A stretch of 40,524 nucleotides of DNA from the IMG/VR virus record IMGVR_UViG_3300045988_037302; one strand, written 5' to 3'. A program made the position numbers and the translations under genes. The notes beneath the pieces are model-generated. The model saw only the letters and a program-made list of their open reading frames with translations. It ran no database searches and was not told the DNA's origin. Source of the DNA: a virus. This document shows positions 1-40,524 of this stretch, in pieces (positions within the stretch are counted from its first letter, which is position 1; the number at the start of each line of letters is the position of its first letter).

Positions 1-77
1 GATGTGATTATCATGGAGAATGTGGAAGAAATACAGCAATGGGGTCCTCTTGATGAGAATGGACATCCTATACCGGA
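1..77. repeat. Terminal direct repeat, identical to 40448-40524 (circular-contig overlap)
   Basis: Read directly: both copies spell gatgtgattatcatggagaatgtggaagaaatacagcaatggggtcctcttgatgagaatggacatcctataccgga. The repeat lies inside one continuous reading frame. Confidence 0.95.
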
Positions 78-1035
78 GCGTAGGGGAGAGGACTATAAGA
101 AATTTATCACGGCCATGAAATCGCTGGGATATATATTTGATAGCAGGGAGCTGGTAGCTGCTGACTACGGAGCACCGACTACAAGAAAACGCTGGTATGC
201 GATCTTCAAGAGAGATGGGAAGGATATCAGATGGCCAGTTCCTAAATATGGAAAAACTGAATTAAGGAAATGGAGAGAGTGTGGAGATTATATTGACTGG
301 TCAGACCTGGGAAAGTCCATATTTGACAGACCTAAGCCTCTGGCAGATGCAACAATGAAAAGAATTGCAAATGGATATGTGAAATACGTTGTCAACAACC
401 CGAATCCGTACATAGTCAGAAACAAAGAGGCGGTTGCATTTTTGATTCAGTACCACGGAGAGCAGAAAGCAGGAGATTCCCGTGGACAGTTACTGGATGA
501 GCCAATCAAAACGATTGACACCAGCAACAGATATGGCCTCGTAACGGCATTTATTACCAAATTCTATAAAACCGGTATCGGCCAGGGATGCGATGAACCA
601 CTTCACACAATTACTACAAGTCCTGGACACTTTGGATTGATATCTGCCTATTTAATCAAATATTACGGAACTGGTTGCGGTCAGGAACTCCGTGAGCCGC
701 TTGCGACAATCACCACAAAAGACAGATTCGGTCTTGTGAATGTGGTAACGGATATACAAGGTGAAAAGTATATTCTGAAAGATATATTTCTTCGGATGCT
801 AAAACCGGAAGAACTGAAGTTGATGCAGGGCTTTCCGGCAGATTACATCATTGACCATGATTATACCGGTAAGCCTTATCCGATTGCAAAGCAGGTGGCA
901 AGAATCGGGAACAGCGTGGTGCCAATCATGGCTCAGAAGCTTGTAGCTGCAAACTGTCCGTATCTGAAAGTCGGGTCCCGGACACCGAACATGAGAATTG
1001 ACGAGGAACAGACCGGACAGCTCCGGTTTGCGTAG
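1..1035 (+). CDS. DNA (cytosine-5) methyltransferase, C-terminal part (continues from 40118-40524; bases 1-77 duplicate 40448-40524)
   Basis: Frame 1 continues the ORF that is open at the window end. Motifs seen: ENV (motif VI), RKRWY, QGFP, and GNSVVP (motif X) near the C-terminus. The joined product is about 454 aa. Confidence 0.9.
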   Translation, partial: DVIIMENVEEIQQWGPLDENGHPIPERRGEDYKKFITAMKSLGYIFDSRELVAADYGAPTTRKRWYAIFKRDGKDIRWPVPKYGKTELRKWRECGDYIDWSDLGKSIFDRPKPLADATMKRIANGYVKYVVNNPNPYIVRNKEAVAFLIQYHGEQKAGDSRGQLLDEPIKTIDTSNRYGLVTAFITKFYKTGIGQGCDEPLHTITTSPGHFGLISAYLIKYYGTGCGQELREPLATITTKDRFGLVNVVTDIQGEKYILKDIFLRMLKPEELKLMQGFPADYIIDHDYTGKPYPIAKQVARIGNSVVPIMAQKLVAANCPYLKVGSRTPNMRIDEEQTGQLRFA

Positions 1036-1045
1036 GAGGTAGAGC

Positions 1046-1459
1046 ATGGATAGATTAACAAAAAGGTCGCATAATGGAACGGCTATCTATAACACACCAA
1101 GCGGAGAACCCGTTAAATGGGAAAATAACAGACATAATGTGCTTCAAAAGTTGGCAGATTACGAAGATGCAGAGGAACATGGATTGCTTCTGAAACTGCC
1201 ATGCAAGGTGGGGAGCACACTTTGGAGTAATGATTTCGGAACGACTTGTCCTTATGAGGTTACTGGATTTTCTTATAAAAATCTGAACGATGATGAAGAT
1301 GATGACGATTGCGATTACGGAGATGAAATTGTTTTGCATTACCGAAGTTGCGGTGGTGCCATAACTGGGAAATTTGCGGAATCGGAAATTGGCAAAACCA
1401 TATTCCTCACTCGTGAAGAAGCAGAGAAGAAACTGGAAGAATTGAGAGGTACAGAATGA
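1046..1459 (+). CDS. Hypothetical phage protein, paralog of 34103-34474
   Basis: RBS ggaggtagagc precedes the ATG. It shares the motif L(A/G)(D/E)YEDAE..GLLL.LPCK with the 34103 product. It contains an acidic D/E run. Confidence 0.6.
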   Translation: MDRLTKRSHNGTAIYNTPSGEPVKWENNRHNVLQKLADYEDAEEHGLLLKLPCKVGSTLWSNDFGTTCPYEVTGFSYKNLNDDEDDDDCDYGDEIVLHYRSCGGAITGKFAESEIGKTIFLTREEAEKKLEELRGTE

Positions 1460-1620
1460 AACCACTTGAAGTATGGAGAATAATCAGTAGCAATATGAAC
1501 GAATTGGCAAATATGCGAAATGCACTATATCCGCAGGGCAAGGGATATTCCCAAGAAGAAGTGCAAGCCGAGGTTATGTGTTATGAAGCATTGAGGAGAA
1601 TGGAGGAAGAAAATGAGTGA
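1456..1620 (+). CDS. Small hypothetical protein (54 aa)
   Basis: ATGA overlap with the upstream stop, and its own stop overlaps the next start, so it appears translationally coupled. It is below the ORF-track length cutoff and I translated it by hand (MKPLEVWRIISSNMNELANMRNALYPQGKGYSQEEVQAEVMCYEALRRMEEENE). Confidence 0.45.
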   Translation: MKPLEVWRIISSNMNELANMRNALYPQGKGYSQEEVQAEVMCYEALRRMEEENE

Positions 1621-1930
1621 TGTAAAACTTTTGCCGTGTCCGTTCTGCGGTGGAGAAATAAAACTGGATGAAGATGATTTTTATATGTTCTGCTGTGATA
1701 CCTGCGGTGCAGGAATAACATTCGCACATGAATTAGAGGATGGAACCGCAGAAGATTGCACAAAAGAGGAAAGCATTGAAAGTTGGAACACCCGCAAGCC
1801 TATGGAACGGATTGTGGAGCAGTTGGAAGATATATCAAAAGTGTACTGCGAAGAATACCATCAGCAAGAAGGTATATTATGGTTGCAGGATGCAGTAGAG
1901 ATTGTAAAGCGAGGTGGAGCAGATGAATGA
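1613..1930 (+). CDS. Lar-like zinc-ribbon (restriction-alleviation family) protein fused to a C-terminal domain homologous to 35008-35244
   Basis: N-terminus has LPCPFCGG...CDTCG...ESWNTR, the Lar-family pattern. The C-terminus RIVEQLE...VEIVKRGGADE matches KVVEQLE...IEVVKAGGVDV of the separate gene at 35008. Confidence 0.6.
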   Translation: MSDVKLLPCPFCGGEIKLDEDDFYMFCCDTCGAGITFAHELEDGTAEDCTKEESIESWNTRKPMERIVEQLEDISKVYCEEYHQQEGILWLQDAVEIVKRGGADE

Positions 1931-2333
1931 GAATGAAGCAATGAAAGATTTAATAAAACACAGGCAAGGGTCAGCTAGAGAGGTTGAAAGACTGAAAAGT
2001 GATGGACGGGACTTCTCACATTTTCAAACATGTGTTGATTCTATTGACATAGCAATCAAAGCACTCGAAGAAATCCAACAGTACAGAGAACTCGGAACTG
2101 TTGAAGAACTGCGAGAATCAATGGAAATGAAGCAGAAGTACGAAAAACAATGGATTGATGATATAAACAATCCTCTTGAGCCGCTGAAACTGTCAAGTGC
2201 TTTGCGGAGCGAGATTTTTAAGCTGGAATACAGGAAAGCCAATAAGCCGAAAGAAATCAATATTCTTGATTATACGGTTATATATGCTTTAAAAGATTGC
2301 TTGGAGAGATATTCGGGAATCAGGGAGGAGTAG
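1923..2333 (+). CDS. Hypothetical protein
   Basis: ORF with gaggtgga about 7 nt upstream of the ATG at 1923 (the track starts at GTG 1914). No recognisable motif. Confidence 0.5.
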   Translation: MNENEAMKDLIKHRQGSAREVERLKSDGRDFSHFQTCVDSIDIAIKALEEIQQYRELGTVEELRESMEMKQKYEKQWIDDINNPLEPLKLSSALRSEIFKLEYRKANKPKEINILDYTVIYALKDCLERYSGIREE

Positions 2334-2508
2334 CCATGCAGGAAGTATTTTTGATGTAGAATTATCGGAAACAATTTAATTTTTTAGGTTTATGATGCTT
2401 TCTGCAAAAGACACAATGGGAATAAACATATTTTTAGGGATTCTATCAGAGACGCTAAAGGCAATTATCGAAATGATATTGTGTATGAAATTGTAAATCC
2501 ACAAGATT

Positions 2509-2567
2509 AAAAAAATAAGAGCCGGACACTGCAATGCCCGGCTCCAGAGTGCTAAGACTCTCAACCT
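2509..2567 (-). ncRNA. Candidate ~55-60 nt small RNA (promoter + two stem-loops + intrinsic terminator)
   Basis: Downstream of the 2574-2602 promoter on the minus strand there is SL1 agagt-cttagc-actct (2546-2561). This is followed by a GC-rich 7-bp hairpin gagccgg/ccggctc (2519-2544) and then ttattttttt. There is no ORF with an RBS. Confidence 0.4.
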
Positions 2568-2573
2568 ATTGTC

Positions 2574-2602
2574 ATTATAGCACTCGCACGTACTGTAGTA
2601 AA
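2574..2602 (-). promoter_or_regulatory. Minus-strand sigma-A-type promoter with extended -10 (TTTACT-N17-TGcTATAAT)
   Basis: Reverse complement of 2574-2602 reads tttact acagtacgtgcgagTGc TATAAT. The -10 is perfect with a TG extension, and the -35 matches 4/6. Confidence 0.5.
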
Positions 2603-2625
2603 GACTAGAATTGGAGGGTAGTTAT

Positions 2626-3624
2626 ATGACAAAGGGAGAATTTGTGAATGATCTTATATATGACATGACTGGTTATCTGGATGCCGAGGGGACAGAGAGA
2701 TTAAAGATGGCGATTGCGTACCGCATGAAAGGGTTCCGCTTGATTCCGGATGAAACCTTACCCGCTACGGATGTAAGGGACAATGAGTGGATCCTTGGCA
2801 GATACCATGTGGATCTTATCGCTGTGGGACGGAAAGAAAAAACAATCGAAATGTATCTGTATATGCTTAAAAAGTTTTTTGATGAAACCGGACTTCATTA
2901 CGCAACAATGACCGGACAGGATGTGATGGACTACATAGCAATCCGGCAATACAGAGATAAGATCTCCAAGTCCTACGCCGGAAGCATACAAAAATGTCTG
3001 TCGGCGTTCGTGAAGTGGGCTTATCGCAAGCATCATATCGAACATGACATTTACTGGGATATAGATAAGATCAAAATCCCACAGAAGCGTAAAAAGAGGT
3101 TGTCTGACTATGAGGTGTCGAAGTGTAAGAATACCTTAAAGACTCTAAGAGAAAAGGCACTTCTGGAACTGATGCTTAGTGCCGGTCCTCGTGTGGGAGA
3201 GATCTGTAACTTAAAAATCGAAAATCTGGACTTTGAACGTGGGGAAATCCAGATTTACGGAGAAAAGAGCAGTAAATGGCGTACTTGCTTTATGACACCG
3301 GATTGCCGTGTAGCCTTGGAACAGTATGTGAGCGGCAGGACAGAAGGGTATATCTTTTTAAATAGCCGGAATGTGGAAACCGGGAAACCACTGTGTAAGG
3401 CAACAATCGAAGAAATCGCGAAAGAGATCGCAGAGCGTGCCGGATGCCGGAATGTTGCCACAGTGCATGTCTATCGTAAGACGTTTGCATCTAGGGAATA
3501 TCTCCGAACAAAGGATATTTTATATGTATCGCACAGACTGGGGCATGCAAACACAGCAGTCACGGAAAAATATTACATCTGTGACGACATTTTAGCAGAT
3601 CGTAAGATGGCAAACGTTGCTTAG
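2626..3624 (+). CDS. Tyrosine recombinase (XerC/XerD-like), second recombinase of the phage
   Basis: GGAGGG RBS lies 7 nt before ATG 2626. Catalytic-domain pattern seen: GPRVGE (Arg), HVYRKTFAS (His-x-x-Arg), LGHANTAVTEKYY (His...Tyr). It is not adjacent to attP. Confidence 0.85.
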   Translation: MTKGEFVNDLIYDMTGYLDAEGTERLKMAIAYRMKGFRLIPDETLPATDVRDNEWILGRYHVDLIAVGRKEKTIEMYLYMLKKFFDETGLHYATMTGQDVMDYIAIRQYRDKISKSYAGSIQKCLSAFVKWAYRKHHIEHDIYWDIDKIKIPQKRKKRLSDYEVSKCKNTLKTLREKALLELMLSAGPRVGEICNLKIENLDFERGEIQIYGEKSSKWRTCFMTPDCRVALEQYVSGRTEGYIFLNSRNVETGKPLCKATIEEIAKEIAERAGCRNVATVHVYRKTFASREYLRTKDILYVSHRLGHANTAVTEKYYICDDILADRKMANVA

Positions 3625-3646
3625 TTATGTAAAGGGGGAATGTTTA

Positions 3647-3883
3647 GTGGACGAAAAAGAAATATACGAGATCTGCCAGAGTGTAGATGCATTTATTGCG
3701 GACTACCTGGCAGAATCCATTATTAAGGGGACAAGTTATGATCTTATGGAAGCACACCACGGCATTCTTCCAATATCTCGAAATTGTTTCTACCGCCGCC
3801 GCAGGATCGTACAGCGGATCATTAAGCAGAGGTTAGGGCGGATCGAAGAGGAACAGAGCGGCCAGATGCGGATGGTGTGGTAA
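3647..3883 (+). CDS. Small HTH regulator resembling sigma-70 region 4 / ArpU-RinA-type late activators
   Basis: AAGGGGG RBS precedes GTG 3647. It contains GILPISRNCFYRRRRIVQRIIKQRLG, an HTH followed by a basic helix. Its position directly upstream of the packaging genes is typical of late activators. Confidence 0.45.
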   Translation: MDEKEIYEICQSVDAFIADYLAESIIKGTSYDLMEAHHGILPISRNCFYRRRRIVQRIIKQRLGRIEEEQSGQMRMVW

Positions 3884-3893
3884 AAATTTCCAT

Positions 3894-3922
3894 TTGACAT
3901 AATCGAACACATGTTTTATCAT
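3894..3922 (+). promoter_or_regulatory. Sigma-A-type promoter TTGACA-N17-TATCAT with a Cheo(LexA)-box-like site in the spacer
   Basis: ttgaca at 3894-3899, a 17-nt spacer, tatcat at 3917-3922. CGAACACATGTTTT (3904-3917) compares with the Firmicutes SOS box CGAAC-N4-GTTCG: the left half is perfect and the right half matches 3/5. Confidence 0.55.
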
Positions 3923-3944
3923 TAGGCATATAAGGAGGTAGCAA

Positions 3945-4199
3945 ATGGGAGAAAAGCCAAACAACGAGCTTACGGATAAAGAAAGAGAAATGTATGAGTA
4001 TATTGTGAAGCACATGGAAGAAAATTTAATTTCTCCATCTTTTCAAGAAATCTGTAAAGGAGTAAACACAAAATCAAAGTCATGTGTGCATTATAGGCTT
4101 AAAAAGTTAATGGAAAAAGGCTATATAACTCTGCGAGAAGGGGAACCAAGAACAATTCGCCCAATTGGGTATAAATTAGTAAAAGAAAGCGAGGAGTAA
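3945..4199 (+). CDS. LexA N-terminal-domain-like winged-helix DNA-binding protein (no peptidase domain)
   Basis: AAGGAGG RBS. LTDKEREMYEYIVKHMEENLISPSFQEICKGVNTKSKSCVHYRLKKLMEKGYITL follows the LexA_DNA_bind pattern (LT..q..vl.fI....g.pPs.rEI......S.s.v..hL..Le.kGyI). Only 84 aa. Confidence 0.55.
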   Translation: MGEKPNNELTDKEREMYEYIVKHMEENLISPSFQEICKGVNTKSKSCVHYRLKKLMEKGYITLREGEPRTIRPIGYKLVKESEE

Positions 4200-4202
4200 A
4201 GA

Positions 4203-4553
4203 ATGTATACAAAGTTGTTGTCAGTAATTGCCATTATAGAAATAATGTGGGGAACAATATTTTCGGTATTATGTGTACTAAAAATGACATTAAAAGATAT
4301 TGCAAGATCTAGTTCGTTGGGAGGAATTGGAGATGGGTGGAAAACCAATCTTACACAAAGACACTATGCGCGATGCGGAATTTTGTACATAGTTTTTGGA
4401 AGCCTGCTGCAAATATATATGGTGTTTGCTGGAGACATAACAAGGGGTTCATTTTGGATAGCCACTGCAATTGTGGTTATTATACCTTCTGCATTCGCGG
4501 TATGGAGCACAAGAAGATATTTGAATCAACTGAAAAATGATATTAAACATTAA
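4203..4553 (+). CDS. Integral membrane protein (about 3 TM segments), function unknown
   Basis: Hydrophobic stretches LLSVIAIIEIMWGTIFSVLCVL, GILYIVFGSLLQIYMVFAG and FWIATAIVVIIPSAFAVW. Tightly linked to the 3945 gene. Confidence 0.55.
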   Translation: MYTKLLSVIAIIEIMWGTIFSVLCVLKMTLKDIARSSSLGGIGDGWKTNLTQRHYARCGILYIVFGSLLQIYMVFAGDITRGSFWIATAIVVIIPSAFAVWSTRRYLNQLKNDIKH

Positions 4554-4565
4554 GATACTTTGAGA

Positions 4566-4592
4566 AGAGAGGAAAAACAACCTCTCTTTTTT
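4566..4592 (+). terminator. Intrinsic terminator
   Basis: agagagg-aaaaacaa-cctctct followed by tttttt. Confidence 0.75.
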
Positions 4593-4600
4593 CATGCCCT

Positions 4601-4637
4601 AAATTGGTACAAATCCTCTGAAAACCTGCTTTATAAT
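4601..4637 (+). promoter_or_regulatory. Late-promoter-like element, copy 1 (AAATTGGTACAAAT-N17-TATAAT)
   Basis: The same 13-14 nt box with identical 17-nt spacing to a -10 hexamer recurs at 10113 and 23406. This copy lies 50 nt upstream of terminase small subunit. Confidence 0.6.
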
Positions 4638-4686
4638 TATGGTATGAGGTTAGAAATGTACCATTTGGCAGAGAAGAGGTGAGATA

Positions 4687-5532
4687 GTGGAGAATTATGA
4701 GAGAGCAGAACAGGACTACATGGGAGGTATGAAGTACAAAGATATAGCAGAGAAGTACGGAACCACTATCAACACTGTTAAGAGTTGGAAGAAACGGTAT
4801 GGGTGGAATCGGGAAGAGGGTGCACCCAAAAGTAAAAAGGTGTGCACACAAAAAGGCAAGGGTGCACCCAAGGCGGTAGCGCCTATAGATGATGGTACAA
4901 AAGAAACATTACAGAATAATGAACTCACACCGGAACAGCAGATGTTTTGCATATATTACAGCCGGACATTTAATGCAACCCAAAGCTATTTGAATGCCTA
5001 TGGGTGCAGCTATGAAGTGGCGAATGCGAAAGGACCTCTATTGGTAGTGAAAGATAGTATTCACCGAGAAATAGAACGTCTGAAAGAAATCAAGCGCCAG
5101 CAGATAGTTGCTGGAACTGACGATATTGTGGAACTACAGATGCGTATTGCTTTTGCAGATATTGGAAACTATATGTCATTCGGGCAGAAAGAGATTGAGG
5201 ATCCAGAGACAGGTGTTGAATATATGATTAGCACTGTTGATCTGAAAGAATCAACGAACACAGATACACAGATTATCCAAGAGGTTAAGCGTGGAAAAGA
5301 TGGTGTATCTATCAAGCTGGCAGACAGACAAAAGGCAATTGATTGGCTTACGATGTTCTTCGAGATGAATCCAACGGATAAGCACCGGAAAGAATTTGAT
5401 AAGCACAAGCTTGATCTGGAACTGCTTAAGCTGGAGATGCAAGCTAAAGAGAGTGCAGACGATACACCAGAGCAGGACAACTTCTTGGATGCGCTGAATG
5501 AATCAGCAAAGGAAGCGTGGTCAGATGATTGA
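4687..5532 (+). CDS. terS: Terminase small subunit
   Basis: GAGGTG RBS precedes GTG 4687. N-terminal HTH (YKDIAEKYGTTINTVKSWKKRYGW). LTPEQQMFCIYYSRTFNATQSYLNAYG matches the Terminase_2 pattern. Sits immediately upstream of TerL. Confidence 0.8.
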   Translation: MENYERAEQDYMGGMKYKDIAEKYGTTINTVKSWKKRYGWNREEGAPKSKKVCTQKGKGAPKAVAPIDDGTKETLQNNELTPEQQMFCIYYSRTFNATQSYLNAYGCSYEVANAKGPLLVVKDSIHREIERLKEIKRQQIVAGTDDIVELQMRIAFADIGNYMSFGQKEIEDPETGVEYMISTVDLKESTNTDTQIIQEVKRGKDGVSIKLADRQKAIDWLTMFFEMNPTDKHRKEFDKHKLDLELLKLEMQAKESADDTPEQDNFLDALNESAKEAWSDD

Positions 5533-6868
5533 TTGGACAGATTTTGACCGGCGGGTGCGTAAACTAAAAGAAAATGTGATGAAAAATGCCATCCGGATGA
5601 AGCAGAAGTATAAGCAGAACGGATTTGCGTTTAAGCCATTTTCGAGGAAGCAGAAGCAGGTACTTACATGGTGGTGCAAGGATTCCCCGGTAAATGGAGA
5701 GGACGGAATCATAGCAGATGGAGCAATCAGATCCGGAAAGACATTGTGTATGTCACTAAGCTATGTTTTGTGGGCAATGACTACGTTTAATATGCAGAAT
5801 CTCGGCATGGCAGGAAAGACAATCGGATCATTCCGACGAAATGTGCTGTTCTGGTTGAAGCTGATGCTCCGGAGTCGTGGTTATAAGGTAGCAGATCATA
5901 GATCTGACAATATGGTGGAGATCAGCAAAGGCGATACGGTCAACTTCTTTTATATCTTCGGCGGTAAGGATGAGCGGTCACAGGATCTGATTCAGGGTAT
6001 CACGCTTGCTGGTATGTTTTTCGATGAAGTGGCGTTGATGCCGGAATCATTTGTAAACCAGGCAACTGGACGATGCTCTGTGGATGGTTCCAAGTTCTGG
6101 TTTAACTGCAACCCGGATAGCCCTAGCCATTGGTTCAAAATTAATTGGATAGATAAGGCCGATGAAAAGAAACTGATTTATCTTCATTTTACAATGGATG
6201 ATAATTTATCCCTGTCGGAGAGGATCAAGGAAAGATATAGGGCAATGTATAGCGGCGTGTTCTATGATCGCTTCATCCTTGGCTTATGGGTGATTGCAGA
6301 AGGATTGGTCTATGGTATGTTCGACAAGGAAAGGAACATCTTTCATGGAGAGTATGCGTATAGCTCACAGTCGTCTTATTACCTATCCATCGATTACGGA
6401 ACTATGAACCCATTCGCGGTAGGCCTGATGGAACTGCAGAATAGCGGAAAGGTGCGGATGCTCCGGGAAGGTCATTACTCAGGTAGAGAAACCGGAGTGA
6501 CCATAGATAATGAAGCATATTACAAGATGATCCAGGAGGTGGCGGGGGATTTCCCAATCACATCCATTGTCATTGATCCGTCAGCCGCAGCCATGAAAGC
6601 AACAATCCGGAAGTATGGAGAGTTTACCTGCACAGATGGAAATAATGATGTGTTGAATGGAATCCAAGAGGTAACGAAGTATTTGAATCTCGGTATGCTC
6701 CAGATACATGAGAGCTGCACCGAGACACAGAAAGAGTTTGGCGCATATGCATGGGATGAAAAGGCAGTAGGAGAGGATCGAGTGATTAAGGAATACGATC
6801 ACCACATGGATCTTATCAGATATTTTATTTATACAGTAGCGCGCAGATATAACAGAGGACTTATATAA
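5525..6868 (+). CDS. terL: Terminase large subunit
   Basis: Walker A GAIRSGKT and Walker B-like GMFFDEV, with a C-terminal nuclease-type region. I prefer ATG 5525 (AAGGAAG RBS) over the track start at 5498. Confidence 0.9.
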   Translation: MIDWTDFDRRVRKLKENVMKNAIRMKQKYKQNGFAFKPFSRKQKQVLTWWCKDSPVNGEDGIIADGAIRSGKTLCMSLSYVLWAMTTFNMQNLGMAGKTIGSFRRNVLFWLKLMLRSRGYKVADHRSDNMVEISKGDTVNFFYIFGGKDERSQDLIQGITLAGMFFDEVALMPESFVNQATGRCSVDGSKFWFNCNPDSPSHWFKINWIDKADEKKLIYLHFTMDDNLSLSERIKERYRAMYSGVFYDRFILGLWVIAEGLVYGMFDKERNIFHGEYAYSSQSSYYLSIDYGTMNPFAVGLMELQNSGKVRMLREGHYSGRETGVTIDNEAYYKMIQEVAGDFPITSIVIDPSAAAMKATIRKYGEFTCTDGNNDVLNGIQEVTKYLNLGMLQIHESCTETQKEFGAYAWDEKAVGEDRVIKEYDHHMDLIRYFIYTVARRYNRGLI

Positions 6869-6879
6869 GGCGGTGAAAT

Positions 6880-8331
6880 ATGGGATTATTAGCAGCAATT
6901 AAAGGATTAGTGAGTAGAATGTTCCAATCAGAGATGCAGGATCAGTTCCATGTGACTGGTATTACATCCGGTGATATGCAGAAAGCAATACAGAATTGGA
7001 TGCTGATCTATAAAGGAGAGTCGGATTGGGTAGACCCAGAAGAGGGTATCAGGACAATTAAATTTGCAAAGTTTGTGTGTGAGGAAATCGCACGCCTTGC
7101 TACGCTTGCTATAGATGTGACGTTTGATGGAACAAGGAAAGAGTATATGACACAGTTCTGGGAGAAATCTGTACATGATCATATCCGGGAGTGGACTGGC
7201 ACCATGTGTGAATGTGGAACGGTCATTCTTAAACCGAATGGTGTTGGTGTGGACGTTGTAACGCCAGACCGATTTGAGATCACAGAGCTAGATGGAAACC
7301 ACAATATAACCGGTATTGTATTCCAAGATGATTACCAAGAGGGCAAAGAGCATTACACTAAGCTGGAATATCACAGATTCTTTAATGCAAAGGTACGTAT
7401 GACAGATGAAGAGAAGTATACAGATAAAACGTTTTATTCCATCTCGAATAGAGCATTTGTGTCGGAAAATTCCGGGGAACTTGGAAAACCTGTTGATCTG
7501 ACCATGACAAAGTGGTCTGCTTTGCAGCCGGATGTGCATATAACAAAGAAGAGCGGAGACCAGATTGACTCGATGCTGTTTGGACTGTTCCGGATGCCAT
7601 CTACAAATGATGTGGATCCAAAAAGCCCGCTTGGATTATCAGCATTTGCAGATGCTATCGAGGAGTTAAAAGATTTGGATATAGCATACAGCCGGAATGC
7701 AGAAGAAATCTTCGACAGCAGGCGATTGGTAATGGTGGACGATCGGTTGGTACAGAAGCCGGCATACAGGGATGAAAAGGGTGTGACTGTAAGACCAAAA
7801 GTGAAGCTGCCTAAGTTTTTTAGAGCAATGTCCGGGATGGACGCGGAAGAAACATACCACGAAGTCAACCCTCAGCTCAATACAGATGTAAGAAAAAGTG
7901 GAATCAATCAGCAGCTATCCCTTACCGGAGTAAAGTGTGGATTCTCAAACGGTTATTTTGTTATAGATGAAAAAACAGGAATGATAACAGCAACACAGGT
8001 GGAGTCAGATGATAGACGAACTATTCAGCTCATCAAAGACGTACGGGATGCAATGCAGGACTGCCTTGATGATTTGTTCTATGCGCAATCTGTATTTGCG
8101 GATTTGTACGGTCTTGCACCGGTTGGTGATTATGAGCCACAGTATGACTTCGGGGACATTACATACAATGAGGAAGAGGACAGAATGAGAAACCTCACAC
8201 TCGCCAACTCCGGATATATTCCAAAGTGGCAGTATTTGGTCAGATTCGAAGGGTATTCAGAGGAAGATGCAAAGGCGGCTGTTGCAGAAGCAAGCGGATC
8301 ACAAGAAAAAGGATTATTCAACGAGGAATAG
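6880..8331 (+). CDS. Portal protein
   Basis: 483 aa, directly after TerL. Size and position are typical of SPP1/HK97-style portals. Confidence 0.75.
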   Translation: MGLLAAIKGLVSRMFQSEMQDQFHVTGITSGDMQKAIQNWMLIYKGESDWVDPEEGIRTIKFAKFVCEEIARLATLAIDVTFDGTRKEYMTQFWEKSVHDHIREWTGTMCECGTVILKPNGVGVDVVTPDRFEITELDGNHNITGIVFQDDYQEGKEHYTKLEYHRFFNAKVRMTDEEKYTDKTFYSISNRAFVSENSGELGKPVDLTMTKWSALQPDVHITKKSGDQIDSMLFGLFRMPSTNDVDPKSPLGLSAFADAIEELKDLDIAYSRNAEEIFDSRRLVMVDDRLVQKPAYRDEKGVTVRPKVKLPKFFRAMSGMDAEETYHEVNPQLNTDVRKSGINQQLSLTGVKCGFSNGYFVIDEKTGMITATQVESDDRRTIQLIKDVRDAMQDCLDDLFYAQSVFADLYGLAPVGDYEPQYDFGDITYNEEEDRMRNLTLANSGYIPKWQYLVRFEGYSEEDAKAAVAEASGSQEKGLFNEE

Positions 8332-8333
8332 AC

Positions 8334-8741
8334 ATGCAGTATAACCAAACTGTGGGATGCGCAGATATCCACATAGACACCAAAAGAATAGATAATAATA
8401 TACGGAATGCACAGAAACTGTTGAATATGCAGGTGGTTGCAGACTGCGACGAGTACATACCAATGGCGCAGGGAGCCTTGCGTGGATCGGCAAATTATCC
8501 AGATGGAATATATGGCGGACAGGTGGCATGGAATACCACATATGCACATTACCAGTATATGGGCGAATTGTATCTGACAGAAGACGGTCGATCTTTTGCG
8601 AATAAAGGCGAGAGAAAATACCCTACAGGGATGCCACTTCAACATACTCCTGGAACTACAGACCATTGGTTCGAGCGGGCGAAGGAAACACACGGAAAAC
8701 AATGGCTTGAACTGGTAAAACGAGAGGCAGGAAAAGGATAG
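8334..8741 (+). CDS. Putative minor capsid / head-morphogenesis accessory protein
   Basis: GAGGA RBS precedes ATG 8334 (the track start at 8226 overlaps the portal gene). Located between the portal and the gp7/F-like gene. Call is based on position. Confidence 0.4.
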   Translation: MQYNQTVGCADIHIDTKRIDNNIRNAQKLLNMQVVADCDEYIPMAQGALRGSANYPDGIYGGQVAWNTTYAHYQYMGELYLTEDGRSFANKGERKYPTGMPLQHTPGTTDHWFERAKETHGKQWLELVKREAGKG

Positions 8742-9983
8742 ATGCTTACACCAGATTACTTTTATGGAAAATCTGACAAGTTAATAGAGATGTACCAGGA
8801 GTTGGAAGATTGGATACTACATGACATTGCCATGCGTTTGGTGGAATCCGAGAGCCTATCCGGAACCGCAGACCGCGAACTGTGGAAACTTCAGCAGATG
8901 GGATTGCACCGGCAGGAAATTGTAAAACGCATTTCGGAGTTGACAGGCAAGAGCCGGAATGAAGTGCGCCGGTTGTTGCGAGAGAGTGTGCTCACTTCAT
9001 TTTCGGACGATAAGGGTGTACTTGAAGGGCTGGCAGATGTACAACCGCCGTTGCAGAATAACATGGTGATTGCTGCAATGAATGCTGAACTGATGAAGAC
9101 ATTCGGAGAGTTGAGCAATCTTACAAACACAACCATAGACCAATCGCAACGGGATCTGCTGAACCTTCTGAACGAAGTAGATTTTCGTGTGGCGAGTGGG
9201 TTGCAGTCCTACAGTAGTGCTATATGCGAGGTATTGGATCGGTATGCAGAAAACGGTATGCGTGTGGATTATCCAACCGGTTCCCGGAGATCGTTGGAAG
9301 CAGCTGTTCGCTGTTGCATAGTGACTTCGATGAATCAGACAGCCGCACAGGTTACGAATAAGTATATTGTGGAAGCTGGGGCAGAATATGTTCTGGTGTC
9401 CGCGCATATGGGTGCACGGCATGACAAGAATAACCCTACAGGATTGCAGTCTCACGATTGGTGGCAAGGAAAAATATACAAGATTCGTGGTTCTGATACG
9501 GATACACCGAATCTTCTCGAATCTACCGGATATGATATAGATCCGCAGACCGGAGAGGGACATGTGGTTAATCCTCTGGGATTGCATGGATATAATTGCC
9601 GGCACTCACACAAACCGTGGGATAAGTCTTTGCGCAATCCATATGTGGATGCAGACGGAAACCCCAAAATTGATGTGCATGAGAGCCAGCAGCTATATGA
9701 TCTTCAGCAACAGCAAAGGGCAATGGAGCGCGCTATCCGAAAAACAAAACGGCAGTTACTTGTGAAAGAACAGGAGCTGAAAGCGTTTCCTGATGATGAG
9801 AACATCCGTGGAGATTATGATAAGCTGGCATACAGACTCCGGATGCAGAACCGGAAGTATGGAGAATTCTGTGCAGAGAATGACTTGCAACGGCAGAGCG
9901 ACCGCGTAAAGGTTGCCGGATTTAAAAAGCCTCAGGCAGCCAAGGCAAACGGCAGAGCCACGGCATATGCAAACACACTTTAA
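8742..9983 (+). CDS. Minor head protein (SPP1 gp7 / Mu F-like head morphogenesis protein)
   Basis: 413 aa, downstream of the portal. The N-terminus MLTPDYFYGKSDKLIEMYQELEDWILHDIAMRL is typical of this family as I recall it. Confidence 0.6.
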   Translation: MLTPDYFYGKSDKLIEMYQELEDWILHDIAMRLVESESLSGTADRELWKLQQMGLHRQEIVKRISELTGKSRNEVRRLLRESVLTSFSDDKGVLEGLADVQPPLQNNMVIAAMNAELMKTFGELSNLTNTTIDQSQRDLLNLLNEVDFRVASGLQSYSSAICEVLDRYAENGMRVDYPTGSRRSLEAAVRCCIVTSMNQTAAQVTNKYIVEAGAEYVLVSAHMGARHDKNNPTGLQSHDWWQGKIYKIRGSDTDTPNLLESTGYDIDPQTGEGHVVNPLGLHGYNCRHSHKPWDKSLRNPYVDADGNPKIDVHESQQLYDLQQQQRAMERAIRKTKRQLLVKEQELKAFPDDENIRGDYDKLAYRLRMQNRKYGEFCAENDLQRQSDRVKVAGFKKPQAAKANGRATAYANTL

Positions 9984-10074
9984 ATTGGCACAAATATTCG
10001 GAGGAAATGTAGTAATATAATATTGCAGATGTTTTCTAACCATTTGTGAACCTCATTTTTATTCATAATCGTGG

Positions 10075-10104
10075 AAAGTGCCTTGAAATATAGGCACTTT
10101 TTTG
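10075..10104 (+). terminator. Intrinsic terminator ending the packaging/portal operon
   Basis: aaagtgcct-tgaaatat-aggcacttt (9-bp stem) running into a T tract. Confidence 0.75.
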
Positions 10105-10112
10105 TATGCTCA

Positions 10113-10149
10113 AAATTGGTACAAATCTTTAATAATTCCATGATAAAAT
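10113..10149 (+). promoter_or_regulatory. Late-promoter-like element, copy 2 (AAATTGGTACAAAT-N17-TAAAAT)
   Basis: Same box and same 17-nt spacing as copies 1 and 3. Immediately follows a terminator. Confidence 0.6.
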
Positions 10150-10228
10150 TGTATTAACAAGTGAAAAGCACCGGACGGAGCGCAGGAATCCGTTCGCTAC
10201 CCTACAAAAATTATAGGATGGTCGATAT

Positions 10229-10260
10229 GGCACGTCCTGTTTGGGGCGTGCCTTTTTATT
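10229..10260 (+). terminator. Intrinsic terminator inside the leader between late-promoter copy 2 and the scaffold gene
   Basis: ggcacg-tcctgtttgggg-cgtgcc followed by tttttatttgtttttt. Preceded by a second hairpin cggacgga...tccgttcg (about 10171-10196). Confidence 0.65.
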
Positions 10261-10346
10261 TGTTTTTTGCCAGCTATGGAGTAAATAGCAACTCACTTGT
10301 GCCGGACTGACCGGAGCAACAACTTGGAAAGAGAGAGGTAAGAGAC

Positions 10347-10958
10347 ATGGTAAAGATTATCAGCGAGTTGGAAAAAATTGGGTTTGATATCACGGACGAA
10401 CAGAAGGAATCTATCAAGAAGAGTATTGGTGAGGAATTGTATTCCAAGCAGGAACTTGATAAGAAGATCTCGAAAGTTGAAACCGAGCGTGACAACTACA
10501 AAAAGCGCGCAGATACCGCGGAGGACACCTTGAAGGGGTTCGAGGGCAAAGATTTTGACGAAATCACGAAAGATCGTGACGAGTGGAAAAGAAAAGCGGA
10601 ACAGGCAGAAAAAGATTTCAATGCCAAAATTGCCGAGCGCGATAAAAACGATTTGTTGGAAAAGGCTTTCAAGGATATTAAATTTTCTTCTGAATCTGCA
10701 AAGAAAGCTGTTATGGCAGACATTGCAGCAAGCGTGACGGTGAAGGACGGGAAACTGATCGGTTTTAATGATTTGCTGGATGAAGCAAAAAAGAATGATG
10801 CAGGCGCATTTATTGACGAGCAGAGCCGGCAGAGCGATCAGAATCAGGCAACATTTACTACACCGATGGGAAGCGGTACTCATACCGAGCCGATTACTGG
10901 TGATCCGAATAAGATGGATTTTGCTACGTACAAGAAGTGGCGTGAGCAGAATCAGTAA
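10347..10958 (+). CDS. Scaffolding protein
   Basis: Highly charged K/E-rich protein that looks coiled-coil, directly upstream of the major capsid gene. RBS gagagagg. Confidence 0.7.
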   Translation: MVKIISELEKIGFDITDEQKESIKKSIGEELYSKQELDKKISKVETERDNYKKRADTAEDTLKGFEGKDFDEITKDRDEWKRKAEQAEKDFNAKIAERDKNDLLEKAFKDIKFSSESAKKAVMADIAASVTVKDGKLIGFNDLLDEAKKNDAGAFIDEQSRQSDQNQATFTTPMGSGTHTEPITGDPNKMDFATYKKWREQNQ

Positions 10959-10977
10959 TTTTTTGAGGAGGAATATT

Positions 10978-12069
10978 ATGGCAAACAAAATTTTAACACC
11001 GCAGATTATTGCAAATGAAGCATTGATGGTACTGCAGAGCAACCTTACAATGGCGAATCTTGTACATAGAGATTATTCCGGCGAGTTTGTAAAGGTTGGA
11101 GATACCATCACTGTACGAAAACCGGCTACGTTTGTGGCTAAGAACTTTACGGGACAGACAGAAGCGCAGGACATTACAGAGGGTTCTGTAACCGTTAAGA
11201 TGGACCGATTCAGAGATATCACGGTCAATGTTGGGTCTAAAGAAATGACATTAGACATTAAAAACTTCTCTGAGCAGGTGATAACACCAGCAATGCAGGC
11301 TATGGCACAACAGATTGATGCGGATCTTCTGGCAGTAGGCATTTCTAAGGCTGGAAAGAAAGCAACTGTATCTAAGACACCGACCATTACGGATATCGCA
11401 GGCGTAGGTAAAGCACTGGATCAGGCAAAAGCCCCACGTACAGACAGACGATTAGTCCTTCCGCCGACTATTCTGTACCAGTACAACACACTGGACAATT
11501 TTGCAAAACAGTGCTACAAGGGCGATTCTATTGCCTTGAAAGAGTCTGAAATTGGCAAGGTTTACACCTGCGAAACTTTCATGTCGCAGAACTGCCCGGA
11601 AAATCAGAATGATAAGGCAGGAACAGCTACTTCATACAAAGTAGCAGGAACCAAGGATGCCACTCAGTTCACAGTATCTTCTGGAAAGGCAGAAACCGCA
11701 ACCATTAACAAGGGAGATCAGCTGATTGTTAACGGATATCTGTATACTGTTACCGACAATGTGACACTTTCCGGTGGTGCTGGAACTGTAAAAGTGGATC
11801 AGAACATTCCGGAAACTGTAGCTGAAACAGACGCGTTTGTCGTAAGCAAGGCACACGCTCTTGGATTCCACAGAAATGGTCTTGCACTTGTAACACGTAA
11901 CCTTGAACTGCCGATGGGCAACAAGAACGCTTACATTGCATCTGCCGATGGCTTGGGTGTTCGTGTTGTATTCGATTACGACTCTGACCATAAGAAGGAC
12001 AAGATCTCTTTTGATATCATTTACGGCATCAAGGAACTCAACGAGAACCTGCTTGTTGACTTTTCATAA
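10978..12069 (+). CDS. Major capsid protein
   Basis: GAGGAGG RBS precedes ATG 10978 (the track start at 10768 overlaps the scaffold gene). 363 aa. The MANKILTPQIIANEALMVLQSNL N-terminus is typical of P22-coat-like Firmicutes phage capsid proteins. Follows the scaffold gene. Confidence 0.8.
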   Translation: MANKILTPQIIANEALMVLQSNLTMANLVHRDYSGEFVKVGDTITVRKPATFVAKNFTGQTEAQDITEGSVTVKMDRFRDITVNVGSKEMTLDIKNFSEQVITPAMQAMAQQIDADLLAVGISKAGKKATVSKTPTITDIAGVGKALDQAKAPRTDRRLVLPPTILYQYNTLDNFAKQCYKGDSIALKESEIGKVYTCETFMSQNCPENQNDKAGTATSYKVAGTKDATQFTVSSGKAETATINKGDQLIVNGYLYTVTDNVTLSGGAGTVKVDQNIPETVAETDAFVVSKAHALGFHRNGLALVTRNLELPMGNKNAYIASADGLGVRVVFDYDSDHKKDKISFDIIYGIKELNENLLVDFS

Positions 12070-12085
12070 GGAAAGGGGATTTCTG

Positions 12086-12493
12086 ATGGGATATACCACA
12101 TATGACTTCTACAAAGAAAAATACTATGGGGATTCTATCGAGGAATCCCTTTTCCCCAAGTGGGAAGATCGTGCATCTGACAAGTTGGATCAGTTGACCT
12201 ACGGGCGTATTGATGCTGCTGCAAAGGAAGAGTTTGACGAGAAAATACAGAAAGCCACCTGTGCACTAGCAGATCTGCTCTATAAGATCGACTTCAAAAC
12301 CAATCATGCGAATGATCCACAGGAGGGCAATGTAAAGTCCATGTCTTCGGGCGGTCAGTCGATCAGCTTTGGGACAAATGAAACTTTGGTGGATAAGGTG
12401 CTGAATGACAAGGTGGCACAGAATCGGTTGTGTTACGACACGGTATGCGAATACCTGTCCGGTACCGGATTACTTTATGCGGGGGTGATGTGA
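12086..12493 (+). CDS. Head-tail connector/adaptor protein (gp6-like)
   Basis: AAGGGGA RBS precedes ATG 12086. It is the first gene after the capsid gene. Size (135 aa) and position support the call. Confidence 0.5.
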   Translation: MGYTTYDFYKEKYYGDSIEESLFPKWEDRASDKLDQLTYGRIDAAAKEEFDEKIQKATCALADLLYKIDFKTNHANDPQEGNVKSMSSGGQSISFGTNETLVDKVLNDKVAQNRLCYDTVCEYLSGTGLLYAGVM

Positions 12494-12627
12494 TGTTTTT
12501 AAAGAGATTATTTTGCAAGCACAAAATGATGCCGTATGCGTACATGGACGTTCGCACCCACGGCAACCATTACGTCTGGAAACATATCTGGAAATGTACG
12601 AAATGTGGGAAGGAGAGTTGCCACTGA
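12493..12627 (+). CDS. Cys/His-rich micro-protein (44 aa)
   Basis: ATGA-type overlaps at both ends. Sequence MFLKRLFCKHKMMPYAYMDVRTHGNHYVWKHIWKCTKCGKESCH carries a CxxC and several His residues. Confidence 0.35.
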   Translation: MFLKRLFCKHKMMPYAYMDVRTHGNHYVWKHIWKCTKCGKESCH

Positions 12628-13067
12628 TGGGGCTTGGATTGTTTTACAACGACAAAGTTACGCTGTTTAACTACTTCTGCGATCCAGATACCGAGGAAGA
12701 AAAGTGTTATCTGACCTTATTGGAGAATGTGAACCTTGTGGAAACCAAGGGCGCGAATGTAACCAAGAGCGGCATGGATAGCGCGGATGCTGTGAAGCTG
12801 TATATCGATTTTGCCCGCCTTGGCAAAATGGGGAAACCATACATGGAGCCGAAAGCGTGGGATGCACTTCCGGACGATGAGAAGTCGAACTATATCACGT
12901 TCCACCCGACAGATGATTTTTTCATCAAAGGCGATCATACCGACTTGGAGATTCCAGAATCAGAAGCCTATGGATGGGCACATGACAATCTGGATTCTGT
13001 ATACAAAGTAACGACGGTAGACCGGTATGAGGACATCATGCCGCATTTTGAGGTTGGAGGTGTGTAA
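12627..13067 (+). CDS. Head-closure / neck protein (position-based)
   Basis: Translationally coupled ORF between the connector and the tail genes. Confidence 0.4.
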   Translation: MGLGLFYNDKVTLFNYFCDPDTEEEKCYLTLLENVNLVETKGANVTKSGMDSADAVKLYIDFARLGKMGKPYMEPKAWDALPDDEKSNYITFHPTDDFFIKGDHTDLEIPESEAYGWAHDNLDSVYKVTTVDRYEDIMPHFEVGGV

Positions 13068-13523
13068 TTGGAAGAGGTAGAGAAACTTACCATAAAAGAC
13101 GCGGAAAGTGCGCAGAATGCGGTGCTGGATCTGATTTTGCAGTATCCGGACTTTCCCAAGACGTTTAAGGCAAGCAATAAAAACGTGAAGTGGAACAGTA
13201 TCAACACTGATACTTCCATCGGAATTTACCCGCTGTCCGGTGCGCGGTATATAAAGAAATATGTGAGTGGCAGCTATACAGCACAGATGCCATTCCAGAT
13301 TGTATACCGAAGTTCCCCGACAAGCAACAAAACATCCATTGATGCACAGATGGTTCTGGAGAATTTGAGCAAATGGCTGGAAGATACCGGGATTGAATTT
13401 GCTGATCCACACATGACATTACAGGAAATCGCACGTACATCTGTAGTCCTGCCAATTATGCAGGATGAAAAACAGATGGGATACGGCGTAAATATGCAAC
13501 TTATATATTTTTACAAAAAATAA
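13068..13523 (+). CDS. Neck / tail-completion protein (position-based)
   Basis: TTG start directly after the upstream stop. 151 aa, immediately upstream of the major tail gene. Confidence 0.4.
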   Translation: MEEVEKLTIKDAESAQNAVLDLILQYPDFPKTFKASNKNVKWNSINTDTSIGIYPLSGARYIKKYVSGSYTAQMPFQIVYRSSPTSNKTSIDAQMVLENLSKWLEDTGIEFADPHMTLQEIARTSVVLPIMQDEKQMGYGVNMQLIYFYKK

Positions 13524-13538
13524 CAGGAGGAAATACAC

Positions 13539-14039
13539 ATGGCATTAGATCGTACCAACATGGTGTCCTTATTAGACATCGGAACGCTTACAGGCTCTGC
13601 AGAGAAAATTGCGGAGATGGGCGATGGATTCATAGAGATCACAGAAGATCTGGGACCCAACACAGAATCCAAACAGTATGTAAATATGAAAAATGCATCT
13701 AATACAGTAAAGGGGTATGCGCTCTCCATGACACCATCCCGTGAATATCTGTCTGATGAGATGCAGAAATGTATTGACACGCTTTTTAAAACTCTGCCTA
13801 CTGGTGAGAAGTGCAATACAAATTATTACCGTTTCTACAAAACAGATATTACAGGTGGAACAGGTGATTGTATGCGGTTTCCTGTGACGGTGTGCCCGTC
13901 CAGTACCGGTGGCGCCGGAGGGGATGCACATACATCCTCGATCCAGATCAACGGGAATGGAGATCCGGAGCTTGGAACAATCACTATCGGTCCGGATGGC
14001 TCTTTCACTTGGAAGAAAAAGGATGCTGATAAAAAATAG
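13539..14039 (+). CDS. Major tail protein
   Basis: AGGAGG RBS. 166 aa. Located just before the chaperone pair and the tape measure, and followed by a strong hairpin, as is common for highly expressed tail tube genes. Confidence 0.6.
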   Translation: MALDRTNMVSLLDIGTLTGSAEKIAEMGDGFIEITEDLGPNTESKQYVNMKNASNTVKGYALSMTPSREYLSDEMQKCIDTLFKTLPTGEKCNTNYYRFYKTDITGGTGDCMRFPVTVCPSSTGGAGGDAHTSSIQINGNGDPELGTITIGPDGSFTWKKKDADKK

Positions 14040-14062
14040 GTGTTAATTAAAATTAACATATT

Positions 14063-14103
14063 CGGGGTGCGTACCTCTCTTTCGCGCCCCGGATTAAGAG
14101 AGG
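14063..14103 (+). promoter_or_regulatory. Pseudoknot-capable RNA structure overlapping the Shine-Dalgarno of the next gene
   Basis: S1: cggggtgcg (14063-71) pairs with cgcgccccg (14083-91). S2: loop cctctctt (14074-81) pairs with aagagagg (14096-14103), which is the SD for ATG 14114. Confidence 0.4.
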
Positions 14104-14113
14104 ATGGTAATTT

Positions 14114-14686
14114 ATGGCAGATATTAAAAATATTTCTTTTGATAATGGAATTAAGAAAATCGAAGTGAATGACGTGGACGGGAACCATATCACAACACTT
14201 TTGATCAATACGGCGGATGCGGCCACAGTAAAGAGATTTGTGGAGCTGGCCAATAATCTGGAAGATGTAGTCAATTCCGGCGAGGATAAGATTGCAGTCT
14301 ACAAAGAAAAGTACAAGGAATATGAACATAAAGAGTTTGATGATCTTCCGGACGATGTGAAAACGAATATTATCGTGGATGCTTCGGACATGCACATTGG
14401 TATTCTGGAAGGAATGATTCGGGAAATTGATGCACTGTTTGGAAAAGATACCATTAAAAATGTTTTCCATGAGTGCTATGAACTGAATGAGAATTTCGTG
14501 CCGGATGAAGATGCTCTGGTAGATTTCGTGAACACTGTAATGCCGGTGATGAACGAATTATTTAAAACGAGAACAGAAGCAATCCACAGGAAGTATTCTC
14601 CGAACCGTAAAGCACGGAGAAACAGACACAACAAGGGCAAAAACCAGTTAATTCATGAACATAAGGACACAAAGAAGAATGAATAA
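14114..14686 (+). CDS. Tail assembly chaperone (gpG-position protein)
   Basis: Acidic 190-aa protein between the major tail gene and the tape measure. Confidence 0.5.
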   Translation: MADIKNISFDNGIKKIEVNDVDGNHITTLLINTADAATVKRFVELANNLEDVVNSGEDKIAVYKEKYKEYEHKEFDDLPDDVKTNIIVDASDMHIGILEGMIREIDALFGKDTIKNVFHECYELNENFVPDEDALVDFVNTVMPVMNELFKTRTEAIHRKYSPNRKARRNRHNKGKNQLIHEHKDTKKNE

Positions 14687-15296
14687 TGTTTTTCTCGATG
14701 ATCTGCCGGAAGAGTGGCACGGGTACAAAGTGAATACAGATTTTACGATTGGCATCCAGATGCTGCAGGCGAAATATGATCGCGCACTGACGGATTATGA
14801 GAAAAGCGATATGTTCGTGTGGCTCATGTTTGCCGAGGGGGATGAGAACGGGGAAGAGTATCTTCGAGATCATCCACAGGGGAAAAATCTTGGCGAATGT
14901 GTAGAGTGGTTCCTTTCCGGATGGTTCCATGATAACCCGGACCCGGACGGGGACAAGACACGCGTGGTTGACTACGATGTTGACCAATGGCGCATTTATG
15001 CTGACTTCCGGCAGATCTACGGTATAGATCTTGCCACCACGGATATGCACTGGTGGATGTTCTGCGGTCTGCTTTGGAATATGCCGTACAAGCTATCCAG
15101 TTTTTTACAGGTGGTATCGAAGCGGCAGGAGAAGCCCGACAACAATACATCGGCAGAATATCGCAAGGCATTGCGCAAGGCACAGAAGATCTATGCATTG
15201 GATCAGCCGGAAGAAAAGAGAGAGTACACGGCAGAAGAAAAAGCCAAAATTGACGATTATGATCGCATGATGGCAGAAATTCGCGGCAGAAAGTAG
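14679..15296 (+). CDS. Gp15-family tail assembly protein
   Basis: MNNVFLDDLPEEWHGYKVNTDFTIGIQMLQ matches my recollection of the Phage_Gp15 N-terminus (l.d.lP...g..y.i.tdFR). Lies immediately upstream of the TMP. I prefer ATG 14679 to the track start at 14655. Confidence 0.55.
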   Translation: MNNVFLDDLPEEWHGYKVNTDFTIGIQMLQAKYDRALTDYEKSDMFVWLMFAEGDENGEEYLRDHPQGKNLGECVEWFLSGWFHDNPDPDGDKTRVVDYDVDQWRIYADFRQIYGIDLATTDMHWWMFCGLLWNMPYKLSSFLQVVSKRQEKPDNNTSAEYRKALRKAQKIYALDQPEEKREYTAEEKAKIDDYDRMMAEIRGRK

Positions 15297-15304
15297 GTGA
15301 GCGG

Positions 15305-18300
15305 ATGGCAGATTATGATGGCAGCATAAGAATAAACACACAAATTGATACGAAAAACGCATCCAGCCAGATGCTACGTTTGGAGAACCAAATTTCCAAG
15401 GCTGCCAAGAAAGCGGCAGATCTTACCGAAAAGATGCGGCAGATGGAGAATCAGAAAGCACCTACAGAGGAATTTAAAGCTGTGCAGGAGCAAATTGACG
15501 ATGCACAAAAAAAACTGGATTCCCTAAATGCAAAAATGGAAAAATTTGTGCAGACTGGTGGGAAAACAGATAGTCGTACTTTTAAGGGAATGAGGTATGA
15601 TGCAGATCAGCTGATTAAGACAATTGAATATGCCAAAGGTGAAATGGCAGATATGCAATCCCGCGGTGGGGCATACATGAACGTTGGAGATGTGCAAGAG
15701 ACTGATGCATATAAAAAAATGGCATCTGATTTATCGGATGCAAATGCAAAAGTTTCGGAATTGTCGCGGAAACAAGAAGAACTTGCTTCCAAAGAATCTA
15801 AAGTCGGCGCACAAGCGGATAAAAGCAAAGGGGAAACATCTGGCTGGTTAGATTCTTTCAAATCCAAGGCAAGAGCTACAGGCGAGAAGGTTTCCGGGCT
15901 GGCATCCCGTTTGAAATCCGCAGGAGCATCACTTAAAAATTTTGTAACACATGGCAAAAGTGGAAGTGGAATGCTTGGGACGTTTGCATCCAGATTAAAA
16001 GGCATCGCACTTTCCATGTTTGTGTTTAACTGGATCACCAAGGCTTGGAATGCAATGCTTTCTGCTATAAAAGACGGAACAGGAAATATTGCAAAATATT
16101 CGGGAGATGTAAATGCCAAAATGTCACAGCTCACAAGTGCTGTGGCAACTCTTAAAAATGCATTTGCTGCATTGGCAGCTCCGATTATTAGTGCTGTTGC
16201 TCCAGCGCTTACTTCGTTAATAAATATGCTCACAGGGGCATTGAACAAGATAAACCAGTTTATATCTGCACTTACTGGCGGGAAAACGTGGATAAAGGCA
16301 ACGAAACAAGTAAAGAATTATGCCGGCGGACTAAAATCTGCATCTTCTGGTGCGGAAAAAGCGGCGAAATCTGCCAAAAAGTTAAAGGGACAATTACAAT
16401 CTTTTAACGAATTAAATGTGATTAGTTCGAACGATTCTGGTGGATCTGGTGGTGGATCTGGTGGAGGTGGGGGTGGCGGAGTTGGAGATATGTTCACGAC
16501 AGAGAACATTGATCCGAAAATTGCCAGCCTTGCAAAGAAGATAAAAGAAATTCTTAAAACCGATGACTGGTCTGAAATCGGAGAAATGCTTGGGAAAAAG
16601 CTGAATGATGCGCTGGCCGGAATTCCCTGGAACGGAATAAAAAAGCAGGCACGCCATATAGCAAGTGGCATTGCAACCTTATTAAATGGATTTCTTGATG
16701 GAACAAACTGGGAACTTGTTGGAAGCACTATTGCAGAAGGACTCAATACAGCTATTGCGTTTGCACAGACGTTTGTACATAAATTCGATTTTAAACAGTT
16801 TGGTAAATCTATAGGGGAAACATTTACAGGAATTTTCCGGACGTTCGATTGGAGCGGTTTAGGAGATACTCTTGGAACTGCAGTTACTGGTCTATTCGAT
16901 ACGCTTAATGGGATTTTTTATAATACCGATTGGAAAGCACTTGGAAAAGGAATTATTGATGGAATTGGAGCTTTTTTCAAGGCAATAAAGTGGAAGAGTA
17001 TTGGAAAATCTATAAGCGGAGCACTGCATTCCCTCTTAACTTTTTTGACTGGTGCGGTAAAGGAAATAGATTGGAAAAAAACCATTGAATACATTGGAAC
17101 ATCAATCGTAGATTTCTTTAAAGGATTTGACTGGAAGGGGCTTGCTGGAGATATTGGAGAGTTCCTTGGAACAGCACTTAAATCTGTGGTAAACCTTGCA
17201 AAAGCTATTGGAGAATTGATTGCGGATGGATTTAGTAATGCAAAAGAATATTTCCAAGACAAGATAGAGGAATGTGGCGGCAATATACCAAAAGGAATTT
17301 TAAAGGGAATAACAGATGCTCTTAAAAATATTGGAACATGGATTAAGAAAAATATATTTGATCCATTTGTGAAAGGATTTAAAGATGCGTTTGGTATCCA
17401 TTCTCCGGCAAAAAAGATGAAGCCTATTGGAAAGAATATATTCCTTGGTGTAATTGATGGTTGGAAAGAAAAGATAAAATCATTTAGCTTTTCAAAGTTG
17501 GCAAAAGAAGCCATTAAGTTAATTCAAAATGGATTTAATGGTGCAAAATCTGTAGTAAATGTTGCGATTTCTTTGATAAAAAAAGGCTGGACTACATTAA
17601 AGAAATTTGTCGGAGAAATAGGGGCGAAAGCTTTTTCTCTTGCAAAAAAAGGCTGGACTACAGTATCAAAATTTGTTGGAGAGATCGGCAAAAAAACATT
17701 TTCTCTTGCAAAAAAAGGCTGGACTACAGTATCTAAGTTTGTTGGAGAAATTGGTAAAAAAGGCTTTGGACTGAAAAAAGATGGCTGGACTACCTTAAAT
17801 AAGTATGTAGGAAAGTTGGATAAAGTAGCCGTGAAATTATATAAGAGCGGTTGGAAATCAATAAACAGCTTTGTGGGAACCACGGTAAAAGTTGGAATCC
17901 AGTTGATAAAAGATGGATGGAGCAGTTTTAAGAACTGGCTTGGAATTGGAAATGATAATTCTTCATCGAAGAAAAAAACATCCAAGAAAGCTGGCGGTGG
18001 AATCTATACCGGTGGTATGTGGCATAACATAGCACATTATGCAGTCGGAACCGAGAACGCACCAGCAGGACAGCTTTTTATCGCGCGTGAAGCAGGACCG
18101 GAGCTTGTCGGAACAATTGCAGGACATACGTCCGTTATGAACAATGACCAGATTGTGGCATCTGTATCGGATGGAGTTGCGCGTGCGGTACGATCCGTAA
18201 TGGCAACCGGAAACCAGAATGTAAATGTTCTGTTTAAAGTGGAAGGAGATCCGAATGGAATCTTCCGTGTGACGCAGCAAAAAGCCAATGAATACTACCG

Positions 18301-18331
18301 GGCAACCGGAAACCCAGCATTTGAATTTTAG
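15305..18331 (+). CDS. Tape measure protein
   Basis: 1008 aa. Has an N-terminal coiled-coil-like region, hydrophobic A/G-rich segments, a Gly run and W/F-periodic repeats. Canonical position. Confidence 0.9.
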   Translation: MADYDGSIRINTQIDTKNASSQMLRLENQISKAAKKAADLTEKMRQMENQKAPTEEFKAVQEQIDDAQKKLDSLNAKMEKFVQTGGKTDSRTFKGMRYDADQLIKTIEYAKGEMADMQSRGGAYMNVGDVQETDAYKKMASDLSDANAKVSELSRKQEELASKESKVGAQADKSKGETSGWLDSFKSKARATGEKVSGLASRLKSAGASLKNFVTHGKSGSGMLGTFASRLKGIALSMFVFNWITKAWNAMLSAIKDGTGNIAKYSGDVNAKMSQLTSAVATLKNAFAALAAPIISAVAPALTSLINMLTGALNKINQFISALTGGKTWIKATKQVKNYAGGLKSASSGAEKAAKSAKKLKGQLQSFNELNVISSNDSGGSGGGSGGGGGGGVGDMFTTENIDPKIASLAKKIKEILKTDDWSEIGEMLGKKLNDALAGIPWNGIKKQARHIASGIATLLNGFLDGTNWELVGSTIAEGLNTAIAFAQTFVHKFDFKQFGKSIGETFTGIFRTFDWSGLGDTLGTAVTGLFDTLNGIFYNTDWKALGKGIIDGIGAFFKAIKWKSIGKSISGALHSLLTFLTGAVKEIDWKKTIEYIGTSIVDFFKGFDWKGLAGDIGEFLGTALKSVVNLAKAIGELIADGFSNAKEYFQDKIEECGGNIPKGILKGITDALKNIGTWIKKNIFDPFVKGFKDAFGIHSPAKKMKPIGKNIFLGVIDGWKEKIKSFSFSKLAKEAIKLIQNGFNGAKSVVNVAISLIKKGWTTLKKFVGEIGAKAFSLAKKGWTTVSKFVGEIGKKTFSLAKKGWTTVSKFVGEIGKKGFGLKKDGWTTLNKYVGKLDKVAVKLYKSGWKSINSFVGTTVKVGIQLIKDGWSSFKNWLGIGNDNSSSKKKTSKKAGGGIYTGGMWHNIAHYAVGTENAPAGQLFIAREAGPELVGTIAGHTSVMNNDQIVASVSDGVARAVRSVMATGNQNVNVLFKVEGDPNGIFRVTQQKANEYYRATGNPAFEF
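17575..17945 (+). repeat. Tandem 66-nt (22-aa) repeats inside the tape measure gene (six or more copies, two nearly identical)
   Basis: ggctggacta recurs at 17585, 17651, 17717 and 17783 (period 66). Protein units are KKGWTT(L/V).KFVGEIG.K.FSLA. Confidence 0.85.
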
Positions 18332-18343
18332 GAGGTGGATTGA

Positions 18344-18763
18344 ATGGGATACGGTGGCTATTTGATTAGAGTCGGAAATTATACAGTGCCGTTTGACTGT
18401 ATACTGGCCAGTACATTTCAATCTCCTCTGTTGGGGCAGGATAAGGATACGTACAATGATGATAATGGAGAACTGCACAGAACGGCATTAAAGAACCAGG
18501 TACTTAAGGCAGAGTGGCAGACACCTGCCATGAACGAAAAGAAATTTAATACATTTATGAGCAACATAAATAAACAATATGTGGAACAGCGCAGGGAAAA
18601 GAAATGTCTGGTAACTGCCTGGTGTCCTGAAATTATGAAATATGTAACAATGTATTGCTATGTTCCTGATGTTACACCGATTATTGCATATGCAGACGAA
18701 AAGAAGATTGAATATGACGGCTGGCGAATAGCTTTTATTGGATATGGAGGGAATATTTTATGA
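18344..18763 (+). CDS. Small tail protein in the distal-tail-protein (Dit) position
   Basis: GGAGG RBS. It is the first gene after the TMP. At 139 aa it is shorter than typical Dit proteins. Confidence 0.35.
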   Translation: MGYGGYLIRVGNYTVPFDCILASTFQSPLLGQDKDTYNDDNGELHRTALKNQVLKAEWQTPAMNEKKFNTFMSNINKQYVEQRREKKCLVTAWCPEIMKYVTMYCYVPDVTPIIAYADEKKIEYDGWRIAFIGYGGNIL

Positions 18764-20964
18764 TAAGCGGCAAAAATAAGCAGCTCTATTATGAGAGTTC
18801 CATAGACAAACAATTAAATATAGAAGTAATCGGAACAAAGCATGTGATTGACAACTCCATGAGAGAGCAGGACACATTCACATTGACCGAAACTCTGAAT
18901 GACGGCACGGAACTGAAATTCGGTTCTTGCCTGCCGAACCAGATTTCTTTTACCGGACGTGAGGTACCAATTGCCACAAAAGGCATGAAGCTACGTGTGA
19001 CGGAAACTCTGGAAGGGAATGAGAATGATCCGTTTGTGTATGGCACATATACGGTACAGTCTGATACCCCGACCGCTGATCGTACCAAGCGGCAGGTCGT
19101 TGCCTATGATGCCATGTATGACATAATCAATGCTGATGTAAAAAGTTGGTATGACGGTTTATCTTTCCCAATGACCTTGAAAGCATTTCGTGACAGTTTT
19201 TTTGCACACCTCGGCATCGAACAGAAAGAGACAAGCCTTGTCAACGATTCCATGACGGTAAACAAAACGCTGGTAACTACACAGTCCGATGATTCCAGCG
19301 TGACCGCAGAAGCTACGATAAGCGGCAAGACAATCATCGAAGCGATTTGTGAGATCAACGGGGCATTTGGAAATATCGGGAGAGGCGGTAGATTTGAGTA
19401 TGTGATTTTAAAGGCGATTACATCTGCACTGTATCCGGCAGAAGATCTGTACCCACGGGAAGATCTCTTTCCATCGGATGCAAACACTGAAAGCATGAAC
19501 GGACACTATATCACATTTGATTATGAAGCGTTCCAAAGCCAAGCAATAACACAGTTGGAGATCCGGGCAGATGATTCTACTGCCGGGGCTATTGTGGGAA
19601 CATCTGGAAACAATTATGTTATTTCCGGCAACTTCCTTATAAGCGACAAGACTGGGGCTGAAATGAAGCAGATTGCGAATAATCTGCTGCCGGTAATTGC
19701 ACAGGCAGCATACACCCCGATAAAGAGCAGCGAGTGTGTTGGAAATCCGTGTTTAGAGTTGGGAGATCCAATCCGGTTTAATACGAGCCGGGAGATTGTG
19801 GAGTCTTATATTCTGCAGCGAACCCTTACTGGTGTGCAAAGCAAGCGTGACTCGATTGTATCTACAGGAACAGAAAAACATACCGCGCAAAACCAAACCA
19901 CGCGAGAAATGGTGGAGTCGATAAAAAGACGAACACATGCACTGGAAGAAACCGCCGATCATATGCAATCAACGTATGAGGATTTAGAGCAACAGACAAG
20001 CTCTAAATTTGAGCAGACCGCAAATAGCATTTCCGCAGAAGTCGATCGTGCGCAAAAAGCGGAAGGGCAATTAGACGCATCATTGGAATTGAAGTTAGGC
20101 AGAGATGAGAACGACCAAGTTATTTCGATGATTAATGCCAGTGCCGACCAAATTGTGCTACGAGGAAACAGATTGATTGTAGAATGTAACAACTTTGAAC
20201 TGGACGGTAGCGGACGAGTACATATAATAGAATCTCTGCTTTTCGACAGTGGCGAGGCATCCGGGATAGAGATATTAGGGCATGACGGAAGAAATAATGC
20301 GCTATTGCAGAATGTTATGTTGGACTTGTCATCTGTTACTGACGCAAACGGGGAAAACTTGGCGACAGAAAGTTATGTTGACGGTTCGCTGAATGGCTAC
20401 GCAACCAAAAGCGAATTGCCAAGTGGGTATTTTACAGATGTAGACTATACACTTAATGATAAGTCTACAACCAAGTATTCGCCCAGACACTTTAATAAAG
20501 TGTCTAATTTTGGTTCGAGGGAAAGCACCTTGGATATCGAGGGTCTTTTGATTTCTATTCCGAGTTCCGATAAAAGGTTGAAAAATAATATACAATCATT
20601 AAGGGATATTAAAAGTGTGTATATGGCAATGCGCCCGGTTGAGTATACATGGAAATCCGGATATATCACGCAGCACACAGGCTTGCAGTTTGGTTTAATT
20701 GCGCAGGATTTAGAGAAGATTTTGCAGGATGCCGGATTGTCCGATAGCGGACTTGTACTAAAAGAAAATGCCGAAGAGGATGAAAAAGCAATTCACGGAG
20801 ATTCAAAGACATGGAAAATTGACAAGGAAAATCTCCATGCAATGCACATACAGATGATCCAGATGCAGCAGAAAGAAATCGAACTTTTGCAGCAGAAAAA
20901 CGAAGATCTGGAACGCAGATTATCAGCGTTAGAAAGGAGTGTGAACCATGCAGAAAATATATAG
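18760..20964 (+). CDS. Tail tip / fibre protein with C-terminal S74-type intramolecular chaperone domain
   Basis: 734 aa. The C-terminal SDKRLKNNIQSL...PVEYTWKSG...GLIAQDLEKILQDAG followed by a coiled coil matches the endosialidase-chaperone (Peptidase_S74) pattern. Confidence 0.7.
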   Translation: MISGKNKQLYYESSIDKQLNIEVIGTKHVIDNSMREQDTFTLTETLNDGTELKFGSCLPNQISFTGREVPIATKGMKLRVTETLEGNENDPFVYGTYTVQSDTPTADRTKRQVVAYDAMYDIINADVKSWYDGLSFPMTLKAFRDSFFAHLGIEQKETSLVNDSMTVNKTLVTTQSDDSSVTAEATISGKTIIEAICEINGAFGNIGRGGRFEYVILKAITSALYPAEDLYPREDLFPSDANTESMNGHYITFDYEAFQSQAITQLEIRADDSTAGAIVGTSGNNYVISGNFLISDKTGAEMKQIANNLLPVIAQAAYTPIKSSECVGNPCLELGDPIRFNTSREIVESYILQRTLTGVQSKRDSIVSTGTEKHTAQNQTTREMVESIKRRTHALEETADHMQSTYEDLEQQTSSKFEQTANSISAEVDRAQKAEGQLDASLELKLGRDENDQVISMINASADQIVLRGNRLIVECNNFELDGSGRVHIIESLLFDSGEASGIEILGHDGRNNALLQNVMLDLSSVTDANGENLATESYVDGSLNGYATKSELPSGYFTDVDYTLNDKSTTKYSPRHFNKVSNFGSRESTLDIEGLLISIPSSDKRLKNNIQSLRDIKSVYMAMRPVEYTWKSGYITQHTGLQFGLIAQDLEKILQDAGLSDSGLVLKENAEEDEKAIHGDSKTWKIDKENLHAMHIQMIQMQQKEIELLQQKNEDLERRLSALERSVNHAENI

Positions 20965-21676
20965 CAGGACGTATTGGGAGAACTTCCCGAGTGAAAAAAC
21001 CGCCATGAATGAGAAACGGCTAAACAACGCCGAAAAAGGGATTGACGATCTGGATGATCGTATAGTTGCTATGGACGCGGCAAAAGTCGATCTTGTCAAG
21101 GCGAATAATCTTGTAGAAGAAATTACTTACGAGGAAGCAACCGGCATATTGACTGTTACTAAAATGAATGGTTCTAAAGCTGTCATTGATACTAAGCTGG
21201 AAAAGCTGGCCGTAAACTTTACATATGATCCGCAGACACAGCAGCTGATTATTACACTTGATGATGGCACCACGCAGAATGTTGATTTGTCTGCGCTGAT
21301 TACAGAATATGAATTTCTTGATTCCGATACGATCGCATTTGAGATTACAGACGGCAAAATCAAAGCTATCGTAAAGAATGGTTCCATTACGGAAGATATG
21401 CTGCAACCGAACTTCTTGGCAGATGTTAAAGTTGAAGCCGAAAAAGCGAAAGCATCAGCATCCGCTGCGGATGCGTCAGAAAAGGAATCCACGGTACAAG
21501 CTAATCTATCCAAAGAGTATGCGGATAAGGCCAAGGAATACAGCGATAACATTGATAAAAAAGCTCATCTGGCAACATTTGATGTGAATGAGGACGGCGA
21601 GTTGATCTATACAGATAACACAGCAGATGTGTTTACCGTTGATGATAACGGGAATTTGAATTGGGAGGTGGCTTAG
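20948..21676 (+). CDS. Tail fibre protein
   Basis: N-terminal YWENFPSEKTAMNEKRLNNAEKGIDDLDDRI is a common Firmicutes phage fibre N-terminus. Alanine-rich coiled segment. Sits within the fibre cluster. Confidence 0.55.
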   Translation: MQKIYSRTYWENFPSEKTAMNEKRLNNAEKGIDDLDDRIVAMDAAKVDLVKANNLVEEITYEEATGILTVTKMNGSKAVIDTKLEKLAVNFTYDPQTQQLIITLDDGTTQNVDLSALITEYEFLDSDTIAFEITDGKIKAIVKNGSITEDMLQPNFLADVKVEAEKAKASASAADASEKESTVQANLSKEYADKAKEYSDNIDKKAHLATFDVNEDGELIYTDNTADVFTVDDNGNLNWEVA

Positions 21677-21677
21677 A

Positions 21678-22478
21678 ATGGCTATAGCAGGAAGAGTAGC
21701 AATCGTGCCAAAAGGCGATTGGAGCGCAGATGCTACATATAAGAGATTGGATGCAGTGACTTATAACAATGCGCTTTATTTCGCAAAAAAGGATGTGCCG
21801 GCAGGAACGGCAACAAGCAATACAGAATATTGGTCGAAGTCGATTGTGGGTGGTGTCGGTGCAATCGCAACGAAAGAGGATGCCGGGAATGTGAAACCTG
21901 CAGACGGACTTTCGATTGCAGAAGATGGAACCCTTAAGGTAAGCATTGATGGCACGACCCTTACAATGGATCAGGTCAACAATGTAATCAAGTTGGCAGA
22001 TGCCTTAAAAGAAAAAATCGGAAGCGCACTGCAACCGGAAAGTATCGTAAACAATCAGGTTACAACAGAAGCTGGATTCGCACTTGATGCGCGGCAGGCT
22101 AACCCGAATATAGACGGCACGCTGGCGAAACAGGTAAGTGATTTAAACGGCAGTTTAAAAATTAAAATTGTTCAATGGACACCATATTGTCCTCGAACAG
22201 ATTTTGCAGATAAGGTTAAGCTTAGCGAAGCGATGGCACTACGATACGGATCTTTAGTAATTTGCGCTATACGTATTGATTTATCTGAAAATACTCCTGG
22301 CAAATATGTTTCTATTGTAAATTTACCAACAAAATTGTTTACTGGTATCAACCAAACAAACATGGACGGAAAAGAAGGTAAATGGTATTTAGATAAAAAC
22401 ACAGCTAGTGTCTTTTTGCGAAGCGTATTTGAAGCCGGCACGTATTGGCTTAACTTCATGTATCTAGAAGCAGAATAA
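21678..22478 (+). CDS. Tail fibre / receptor-binding protein; constant part 21678-22159 plus currently expressed variable 3' cassette 22160-22478
   Basis: N-terminal GRVAIVPKGDWSADATYKRLDAVTYNNALYFAKKD is a fibre-type motif. The inverted repeat at 22143-22159 lies in frame (LNGSL). Confidence 0.7.
   Translation: MAIAGRVAIVPKGDWSADATYKRLDAVTYNNALYFAKKDVPAGTATSNTEYWSKSIVGGVGAIATKEDAGNVKPADGLSIAEDGTLKVSIDGTTLTMDQVNNVIKLADALKEKIGSALQPESIVNNQVTTEAGFALDARQANPNIDGTLAKQVSDLNGSLKIKIVQWTPYCPRTDFADKVKLSEAMALRYGSLVICAIRIDLSENTPGKYVSIVNLPTKLFTGINQTNMDGKEGKWYLDKNTASVFLRSVFEAGTYWLNFMYLEAE
22143..22159 (+). repeat. Left inverted repeat (ttaaacggcagtttaaa) of the putative invertible segment
   Basis: Perfect 17-bp reverse-complement match to 22773-22789. 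The site itself has dyad symmetry: TTTAAA-CGGCAG-TTTAAA. Confidence 0.9.
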
Positions 22479-22480
22479 AA

Positions 22481-22772
22481 TTAAATATCATACAAAATAA
22501 AATTGCCTTCCCAAACTTGTACCAAACAAAGAGTGGTACTTCGTGGACTTGCAAGTAACCCAATACCATAATTTAAAGTATCTAAACCATTCCACGAAAA
22601 TATAATAAGCGAGTAATCACCTACATTTTTGAAAGTCGTTACGTGTTTAGATATTGAACTATAGAAATTATCTTCTATTGTGTCTACGTGGTATATTCCA
22701 CATCCACCAGATACTTGCGATGCCGAAGACCAATTATTGATTATTTTTCTGAACTTAAAATTATTTAAGTCA
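22481..22772 (-). other. Silent alternative 3' cassette for the tail fibre gene (97 codons + stop), opposite strand
   Basis: Open frame on the minus strand that reads LNGSL through the right IR in the same codon phase as the fibre gene. No SD precedes its only upstream ATG (22810). It sits tail-to-tail, 2 bp from the fibre stop. Confidence 0.7.
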
Positions 22773-22789
22773 TTTAAACTGCCGTTTAA
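22773..22789 (-). repeat. Right inverted repeat of the putative invertible segment
   Basis: The + strand reads tttaaactgccgtttaa, the reverse complement of 22143-22159. Confidence 0.9.
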
Positions 22790-22856
22790 GAAAATGTATC
22801 GAACAAACATTCGAACGTAACTTATAAACCATTTTTATAGAAAGGAATTAAAAAAC

Positions 22857-23255
22857 ATGGATAAAATTATTTTAAAAGATCAGACCAGCTTCGAGGTTGC
22901 CGATGGTGCAAGCCTTGGAAACATCCAGATCAAAGCCGAGAACTTCGAAGCCATTAAAACGATCACGGATGCTTTCGCAGAGGACAACCTTGCGGAAGTA
23001 ACTTTTAAACACAATGATGAGGTATCCGGAAAGTACACCGATCTGAAGTGTGATGGGTTTACATACGCACCGAATACGGACGAGGACGGGAAAGAGGATG
23101 GAACGTACACCGTCACAATCCGCCTTAGAACCAAAACCGACATTGAAAAGCGTCTGGATGCATTGGAAGCCGGACAGGTAACTCTGCAGCAGGGGCACGA
23201 GTCCAACGCCGGAGCGATTGAAGATCTGGCCGGAATTATCGGAGGTGAAGAATAA
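22857..23255 (+). CDS. Hypothetical protein (XkdW-position)
   Basis: ORF between the fibre cluster and the XkdX-like micro-gene. No diagnostic motif. Confidence 0.45.
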   Translation: MDKIILKDQTSFEVADGASLGNIQIKAENFEAIKTITDAFAEDNLAEVTFKHNDEVSGKYTDLKCDGFTYAPNTDEDGKEDGTYTVTIRLRTKTDIEKRLDALEAGQVTLQQGHESNAGAIEDLAGIIGGEE

Positions 23256-23383
23256 TGGCATGTGTAAACCTTATAAAATTCTATGTGCGCAGAATCACAA
23301 CCGACAAGAAAATTACGATTGATGATGTACCGGAACGCTGGCGTGAACAGGTACGGGCAGAAATTGAAAAGGCAGAGCAGTAA
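23255..23383 (+). CDS. XkdX-like small protein (42 aa)
   Basis: Hand-translated as MACVNLIKFYVRRITTDKKITIDDVPERWREQVRAEIEKAEQ. Overlaps the upstream stop. Size and position match PBSX-like XkdX. Confidence 0.4.
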   Translation: MACVNLIKFYVRRITTDKKITIDDVPERWREQVRAEIEKAEQ

Positions 23384-23405
23384 GGGCATCTTTGGATGCC
23401 CTTTT
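23384..23405 (+). terminator. Intrinsic terminator ending the tail operon
   Basis: gggcatc-tttg-gatgccc followed by tttt. Confidence 0.75.
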
Positions 23406-23442
23406 AAATTGGTACAAAATCAATCTTGGCATCTATTACAAT
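23406..23442 (+). promoter_or_regulatory. Late-promoter-like element, copy 3 (AAATTGGTACAAAA-N17-TACAAT)
   Basis: Same box and spacing as copies 1 and 2. Precedes the lysis cassette. Confidence 0.6.
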
Positions 23443-23473
23443 ATAGTTAGGAAACTTCGGAAGGAGTGAAATC

Positions 23474-23815
23474 ATGTGGTCTAAAACTTATAACGAGCGT
23501 CGGCTTACCAGAGTTGAGGCACGCGCTAAATCGAATACACACAGAATCGATAAACTGGAACCAATTGTTGAGGAGATACATACAATGAGTGAAACGATGG
23601 TGCAGTTGGTCGAGGAAGTAAAGCATACTAACGAGAATGTGTGCGCCTTGGATGAGAAGATTGATAGCATGGATGCTCGCGTCGATGTTATGGAACGCGC
23701 ACCGGCAGAAGATGTTAAAAAATATAAGTCAGTCGCTATAACTGCAATCATCAGTACGATTTCCACAGCATTGGCTATTGGATTGGTTTCGATGATTGCT
23801 CAATATATCAAATAA
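23474..23815 (+). CDS. xhlA: XhlA-like lysis-associated membrane protein
   Basis: N-terminal helical region (RLTRVEARAKSNTHRIDKLE...) with a single C-terminal TM (VAITAIISTISTALAIGLVSMIAQ). Located upstream of the holin, as in PBSX. Confidence 0.6.
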   Translation: MWSKTYNERRLTRVEARAKSNTHRIDKLEPIVEEIHTMSETMVQLVEEVKHTNENVCALDEKIDSMDARVDVMERAPAEDVKKYKSVAITAIISTISTALAIGLVSMIAQYIK

Positions 23816-23834
23816 GAAAGAAGAGGTATTTAAT

Positions 23835-24059
23835 ATGAAGAATTGTGTATTTAAAGCAAACGTAGACACTGTTAAATGGTTCAAAGCCGCTGGAATCCGT
23901 GCTGTGAAAACAATGGCACAGACCGCTGTTGCAGTGATCGGTACTGCCGCTGTGGTATCGTCTGTGGATTGGAAGCTGGTCGTATCATCTGCAATTGTAT
24001 CTGGTGTAGTATCGCTGCTCACCAGCGTAGCAGGAATACCAGAAGTGAAGGAGGAGTAA
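23835..24059 (+). CDS. Holin
   Basis: 74 aa with two hydrophobic segments (TMAQTAVAVIGTAAVV and LVVSSAIVSGVVSLLTSVAG) and a charged C-terminus. Sits immediately upstream of the endolysin. ATG 23835 has an AAGAGG RBS. Confidence 0.7.
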   Translation: MKNCVFKANVDTVKWFKAAGIRAVKTMAQTAVAVIGTAAVVSSVDWKLVVSSAIVSGVVSLLTSVAGIPEVKEE

Positions 24060-24065
24060 TTACAT

Positions 24066-24614
24066 ATGAAAATCAACGTACATGCCGGGCACAACCCGGA
24101 TGGAAAGATCGCCTGCGGTGCTGTTGGACTCATCAAGGAGTCCACAGAGGCACGCAAGGTCAAGAAAGAAGTGATCCGACTCCTTAGAAAGAAAGGGCAC
24201 AAGGTGTATGATTGTACCTGCACCAATGGGACAAGCCAGACTGATGTCCTGAAGCGGATCGTAACAAAGTGCAACAAGCACAAGGTGGATCTGGATATTT
24301 CGATTCATTTTAATTGTGGAGTCGGGGATAAGAAAGGCAATGGTAAGACGACCGGAACGGAAGTGTATGTGTACAGTGAGAAAAGCGCAGCGAAGCCGGC
24401 GGCAGAACGTGTCGTTAAAGACATTGCGGCTCTTGGATTCAAAAACCGTGGAGTAAAGATCCGGACTGATCTGTATGTGTTGCGCCGAACCAATTCTCCG
24501 GCCATGCTGATCGAGTGCTGTTTTGTGGATGATAAGGACGATGTGGAGCTGTATTCTTACAAGAAGATGGCGGCAGCAATTGTTACTGGGATTCTTGGAC
24601 AAGCGGTTAAGTAG
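24066..24614 (+). CDS. Endolysin, N-acetylmuramoyl-L-alanine amidase (Amidase_3 type), catalytic domain only
   Basis: HAGHNPDG...GAVG, SIHFN and ECCFVDDKDD match the Amidase_3 zinc-ligand pattern. At 182 aa there is no obvious cell-wall-binding domain. Confidence 0.8.
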   Translation: MKINVHAGHNPDGKIACGAVGLIKESTEARKVKKEVIRLLRKKGHKVYDCTCTNGTSQTDVLKRIVTKCNKHKVDLDISIHFNCGVGDKKGNGKTTGTEVYVYSEKSAAKPAAERVVKDIAALGFKNRGVKIRTDLYVLRRTNSPAMLIECCFVDDKDDVELYSYKKMAAAIVTGILGQAVK

Positions 24615-24633
24615 ATGACACGAAAGATGACAC
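24614..24633 (+). repeat. Arm-type repeat pair GATGACAC-gaaa-GATGACAC, left of the attP core
   Basis: A 20-nt sequence identical to 24833-24852. Confidence 0.8.
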
Positions 24634-24681
24634 AAATTTGAACAATGTATGGAAATAGCGTATCTTACATTGTTTTTTAGA

Positions 24682-24704
24682 GGGTTCGACTCCCGTCTAG
24701 TCCA
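24682..24704 (+). other. attP core: 3'-terminal fragment of a tRNA-like gene (T-loop + acceptor 3' strand)
   Basis: gGGTTCGACTCCCgtctagtcca contains the GGTTCGAnTCC T-arm consensus followed by 7 nt plus a discriminator. No matching 5' half is present, so this is a fragment, as expected for a tRNA-targeting integrase. Confidence 0.65.
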
Positions 24705-24716
24705 CTATTTAAGAAA

Positions 24717-24768
24717 ATCCAGTGTTTATGCGGATTCGGAAGAAAACGTTGAGAACACTGGATTTTTT
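24717..24768 (+). terminator. Hairpin + T tract downstream of the tRNA fragment (would replace the host tRNA terminator after integration)
   Basis: atccagtgtt (24717-26) pairs with aacactggat (24754-63) and is followed by ttttt. The 27-nt loop is large. Confidence 0.45.
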
Positions 24769-24832
24769 GTGGCTTTTTATATTTCCAAATGAGAAACAAG
24801 AAGTCTTATTTTGAAAGCAAAAAAACAAAGTG

Positions 24833-24852
24833 GATGACACGAAAGATGACAC
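24833..24852 (+). repeat. Arm-type repeat pair GATGACAC-gaaa-GATGACAC, right of the attP core, abutting the int stop
   Basis: Identical to 24614-24633. Confidence 0.8.
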
Positions 24853-24855
24853 GAA

Positions 24856-25863
24856 TCAAAGAAGATGGTTTTCAAAATATCCGTTTGCCTGATCGGAATA
24901 TTTTTTTGAAAAATCCGATCTGGTACCGCGGTATACCTGATTCAGAACCGTGTTGGTTTTCCAACCACCACGCTCCATGATGTATGCTTCTGGTACACCC
25001 ATTGCGTGCATGATTGTGGCTGCATAGTGACGCAGATCATGGAAACGAAAATGTGGCAATCCAAGTTTTTTTATCGTGCGTCCGAAATCATGCGTAATCA
25101 TATCCGGGTTAAGATTGCAGATTTTGCCGGAAACAGGAAGTTCTTTAATGACTTTATCTGGATATTCAACATAACGATCAGATGTACTATTTTTGGCAAC
25201 TGATTTTAGTACCCATTTATAATTTTGATTCTTTACCATTGTTTGATGAACATGCACCGTATTTCCTTGTATGTCATCTGCATATAATCCACACACTTCT
25301 GATCTTCGTAATGTTCCAATAGATGCAAGAAGAATTGCAACGTATAGATCATAGTTTGCTGTTTTGGTATAGGAAAGCAATGATTGCAGTTCTTCGTCCT
25401 TTGGAATATAGTATTGTAAGATTTCTTTTTGGGGCATAGTAACACGAAATGATGCATCCGGTATTTGCAGGCGTATGACTGCACAGAGTAGGCTGTATGC
25501 GTTTCGAACGGTCTTGGGCGAATGTTTCCCCGCAAATTCATTTATAAAGCCAACAACTGTGTTCTGGTCAATTTCTGATACATCCATATCTTTGATTGGA
25601 TCGTAATATTTTTCCATCTGCCTGTAGCCGCGCAGAGTGGACGGAGAGAGCACATTGGATTTGGATTCTATGTATCTGGCAAGGGCATCTTTGAATGTGA
25701 TTCTGTCCGGTGTGGAGCGTTCTTCGGCATAATTCAGTGCCAGCCGTTCTGCTTCACGCTTGGTTGCTGCTGTAAATGACTTGTAGTGTTTCTTCCCCTG
25801 TTCATCCTCACCAAGGAAGAGCCGTGCTCTCCAAGATCCGGATGGTAATTTCCTTGCATTCAT
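24856..25863 (-). CDS. int: Tyrosine integrase
   Basis: AGGAGG RBS. N-terminal arm-binding-type region (KLPSGSWRARLF). The C-terminal HDLRHYAAT...GGWKTNTVLNQVYRG supplies His-x-x-Arg and the Tyr. Adjacent to attP. Confidence 0.9.
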   Translation of the reverse strand: MNARKLPSGSWRARLFLGEDEQGKKHYKSFTAATKREAERLALNYAEERSTPDRITFKDALARYIESKSNVLSPSTLRGYRQMEKYYDPIKDMDVSEIDQNTVVGFINEFAGKHSPKTVRNAYSLLCAVIRLQIPDASFRVTMPQKEILQYYIPKDEELQSLLSYTKTANYDLYVAILLASIGTLRRSEVCGLYADDIQGNTVHVHQTMVKNQNYKWVLKSVAKNSTSDRYVEYPDKVIKELPVSGKICNLNPDMITHDFGRTIKKLGLPHFRFHDLRHYAATIMHAMGVPEAYIMERGGWKTNTVLNQVYRGTRSDFSKKYSDQANGYFENHLL

Positions 25864-26006
25864 GTGTCATTCCTCCTAAAAATAGGCGCAAAAATAGCGC
25901 GGTAGTTGATTTATCGCGCTCCGAATGATACAATATGCTTGTTCACGGCGTGTATCTTCGGAGCACGTTTGCCGCTCTGGTGTTTCAGCACCGGGGCGGT
26001 TTTTAT

Positions 26007-26309
26007 TTAATTTACTTTCCAAGTATTTCCACAGTTTTGGCAAATTGCAACAGTGTGGTTGATGGTTTTATCGGCATGTACGTTAATTCCGCCAAGGCTA
26101 TGGCGTTTAAAGAATAAATTCCACCACCAACCGATTAAAATGAAATATAAAGGTTTCCACCACCAACCGATAATAATCCAGTAAAGGCAACTATGGCCTT
26201 TGGAATTCTGAATGGTTACTTTGTTTGTGCCGGCTCCGATGCTTCCGGTTTGTTCCCTTTGAAATGTAATGTTGTTGCTACTACATTTGGGGCAAGTTGC
26301 TTGTGCCAT
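26007..26309 (-). CDS. Split zinc-ribbon membrane protein with duplicated W-rich TM segment
   Basis: GGAGG RBS. CPKC at the N-terminus and CQNC at the C-terminus flank IIGWWWKPLYF / ILIGWWWNLFF. The underlying DNA repeat is ccaccaccaaccgat at 26121 and 26157. Confidence 0.6.
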   Translation of the reverse strand: MAQATCPKCSSNNITFQREQTGSIGAGTNKVTIQNSKGHSCLYWIIIGWWWKPLYFILIGWWWNLFFKRHSLGGINVHADKTINHTVAICQNCGNTWKVN

Positions 26310-26322
26310 AATAAATTCCTCC

Positions 26323-27276
26323 TTATATGTGATTAATCATATTTTGCAATTTATCTCTATCCCATAGTTTTACTCCCAATGCTTTTGCTTCCTCCTGTGC
26401 CTGCTGCGTAAAATATTGATTTGTGAGTACAACAGCAATATCTTTATGATATAAACTCTTTCCGGTATGTGCCTGCTGCACAGCAGCATTTCCAATATTG
26501 GAAGAGTAGCATTTACACTGGATTGCGTAAGTTATATCGTCTTTTTCAGCGAGGATGTCAATGCCGTGATCCCCACTTCCTTGTGTTACTTCAACATTTG
26601 TAAAACCATTGTTTTCTAATACCCCAGCACAATAATGTTCAAATTCTAACCCGCTCATAGTGTCAAAATTTTTATAACCATTTTTGCTTTCGGGAGAGTA
26701 TATATCATCAAGAGTATTTTCTTCCCCTGTCAAAATTGCTCCGTCTAACATCCTTTGCAAAGTCTGGAAATCGACAAGCACAGTTCTTGGTGTTGTCCCA
26801 ACCTCTGGCCCGACAATTCCAGCAGCTTCTAACTGATTCATTATTGTCATTGCGCGATTGAAACCAATTTTTAATTGCCTTTGTAACGTTCCAATAGTTG
26901 CCTTCTTATTATTTACTACAATATCCGCAGCTTCTATGAAAAAAGGATCTGCATCCGGCATATATATCGGTGTAGCCTTGGAACGCTTGTTGAATTTTTC
27001 TATTGCTGCAGGTTTAGATGCAATAACCTTATGTAAATCATCGGAAGGCTTACTGTCAAATGGAACAAAATCTTCATAGCTTGTTAATTCTGTTAGTGCA
27101 TCGACCATTTTATCATATGTGGCATAGAATTCCTTTTCGTTCAATGTTGTATTGACTATTTCGGCAAGATGATTGCATTTTTCGAGTAATAAAGAAGCCT
27201 CTTTTACATTTTCATATTCGCTTTTAAATCGATGTTTAATTTTTTTTAAAATCATATCGCATAAATTCCTTGTCAA
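26323..27276 (-). CDS. FtsK-gamma-like winged-helix + Mrr-type (PD-(D/E)xK) restriction endonuclease domain fusion protein
   Basis: DPFFIEAADIVVNNKKATIGTLQRQLKIGFNRAMTIMNQLEAAGIVGP closely follows the FtsK gamma-domain sequence as I recall it. The C-terminal LEFEHYCAGVLENNGF...GDHGIDILAEK...YAIQCKCY matches the Mrr_cat pattern. 4-nt overlap with ImmA. Confidence 0.7.
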   Translation of the reverse strand: MTRNLCDMILKKIKHRFKSEYENVKEASLLLEKCNHLAEIVNTTLNEKEFYATYDKMVDALTELTSYEDFVPFDSKPSDDLHKVIASKPAAIEKFNKRSKATPIYMPDADPFFIEAADIVVNNKKATIGTLQRQLKIGFNRAMTIMNQLEAAGIVGPEVGTTPRTVLVDFQTLQRMLDGAILTGEENTLDDIYSPESKNGYKNFDTMSGLEFEHYCAGVLENNGFTNVEVTQGSGDHGIDILAEKDDITYAIQCKCYSSNIGNAAVQQAHTGKSLYHKDIAVVLTNQYFTQQAQEEAKALGVKLWDRDKLQNMINHI

Positions 27277-27707
27277 AAAGGTTCGCTTTTAAAGTTCATA
27301 ATTTTTTTATCATATCCAGCGATTCTTGCTATCTGATCTGCCGATATGCCTGGATTTTCTAAAATCAATTCGTCTGGTATAAGTAGCTCAGCGGCAAATG
27401 TATTTGCTTCAATTTCCATCTTGGATGTGAGCAGCAAAGTTTTGTTCCTTATAAAGTAACAATTCTCTTTCCTGTGCATAATCGAGTGTGCAAGCTCATG
27501 AGCCATTACGAGCCGCATTTCATTTTCTTCCAGATCTTCGTTCAGAAATACGCATTTATGGTTTTTTAGAAACATATAACATCCAGCGCGACTGCCAAGC
27601 TCTCCAATTTGAACCTCTACATTTAGGCTTTTGGCAAGATCATATGGATTTCTGGTATTAAATTTTCTTACATAATAGTTGACTAACTGTTTTATGTCTT
27701 TTCTCAA
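27273..27707 (-). CDS. ImmA/IrrE-family metallopeptidase
   Basis: HELAHSIMH (HExxH) in a 144-aa protein directly downstream of the XRE repressor. Confidence 0.85.
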   Translation of the reverse strand: MRKDIKQLVNYYVRKFNTRNPYDLAKSLNVEVQIGELGSRAGCYMFLKNHKCVFLNEDLEENEMRLVMAHELAHSIMHRKENCYFIRNKTLLLTSKMEIEANTFAAELLIPDELILENPGISADQIARIAGYDKKIMNFKSEPF

Positions 27708-27718
27708 TTATGTAACAC

Positions 27719-28141
27719 CTACTTTTTGTTTTTGTTAGGATTATATTTTTCTTTGTTGATCGGTTTTAATTTGCGCATCATCAATTCTATTTGCCCCAGC
27801 AGCAGCTCGGCATCATCTTTTGGTATCGGTTCTCCGTCATAGGATAGTGGACCAGCAGATTCATCTAATAATTTATTGCGCATATTTTCCATGTCTTTGG
27901 CAATATCTCTTTCATCCGATGCAGTAATGGCATAAGGATCATCTATTTGTGTTCCCCCTGTCATTAGATAGTCCATTGTTACATTGAAGTATTCGCATAT
28001 TGCCTTTGCCGTTTTTGCAGAGCATTCAGAACCTTTATTTTTCCATGTACTTATTGTAGATGAATTAATTCCAGTATCTTTGCAAAAACGATACGGTGTT
28101 ATGCCTTTTTCCTTGCATAGCTTTTCAAATATTTCATACAT
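27719..28141 (-). CDS. XRE-family (cI-like) repressor
   Basis: N-terminal HTH_3 pattern (LCKEKGITPYRFCKDTGINSSTISTWKNKG...ICEYFNVTMDYLM). Divergent from the early operon. Confidence 0.85.
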   Translation of the reverse strand: MYEIFEKLCKEKGITPYRFCKDTGINSSTISTWKNKGSECSAKTAKAICEYFNVTMDYLMTGGTQIDDPYAITASDERDIAKDMENMRNKLLDESAGPLSYDGEPIPKDDAELLLGQIELMMRKLKPINKEKYNPNKNKK

Positions 28142-28187
28142 AATTTTCCCTCTTTCTAAAATATCTCGGGAAAACGAAATAAAACTA

Positions 28188-28216
28188 TTGACAAGCTCGG
28201 TATAACGAGATATAGT
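28188..28216 (+). promoter_or_regulatory. Early rightward sigma-A promoter TTGACA-N17-TATAGT with an operator in the spacer
   Basis: ttgaca at 28188-93 and tatagt at 28211-16. The near-palindrome CTCGGTATAACGAG (28196-28209) occupies the spacer, and a related site CTCGGTAATACGAA lies at 28227-28240. Confidence 0.6.
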
Positions 28217-28361
28217 ATAGACATACCTCGGTAATACGAACTGATTCGTTGACCAGACGAGATAATTCGGTTTAGTGATTTAATTCGTTTTGACAAACTT
28301 AATATATCACTAAACCGAGGTATACACAAGTATAAAATCCATACAAAAAGGAGGGATATTT

Positions 28362-28538
28362 TTGTCGAAAATGTACACTTGTGACGAAGTTGCAGAGAGA
28401 TACAAGGTAAAAGTCATTACGGTATGGGATTGGATTCGTCAGAAGAAACTCAATGCAATCAAGCTCGGTAGAGAATACAGAATTTCCGAGGACGATTTGA
28501 CAAGGTTTGAAGATGAGCGAAAAACAATTCGTACCTAA
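28362..28538 (+). CDS. Excisionase/MerR-type HTH protein (Cro- or Xis-like), 58 aa
   Basis: AGGAGGG RBS lies 6 nt before TTG 28362 (ATG at 28371). YTCDEVAERYKVKVITVWDWIRQKKLNAIKLGREYRISEDDL fits the excisionase-family HTH_17 pattern. Below the track cutoff; hand-translated. Confidence 0.6.
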   Translation: MSKMYTCDEVAERYKVKVITVWDWIRQKKLNAIKLGREYRISEDDLTRFEDERKTIRT

Positions 28539-28596
28539 GAGCAGGATACGGCGTTGTGCGTCCAATAAAAAGGACAGCAGAAGGGAGAGTGAGAAC

Positions 28597-28827
28597 GTGG
28601 AGGCAGTAGATAAGCTTATAGAAGCATTAGCAATTCATATCAGTGAAGTCATTTCATCTGGTAAAGAACGTGAACATGAGGTCGCAGAGAAGACAAAGGC
28701 TCTTGCAGAGCTGGTGTCCGCAAGAGCCATGTACTTTCAGAAACCCTGTATAGAAAGTGTTGAAAAAGGTGTTATGAGAGCTGTTTCATCAGCCATTCAT
28801 GGTACTGGCGAAGAATTTCAAGGCTGA
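28597..28827 (+). CDS. Hypothetical protein (start uncertain; track start 28507)
   Basis: GTG 28597 is preceded by gggagag. Helical sequence with no motif. The 3' end overlaps the convergent small ORF 28772-28948. Confidence 0.4.
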   Translation: MEAVDKLIEALAIHISEVISSGKEREHEVAEKTKALAELVSARAMYFQKPCIESVEKGVMRAVSSAIHGTGEEFQG

Positions 28828-28948
28828 TTGATGTGGAAAGTGCAGACGCATTGGTGACTGGATTGCTATTTACATCTACACTTTCTGCACCACGGGCAAT
28901 GATCTCTGATTGATCTAAAGTTTGTACAAAAGCATCAAAATTTTGCAT
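28772..28948 (-). CDS. Small antisense-oriented ORF (58 aa) with its own RBS and extended -10 promoter
   Basis: Minus strand reads aaggag-N10-ATG at 28948. TGtTATAAT lies on the minus strand at 29001-29009. Hand-translated MQNFDAFVQTLDQSEIIARGAESVDVNSNPVTNASALSTSISLEILRQYHEWLMKQLS. Confidence 0.35.
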   Translation of the reverse strand: MQNFDAFVQTLDQSEIIARGAESVDVNSNPVTNASALSTSISLEILRQYHEWLMKQLS

Positions 28949-29052
28949 TTAGTGAGATCTCCTTTCGTAATACTCGGACGCGGCAACGTCCTGTAAGGAG
29001 ATTATAACACGAAGAACATAGGAGAGAAAGTAACAGAAGGGAGCGTGAGAAA

Positions 29053-29301
29053 ATGCCGAAAACGAATCTTGCGCAGAGCGCCACAAAGAAGAAAATGGCC
29101 TACGTTCGCGGAATGATGGCGGGCGGACAGGCACAACAAGGCAAAGATCCGGCAGACCTTGCACCGAAGTATGGAGTTACGGAAAAGACAATCCAGAACT
29201 GGATCAGAAAGCCGGAAAGAATGAATGTCGAGAACTTTTTCCGTCTGGCTGATGATCTTGGATTGAAGATCACAGTTGAGTTTCGGAACATCCCGGAATA
29301 G
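29053..29301 (+). CDS. Small HTH DNA-binding protein
   Basis: gaagggag RBS. LAPKYGVTEKTIQNWIRKPERMNVENFFRLADDLG looks like an XRE/HTH motif. Confidence 0.5.
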   Translation: MPKTNLAQSATKKKMAYVRGMMAGGQAQQGKDPADLAPKYGVTEKTIQNWIRKPERMNVENFFRLADDLGLKITVEFRNIPE

Positions 29302-29310
29302 GAGCAGGAC

Positions 29311-29517
29311 ATGAAAGAAAGAACATTTAAAATCGGAATTGTAGTTATGGCGCTTGGCGCAATGGCTATGGACTCGAAAGGAGTTGGCTGGATAATTGCC
29401 GCAGGAATGGTAATTTCTGGCGCGGTGATCGCACATGTGGCATACACACTCGAGAGAGTGGAAAGAGAGCGGAAGGAAACCGAGCACCGTATACAGAAGC
29501 TCCGGAAAGCAAGCTGA
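29311..29517 (+). CDS. Small membrane protein (2 TM)
   Basis: FKIGIVVMALGAMAM and VGWIIAAGMVISGAVIAHV, followed by a charged tail. Confidence 0.5.
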   Translation: MKERTFKIGIVVMALGAMAMDSKGVGWIIAAGMVISGAVIAHVAYTLERVERERKETEHRIQKLRKAS

Positions 29518-29527
29518 AAGGAGAGAT

Positions 29528-29683
29528 ATGCACATCAGTGGAACGAGACCTGTAAAACCGGACAGGCAGATCCTTATCCCAACGTACCCGCGGAAGGGAA
29601 AGAAAAATGAAGGGGATTTTAAGGAGTTGCTGGATCTGGAAATAAAAAAGATGGAACCACAGAAGCCGTCCAAAGCACAGTGA
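29528..29683 (+). CDS. Small basic hypothetical protein (51 aa)
   Basis: AAGGAGAG RBS directly upstream of ATG 29528. The track's longer version (29435) overlaps the previous gene. Confidence 0.4.
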   Translation: MHISGTRPVKPDRQILIPTYPRKGKKNEGDFKELLDLEIKKMEPQKPSKAQ

Positions 29684-29802
29684 TTCCACCAATTGGGGGT
29701 TTTGTTTCTCTATATTTAGGAAAAACAAAAGAAAAAGTAAGTATTAAAAATAATACTGTATTTTTATTTTACAAGAAATAGATTGGATGTGCAAGTAAAA
29801 TT

Positions 29803-30057
29803 ATGAATTTATCACAGATTAAAAGCCTTGTAGCCGCTTACCAGAGCTGCAAGGACACAGAAAGAGTTATAAATGATGCCGGATCATTTCTGTTTATGGA
29901 AGCATCATGCCCACTGCTGGACAAGCCACGGGAAGAAATTTTCGCCACGCTGATTGATGGACTGGGCGATAAAGACGCAGATCGCGTGTATGATCTGCTG
30001 CAACAAGGCAATGCAGAGGATATTTACCTTATCCGGATTGGAGCGTTGCATGAGTAA
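29803..30057 (+). CDS. Hypothetical protein
   Basis: ORF after an AT-rich 119-nt spacer. No motif. Confidence 0.45.
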   Translation: MNLSQIKSLVAAYQSCKDTERVINDAGSFLFMEASCPLLDKPREEIFATLIDGLGDKDADRVYDLLQQGNAEDIYLIRIGALHE

Positions 30058-30238
30058 TGTCCCGGATAATTATGATTTCTTCCAGCAACATGAAGCAGAG
30101 CAGGACGCGGAATTGGAGAAATGCCCGGTATGTTCCTGCTGTGGAGATCCGATCCAGGACGAATACCGTTATGTTATCGGAGACGAAAATTATTGCGAGG
30201 ATTGTATGATCTCTTGTTTCCGGGTGCCGAATTTTTAA
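30050..30238 (+). CDS. Small zinc-ribbon protein (62 aa)
   Basis: ATG 30050 overlaps the upstream stop. CPVCSCCG...YCEDC gives two Cys pairs. Confidence 0.45.
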   Translation: MSNVPDNYDFFQQHEAEQDAELEKCPVCSCCGDPIQDEYRYVIGDENYCEDCMISCFRVPNF

Positions 30239-30258
30239 AGATAGGAGGGATGCGCGAT

Positions 30259-30912
30259 ATGAGCACACAGAATGTATTTGAAATATTGGATGCAATAAAC
30301 GTAAATGATTATACGGAAGTAAAGGATACCGGTAAGGCAAAGCTGACCTATTTATCATGGTCGAAAGCATGGGAAGAGGTAAAAAAGCGTTTTCCAGAAG
30401 CTACATATGAAATCCGTAAGTTTGGAGAAAAAAGTCTGCCGTATGTGTATGACGAGAATACCGGTTACATGGTATTTACTACTGTAACCATAGAGGGTAT
30501 TTCCCATGAAATGTGGCTGCCGGTGATGGACGGAAAGAATAAGGCAATGAAATCACAGCCGTATGAGTACAAAACAAAATGCGGAAGTGGCCGTGTAGAT
30601 GCCGCAACGATGTTTGACGTAAATACCGCAATTATGCGTTGTTTAACAAAGAATCTTGCAATGTTTGGACTCGGACTTTACATCTACAACGGAGAAGATC
30701 TTCCGAATATGGAAAAAGATGAAAACCTTACTAAACCGGTAGATGCTGCGCATATAAGCGCGCTGAAAAAACAAATGGAAAGAACCGGCGTGAGTGAAAA
30801 GAAACTGTTGTATGCGATTGGATGCAAATCTATGGAAACGATCACTATTAAGAGTTTTGAGCGCGCAATGGAGATGTTTAAGAATACACCGGATAAGGAA
30901 GTGGGTGCTTGA
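30259..30912 (+). CDS. Rad52-superfamily single-strand annealing protein (Sak3/DUF1071-like)
   Basis: AGGAGGG RBS. LTYLSWSKAWEEVKKRFPEATYE...WLPVMDGKNKAM...MRCLTKNLAMFGLGLYIYNGEDLP matches the DUF1071 pattern as I recall it. Confidence 0.6.
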   Translation: MSTQNVFEILDAINVNDYTEVKDTGKAKLTYLSWSKAWEEVKKRFPEATYEIRKFGEKSLPYVYDENTGYMVFTTVTIEGISHEMWLPVMDGKNKAMKSQPYEYKTKCGSGRVDAATMFDVNTAIMRCLTKNLAMFGLGLYIYNGEDLPNMEKDENLTKPVDAAHISALKKQMERTGVSEKKLLYAIGCKSMETITIKSFERAMEMFKNTPDKEVGA

Positions 30913-31445
30913 TGGAAACAACCGGCAAACTTACCGGAGCCAGCAGGGCATTTGATGGGAACAGCATCATCTTAACGTTCGAGGTTGATGCTTCTGCATC
31001 CGGTCAAATTAAAGAAATGAAGAAAGATGATCTGCTTCGGATAAAGGCGGTTAAGTATCGCCAGAAACGTAGCCTTGATGCCAATGCATACGCATGGGTG
31101 CTTATGACCAAGATTGCTAACCATCCGGATATTTCTTCCAGTAAAGAAGAGGTATATGAGGATATGCTGCAGAAATACGGAACCTTTTATGAGGATGAGG
31201 GAGGATATATCACTATTACAGTCAAAAAGACGGTAGATATGACAAAGGTGTCTGGCCATTGGAAACATATTAAAGATAACGGTAATTTTGCAGCCTATCT
31301 GATGATTAAAGGTTCCAGCGAATACAACACCGCAGAAATGGCACATTTTATTGACCGGATCGTGGAAGAAGCACAGGAGCTTGGAATTGAGACAGCCACA
31401 CCGGATGAATTGGAACGCATGAAGCAGGAATGGGGTGCAGCATGA
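30909..31445 (+). CDS. NinB/Orf-like recombination mediator
   Basis: YRQKRSLDANAYAWVLMTKIA parallels lambda Orf ERNRSLDQNRKLWACLGDVS. Located next to the SSAP gene. Confidence 0.5.
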   Translation: MMETTGKLTGASRAFDGNSIILTFEVDASASGQIKEMKKDDLLRIKAVKYRQKRSLDANAYAWVLMTKIANHPDISSSKEEVYEDMLQKYGTFYEDEGGYITITVKKTVDMTKVSGHWKHIKDNGNFAAYLMIKGSSEYNTAEMAHFIDRIVEEAQELGIETATPDELERMKQEWGAA

Positions 31446-31729
31446 AAAGGCTCTGGAGCGTATTTACAGATGATATGGGCCACTGCTATTTTACTGGAAC
31501 AGCTCCGGTGGAGAGACACCATATCTGGGGCGGTTCCAACCGGAAGAATAGCGAGAAGTATGGTTTTGTGATCCCACTCCGGCCGGATCTGCATCCGAAT
31601 GGAGCACAGGCAGGGAAGAACGCTGCGGAAATAGACTTGAAACTTAAGCAAATGGCGCAGAAATATTTCGAAGAACACTGCGGAACCAGAGAGGACTTCC
31701 GGAGAATCTTCGGGAAATCGGTATTGTGA
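31442..31729 (+). CDS. Small His/Cys protein, possibly HNH-like
   Basis: ATGA overlap. CYFTGTAPVERHHIWGGSNRKNSEKYGFVIPLRPDLH. Assignment is tentative. Confidence 0.3.
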   Translation: MKRLWSVFTDDMGHCYFTGTAPVERHHIWGGSNRKNSEKYGFVIPLRPDLHPNGAQAGKNAAEIDLKLKQMAQKYFEEHCGTREDFRRIFGKSVL

Positions 31730-31738
31730 GGTGATTGA

Positions 31739-32053
31739 GTGATACAAATTAAAAATATTCCCTACGGGCATGAGAACGCTGTACAGCGTCCATCCAACCC
31801 GATAGAGGATCGGAGATTGAGAAGCAAAATCGAAAAGGCAAATCGGGATGCTGATTGCATTATAAATGTTGGGAATGGTTATTATCGCCCGATTCCCGGA
31901 GACCTGACAGATGAATCGGAGCTTAACGAATATCTTGCCAAGGAGTTATCCAGAGCGAGAAAAATATTATCTAAACGGCTGGCAATGCGCCATACGTTCG
32001 AAAGGTGGCGAGAAATTGGAATACTTACTGGTAATACCCGGGAGACTGGATAA
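31739..32053 (+). CDS. Hypothetical protein
   Basis: GTG start after gaggtg. No motif. Confidence 0.4.
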   Translation: MIQIKNIPYGHENAVQRPSNPIEDRRLRSKIEKANRDADCIINVGNGYYRPIPGDLTDESELNEYLAKELSRARKILSKRLAMRHTFERWREIGILTGNTRETG

Positions 32054-32399
32054 TCTGAATGATTACATATCCGCAGAACGCACAAACCGGTACAAGGGAG
32101 CAAAGATGAAATCCAAGAATGAAGCAATTGTGAACTGTGCCATTTTGCAATGCATGAGGGGCGTGAGGATAGAAAAACCGGTGCACATGAAATACCGATG
32201 GTACGAGAAGAATAAGCGCCGCGATAAGGACAATATTTCTTCTTACGGGCGTAAGGTGATACAAGATTCTCTGGTATATTCCCACGTGCTTAAAAATGAT
32301 GGATGGAAAGAAATAACAGGATTCTCGGATGAATTTTTTGTAGATGCTGATAATCCCCGAATTGAAGTTCTGATCCGGGAGGTAGGGGATGATGGATAA
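32016..32399 (+). CDS. rusA: RusA-family Holliday junction resolvase
   Basis: VIPGRLDNLNDYI...RRDKDNISSYGRKVIQDSLVYSHVLKNDGW fits the RusA pattern (D.DN..K...D.L...g...DD). Start is uncertain: TTG 32016 after AAGGTGG, versus the track start at 31911. Confidence 0.65.
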   Translation: MEYLLVIPGRLDNLNDYISAERTNRYKGAKMKSKNEAIVNCAILQCMRGVRIEKPVHMKYRWYEKNKRRDKDNISSYGRKVIQDSLVYSHVLKNDGWKEITGFSDEFFVDADNPRIEVLIREVGDDG

Positions 32400-33120
32400 A
32401 AGCAGTTTTGTCATGTACGCGAAATATCTCCGGAATATTAAGAAACTTACGTTGGAGCAAAGAGGACTGCTATTTACAGCAATATTAAGCTATGCATCCG
32501 ATCAGGAAATACCAGAGTTGGACGCTGCTACTGATATGGCATTCAGTTTTATCCAAGAACAGATGGACCGAGATCATGAGGTATATTTGGAGAAGTGCAG
32601 GAAACGTAGTGAAGCCGGTAAGCTTGGCGGCAGACCGAAAGCAAATGCTTCTGACGAAAACCAAGTAAAAGCAAAAAAAGCAAATGGTTTTTCTGAAAAG
32701 CAAAATAACCCTGATACTGATAATGAACCTGATAGTGATAATGATACTGATAAAAAAATAAATACTTTGGCTGATGCTAAAGCAATGTTTGAACGTTTGT
32801 GGAAACTGTATCCAAACAAAAAAGGCAAAGGCCAGGTATCGGATACCCAAAAGAAGCGGCTACTCGCAATCGGGGAAGATAGGCTTGTTAAAGCGATTGA
32901 TCGCTACAGTCTTGAATTGCAGAAGGACGCCGACTGGAGGAAAGCACAGTACGGGAGCACATTTTTTAACAGTGGCTATGTGGATTATTTGGATGAAAAC
33001 TATGTACCTGGGAAGGAGCAGAAGCCTGCGGGTGCAAAAAATCAATTCAATGATTTCGAACAGCGTGAATGTGATTATGCGGATTTGGAAAGAACATTGC
33101 TCAATACACCGGTCCGGTAG
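32389..33120 (+). CDS. Putative replication-associated protein (DUF6291-like N-terminus, DnaD-like C-terminus)
   Basis: LTLEQRGLLFTAILSYASDQEIPELD...GKLGGRPK, then FERLWKLYPNKKGKG...STFFNSGYVDY. These are patterns I associate with phage replisome-organiser-like proteins. Tentative. Confidence 0.35.
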   Translation: MMDKSSFVMYAKYLRNIKKLTLEQRGLLFTAILSYASDQEIPELDAATDMAFSFIQEQMDRDHEVYLEKCRKRSEAGKLGGRPKANASDENQVKAKKANGFSEKQNNPDTDNEPDSDNDTDKKINTLADAKAMFERLWKLYPNKKGKGQVSDTQKKRLLAIGEDRLVKAIDRYSLELQKDADWRKAQYGSTFFNSGYVDYLDENYVPGKEQKPAGAKNQFNDFEQRECDYADLERTLLNTPVR

Positions 33121-33235
33121 GTTGAAACACCAGCGAAAGCAAAAGAAACCTGCAAGTGCGGAATTATAGTTATCACAAAAGCCATGTTCTTAACTTGCCG
33201 ACACCGGGGCGGCAATCGCCCCATTACCAAAAGGG

Positions 33236-33505
33236 GTGAGAGAAATACATAAAAGCAATAAGGACAAACGTCTGGAGCGTGAAAATATAAAGCTGATCGG
33301 GCAGATCCAGGGTTATGAGGATTCCAAACCGGAGCACCGGGACCCGAAAGCGTACAAAAAATTTAAGGCAGAGCCCACATACTATGGCAGTGGACGGATC
33401 TGCAGCTATGGGGACAAGACGAAAGTCTGTGATCCGAGTTGCAGATTTTGGAACACCTGTGTAAAAGGGCGGAATGCTGGAAAGGAGAATAAATGCACAG
33501 AGTAA
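33236..33505 (+). CDS. Cys-rich hypothetical protein (weak call)
   Basis: ORF with a GTG start and a poor RBS. Contains C...CDPSCRFWNTC. Confidence 0.25.
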   Translation: MREIHKSNKDKRLERENIKLIGQIQGYEDSKPEHRDPKAYKKFKAEPTYYGSGRICSYGDKTKVCDPSCRFWNTCVKGRNAGKENKCTE

Positions 33506-34101
33506 ATCAGAGAGAGCGGTTGATCCCGATGAACATATACCGGAAAGAGATTGCAAGGGCGCGTCTGGGGGATAATATTGCGAACCATATGGGATTTATA
33601 TTTGCCCTTGCACTGTATGACAAATTTGATCTGACATTTAAGCAGATCACGAACTATTACACCAAAACAGTAAACAAGCGTGTCGCGTGGCAGGACGATG
33701 ATAACGAAGATGTTACAAGTGAAAGCATAATGGAGTATTGCCGGAAACGGAAAATTGATGTGGTCGGCTGGGTAAAGTCGATACCGATGTCACAGAAACT
33801 GTACATGGCAGATATCCAGAAAGGGCACGCAGTGCTTGGAGCAGACCGCAATATCGAAAGTGCACTGGCATCGACAATGTACCTGACGATTCCCACGCTG
33901 AAAGAGTCGTATCGGTTCTCGAATGCTAAGATCAATGAGTTTATGAAGTGGGTTGCCTATTACATTGATTCCTACTGGAGAAAACAGCCGAAGAGCAAAG
34001 AACACTATCTGTCCGATGCGATTATCCGGCAGACATTTATTGAGGATGAGCATTGGGACATTGTTACAGGAAAGGCGGTAAAAGTGGAAAGTGAGGAATA
34101 G
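33493..34101 (+). CDS. Hypothetical protein
   Basis: 202-aa ORF, aaggagaataa before the ATG. No motif. Confidence 0.5.
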   Translation: MHRVNQRERLIPMNIYRKEIARARLGDNIANHMGFIFALALYDKFDLTFKQITNYYTKTVNKRVAWQDDDNEDVTSESIMEYCRKRKIDVVGWVKSIPMSQKLYMADIQKGHAVLGADRNIESALASTMYLTIPTLKESYRFSNAKINEFMKWVAYYIDSYWRKQPKSKEHYLSDAIIRQTFIEDEHWDIVTGKAVKVESEE

Positions 34102-34102
34102 T

Positions 34103-34474
34103 ATGGGCGGAAATGTAGTAAGCAACCTTTGTTCATTGCCAGCAACGGATTTGAATTTTACATCAGAACTTAATCGGGCAACGGCATATCAGATTAAGCA
34201 GGCAATCGAGACGATGAAACAAAACGGTGGGAAAAATAAAGGCAGGATTAAAGCCTGTGAAAGAGAACTGGAAAACAGAAGACTTACGAAAAAAGATAAG
34301 CATGGAAAGTATGTCTCTAAGGAGCATTTAAGCATTCTTTGTAATACATTTTCATCGGAACATAGGCTTAAAGCCATTCTGAACAAGCTTGGGGAATACG
34401 AAGATGCTGAACGGCAGGGGTTGCTTTTACAGTTACCATGCAAGGAAGTTAGGAGTAGAGGTGATGAAGAATGA
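34103..34474 (+). CDS. Hypothetical protein, paralog of 1046-1459
   Basis: GAGGA RBS precedes ATG 34103. The C-terminal LGEYEDAERQGLLLQLPCKEV matches LADYEDAEEHGLLLKLPCKVG of the 1046 product. Confidence 0.55.
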   Translation: MGGNVVSNLCSLPATDLNFTSELNRATAYQIKQAIETMKQNGGKNKGRIKACERELENRRLTKKDKHGKYVSKEHLSILCNTFSSEHRLKAILNKLGEYEDAERQGLLLQLPCKEVRSRGDEE

Positions 34475-34797
34475 GCGAAATGAAAGGTTATGCAATGGAA
34501 GAAGTTGCAGAGCACAGAAAAGATAAACTTGTAAGCGACTATAATTTTTGCAAGGCAAAATTAGCAGAAATCAGACGTCATGAGCAGGAAATTGAAAGCA
34601 TAAGAACCGCATATAACAAAATGATAGTCAAGTACAGAATGGAAAGTGTGGATAGAGTGCTTGATTACATAAGGACGGCAAAGATAACAGACGCTAAAGA
34701 GTTGGATACGCTGTTGTGCCACTGTCAGAATAAACTCGCAGGCAACATTGACGGAACAGAGTTAAAGCTATCAAGAAGTGGAGATAATGAAGAATGA
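34471..34797 (+). CDS. Hypothetical protein
   Basis: ATGA-coupled ORF, helical. Confidence 0.5.
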   Translation: MSEMKGYAMEEVAEHRKDKLVSDYNFCKAKLAEIRRHEQEIESIRTAYNKMIVKYRMESVDRVLDYIRTAKITDAKELDTLLCHCQNKLAGNIDGTELKLSRSGDNEE

Positions 34798-35015
34798 GTG
34801 AAGAATTGAAACCATGCCCGTTCTGCGGGGGTCAAGCAAAAATTAAAGCAGCTACAAAATCTTACGGTTTTACCATTTGGTGCAAATGTGAATGCGGTGC
34901 AAGGACAGAGGGATTTTGTCCGGATACAAACAAAGAGGATGACACTATGGAGAATATCGAGGAATGTAAGAAAAGGGCAATTAAAGCATGGAACAGGAGG
35001 GCGAACGATGAGTAG
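34794..35015 (+). CDS. Lar-family zinc-ribbon (restriction alleviation-like) protein, second copy
   Basis: KPCPFCGG...CKCECG...AIKAWNRR. Confidence 0.6.
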   Translation: MSEELKPCPFCGGQAKIKAATKSYGFTIWCKCECGARTEGFCPDTNKEDDTMENIEECKKRAIKAWNRRANDE

Positions 35016-35244
35016 ATTGATTGAAGCAGGTAAGATTTTGGATAATTTAAGCGGAATGCTTAAAAGTATGGATGATTACGATGCTGTAAAAAAAGTGATT
35101 AATGACATGCCGACCGCCTATGATGTAGATAAGGTTGTGGAGCAGTTGGAGGAATTTAGCGAAGAGATGGAGCAGTTTAAGTGCGGCGGAATGTTGTCAG
35201 ATATGATCGAGGTTGTAAAGGCAGGTGGTGTAGATGTCAATTAA
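35008..35244 (+). CDS. Hypothetical protein homologous to the C-terminal half of the 1613-1930 product
   Basis: KVVEQLEEFSEEMEQ...MIEVVKAGGVDV compares with RIVEQLEDISKVY...AVEIVKRGGADE. Confidence 0.5.
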   Translation: MSRLIEAGKILDNLSGMLKSMDDYDAVKKVINDMPTAYDVDKVVEQLEEFSEEMEQFKCGGMLSDMIEVVKAGGVDVN

Positions 35245-35839
35245 ACCGATTTTATTCAATATCGAAATGGTTCGTGCGATTTTGGACGGAAGAAAGAGCT
35301 GCACTCGGCGGCTGGTTAAACATGATGTTGAATCAGTTCTAAACAGTCCATATCATAAGGTGCATCCAGAGGTAGAGGATAAACAGATTATAAGCAAACT
35401 ATGCAATCCGCCATATCACACGGACGATATACTGTACGTGAGAGAAACATGGAGCGAAGCATATGAAGAGGGAACATATATTTACAGGGCTGATGATAAG
35501 CTGGCAGACTTGCCAACGTTCAAGGAATCATCAAAACTGATATACCGTCCGTCCATCCGCATGCCGAAAGAAGCCGCGCGTATCTGGCTGAAGGTTACGA
35601 ATGTGAGAGTGGAGCGGTTACAGCAGATTACGGAAGTCGGCATACGGAAAGAAGGAATTGAGGTAGATCCGAAGGAATGCGTTGGTAAATTTGATTTCAT
35701 CTCTGAATTGTTTTTCTTATTTCAGAGATTGTGGGATTCTACCATCAAGAAATCAGACCTTGACCGCTACGGTTGGGATGCAAACCCGTGGGTATGGGTG
35801 ATCGAATTTGAGCGGTGTGAAAAGCCGGAGGGAGTGTGA
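35234..35839 (+). CDS. ASCH/PUA-like domain protein
   Basis: N-terminal KPILFNIEMVRAILDGRKSCTRRLV is the pattern I associate with phage ASCH-domain proteins. Confidence 0.45.
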   Translation: MSIKPILFNIEMVRAILDGRKSCTRRLVKHDVESVLNSPYHKVHPEVEDKQIISKLCNPPYHTDDILYVRETWSEAYEEGTYIYRADDKLADLPTFKESSKLIYRPSIRMPKEAARIWLKVTNVRVERLQQITEVGIRKEGIEVDPKECVGKFDFISELFFLFQRLWDSTIKKSDLDRYGWDANPWVWVIEFERCEKPEGV

Positions 35840-35842
35840 GGT

Positions 35843-36136
35843 ATGACTGAACTTGAATGGAAAGAAGTCGAACCAGAGCAGGAAGACTGGAAGAAACAAA
35901 TTGATGTAGTTGCCTATTACGGAGATCTCGTCATAGGAAGCATTGTATATTGTGGTGAAGAAATTGGATGGCAGTCTGTCATTGATGGGCACATGGATTT
36001 TTTACAGGCAGAATCTCTGGAAGATGTGAAAGAAGAAATGATTGATGCGTTAGATAATCATTTCACAGACCAAATCAATTATTACAAAGAATTGCAGGAA
36101 AGCCTTGACGAATTAAGGGGGAATGAAAATGCCTAA
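35843..36136 (+). CDS. Hypothetical acidic protein
   Basis: ORF with a ggagtgtgagg RBS region. Confidence 0.45.
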   Translation: MTELEWKEVEPEQEDWKKQIDVVAYYGDLVIGSIVYCGEEIGWQSVIDGHMDFLQAESLEDVKEEMIDALDNHFTDQINYYKELQESLDELRGNENA

Positions 36137-36416
36137 AGCAGTATTGGTAATGAATATGCCGGAATCGTGCTTCGGATGCAATTTTATGTATTGTGACGAG
36201 GAAAGCGACACGGAGACTTGTCAAGCAATGGAAACGGCAAGGGATATCGACCTGATTGAAGATAGACCAGATTGGTGTCCGCTCCGGGAACTGCCGGAGA
36301 AGATGGAAGTGTGTGGGAAGTACCCGCAGCCGGGTAAGCCTGTCCCGTCGTATAGATTTGGTTGGAATGCTTGTTTAGATGAAATTTTAAAAACAGATGG
36401 AATGAGAAAGGAGTAA
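36123..36416 (+). CDS. Cys-rich hypothetical protein
   Basis: CFGCNFMYC...C...RPDWCPLRELP. Confidence 0.45.
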   Translation: MKMPKAVLVMNMPESCFGCNFMYCDEESDTETCQAMETARDIDLIEDRPDWCPLRELPEKMEVCGKYPQPGKPVPSYRFGWNACLDEILKTDGMRKE

Positions 36417-36563
36417 TGACAGAAGCCTTGGTAGACCAAGGTTGACCGCCTAAAGGTGAAGAAAGGCGAGAACAAAAGGAATTTAATTAGCGGTGTCGTA
36501 TGGCACTATTGGGAGCCGTAATTCCTTATCCACGGACACAGAGCAATCTGTTAAGTGGTTGTC

Positions 36564-37301
36564 ATGAAAAGATTAAAAGTATGTTGGGTAAGCGCAGGAA
36601 TATCAAGTTTTATGGCTGGATATCTTGCTGGAGATGTAGACGAATGGATTTACATTGACATTGCAGACCAACATCCAGACAGCATGAGATTTATTAAAGA
36701 TTGCGAAAAAGCAATCGGGAAGAAAATCACAGTGCTACGATCAACGGAATATCGAAATGTAGAAGATTGCGTAAGGGTGTTTGGTGGTTTTAAAAATTCG
36801 GCTAACGGATTTGCACCATGTACTAATTGGCTGAAAAAGCGAATCCGTAAAGAGTGGGAAGCTGAACATGCGGACTATGAGATCACGTATGTTTGGGGCT
36901 TCGACCTTAAGGAAAGGGACAGAGCCGATCGGACGATAGAAGCCAATCCGCAGGCTGCACATGAATTTCCGCTGATAGAAAAGAATTTATCAAAAGAAGA
37001 AGTGCATGGACTGTTTGAACGGACTTTTGCATTTGCCCGACCTTTGATGTATGACCTTGGTTATCCAAATAATAATTGTATCGGATGCGTAAAAGGTGGT
37101 ATGGGTTACTGGAATAGAATCAGAAAAGATTTCCCAGAAGTCTTTGCAAGCCGGGCGAAGTTGGAAAGAGAAGTCGGACACTCCATGTTGAAAGACAAAA
37201 ACGGTCCGGTATATCTGGATGAATTAGATCCCGATCGGGGAGACATGAATACAGAGATTATGCCGGAGTGTGGAATTATGTGCTACTTGAGCATGAAATA
37301 A
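36564..37301 (+). CDS. PP-loop ATP-pyrophosphatase / PAPS-reductase-like protein
   Basis: An N-terminal VCWVSAGISS occupies the position of the SGGxDS PP-loop. There is a downstream NNCIGCVKGG Cys pair. 245 aa, leading the methyltransferase genes. Confidence 0.55.
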   Translation: MKRLKVCWVSAGISSFMAGYLAGDVDEWIYIDIADQHPDSMRFIKDCEKAIGKKITVLRSTEYRNVEDCVRVFGGFKNSANGFAPCTNWLKKRIRKEWEAEHADYEITYVWGFDLKERDRADRTIEANPQAAHEFPLIEKNLSKEEVHGLFERTFAFARPLMYDLGYPNNNCIGCVKGGMGYWNRIRKDFPEVFASRAKLEREVGHSMLKDKNGPVYLDELDPDRGDMNTEIMPECGIMCYLSMK

Positions 37302-37598
37302 AAGTCTTTAGGATAAGTAGAAGGGCGGTCGGCAGTTGTGCTGACCAAGGTGTTACTTGTTTGTGTGGTTGGAATTTGTGTTGCCATAGTATCCTCCGTT
37401 TCCGTGCTAAAAGCACAAAGTGCAATTATTAAAGTCGCGATGAATTTTATGACTGCCAACCGAATTCCCTTCCCCCAAACGGTTTTACCCGCCTGCTTAT
37501 CATAAAGACAAGGACATTTTAAAACAAAGCATTCAAAAATGCAAGAAAGGAGCCGAACCTCCGGCCGGGGTAACGATATATCGGGTTCCTTTTGAAAA

Positions 37599-40121
37599 AT
37601 GACATATAAAGAATTTTTAGAAACAAAGATTGAACTTGCGACAGAAAGCGGATTTATTGTGGATCTGGAAAAAGTCAATAAGGTATTGAAACCGCATCAG
37701 AGGGATGCTGTGGTGTGGGCGCTGAAAGGCGGTAGGCGTGCACTGTTTGAAAGTTTCGGGCTTGGAAAGACCGTGCAGGAGATTGAGTTTTGCCACTTGG
37801 CAGCGGAGTACAGCGGTGGCCGTGCATTGATCGTGTTGCCGCTTGGAGTAAAGCAGGAGTTCACGCATGATGCGGTGGAAGTGCTTGGATATGAGAAACC
37901 GGAGTATTGCCGGACGATGGAAGAGGTGGAGCAGAGCACAAGCCAGATTGTATTAACAAATTATGAGCGTGTACGGGATGGGGATATCCGGCCAGATTAC
38001 TTTGCAGCAACATCACTCGACGAAGCCAGTGTTTTAAGAAGTTTCGGAAGTAAAACTTATCAGACGTTTTTAGATAAATTTAAAAATGTTCCGTATAAGC
38101 TGGTAGCCACGGCTACACCATCACCAAACAAATACAAAGAGCTGATCCATTATGCCGGATATTTGGAAGTGATGGATACCGGGCAGGCATTGACGCGGTT
38201 CTTCCAGAGAGACAGCACCAAAGCAAACAATCTGACCTTATATCCAAACATGGAAGATGAATTTTGGATGTGGGTAAGCAGTTGGGCACTTTTTATCACG
38301 AAACCTTCAGATCTCAATCCGGTATATTCCGATGAGGGATATGATCTGCCGCCGCTTGAAGTAAGATGGCATGAATTGCCGGTGCATTATGGCGATACTG
38401 CAGATCGGGACGGCCAGATGCAGTTATTTCAGGAAGCTGCCGAGGGATTGAAAGAAGCTGCGGCAGTTAAAAGAGAAAGCATTGACCGCCGTGCAACAGA
38501 AATGAAAAGGATTGTGGAAGAATCGCCGGATGATCATTTCTTGTTGTGGCACGATCTGGAGAATGAACGGCATGCGATCAAGAAAGTGCTGCCGGAAGTG
38601 GTGGATATCTACGGATCGATGGATTATGACCTGCGCGAGCAGAGGGTAATTGATTTTTCGAATGGACGGACAAAGTTGTTTGCAACGAAGAAATCATTGT
38701 CCGGATCCGGATGTAACTTTCAGAGATATTGCCACAGGGAGATATTTCTCGGAATTGATTATGAGTTTAATGATTTCATCCAAGCAGTACACCGGTGTTA
38801 CAGATTTTTACAGAAAGAGCCGGTCGTGATTGACATTATCTATATGGAAAATGAGCGGCAGATCAAGGAAGCGTTGCTGGAAAAATGGAAGAATCACAAT
38901 CACATGGTTGCAAAAATGATAGAGATTGTGAAGAGGTATGGACTTAATTCAGAGAATAAGACACGGCGGTTAGAAAGGAAGATGGGCGTGGAAGGCAGCA
39001 GAGAAGAAAGAACGGTTAGGGGAAACCATTATGAAGCGGTATATGGGGATTGTGTAGAGGAAACCCGGGCAATGGAGACAAACAGTATTGATCTGATACA
39101 TACCTCGATCCCATTCGGCAACCATTACGAATACAGCGCAAATTATAACGATTTCGGGCATAACCAGAACACGGACCGGTTCTTTGAACAGATGGATTTT
39201 CTCACACCGGAACTGCTCCGAGTCCTGAAGCCGGGTCGTGTGGCTGCAATCCATGTCAAAGATCGCGTACTGTTCGGAAATGCGACTGGTACCGGGATGC
39301 CTACAATCGAACCATTTCATGCGCTTTGCATTGCACATTACATGAAACACGGATTCCAGTATTTCGGTATGATTACTGTCGTGACTGATGTTGTCCGTGA
39401 GAATAACCAGACATACCGCCTTGGATGGACAGAACAGTGTAAGGATGGTTCAAAGATGGGTGTAGGATGCCCGGAATATATCCTGCTTTTCCGGAAGTTG
39501 CCGACAGATAGATCTACGGCATACGCGGATGATCCGGTCAAGAAATCCAAAGAGGATTACACCCGGGCACAATGGCAGATTGATGCACATGGTTACTGGA
39601 GATCGTCAGGAAACCGACTGATCAGCAAGGAAGAACTGAAAGAGTTTCCTGTGGACAGTTTACAGCAGGTGTACAGGGAATACAGCCGCGGCAATGTATA
39701 TAACTATGAGGATCATGTGAAACTTGCGGAAGATCTGGACAAGGACGGGAAGCTCCCGGCAACATTTATGGTAGTTGCACCGGGATCGTGGAATCAGTTG
39801 GAAGTGTGGGATGATATCAATCGGATGCGTACCCTTAACACCACGCAGAGCCGCAGACGCGCTCAGATGCACGTATGCCCGTTACAGTTGGATATCGTGG
39901 AGAGAATCATCAACAGATATAGCAATGAGGGTGATACGGTCTATGATCCGTTTGGTGGTCTGATGACGGTACCAATGACGGCGATTAAGATGCACCGGAA
40001 CGGCAAAGGATGTGAGCTAAACCCAGATTATTTCCGGGATGGCGTCGGATATCTGCAGGCTGCAGAGAATGAAGTTGACGAGCCGACATTGTTTGATTTC
40101 ATGCCGGAGGTGCTGCCATGA
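37599..40121 (+). CDS. SNF2/SF2 helicase domain fused to a beta-class N6-adenine/N4-cytosine DNA methyltransferase
   Basis: Helicase motifs LKPHQ, GLGKT, LDEAS, TATPSPN, SGSGCNFQ and QAVHRCYRFLQ. MTase motifs are TSIPFG (motif IV position, (D/S)PP(Y/F)-like) and the C-terminal VYDPFGGLMTVP (FxGxG), in beta-class order. Confidence 0.8.
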   Translation: MTYKEFLETKIELATESGFIVDLEKVNKVLKPHQRDAVVWALKGGRRALFESFGLGKTVQEIEFCHLAAEYSGGRALIVLPLGVKQEFTHDAVEVLGYEKPEYCRTMEEVEQSTSQIVLTNYERVRDGDIRPDYFAATSLDEASVLRSFGSKTYQTFLDKFKNVPYKLVATATPSPNKYKELIHYAGYLEVMDTGQALTRFFQRDSTKANNLTLYPNMEDEFWMWVSSWALFITKPSDLNPVYSDEGYDLPPLEVRWHELPVHYGDTADRDGQMQLFQEAAEGLKEAAAVKRESIDRRATEMKRIVEESPDDHFLLWHDLENERHAIKKVLPEVVDIYGSMDYDLREQRVIDFSNGRTKLFATKKSLSGSGCNFQRYCHREIFLGIDYEFNDFIQAVHRCYRFLQKEPVVIDIIYMENERQIKEALLEKWKNHNHMVAKMIEIVKRYGLNSENKTRRLERKMGVEGSREERTVRGNHYEAVYGDCVEETRAMETNSIDLIHTSIPFGNHYEYSANYNDFGHNQNTDRFFEQMDFLTPELLRVLKPGRVAAIHVKDRVLFGNATGTGMPTIEPFHALCIAHYMKHGFQYFGMITVVTDVVRENNQTYRLGWTEQCKDGSKMGVGCPEYILLFRKLPTDRSTAYADDPVKKSKEDYTRAQWQIDAHGYWRSSGNRLISKEELKEFPVDSLQQVYREYSRGNVYNYEDHVKLAEDLDKDGKLPATFMVVAPGSWNQLEVWDDINRMRTLNTTQSRRRAQMHVCPLQLDIVERIINRYSNEGDTVYDPFGGLMTVPMTAIKMHRNGKGCELNPDYFRDGVGYLQAAENEVDEPTLFDFMPEVLP

Positions 40122-40524
40122 AAGATTTAATTATCGATTGCTTCGCTGGCGGCGGTGGGGCGAGTGTGGGAATTGAGATGGCTCTTGGGCGGCCGGTTGA
40201 TATCGCAATCAATCACGACCCGGATGCCATATTGATGCACAAGACAAACCACCCGGATACGCTGCATCTGACAGAGGATATCTTCAAAGTCGATTTGCAG
40301 AAATATGTAAAAGGCCGGCATGTAGCACTGATGTGGGCAAGCCCGGACTGTACAAGCCATTCCAAGGCAAAAGGTGGAAAACCACGGGAGAAAGGACTGA
40401 GAATCCTCCCGTGGGCTGTATATAAACATGCCAAAGCAATCCTGCCGGATGTGATTATCATGGAGAATGTGGAAGAAATACAGCAATGGGGTCCTCTTGA
40501 TGAGAATGGACATCCTATACCGGA
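40118..40524 (+). CDS. DNA (cytosine-5) methyltransferase, N-terminal part (continues at base 78 via the circular junction)
   Basis: ATGA overlap with the upstream stop. DCFAGGGG (motif I), SPDCTSHSKAKGG (motif IV PC dipeptide), ENV (motif VI). The frame is open to the window end and in phase with 1-1035. Confidence 0.9.
   Translation, partial: MKDLIIDCFAGGGGASVGIEMALGRPVDIAINHDPDAILMHKTNHPDTLHLTEDIFKVDLQKYVKGRHVALMWASPDCTSHSKAKGGKPREKGLRILPWAVYKHAKAILPDVIIMENVEEIQQWGPLDENGHPIP
40448..40524. repeat. Terminal direct repeat, identical to 1-77
   Basis: Direct comparison of both ends. Confidence 0.95.

Follow-up and report, generated by a model that had tools for sequence, protein, structure and literature searches.

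A probable DNA inversion switch for the tail-fibre tip of a putative Roseburia phage

How could a single tail-fibre gene provide a phage with two alternative tips, and which enzyme would exchange them? The question is raised by the IMG/VR record IMGVR_UViG_3300045988_037302 (hereafter the window, meaning the whole stretch of 40,524 nucleotides that was analysed), which represents a complete circular genome of 40.4 kb with a 77-bp terminal overlap. An exact 17-nt inverted repeat, TTAAACGGCAGTTTAAA, has one arm inside a fibre gene and the other beyond its end, with 613 nt between the arms (Table 1). We consider it highly probable that site-specific inversion of DNA in this region switches the distal, probably receptor-binding, end of the tail fibre. 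The constant part of the protein (aa 1-155) would join the tip at the pentapeptide L-N-G-S-L, encoded by the 17/18-bp site, while a second, inverted copy of the site 613 bp downstream encloses two unrelated tip cassettes arranged tail to tail. Recombination between the sites would then flip the segment and fuse the constant part in frame to either tip A, the present state of 266 aa, or tip B, yielding 257 aa, with the unused cassette remaining silent.

The repeat search recovered the exact 17-bp repeat to which the first-pass annotation had drawn attention. It is the sole perfect inverted repeat of at least 16 nt with arms no more than 5 kb apart in the whole window, and the longest exact one with arms up to 2 kb apart. 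A length of 17 nt was attained in one of 300 first-order Markov simulations of the window (~0.3% per genome), and the motif matches in the window exceeded those of all 100 dinucleotide shuffles. Exactly two sites are present, even when up to three mismatches are allowed. The parse proposed earlier, TTTAAA-CGGCAG-TTTAAA, is still compatible with the site, but an 18-bp near-palindrome, TTTAAAC-GGCA-GTTTAAA (TTTAAACGGCAGTTTAAA), where one position pair breaks the symmetry, describes it better. Judged by its sequence, with short inverted arms and a slightly asymmetric centre, the site looks like the core of a tyrosine-recombinase target.

Translation showed L-N-G-S-L to be in frame in both arms, and inversion in silico generated a 257-aa product, both as foreseen in the first-pass annotation. 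The fibre N-terminus matches the tail-fibre family PHROG 5073 (E 1.1e-5) as well as the N-termini of other phages' fibres, and in approximately 60 of the best 120 of 2,981 matches the constant part is joined to non-homologous tips, the joint always reading ...NGSL. Weak similarity between the two tips, and hence one common fold, had also been proposed. Nothing is however shared beyond LNGSL (BLASTP E = 23; hhalign probability 0.2%), and a single fold is unsupported, as the tips lack sequence similarity and the model of tip B is uninformative: at a pLDDT of 59, this AlphaFold model gave no meaningful fold match in Foldseek. The corresponding model of tip A (pLDDT 68) has weak matches to the head of the receptor-binding protein of lactococcal phage TP901-1 and to adenovirus fibre heads (E 0.03-0.2, TM ~0.5). 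The tips would presumably bind receptors; the model-based fold matches of tip A are weak (E above 0.02).

Table 1. Features of the fibre switch and its surroundings; positions refer to the window.
Feature	Position	Strand	Evidence or remark
IntA, Xer-like tyrosine recombinase, candidate invertase	2611..3624	+	Pfam PF00589, E 3.3e-25
Fibre ORF	21678-22478	+	266 aa
Constant start of the tail-fibre gene (aa 1-155), ahead of the junction	21678..22142	+	PHROG 5073 match
Left recombination site, inverted-repeat arm	22143..22159	.	Encodes L-N-G-S-L, where constant and variable parts meet
Tip A cassette, currently expressed form, 111 aa including LNGSL	22143..22478	+	ORF, in-frame junction
Invertible 613-bp segment with both tips	22160..22772	.	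G+C ~31% versus 42-49% in the flanks
Tip B cassette, silent at present, 102 aa with LNGSL and a stop codon after it	22481..22789	-	ORF, in-frame junction
Minus-strand ORF	22481-22810	-	109 aa
Right recombination site, inverted-repeat arm	22773..22789	.	Repeat and motif searches
Conserved gene (132 aa) immediately beyond the right arm, regularly found beside the switch	22857..23255	+	Site-adjacent in 98/120 loci
Lysis cassette linking the phage to Roseburia faecis	23407..24584	+	90.8% identical in nucleotides to its counterpart in the R. faecis element
IntB, phage-integrase-type tyrosine recombinase beside the lysogeny module	24856-25863	-	Pfam PF00589 and PHROG 1

The stop codons of the fibre ORF and of the minus-strand ORF lie 2 bp apart, tail to tail, and the latter frame might simply be an ordinary independent gene, with the inverted repeat a coincidence. 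Gene callers do often annotate it as a protein of 108-148 aa, but start signals are absent: as pointed out before, no Shine-Dalgarno sequence precedes the ATG at 22810, and a promoter-like site is missing there too. The frame is furthermore fused to the constant fibre part in many genomes, such a repeat has a low chance of arising by coincidence, the same site recurs across at least 120 contigs, and the inverted segments described below contradict an independent gene, leaving this explanation with virtually no credence. A diversity-generating retroelement was also considered and rejected, as no reverse-transcriptase family is found among the Pfam matches of the genome, and no long direct repeat surrounds the fibre.

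The opposite orientation, sought in related phage genomes, is present in nature. In contig L001, the inner 613 bp are reverse-complemented at 99.2% identity to the window (5 mismatches), between collinear flanks that are 88% and 80% identical. A protein from this contig, P0084, combines the constant part with the tip B that is 'silent' in the window, at 98% identity, equivalent to the predicted 257-aa inverted product. Two further public contigs, L152 and L354, the latter from sample SRR10692682, share the same A/B cassette pair and have flanks of 10,485 bp and 1,900 bp at 100.000% identity; the sole difference over 13 kb is an exact inversion of 651 bp, arms included. Both orientations yield full-length fibres, and P0145 is exactly the predicted flipped protein, with tip B as its C-terminus; its 90% cluster comprises 57 members, one of them on 145 contigs. 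Thus, relatives possess the repeat as well as the reverse cassette, congruent with the original proposal of a switch that inverts 613 bp under a constant N-terminus. Alternative configurations occur in nature, a comparison between assemblies and not within one read set. The breakpoints are always located exactly at the site, in L001, in L152/L354 and in two R. faecis contigs that are considered below.

The flipped protein of this very strain was absent from a collection of 15 billion proteins on exact look-up, as were 9 of 10 predicted flipped proteins of other loci (1 of 11 found overall). Its absence would fit a frozen relic, where the cassette pair arrived horizontally without a cognate recombinase, the orientation became fixed and tip B is never used. 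No recombinase adjoins the switch, and the closest backbone relatives have single-tip, non-invertible fibres. Against such freezing, the two arms match perfectly and the 102 codons of tip B form an unbroken frame, the identical pair has been flipped in a phage that has no recombinase in the 10 kb upstream or the 18.5 kb downstream of its fibre, and in the probable host these sites border a recombinase gene. We therefore regard a relic as improbable, and an operating switch as the preferred reading.

The site is widespread. Our census detected it on at least 120 viral contigs, with 91 inverted pairs spaced by 429-909 bp that bracket ~40 cassette families; seven families are present in both orientations, and nineteen tip types occur on either side. 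LNGSL was encoded by the site in every one of the 18 loci for which flipped products were computed. Larger arrays exist as well, with six sites in contig L458 and four in the RecS/RecS2 loci described below. The site core, TAAACGGCAGT, is nearly invariant among 184 distinct sites of other contigs and is kept even at synonymous codon positions across the ~40 otherwise unrelated cassette families, with conservation ending abruptly at the core edges, which argues for selection on a protein-binding site. Among arm variants, positions 14-16 follow the cassette and position 0 follows the flank, placing the crossover inside the invariant core.

This conservation bears on whether the inversions could result from short-homology recombination or template switching at the 17-bp repeat, with no dedicated recombinase, as the many site-carrying phages without a recombinase near the fibre might hint. 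Seventeen bp is however very short for homologous recombination, and neither the preserved synonymous positions with their sharp edges nor the unvarying breakpoints match such a route; a recombinase gene moreover lies between the sites in every RecS-family locus examined. Accordingly, we deem this very improbable, and site-specific recombination by a dedicated enzyme remains the favored explanation.

The inner segments are 99-100% identical where the flanks are only 80-95% identical. Such AT-rich cassettes, with a G+C of ~31% against ~45% and far better conserved than their surroundings, suggest from sequence comparison that tips are exchanged between phages. Megablast of positions 21400-23300 against GenBank phages gave no match, and a protein search of the same phages returned only an N-terminal fibre motif of ~50 aa in unrelated phages, so a cultured relative is lacking. 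Scanning of the GTDB species genomes with the fibre produced no match, and with the constant-part alignment as query only one distant match, in Oscillospiraceae. The host was instead approached via a recombinase family.

This family, RecS, consists of Xer-like tyrosine recombinases that are encoded between pairs of these sites in other elements. A site pair lies within ~1 kb of the RecS-family gene in 18 of 18 loci, and pairs are found on both sides in 11 of them. RecS displays weak matches to the tyrosine-type DNA invertase models NF007370 and NF007371 (NCBIfam). A 327-aa homologue, RecS2 (P0173, on 783 contigs), is encoded between two pairs of the same sites in a prevalent chromosomal element of Roseburia faecis that has a contractile tail (PBSX-like) and is possibly a tailocin; the flanking host genes encode exact R. 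faecis proteins. Two R. faecis contigs with flanks of 99.8-100% identity differ by cassettes that have been swapped and inverted between the pairs, and the element also holds a cassette of the tip B type. Its lysis genes resemble those of the phage (98.2% amino-acid identity for a 113-aa protein and 95.5% for the amidase), and it encodes a 58% identical homologue of the 132-aa gene next to the right arm, for which no Pfam or PHROG match was detected. The host of the phage is thus probably R. faecis, judging by shared lysis and fibre modules and not by an integration site or CRISPR spacer.

The phage itself encodes only two recombinases, IntA and IntB, both of the tyrosine type. Among all ORFs of 60 aa or more in the whole genome, none matches PF00239 or PF07508, in agreement with the earlier statement that a serine invertase is missing. 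That statement was accompanied by the view that the relevant tyrosine recombinase is encoded far from the switch, which holds for IntA, at a distance of ~18.5 kb, but overlooked IntB, 2 kb downstream. IntB is probably the phage integrase and the less likely invertase: it is essentially unrelated to RecS (E 0.037), and is 99.7% identical in relatives that have a single-tip fibre and no right arm.

The first-pass annotation had the switch driven by the phage's own IntA, there delimited as 2626-3624, despite the distance. Several observations favor this enzyme. The genome is complete and has just the two recombinases, of which IntB occupies the canonical integrase position, leaving IntA as a spare enzyme, and the fibre repeat is the only perfect inverted repeat of at least 16 nt with arms within 5 kb in the genome. 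IntA alone is homologous to the cassette-embedded RecS and RecS2 (32-33% identity over the full length, E 1e-33), its catalytic R, H-x-x-R, H and Y residues are intact in an alignment with the RecS family, and the best NCBIfam matches of IntA, as of RecS, are of the XerA/XerC/XerD types, below the model cut-offs. On the other hand, 32% identity is low for sharing a 17-bp specificity. IntA is also found in relatives with a single-tip fibre and no right arm (contigs 032079, 024651 and 3300029246_000335), and a close IntA is present on only 27 IMG/VR contigs and was not detected in most of the site-pair phages. The gene is accessory and precedes that of the small terminase subunit, the same slot that distant relatives occupy in many phages, and when contigs with IntA, with the fibre and with the small terminase subunit were compared, no clean association of IntA with invertibility emerged. 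Ancestry of the backbone accounts for its presence here, rather than joint transfer with the cassettes. Other inverted repeats near the IntA gene, as possible targets, were not convincing. Taken together, we find it doubtful that IntA drives the switch. An FtsK-gamma domain, tried as an Xer activator beside IntA, turned out to belong to an Mrr-nuclease fusion protein near IntB.

Other site-carrying phages provide no common enzyme. In the 55-60-kb phages, no recombinase was found within 10 kb of the fibre on either side, and a conserved 398-aa integrase at the prophage ends, IntC, is the only recombinase found; contig 046384 has none in its replication module, and the phage documented to invert has no serine recombinase in the 18.5 kb downstream of the fibre. 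Site carriers encode at least four non-orthologous tyrosine recombinases, RecS, IntA, IntB and IntC, and hence no phage gene explains all cases.

As no RecS-type gene is located next to the switch in this phage, the enzyme would act in trans, and may be supplied either by the host or by IntA. The candidates are the RecS-family gene of the contractile-tail element in the probable host and the phage's own distant homologue; of these, the enzyme resident in the host, a relative of the recombinase embedded among cassettes, is at least as good a candidate as IntA. Since two inverted copies of a single universal site enclose every cassette pair, co-resident elements could, we propose, exchange cassettes in the same manner. 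This leads to a broader scheme that we put forward tentatively, as a possibility that falls short of even chances: one 17-bp site and one Xer-like recombinase family would sustain a shared exchange of tip cassettes among otherwise unrelated Roseburia mobile elements, with most phages, including the present one, relying on the invertase of a host-resident element for flipping of tips and swapping of cassette pairs. The partners would be the 40-kb and 55-60-kb siphovirus-like temperate phages and the nearly ubiquitous R. faecis contractile-tail element. The enzyme of the latter would invert the tips of phage fibres in trans and, by recombining twice at the paired inverted sites, swap whole cassette pairs between co-resident elements, which would explain how AT-rich cassettes of 99-100% identity come to lie within flanks of 80-95% identity.

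Abundant in the human gut, Roseburia species produce butyrate, and little is known of their phages. A reversible switch combined with a large shared pool of tips would let temperate phages and a tailocin-like host element change adsorption specificity within a population, and new specificities would pass laterally from one element to another. Such switching matters for predicting host range from metagenomes, and for understanding the breaks at the fibre gene in assemblies of these phages. The system offers a concrete, testable case of a phage that relies on an invertase encoded elsewhere in the cell and, for engineering, a defined 17-bp site and a small recombinase would make a ready-made means of swapping cassettes in receptor-binding proteins.

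How does the locus relate to established switches? The classical examples are the 'Din' serine invertases of the Mu G segment (Gin), the P1 C segment (Cin), the e14 P segment (Pin) and the p15B multiple inversion system (Min), where inversion changes the host range. There too, the constant start of the fibre is joined to alternative C-terminal tips at an inverted repeat inside the coding sequence; Din invertases act in trans across elements, and tip cassettes are common to unrelated phages, as cited in PMC6109161. In Din systems, however, a serine invertase is encoded beside the segment, acting at 26-bp sites with a 2-bp crossover and with a Fis-bound enhancer, and the hosts are enterobacteria, whereas the present genome lacks a serine recombinase, the enzymes associated with the site are tyrosine recombinases of the Xer-like kind and the hosts are Gram-positive Lachnospiraceae. 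The 18-bp site is presumably unlike gix. Among tyrosine recombinases, Rci of the R64/IncI shufflon performs inversion only, at short sites that start each in-frame C-terminal cassette of the adhesin PilV. The target in R64 is the tip of a conjugative pilus, with seven sfx sites and rci adjacent, as opposed to a phage fibre with two sites.

A phage example is the Rin shufflon of Bifidobacterium prophages (Mavrich et al. 2018). Its phage-encoded tyrosine invertase is XerD-like and armless, and it serves a receptor-binding protein whose N-terminus is constant and whose variable C-terminal cassettes all have a short site in front; these cassettes bear a weak resemblance to the receptor-binding protein of TP901-1 (PMC6109161), and the shufflon is also reported from Eggerthella lenta prophages (PMC8778435). 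Its architecture matches the four-site RecS/RecS2 loci. Rin differs from the present system in its 11-bp site, rix (TTCCCTAACCC), and in its hosts, Actinobacteria, and the Rin recombinase always flanks the cassettes, while the window has two sites only and no adjacent recombinase. The closest match to the architecture of the window is instead a second bifidophage inversion of ~500 bp, with an 8-bp site and no flanking recombinase, described from one pairwise comparison (PMC6109161). There too, a simple inversion with two states involves the 3' end of one structural gene together with a small gene facing it, and the invertase is presumed to be supplied in trans. The site differs though, and here a source of the trans enzyme can be proposed and the same genome is seen in both states. 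In BV01-like phages of Phocaeicola vulgatus (2026 preprint), fibre-end cassettes are rearranged at short motifs, with all configurations present in reads (PMC13596623). These too are temperate gut phages with cassettes overlapping the distal end of the fibre gene, yet with a Bacteroidota host, a 10-bp motif (TGGGAGAACT), three cassettes and an adjacent recombinase.

Compared to the general layout of tyrosine shufflons, both cassettes of the window have an in-frame site at the 5' end. The window however contains exactly two sites where shufflons have at least three, and the nearest recombinase gene, that of IntB, is 2 kb off beyond the lysis genes; in the RecS/RecS2 loci, the recombinase does lie beside the cassettes. 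This family appears undescribed. The arrangement at large, which the first-pass annotation suggested may be undescribed for Firmicutes-type siphoviruses, has precedents in the bifidophage tyrosine shufflons on receptor-binding proteins and in the ~500-bp bifidophage inversion with no flanking recombinase (PMC6109161). The principle of the switch is already known from Mu G/Gin and the Rin shufflon, and the present family would extend fibre switching by tyrosine recombinases from phages of Actinobacteria and Bacteroidota to those of Lachnospiraceae.

Recomputation confirmed the exact inverted repeat TTAAACGGCAGTTTAAA that the first-pass annotation had reported around 613 bp of the fibre gene region, with L-N-G-S-L read from both 17-nt arms, each in its own frame. 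It is the longest exact inverted repeat within 2 kb in the window and the sole perfect one of at least 16 nt with arms within 5 kb; when the window was simulated 300 times with a first-order Markov model, 17 nt were reached once. The site forms an 18-bp near-palindrome, TTTAAAC-GGCA-GTTTAAA, whose symmetry is broken at one position pair, and owing to this near-symmetry a match with two mismatches is also obtained on the opposite strand. The stop codons of the two opposing frames are 2 bp apart, and G+C is ~31% inside the segment versus 42-49% in the flanks. In-silico inversion joins fibre residues 1-155 to the other cassette, yielding 257 aa, the length anticipated by the annotation. We also agree that the minus-strand cassette has no Shine-Dalgarno before its ATG, and a promoter-like site is likewise absent upstream. 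Two further repeats were noted: one of 17 nt with one mismatch around the lysin and IntB genes, probably a chance occurrence, and a 29-nt imperfect palindrome (79% complementary, 4-nt loop) between divergent lysogeny and early genes, which looks like an operator.

The exact terminal direct repeat identifies the window as a complete circular assembly of ~40.4 kb, with a C5 cytosine methylase gene crossing the junction between end and start. Neither a serine recombinase, as the annotation had stated, nor a reverse transcriptase is encoded in the window. The lysogeny module includes a possible defence or exclusion gene, whose 317-aa product combines an FtsK-gamma winged-helix domain with a restriction endonuclease domain of Mrr type.

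Features of the window phage genome, in gene order
Feature	Coordinates	Strand	Remarks
Terminal direct repeat	1-77 and 40448-40524		77 bp, exact
IntA, second tyrosine recombinase	2611-3624		Xer type; upstream of small terminase subunit
Small and large terminase subunits, then portal and capsid genes			start of gene order
Tape measure	15305-18331		after capsid genes
734-aa protein			Peptidase_S74 domain; after tape measure
242-aa protein			between 734-aa protein and fibre
Fibre ORF	21678-22478	+	266 aa; then conserved 132-aa protein
Inverted repeat arms	22143-22159 and 22773-22789		613 nt apart
Minus-strand frame	22481-22810	-	opposes fibre ORF
Holin-like genes and Amidase_3 lysin			after 132-aa protein
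Lysis cassette	23407-24584		
One-mismatch inverted repeat	24071-24087 and 26072-26088		
IntB, tyrosine integrase	24856-25863	-	with lysogeny module, after lysin
FtsK-gamma/Mrr fusion	26326-27276	-	adjoins IntB
Imperfect palindrome	28262-28323		

The inverted state was recovered from related phages. The public protein P0084 matches the prediction in length (257 aa) and has the silent tip of the window at 98% identity. On its contig, L001, both flanks are collinear with those of the window (88% and 80% identity), and the 613 bp enclosed by the repeats can be aligned solely in reverse complement, at 5 mismatches. The strongest evidence for an inversion switch is provided by the contigs L152 (IMG/VR 3300045988_046384) and L354 (Logan SRR10692682_19754), which hold the same pair of cassettes as the window, where tip A is expressed and tip B silent. 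Their flanks, 10,485 bp upstream and 1,900 bp downstream, agree at 100.000% identity, and their sole difference is an exact inversion of 651 bp including the arms, with a full-length fibre encoded in each state. Mis-assembly is an unlikely origin of this difference, as assemblers commonly use k-mers longer than the 17-19 nt of the arms. The two-cassette anatomy is established, and precise inversion at the sites occurs in nature. The annotation, which had proposed to look for the opposite orientation in related phages, is thereby supported in its claim that inversion swaps the fibre tip. The B form is common, with P0145 in a 90% cluster of 57 members, one of which is present on 145 contigs. Separately, five IMG/VR contigs (L155, L160, L182, L186 and L205) stop 60-85 bp past the left site (~10466-10567), L168 ends at the same place without a recognisable site, and many contigs with homologues of RecS2, a cassette-embedded recombinase, are only 1-3 kb, suggesting that coexistence of several configurations within one sample interrupts assembly at the invertible region.

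Assignment of the 266-aa gene as a tail fibre rests on four points: an N-terminal motif matching fibre families, a position with tail genes on one side and lysis genes on the other, the homologous junction in a contractile-tail element, located in the gene following Baseplate_J and Gp48, and a model of tip A (pLDDT 68) with weak matches to the TP901-1 receptor-binding protein head and adenovirus fibre heads. The model of tip B (pLDDT 59) returned no meaningful structural match. No relationship between the two tips was detected, and the weak similarity claimed for them was rejected; both would represent receptor-binding domains. Among 120 listed fibre homologues (2,981 in all), about 60 have the constant part in common and diverge exactly after ...NGSL into non-homologous tips. 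P0063 and P0066, with a constant part identical in alignment to window 21678-22142 yet other, unrelated tips, point to recent tip replacement on one backbone allele. Tip A is also joined to a different constant region ending ...DDKITEINGSL, with I for L (P0015, P0016, P0020, P0028 and others), indicating that the cassette crosses between distinct fibre shafts.

The exact 17-mer was found in at least 120 stretches of IMG/VR contigs. These loci include 91 inverted pairs, enclosing 429-909 bp and representing ~40 inner-segment families, seven of which occur in both orientations relative to the constant part; 19 tip types are either fused to it or in silent position. Conservation is limited to the site, which is universal, and its core TAAACGGCAGT is almost invariant among 184 distinct sites, partly by construction since resemblance to the motif was how sites were collected. 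The three inner positions have variants that go with the cassette, and the outermost-position variant goes with the flank, placing the exchange inside the core. Inner segments are often 99-100% identical between phages with flanks only 80-95% identical; L154 and L225, for example, have 643 bp in common at 100%, inverted, between flanks of 95% and 91%. Together with the different pairings of cassettes, the identical constant parts with different tips and the low G+C, these sequence comparisons point to horizontal exchange of cassettes, which paired inverted sites would also permit between elements. The closest backbone relatives of the window phage (L156-L165; L164 10001-10861) carry a one-tip fibre of 286 aa; their left site has one mismatch and the right arm is missing. 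The window phage is therefore a mosaic that acquired the invertible module; IntB is 99.7% identical in L162 and L164, the latter with the same holin. A 453-bp one-tip segment between sites (L003 8139-8625; L456 8931-9417; L185) keeps one orientation in 12 of 12 viral loci and is inverted in the Roseburia faecis contigs L456 and L459, where the fibre is truncated, with 35 unrelated residues before its end. The flipped product of L185 would stop directly after LNGSLN. This segment may be an on/off rather than an A/B switch.

In some loci RecS, a 333-aa Xer-like tyrosine recombinase, lies between two site pairs ~2 kb apart, with silent cassettes starting with LNGSL downstream. Searching with RecS yielded 327-aa proteins, 54-55% identical to it, that form a very large family. 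RecS2, the exact sequence P0173, is present on 783 contigs, and is found in bacterial contigs of 226-443 kb within a contractile-tail, PBSX-like element ordered tape measure, sheath initiator, Baseplate_J, Gp48, fibre (378-446 aa), 126-aa and 37-aa proteins, RecS2, cassettes, holins and amidase, directly followed by cotJB, cotJA, gltX, pcrA and sigK. The flanking proteins are exact R. faecis sequences, and the number of contigs with exact RecS2 marks the element as extremely prevalent. In L456-L459 (~7000-13500) it has a four-site fibre shufflon with embedded recombinase. Each RecS2 locus has four copies of the same site, save L458 with six, where the recombinase and the 126-aa and 37-aa genes form a unit present twice; before its tip the fibre ends ...ARQANPNLDGTLAKQVADLNGSL. 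Between two R. faecis contigs with flanks 99.8-100% identical, cassettes are swapped and inverted between two pairs, with the recombinase gene in unchanged orientation, a difference that can be explained by three successive inversions.

The lysis cassette of the window is 90.8% identical in nucleotides to that of the R. faecis element (amino acids: 113-aa protein 98.2%, amidase 95.5%), which also holds a tip B-type cassette at 75-76% amino-acid identity. Thus, judged from sequence, R. faecis or a close relative is very probably the host of the window phage, and a cell of this kind already carries a recombinase gene with identical sites on its flanks.

A site pair lies within ~1 kb of the gene in all 18 RecS-family loci retrieved, on both sides in 11; in related elements the recombinase is embedded between sites. 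Inversion would be catalysed by a RecS-family tyrosine recombinase; a process without a dedicated recombinase is unlikely. For the window phage the invertase may be supplied in trans by the resident R. faecis element or, slightly less probably, be IntA. IntB, essentially unrelated to RecS (E 0.037), is an unlikely invertase. IntA is homologous to RecS (32% identity over full length, E 1e-33) with its catalytic residues kept; it is nevertheless an accessory gene that does not follow invertibility: it occurs in close backbone relatives having a one-tip fibre without right arm, is missing from others, and was undetected in most site-pair phages. The 55-60-kb phages, with most of the site pairs, have in common another recombinase, the 398-aa integrase IntC. 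Such one conserved site with several non-orthologous phage recombinases argues for a common enzyme in trans. IntC (L365 293-1486, minus strand; L376-L455) recurs at 98-100% identity in at least 80 contigs of 55-60 kb and often lies ~100 bp from a contig end, delineating a large, homogeneous temperate phage group that carries most invertible fibres. In many phages of 33-40 kb (L340, L297, L298, L330) the position of IntA ahead of the small terminase subunit is taken by Xer-like recombinases 26-58% identical to it, in L340 by a tandem (2626-3657 and 4591-5556).

Aggregated, the observation is confirmed and the inversion interpretation supported. Interest is raised by the scale of the system, by the occurrence of one site both in siphovirus-like phages and in a contractile-tail element on the chromosome of a key gut commensal, and by an invertase likely encoded elsewhere in the cell. 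The 17-mer is absent from the searchable literature, where, with incomplete coverage, we found no description of this switch family in Lachnospiraceae phages. The functional logic is that of Mu G/Gin and P1 C/Cin; the window system is outside that family, with its own site and no serine invertase. Rin, from a shufflon in Bifidobacterium prophages, was the first phage tyrosine invertase to be reported (PMC6109161). It has also been observed in prophages of Eggerthella (PMC8778435), and BV01-like Bacteroidota phages have a comparable shufflon (PMC13596623); by architecture, the RecS and RecS2 loci are of the same kind as the Rin shufflon. The layout of the window, two sites and no neighbouring recombinase, is most closely matched by a second bifidophage inversion of ~500 bp, for which a trans-acting invertase was proposed (PMC6109161).

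Follow-up and report, generated by a model that had tools for sequence, protein, structure and literature searches.

A putative FtsK-gamma/Mrr-type nuclease encoded with the repressor of a temperate gut-clostridial phage

Organisation of the lysogeny operon

The window, meaning the whole stretch of DNA that was analysed (40,524 nt), is a complete circular temperate phage with a genome size of 40,447 bp, whose hosts are gut Clostridia and whose integration target is the tmRNA gene (Table 1). The location of the attP core places the cargo genes at the integrase end of the prophage, and in integrated copies the integrase gene is followed by tmRNA, smpB, rnr and secG. The minus-strand gene order is XRE repressor, ImmA-type metallopeptidase, nuclease, zinc-ribbon protein and integrase, the ImmA/Peptidase_M78 gene lying immediately upstream of the nuclease gene in the same operon. 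The intergenic gaps within the operon are 11, 17 and 13 nt, and no terminator-like site was detected inside the four-gene block running from the repressor to the zinc-ribbon gene. This layout was unchanged in integrated prophages beside tmRNA/smpB, as well as in a circular 40.6-kb contig. The nuclease gene thus lies between repressor and integrase, is co-oriented with the repressor and occurs in integrated prophages, the features by which lysogeny-module morons are recognised. Judging from the gene order, that is, a compact operon with no internal terminator, the nuclease should be present in the lysogen, since its gene would be transcribed together with that of the repressor. Elsewhere in the genome, the phage encodes a C5 DNA methyltransferase, whose gene runs from 40118 across the junction to 1035, and an N6/N4 DNA methyltransferase (37599-40121), and a second tyrosine recombinase is located at 2611-3624.

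The initial annotation had described two co-oriented minus-strand ORFs (26323-27276 and 26007-26309) directly behind the XRE and ImmA genes, with the integrase next, and this arrangement was confirmed. The 4-nt overlap with ImmA that it placed at 27273-27276 was not retained, as it requires the TTG start at 27276 of the mechanical ORF (317 aa), whereas close homologues (310–313 aa) and the public gene calls (310 aa) start at ATG 27255, which leaves a 17-nt gap downstream of the ImmA stop. The identical 310-aa protein has been recorded from at least 48 contigs. A GGAGG ribosome-binding site had been assigned to both genes, and it holds for the 100-aa gene but not for the nuclease gene, which is preceded by AAGGAA; GGAGG otherwise precedes the integrase gene only.

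Table 1. Coordinates of the features at the integrase end of the phage genome (positions in the window).
Feature	Position	Strand	Remarks
attP core	24682..24707	+	26 nt shared exactly with the host tmRNA gene (3' end)
Tyrosine integrase	24856..25863	-	Pfam Phage_integrase; downstream end of the lysogeny block
100-aa split zinc-ribbon gene	26007..26309	-	CPKC 26283-26294; CQNC 26031-26042; GGAGG RBS
W-rich hydrophobic hairpin of the 100-aa protein	26109-26189	-	36-nt tandem duplication, 26119-26141 / 26155-26177
Nuclease gene	26323..27255	-	310 aa from ATG 27255, most likely extent
Mrr_cat PD-(D/E)xK nuclease domain	26335..26664	-	residues 205-314 (317-aa ORF); PF04471
FtsK-gamma-type winged-helix DNA-binding domain	26773..26955	-	residues 108-168 (317-aa ORF); PF09397
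N-domain of the nuclease	26971..27255	-	~95 aa, four/five helices; function uncharacterised; specific to the nuclease family
ImmA-type metallopeptidase (Peptidase_M78)	27273..27707	-	Pfam E 4.2e-18; PADLOC capP E 2.5e-16
XRE/CI-type repressor	27719..28141	-	Pfam HTH_26 + HTH_3; first gene of the lysogeny operon
Divergent operator/promoter region	28142-28361		three 13-nt CTCGGKAWWACGA repeats, spacing 31 nt

Domain composition of the nuclease

The nuclease is best read as a putative soluble DNA endonuclease of three domains, which include a helical N-domain, an FtsK-gamma-type winged helix and an Mrr-type PD-(D/E)xK nuclease, and the AF2 model of the protein has a pLDDT of 84. The region of about 110 aa at the N-terminus that had been left without assignment keeps that status, as its ~100 aa found neither a Pfam assignment nor a PDB match to the fold by Foldseek (best E 1.2); the N-domain modelled alone by AF2 reaches a pLDDT of 92.9. 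Its matches in BFVD are solely uncharacterised gut-phage proteins (TM 0.69–0.75), and a search of 1.84 billion representatives yielded 41 matches, with Mrr_cat present in 20 of the 34 that were scanned. Both family alignments show no variation at N35, T37, F43, L57, F66, P70, L74 and R91, and the N-domain may serve in oligomerisation or regulation.

The segment likened to FtsK gamma turned out to be the full domain, with a Pfam match to FtsK_gamma (PF09397) at E 4.1e-22 (78.1 bits against a cutoff of 30.6), a phmmer match to 2j5p at E 5.7e-9 and, for the AF2 model, a Foldseek superposition on 2j5p/2ve9 with TM 0.83–0.91 and an rmsd of 1.1 Å. The recognition helix reads NRAMTIMNQLE here against NRAARIIEQME in E. 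coli, and the fold predicts that the gamma domain docks the enzyme on duplex DNA. The further proposal of a directional reader of the KOPS type was abandoned. In E. coli the KOPS-blind mutant of FtsK is changed at R1300, E1303 and E1306 (PMC2680272), and these positions read T, N and E in the window protein and are variable across the family, so two of the three KOPS-specificity residues differ. The window domain belongs to the same fold and sequence family as the gamma domain of FtsK/SpoIIIE (KOPS/SRS reader and XerD activator), but it has no translocase motor, is fused to a nuclease and has not kept the KOPS-reading residues. The nuclease protein has no match to the FtsK_SpoIIIE ATPase motor (PF01580), a remnant of which is present in some longer relatives only. 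FtsK_gamma is also known from other phage proteins, for example a small terminase (PMC8190038).

In FtsK, the gamma domain uses one surface both for binding DNA and for activating XerD (PMC5052618), and with one tyrosine integrase a single gene away and the second tyrosine recombinase in the same genome, the window protein could be imagined as a recombination accessory factor whose gamma domain acts on the neighbouring recombinase. We regard such a role as extremely improbable, since serine and tyrosine recombinases adjoin the family with equal frequency, many family members do without gamma, and the conserved, apparently active nuclease would be left unexplained.

The C-terminal Mrr_cat core was likewise borne out as a full domain, matching Pfam PF04471 at E 1.1e-30 and 106.5 bits (cutoff 21) over profile positions 2-115 of 115. 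The catalytic set reads E...GDHGID...IQCK, and the catalytic residues E206, D233, Q246 and K248 (310-aa numbering) are invariant in all 29 of 29 sequences. The fold of the nuclease domain, taken from the AF2 model and therefore a predicted structure only, matches MspJI, AF1548, AspBHI and Hjc by Foldseek. Amino-acid identity amounts to 74–88% against only ~50–57% identical third codon positions, which shows purifying selection on the nuclease domain. That the core is near-identical owing to recent horizontal spread was rejected because the synonymous sites have diverged. The motif together with the purifying selection predicts a catalytically intact Mrr-type nuclease. The opposite case, a catalytically dead fold that would act as a binding or sensor module only, in the manner of NA-iREase1, draws on a Pfam match to NA-iREase1 at E 3.3e-9, but this match scores 37 bits against 106 for Mrr_cat, and with all catalytic positions invariant and strong purifying selection we find it hardly credible.

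Genomic slot of the nuclease family and the adjoining zinc-ribbon gene

The nuclease family comprises at least 507 loci among species-representative genomes, in gut Clostridia, and combines a strongly conserved Mrr_cat core with shuffled front ends (N-domain, gamma, zinc-ribbon/TM anchors). The gamma and Mrr_cat domains are fused in both orders, gamma-Mrr and Mrr-gamma, which speaks for DNA binder and nuclease working together. Among 30 gamma+Mrr loci of species-representative genomes, XRE lies within four genes upstream in 14, a Ser or Tyr recombinase within five genes downstream in 13, and both flanks are present in 11. The slot between repressor and integrase is therefore a recurrent home of the family, in keeping with the earlier description of the two genes as repressor-operon cargo carried by a temperate phage, and it recurs behind differing repressors (XRE, XRE+M78, S24) and alongside integrases of the Ser or Tyr type. 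In related prophages the slot is also taken by other conflict genes, including SIR2_2, PBECR3, DUF1828/1829 and a MuF-like protein. The 'defence island' signal of the family is modest, because only about 5 of 82 downstream neighbours match defence models.

In several lineages the Mrr gene directly follows an M78 gene, and the linkage to ImmA is tight, with the 17-nt gap in the window and a 14-nt overlap in locus L008. Activation of E. coli Mrr sets off the SOS response (PMC5435990), and a comparable elicitation by the window enzyme would make it a generator of damage signals, responding to a cue (foreign methylation or infection, for instance) with DNA breaks that would act through RecA and ImmA to induce the prophage. 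The family is, however, found equally behind S24-type and plain XRE repressors without ImmA, and we consider this use of the enzyme very improbable.

Some relatives, composed of an FtsK_SpoIIIE remnant, gamma and Mrr, lie within the operon for head morphogenesis, flanked by the genes for the minor capsid and the scaffold. Relatives in late/head operons fit a role in the lytic cycle, an observation that speaks against a defence function. The nuclease might accordingly belong to the phage's own development, degrading host or competitor DNA or processing DNA, with the enzyme rising upon induction, as ImmA would then destroy the repressor and relieve repression of the autoregulated operon. The best PHROG match of the protein, phrog_13700, belongs to the category 'moron, auxiliary metabolic gene and host takeover', and the two phage methyltransferases, by methylating the phage's own DNA, could mark self during lytic growth. 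On the other hand, the gene in most sampled loci is directly downstream of and co-oriented with the repressor, pointing away from the early lytic genes, and the head-operon site is itself a moron site, common to AntA/ANT antirepressor genes. Weighing both, a nuclease of the lytic cycle or of host takeover appears unlikely.

The second cargo gene encodes a 100-aa protein whose CPKC and CQNC knuckles flank 'CLYWIIIGWWWKPLYFILIGWWWNLFF'. The initial annotation had seen CPxC and CxxC halves split by a duplicated GWWW segment, which was upheld, and had counted two membrane segments, which was not, as the GWWW halves span only about 11–12 residues each and the standard 19-residue hydropathy scan finds no TM helix in the protein; in some relatives the GWWW half is present in a single copy. 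The family is small (25 clusters), its sole family-library match is phrog_3845, to which no function is assigned there, and the protein has no PADLOC match. In several unrelated phages it holds the same position, in the repressor operon next to the integrase, and the family also adjoins tape-measure genes. It is best read as an independent cargo gene at the same hot spot, encoding a putative membrane-dipping zinc-ribbon protein, and from its position and hydrophobic hairpin it is possibly a superinfection-exclusion factor. The lysogeny modules of prophages carry small membrane proteins and defence genes co-transcribed with the repressor beside the integrase, such as lactococcal Sie2009 and Ltp of S. 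thermophilus. The 100-aa protein sits in exactly that position, but as a zinc ribbon into which a W-rich hairpin is inserted it represents another type of protein, the comparison being one of position.

The candidate defence module of the initial annotation, taken as an obligate system of two genes, would have the membrane zinc-ribbon protein sense or anchor and the gamma-Mrr nuclease execute. The two genes are adjacent in the window lineage, and the 100-aa gene also adjoins four Mrr loci of other nuclease architectures (L028, L031, L042 and L066); the Mrr_cat protein at L031:971-1573 carries the same double GWWW motif fused to the nuclease (E 1.3e-3 with the HMM of the 100-aa family, zn100). 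Moreover, about 45% of the nuclease relatives bear TM or zinc-ribbon-TM-TM anchors in cis, and the relative in phage Jekyll is of the ZnR-TM-Mrr_cat type. On the unbiased contexts, obligate pairing was nevertheless rejected, and with it the two genes as a module, since a Mrr_cat neighbour was found in 0 of 7 independently sampled lineages seeded with the 100-aa family, and the 100-aa gene is present in 4 and missing from 69 of the 73 Mrr-seeded loci. Close nuclease relatives carry SIR2_2 as the next gene or lead directly to the integrase instead. Homology of zn100 to the cis ZnR-TM-TM anchors of longer relatives was not detectable, apart from the GWWW motif of L031, and the enrichment of zn100 beside TM-less nucleases (Fisher p = 0.025) is not robust, its significance being lost once L031 is scored as membrane-bound. 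The two-gene system is thus judged quite improbable.

Proposed role and relation to known nucleases

The reading we prefer, to which we give a little better than an even chance, is that the window carries two separate accessory genes ('morons') and that the nuclease is a lysogen-expressed single-protein defence enzyme directed against foreign DNA. The enzyme made along with the repressor would dock on duplex DNA through its gamma winged helix, with a specificity other than KOPS, and would cut incoming foreign DNA, for example that of superinfecting phages. Two sub-mechanisms can be envisaged. In the slightly favoured one, restriction would be type-IV-like, and host DNA would be spared as the modification or DNA state needed is absent there; in the other, the protein would be a latent effector unleashed upon infection. 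The phage itself encodes C5 and N6/N4 methyltransferases, so that a simple model of cutting methylated DNA must exclude the phage's own marks. A classical restriction-modification pairing with these two methyltransferases is considered unlikely, as their genes belong to the lytic part of the genome, at a distance of 11–14 kb.

A variant in which the nuclease guards the entry of DNA is rather unlikely. Here a membrane-held Mrr_cat would dock via gamma on injected DNA, and local cleavage would bring about superinfection exclusion. The tether would be provided in cis by zinc-ribbon-TM-TM or GWWW anchors, or in trans, in the window possibly by the downstream GWWW zinc-ribbon protein, so that spatial confinement rather than modification would spare the host DNA, and the diversifying residues of the gamma recognition helix would be the mark of an arms race in which the choice of captured DNA is at stake.

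The best PADLOC matches of the protein are to the nuclease domains of defence proteins, namely ZorD (E 2.9e-20), PDC-S02 (E 9.7e-14) and LmuA (E 9.5e-9), and all of them fall on its own nuclease domain, with PDC-S02 aligned over positions 193-307 of a 334-position profile, roughly a third of its length and corresponding to the nuclease part. The match to mREase_IV is weak and also confined to the nuclease domain (E 4e-4). No SNF2 helicase, ZorABC, LmuB or SMC partner of Zorya or Lamassu was found nearby, the neighbours being XRE, M78, the zinc-ribbon gene and the integrase. With matches at the domain level only, and no PADLOC model covering the protein beyond the nuclease domain, membership of a named PADLOC system was rejected, and the initial view that this is not a named defence system stands. 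The missing full-length match to any PADLOC system and the modest neighbour signal count against a defence function.

Among the closest known counterparts are the type IV (modification-dependent) restriction enzymes of the Mrr, MspJI and AspBHI kind, which share with the window nuclease a single polypeptide in which a DNA reader precedes a C-terminal Mrr-type nuclease with the D...QxK motif, and of which MspJI and AspBHI are the top PDB matches by Foldseek. The nuclease motif of MspJI is D-Xn-QxK, with D-X20-QAK (PMC3479186). The window reader differs in being an FtsK-gamma winged helix and not Mrr_N or SRA-like, there being no Pfam match to an Mrr_N-type DNA-binding domain in the window protein, and an additional helical domain is present at the N-terminus. 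The window gene is moreover phage-borne and lies in a repressor operon.

That Mrr-type nucleases act as defence effectors is well established, and defence cargo in the repressor operons of prophages is known too, so neither is new here. The public names of the protein are generic ('restriction system protein', 'Restriction endonuclease [Caudoviricetes sp.]'), which marks it as uncharacterised rather than unseen, and the literature yielded no paper on an FtsK_gamma+Mrr_cat fusion or on an anti-phage role of FtsK gamma. What is new is the FtsK-gamma winged helix, joined to a nuclease in either order as its putative DNA-docking module, a dedicated helical N-domain with no solved structural relative, and the recombination of a near-invariant nuclease core with membrane anchors. 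Clostridia of the human and animal gut carry the family in abundance, and given the number of its loci and the dozens of contigs bearing the exact protein, it could be a major determinant of phage-phage exclusion in the gut. A 'putative restriction endonuclease' of the Roseburia phage Jekyll (VUE37434.1) has the same Mrr_cat core at 61% identity and occupies the same slot (Xre-M78-nuclease-...-integrase), but its front end consists of a zinc ribbon and TM segments instead of the N-domain and gamma, and the paper on Jekyll does not mention the endonuclease. Jekyll is a cultured, mitomycin-inducible prophage, and with this relative on board it offers an experimental entry point to the family.

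Domains, fold and variation of the nuclease

The domain architecture of the nuclease, its intact catalytic motif and the purifying selection acting on it are established. Both domains named in the initial annotation were recovered with Pfam at scores far above chance level: residues 108-168 match FtsK_gamma with E 4.1e-22 and 78 bits (cutoff 30.6), and residues 205-314 match Mrr_cat with E 1.1e-30 and 106 bits (cutoff 21). In an AlphaFold2 model built from 29 homologues (mean pLDDT 84), the gamma part matches solved FtsK gamma domains with TM 0.83-0.91 and an rmsd of about 1.1 A, and the C-terminal domain matches the nucleases MspJI, AF1548, AspBHI, Can2 and Hjc. The residues E206, D233, Q246 and K248 (310-aa numbering) show no variation in the family alignment, and the D...QxK arrangement has been demonstrated as catalytic in MspJI (PMC3479186), so that a dead nuclease is unlikely. 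The N-domain (about 95 aa), modelled alone, gives a confident fold (pLDDT 93), for which no structural relative was found in the PDB and only uncharacterised gut-phage proteins matched in BFVD. Its relatives number 41 among 1.84 billion representative proteins, and 34 of them were scanned, with Mrr_cat in 20 and gamma in only 6; it is a dedicated companion of the Mrr_cat nuclease.

A word-indexed search returned 1,114 related protein clusters, and at least 507 loci encoding the family were counted when each species was represented by a single genome. Of the 80 loci retrieved, nearly all belong to Clostridia of the gut or rumen, mainly Lachnospiraceae and Oscillospiraceae. The Mrr_cat core (GDHGIDILAEKDDITYAIQCKCYSSNIGNAAV...) retains 74-88% identity across proteins that share less than 35% identity, or no relationship at all, in their front halves, but third codon positions are identical in only about 50-57% of the conserved residues; the core is therefore under purifying selection, and recent spread is ruled out as the cause of the similarity. 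The front ends are shuffled between members, and this modularity is equally established: the architectures comprise N-domain-gamma-Mrr (the window type), gamma-Mrr, the reverse order Mrr-gamma, N-domain-Mrr without gamma, Mrr-gamma-Mrr, and forms with predicted TM segments or zinc-ribbon-TM-TM anchors (roughly 45% of members). That gamma and Mrr_cat are fused in either order points to gamma as the likely DNA-binding module of the nuclease.

The gamma domain of the window protein is genuine; FtsK_gamma also occurs in other phage proteins (PHROG matches) and is used in a phage small terminase (PMC8190038). The proposal that it reads a directional motif like KOPS found no support. E. coli FtsK becomes KOPS-blind upon mutation of R1300, E1303 and E1306 (PMC2680272), and the window protein aligns T, N and E to them. 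The three sites vary across the 102 gamma domains of the nuclease family surveyed: R 41, K 22, H 13 and others 26 at position 1300; D 65, N 25, E 8 and others 4 at 1303; E 65, Y 12, C 12 and others 13 at 1306. The R1300 equivalent differs even between the closest homologues (T, E or K), and in the comparison with the 86%-identical relative L001 it is the gamma segment that is mosaic, with nucleotide identities of 74% in gamma, 90% in the N-domain and 96% in the nuclease. A variable or diversifying gamma specificity would fit these sequences better than KOPS-like reading.

Phage genome and the repressor-to-integrase slot

The ends of the window are identical (1-77 and 40448-40524, an exact 77-nt repeat), and the window is therefore a circular assembly, 40,447 bp long, of a complete phage genome. 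The 26-nt attP core is identical to the 3' end of the tmRNA gene flanking the integrated relative L001, and the exact 310-aa nuclease is present in integrated prophages arranged int-tmRNA-smpB-rnr-secG, as well as on a circular 40.6-kb contig resembling the window. This makes the nuclease and 100-aa genes cargo of a temperate phage that integrates at tmRNA and carries them at its integrase end; its hosts, from the taxonomy of related loci, are gut Clostridia. The two AAGTRGATGACACGAAAGATGACACRAAT repeats flanking the core, each containing a doubled GATGACAC, may be integrase arm sites.

Features of the phage genome
Feature	Position	Strand	Remarks
Second tyrosine recombinase, 337 aa	2611-3624		Just upstream of small terminase gene (4687-5532)
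TTTTTKYATGCYCWAAATTGGTACAAATC, 29-nt repeat	4587-4615; 10099-10127		Upstream of terminase genes; upstream of head-gene cluster
1008-aa ORF	15305-18331		Probably tape-measure protein
Tandem 66-nt (22-codon) repeats, four	17568-17831		Within 1008-aa ORF; 62-74% identical
Endolysin	24066-24614		Amidase_3; adjoins integrase
attP region	24609-24856		26-nt core flanked by direct repeats
AAGTRGATGACACGAAAGATGACACRAAT, 29-nt direct repeat	24609-24637; 24828-24856		
attP core, 26 nt	24682-24707		Between endolysin and integrase
Tyrosine integrase	24856-25863	-	Pfam
Promoter-like site	25906-25934	+	TTGATT-17-TACAAT with TG
Two-hairpin element	25936-26012	+	U-run at end; -31.2 kcal/mol, z = -4.7
100-aa ORF	26007-26309	-	Split zinc ribbon
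317-aa ORF (nuclease)	26323-27276	-	Pfam FtsK_gamma + Mrr_cat
ImmA-type Peptidase_M78	27273-27707	-	Pfam
XRE/CI-type repressor	27719-28141	-	Pfam
CTCGGKAWWACGA, 13-nt direct repeat, three	28165; 28196; 28227		Immunity region 28165-28323; spacing exactly 31 nt; inverted copy near 28311-28323
Promoter-like site	28188-28216	+	TTGACA/TATAGT; best such site
SNF2-related domain + N6_N4 DNA methylase, 840 aa	37599-40121		Fusion
C5 DNA methyltransferase, 454 aa	40118 to 1035		Spans junction

On the minus strand the genes follow, from right to left, as XRE, ImmA, the 317-aa ORF, the 100-aa ORF and the integrase. The 4-nt overlap of the ImmA and nuclease genes (27273-27276) described earlier is an artefact of a mechanical TTG start, because close homologues all measure 310-313 aa and the exact sequence begins at ATG 27255 in public gene calls, which leaves 17 nt after the ImmA stop. 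The GGAGG site claimed for both cargo genes holds for the 100-aa gene, whereas the nuclease gene has AAGGAA; the integrase gene, 143 nt beyond the 100-aa ORF, is also preceded by GGAGG. Since the block is compact (intergenic gaps of 11, 17 and 13 nt) and no terminator-like site lies inside it in the scanned stretch 24500-28700, co-transcription of the two cargo genes with the repressor is a reasonable inference. The sole terminator-like site of that stretch is the strongly folding two-hairpin element, between the integrase start and the 100-aa gene stop on the opposite strand; with its promoter-like site it may specify a small antisense RNA or insulate the cargo genes from int. The CTCGGKAWWACGA repeats overlap the best promoter-like site and are likely repressor operators, and the TTTTTKYATGCYCWAAATTGGTACAAATC repeats may be late-promoter or regulator sites.

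The prophage position and its recurrence are established as well. The repressor-to-integrase slot is a recurrent home of the nuclease with any repressor or integrase type, as seen for P0006, a 65%-identical relative (XRE-nuclease-SIR2_2-serine integrase, without ImmA or the 100-aa gene); P0037, a 457-aa relative of architecture ZnR-TM-TM-N-domain-gamma-Mrr (XRE-ImmA-nuclease-(DUF6978, DUF1828/1829)-tyrosine integrase); and the cultured, mitomycin-inducible Roseburia phage Jekyll (Xre-M78-'putative restriction endonuclease'-HslV-like-integrase), with a ZnR-TM-Mrr_cat nuclease. Among 30 gamma+Mrr loci of species-representative genomes, XRE lies within four genes upstream in 14, and in 13 the next five genes downstream include a serine or tyrosine recombinase; both flanks are present in 11, and several of the other loci are truncated contigs. 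A class with an FtsK ATPase remnant is located in a head-gene operon, adjoining antirepressor morons.

Known systems and possible mode of action

The protein already bears the public labels 'restriction system protein' and 'Restriction endonuclease', and no paper on an FtsK_gamma and Mrr_cat fusion was found in the literature. It resembles a single-chain nuclease of the type-IV/Mrr family, or a defence effector. The lack of Mrr_N sets it apart from the E. coli Mrr type, and it does not belong to PDC-S02, Zorya or Lamassu, since it matches them in the nuclease domain only and the partner genes are absent. Known defence families give modest matches among immediate neighbours (TmtA, PDC-S03, PDC-S36, PD-T4-1). 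The gene would be expressed in the lysogen, the gamma domain would bind DNA, and the nuclease, if catalytically active, would presumably target incoming foreign DNA. By the simplest analogy, self DNA would be spared through modification dependence of the Mrr/MspJI type, a model that must accommodate the phage's own C5 and SNF2-linked N6/N4 methyltransferases; activation upon infection (an abortive mode), regulated by the N-domain, is nearly as likely. In total the phage encodes two DNA methyltransferases and two tyrosine recombinases.

The 100-aa protein and other cargo

The 100-aa protein is a split zinc ribbon with invariant CPKC and CQNC knuckles, between which a W-rich hydrophobic stretch arose from a 12-codon tandem duplication; some relatives have a single-copy hydrophobic segment and some an additional N-terminal zinc ribbon. 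Because both knuckles must meet for zinc binding, a membrane-dipping hairpin with both ends cytoplasmic is likelier than two full TM helices. The initial annotation joined this gene and the nuclease in a candidate two-gene module, which the genomic distribution does not bear out: the family is small (25 clusters), none of its seven independently sampled lineages has an Mrr_cat neighbour, and the 100-aa gene is present at only 4 of 73 Mrr-seeded loci. It is therefore independent cargo sharing a common hot spot with the nuclease. Its homologues follow XRE-PBECR3-M78 in one lineage, an S24 repressor and a 304-aa membrane protein in another, and a MuF-like 380-aa protein in the L107/L108 lineage; one is followed by an M78 gene where the contig is truncated, and those of other lineages adjoin tape-measure genes. 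Proteins neighbouring them gave no significant match to the three nuclease domains.

One hint links the 100-aa protein to the nuclease, namely the many membrane-anchored relatives together with a 200-aa protein of an uncultured Clostridia MAG (L031:971-1573), where the double GWWW hydrophobic motif of the window's 100-aa protein is joined directly to Mrr_cat, with a separate 100-aa homologue encoded two genes downstream. A membrane-proximal guard of DNA entry, suggested by that fusion and those relatives, seems improbable, and the main conclusion does not rest on this hint.

Other genes share the slot: in the prophage of the 65%-identical relative, the gene flanked by those of the gamma-Mrr nuclease and serine integrase encodes a 527-aa SIR2_2 protein (L002:9412-10995), another candidate defence cargo. 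The 380-aa Phage_min_cap2 (MuF-like) protein (L107:3820-4962; L108:1600-2742) precedes a 100-aa homologue in the interval from the repressor to a serine integrase, where a 'minor capsid' domain is unusual, and is reminiscent of MuF-type phage toxins.
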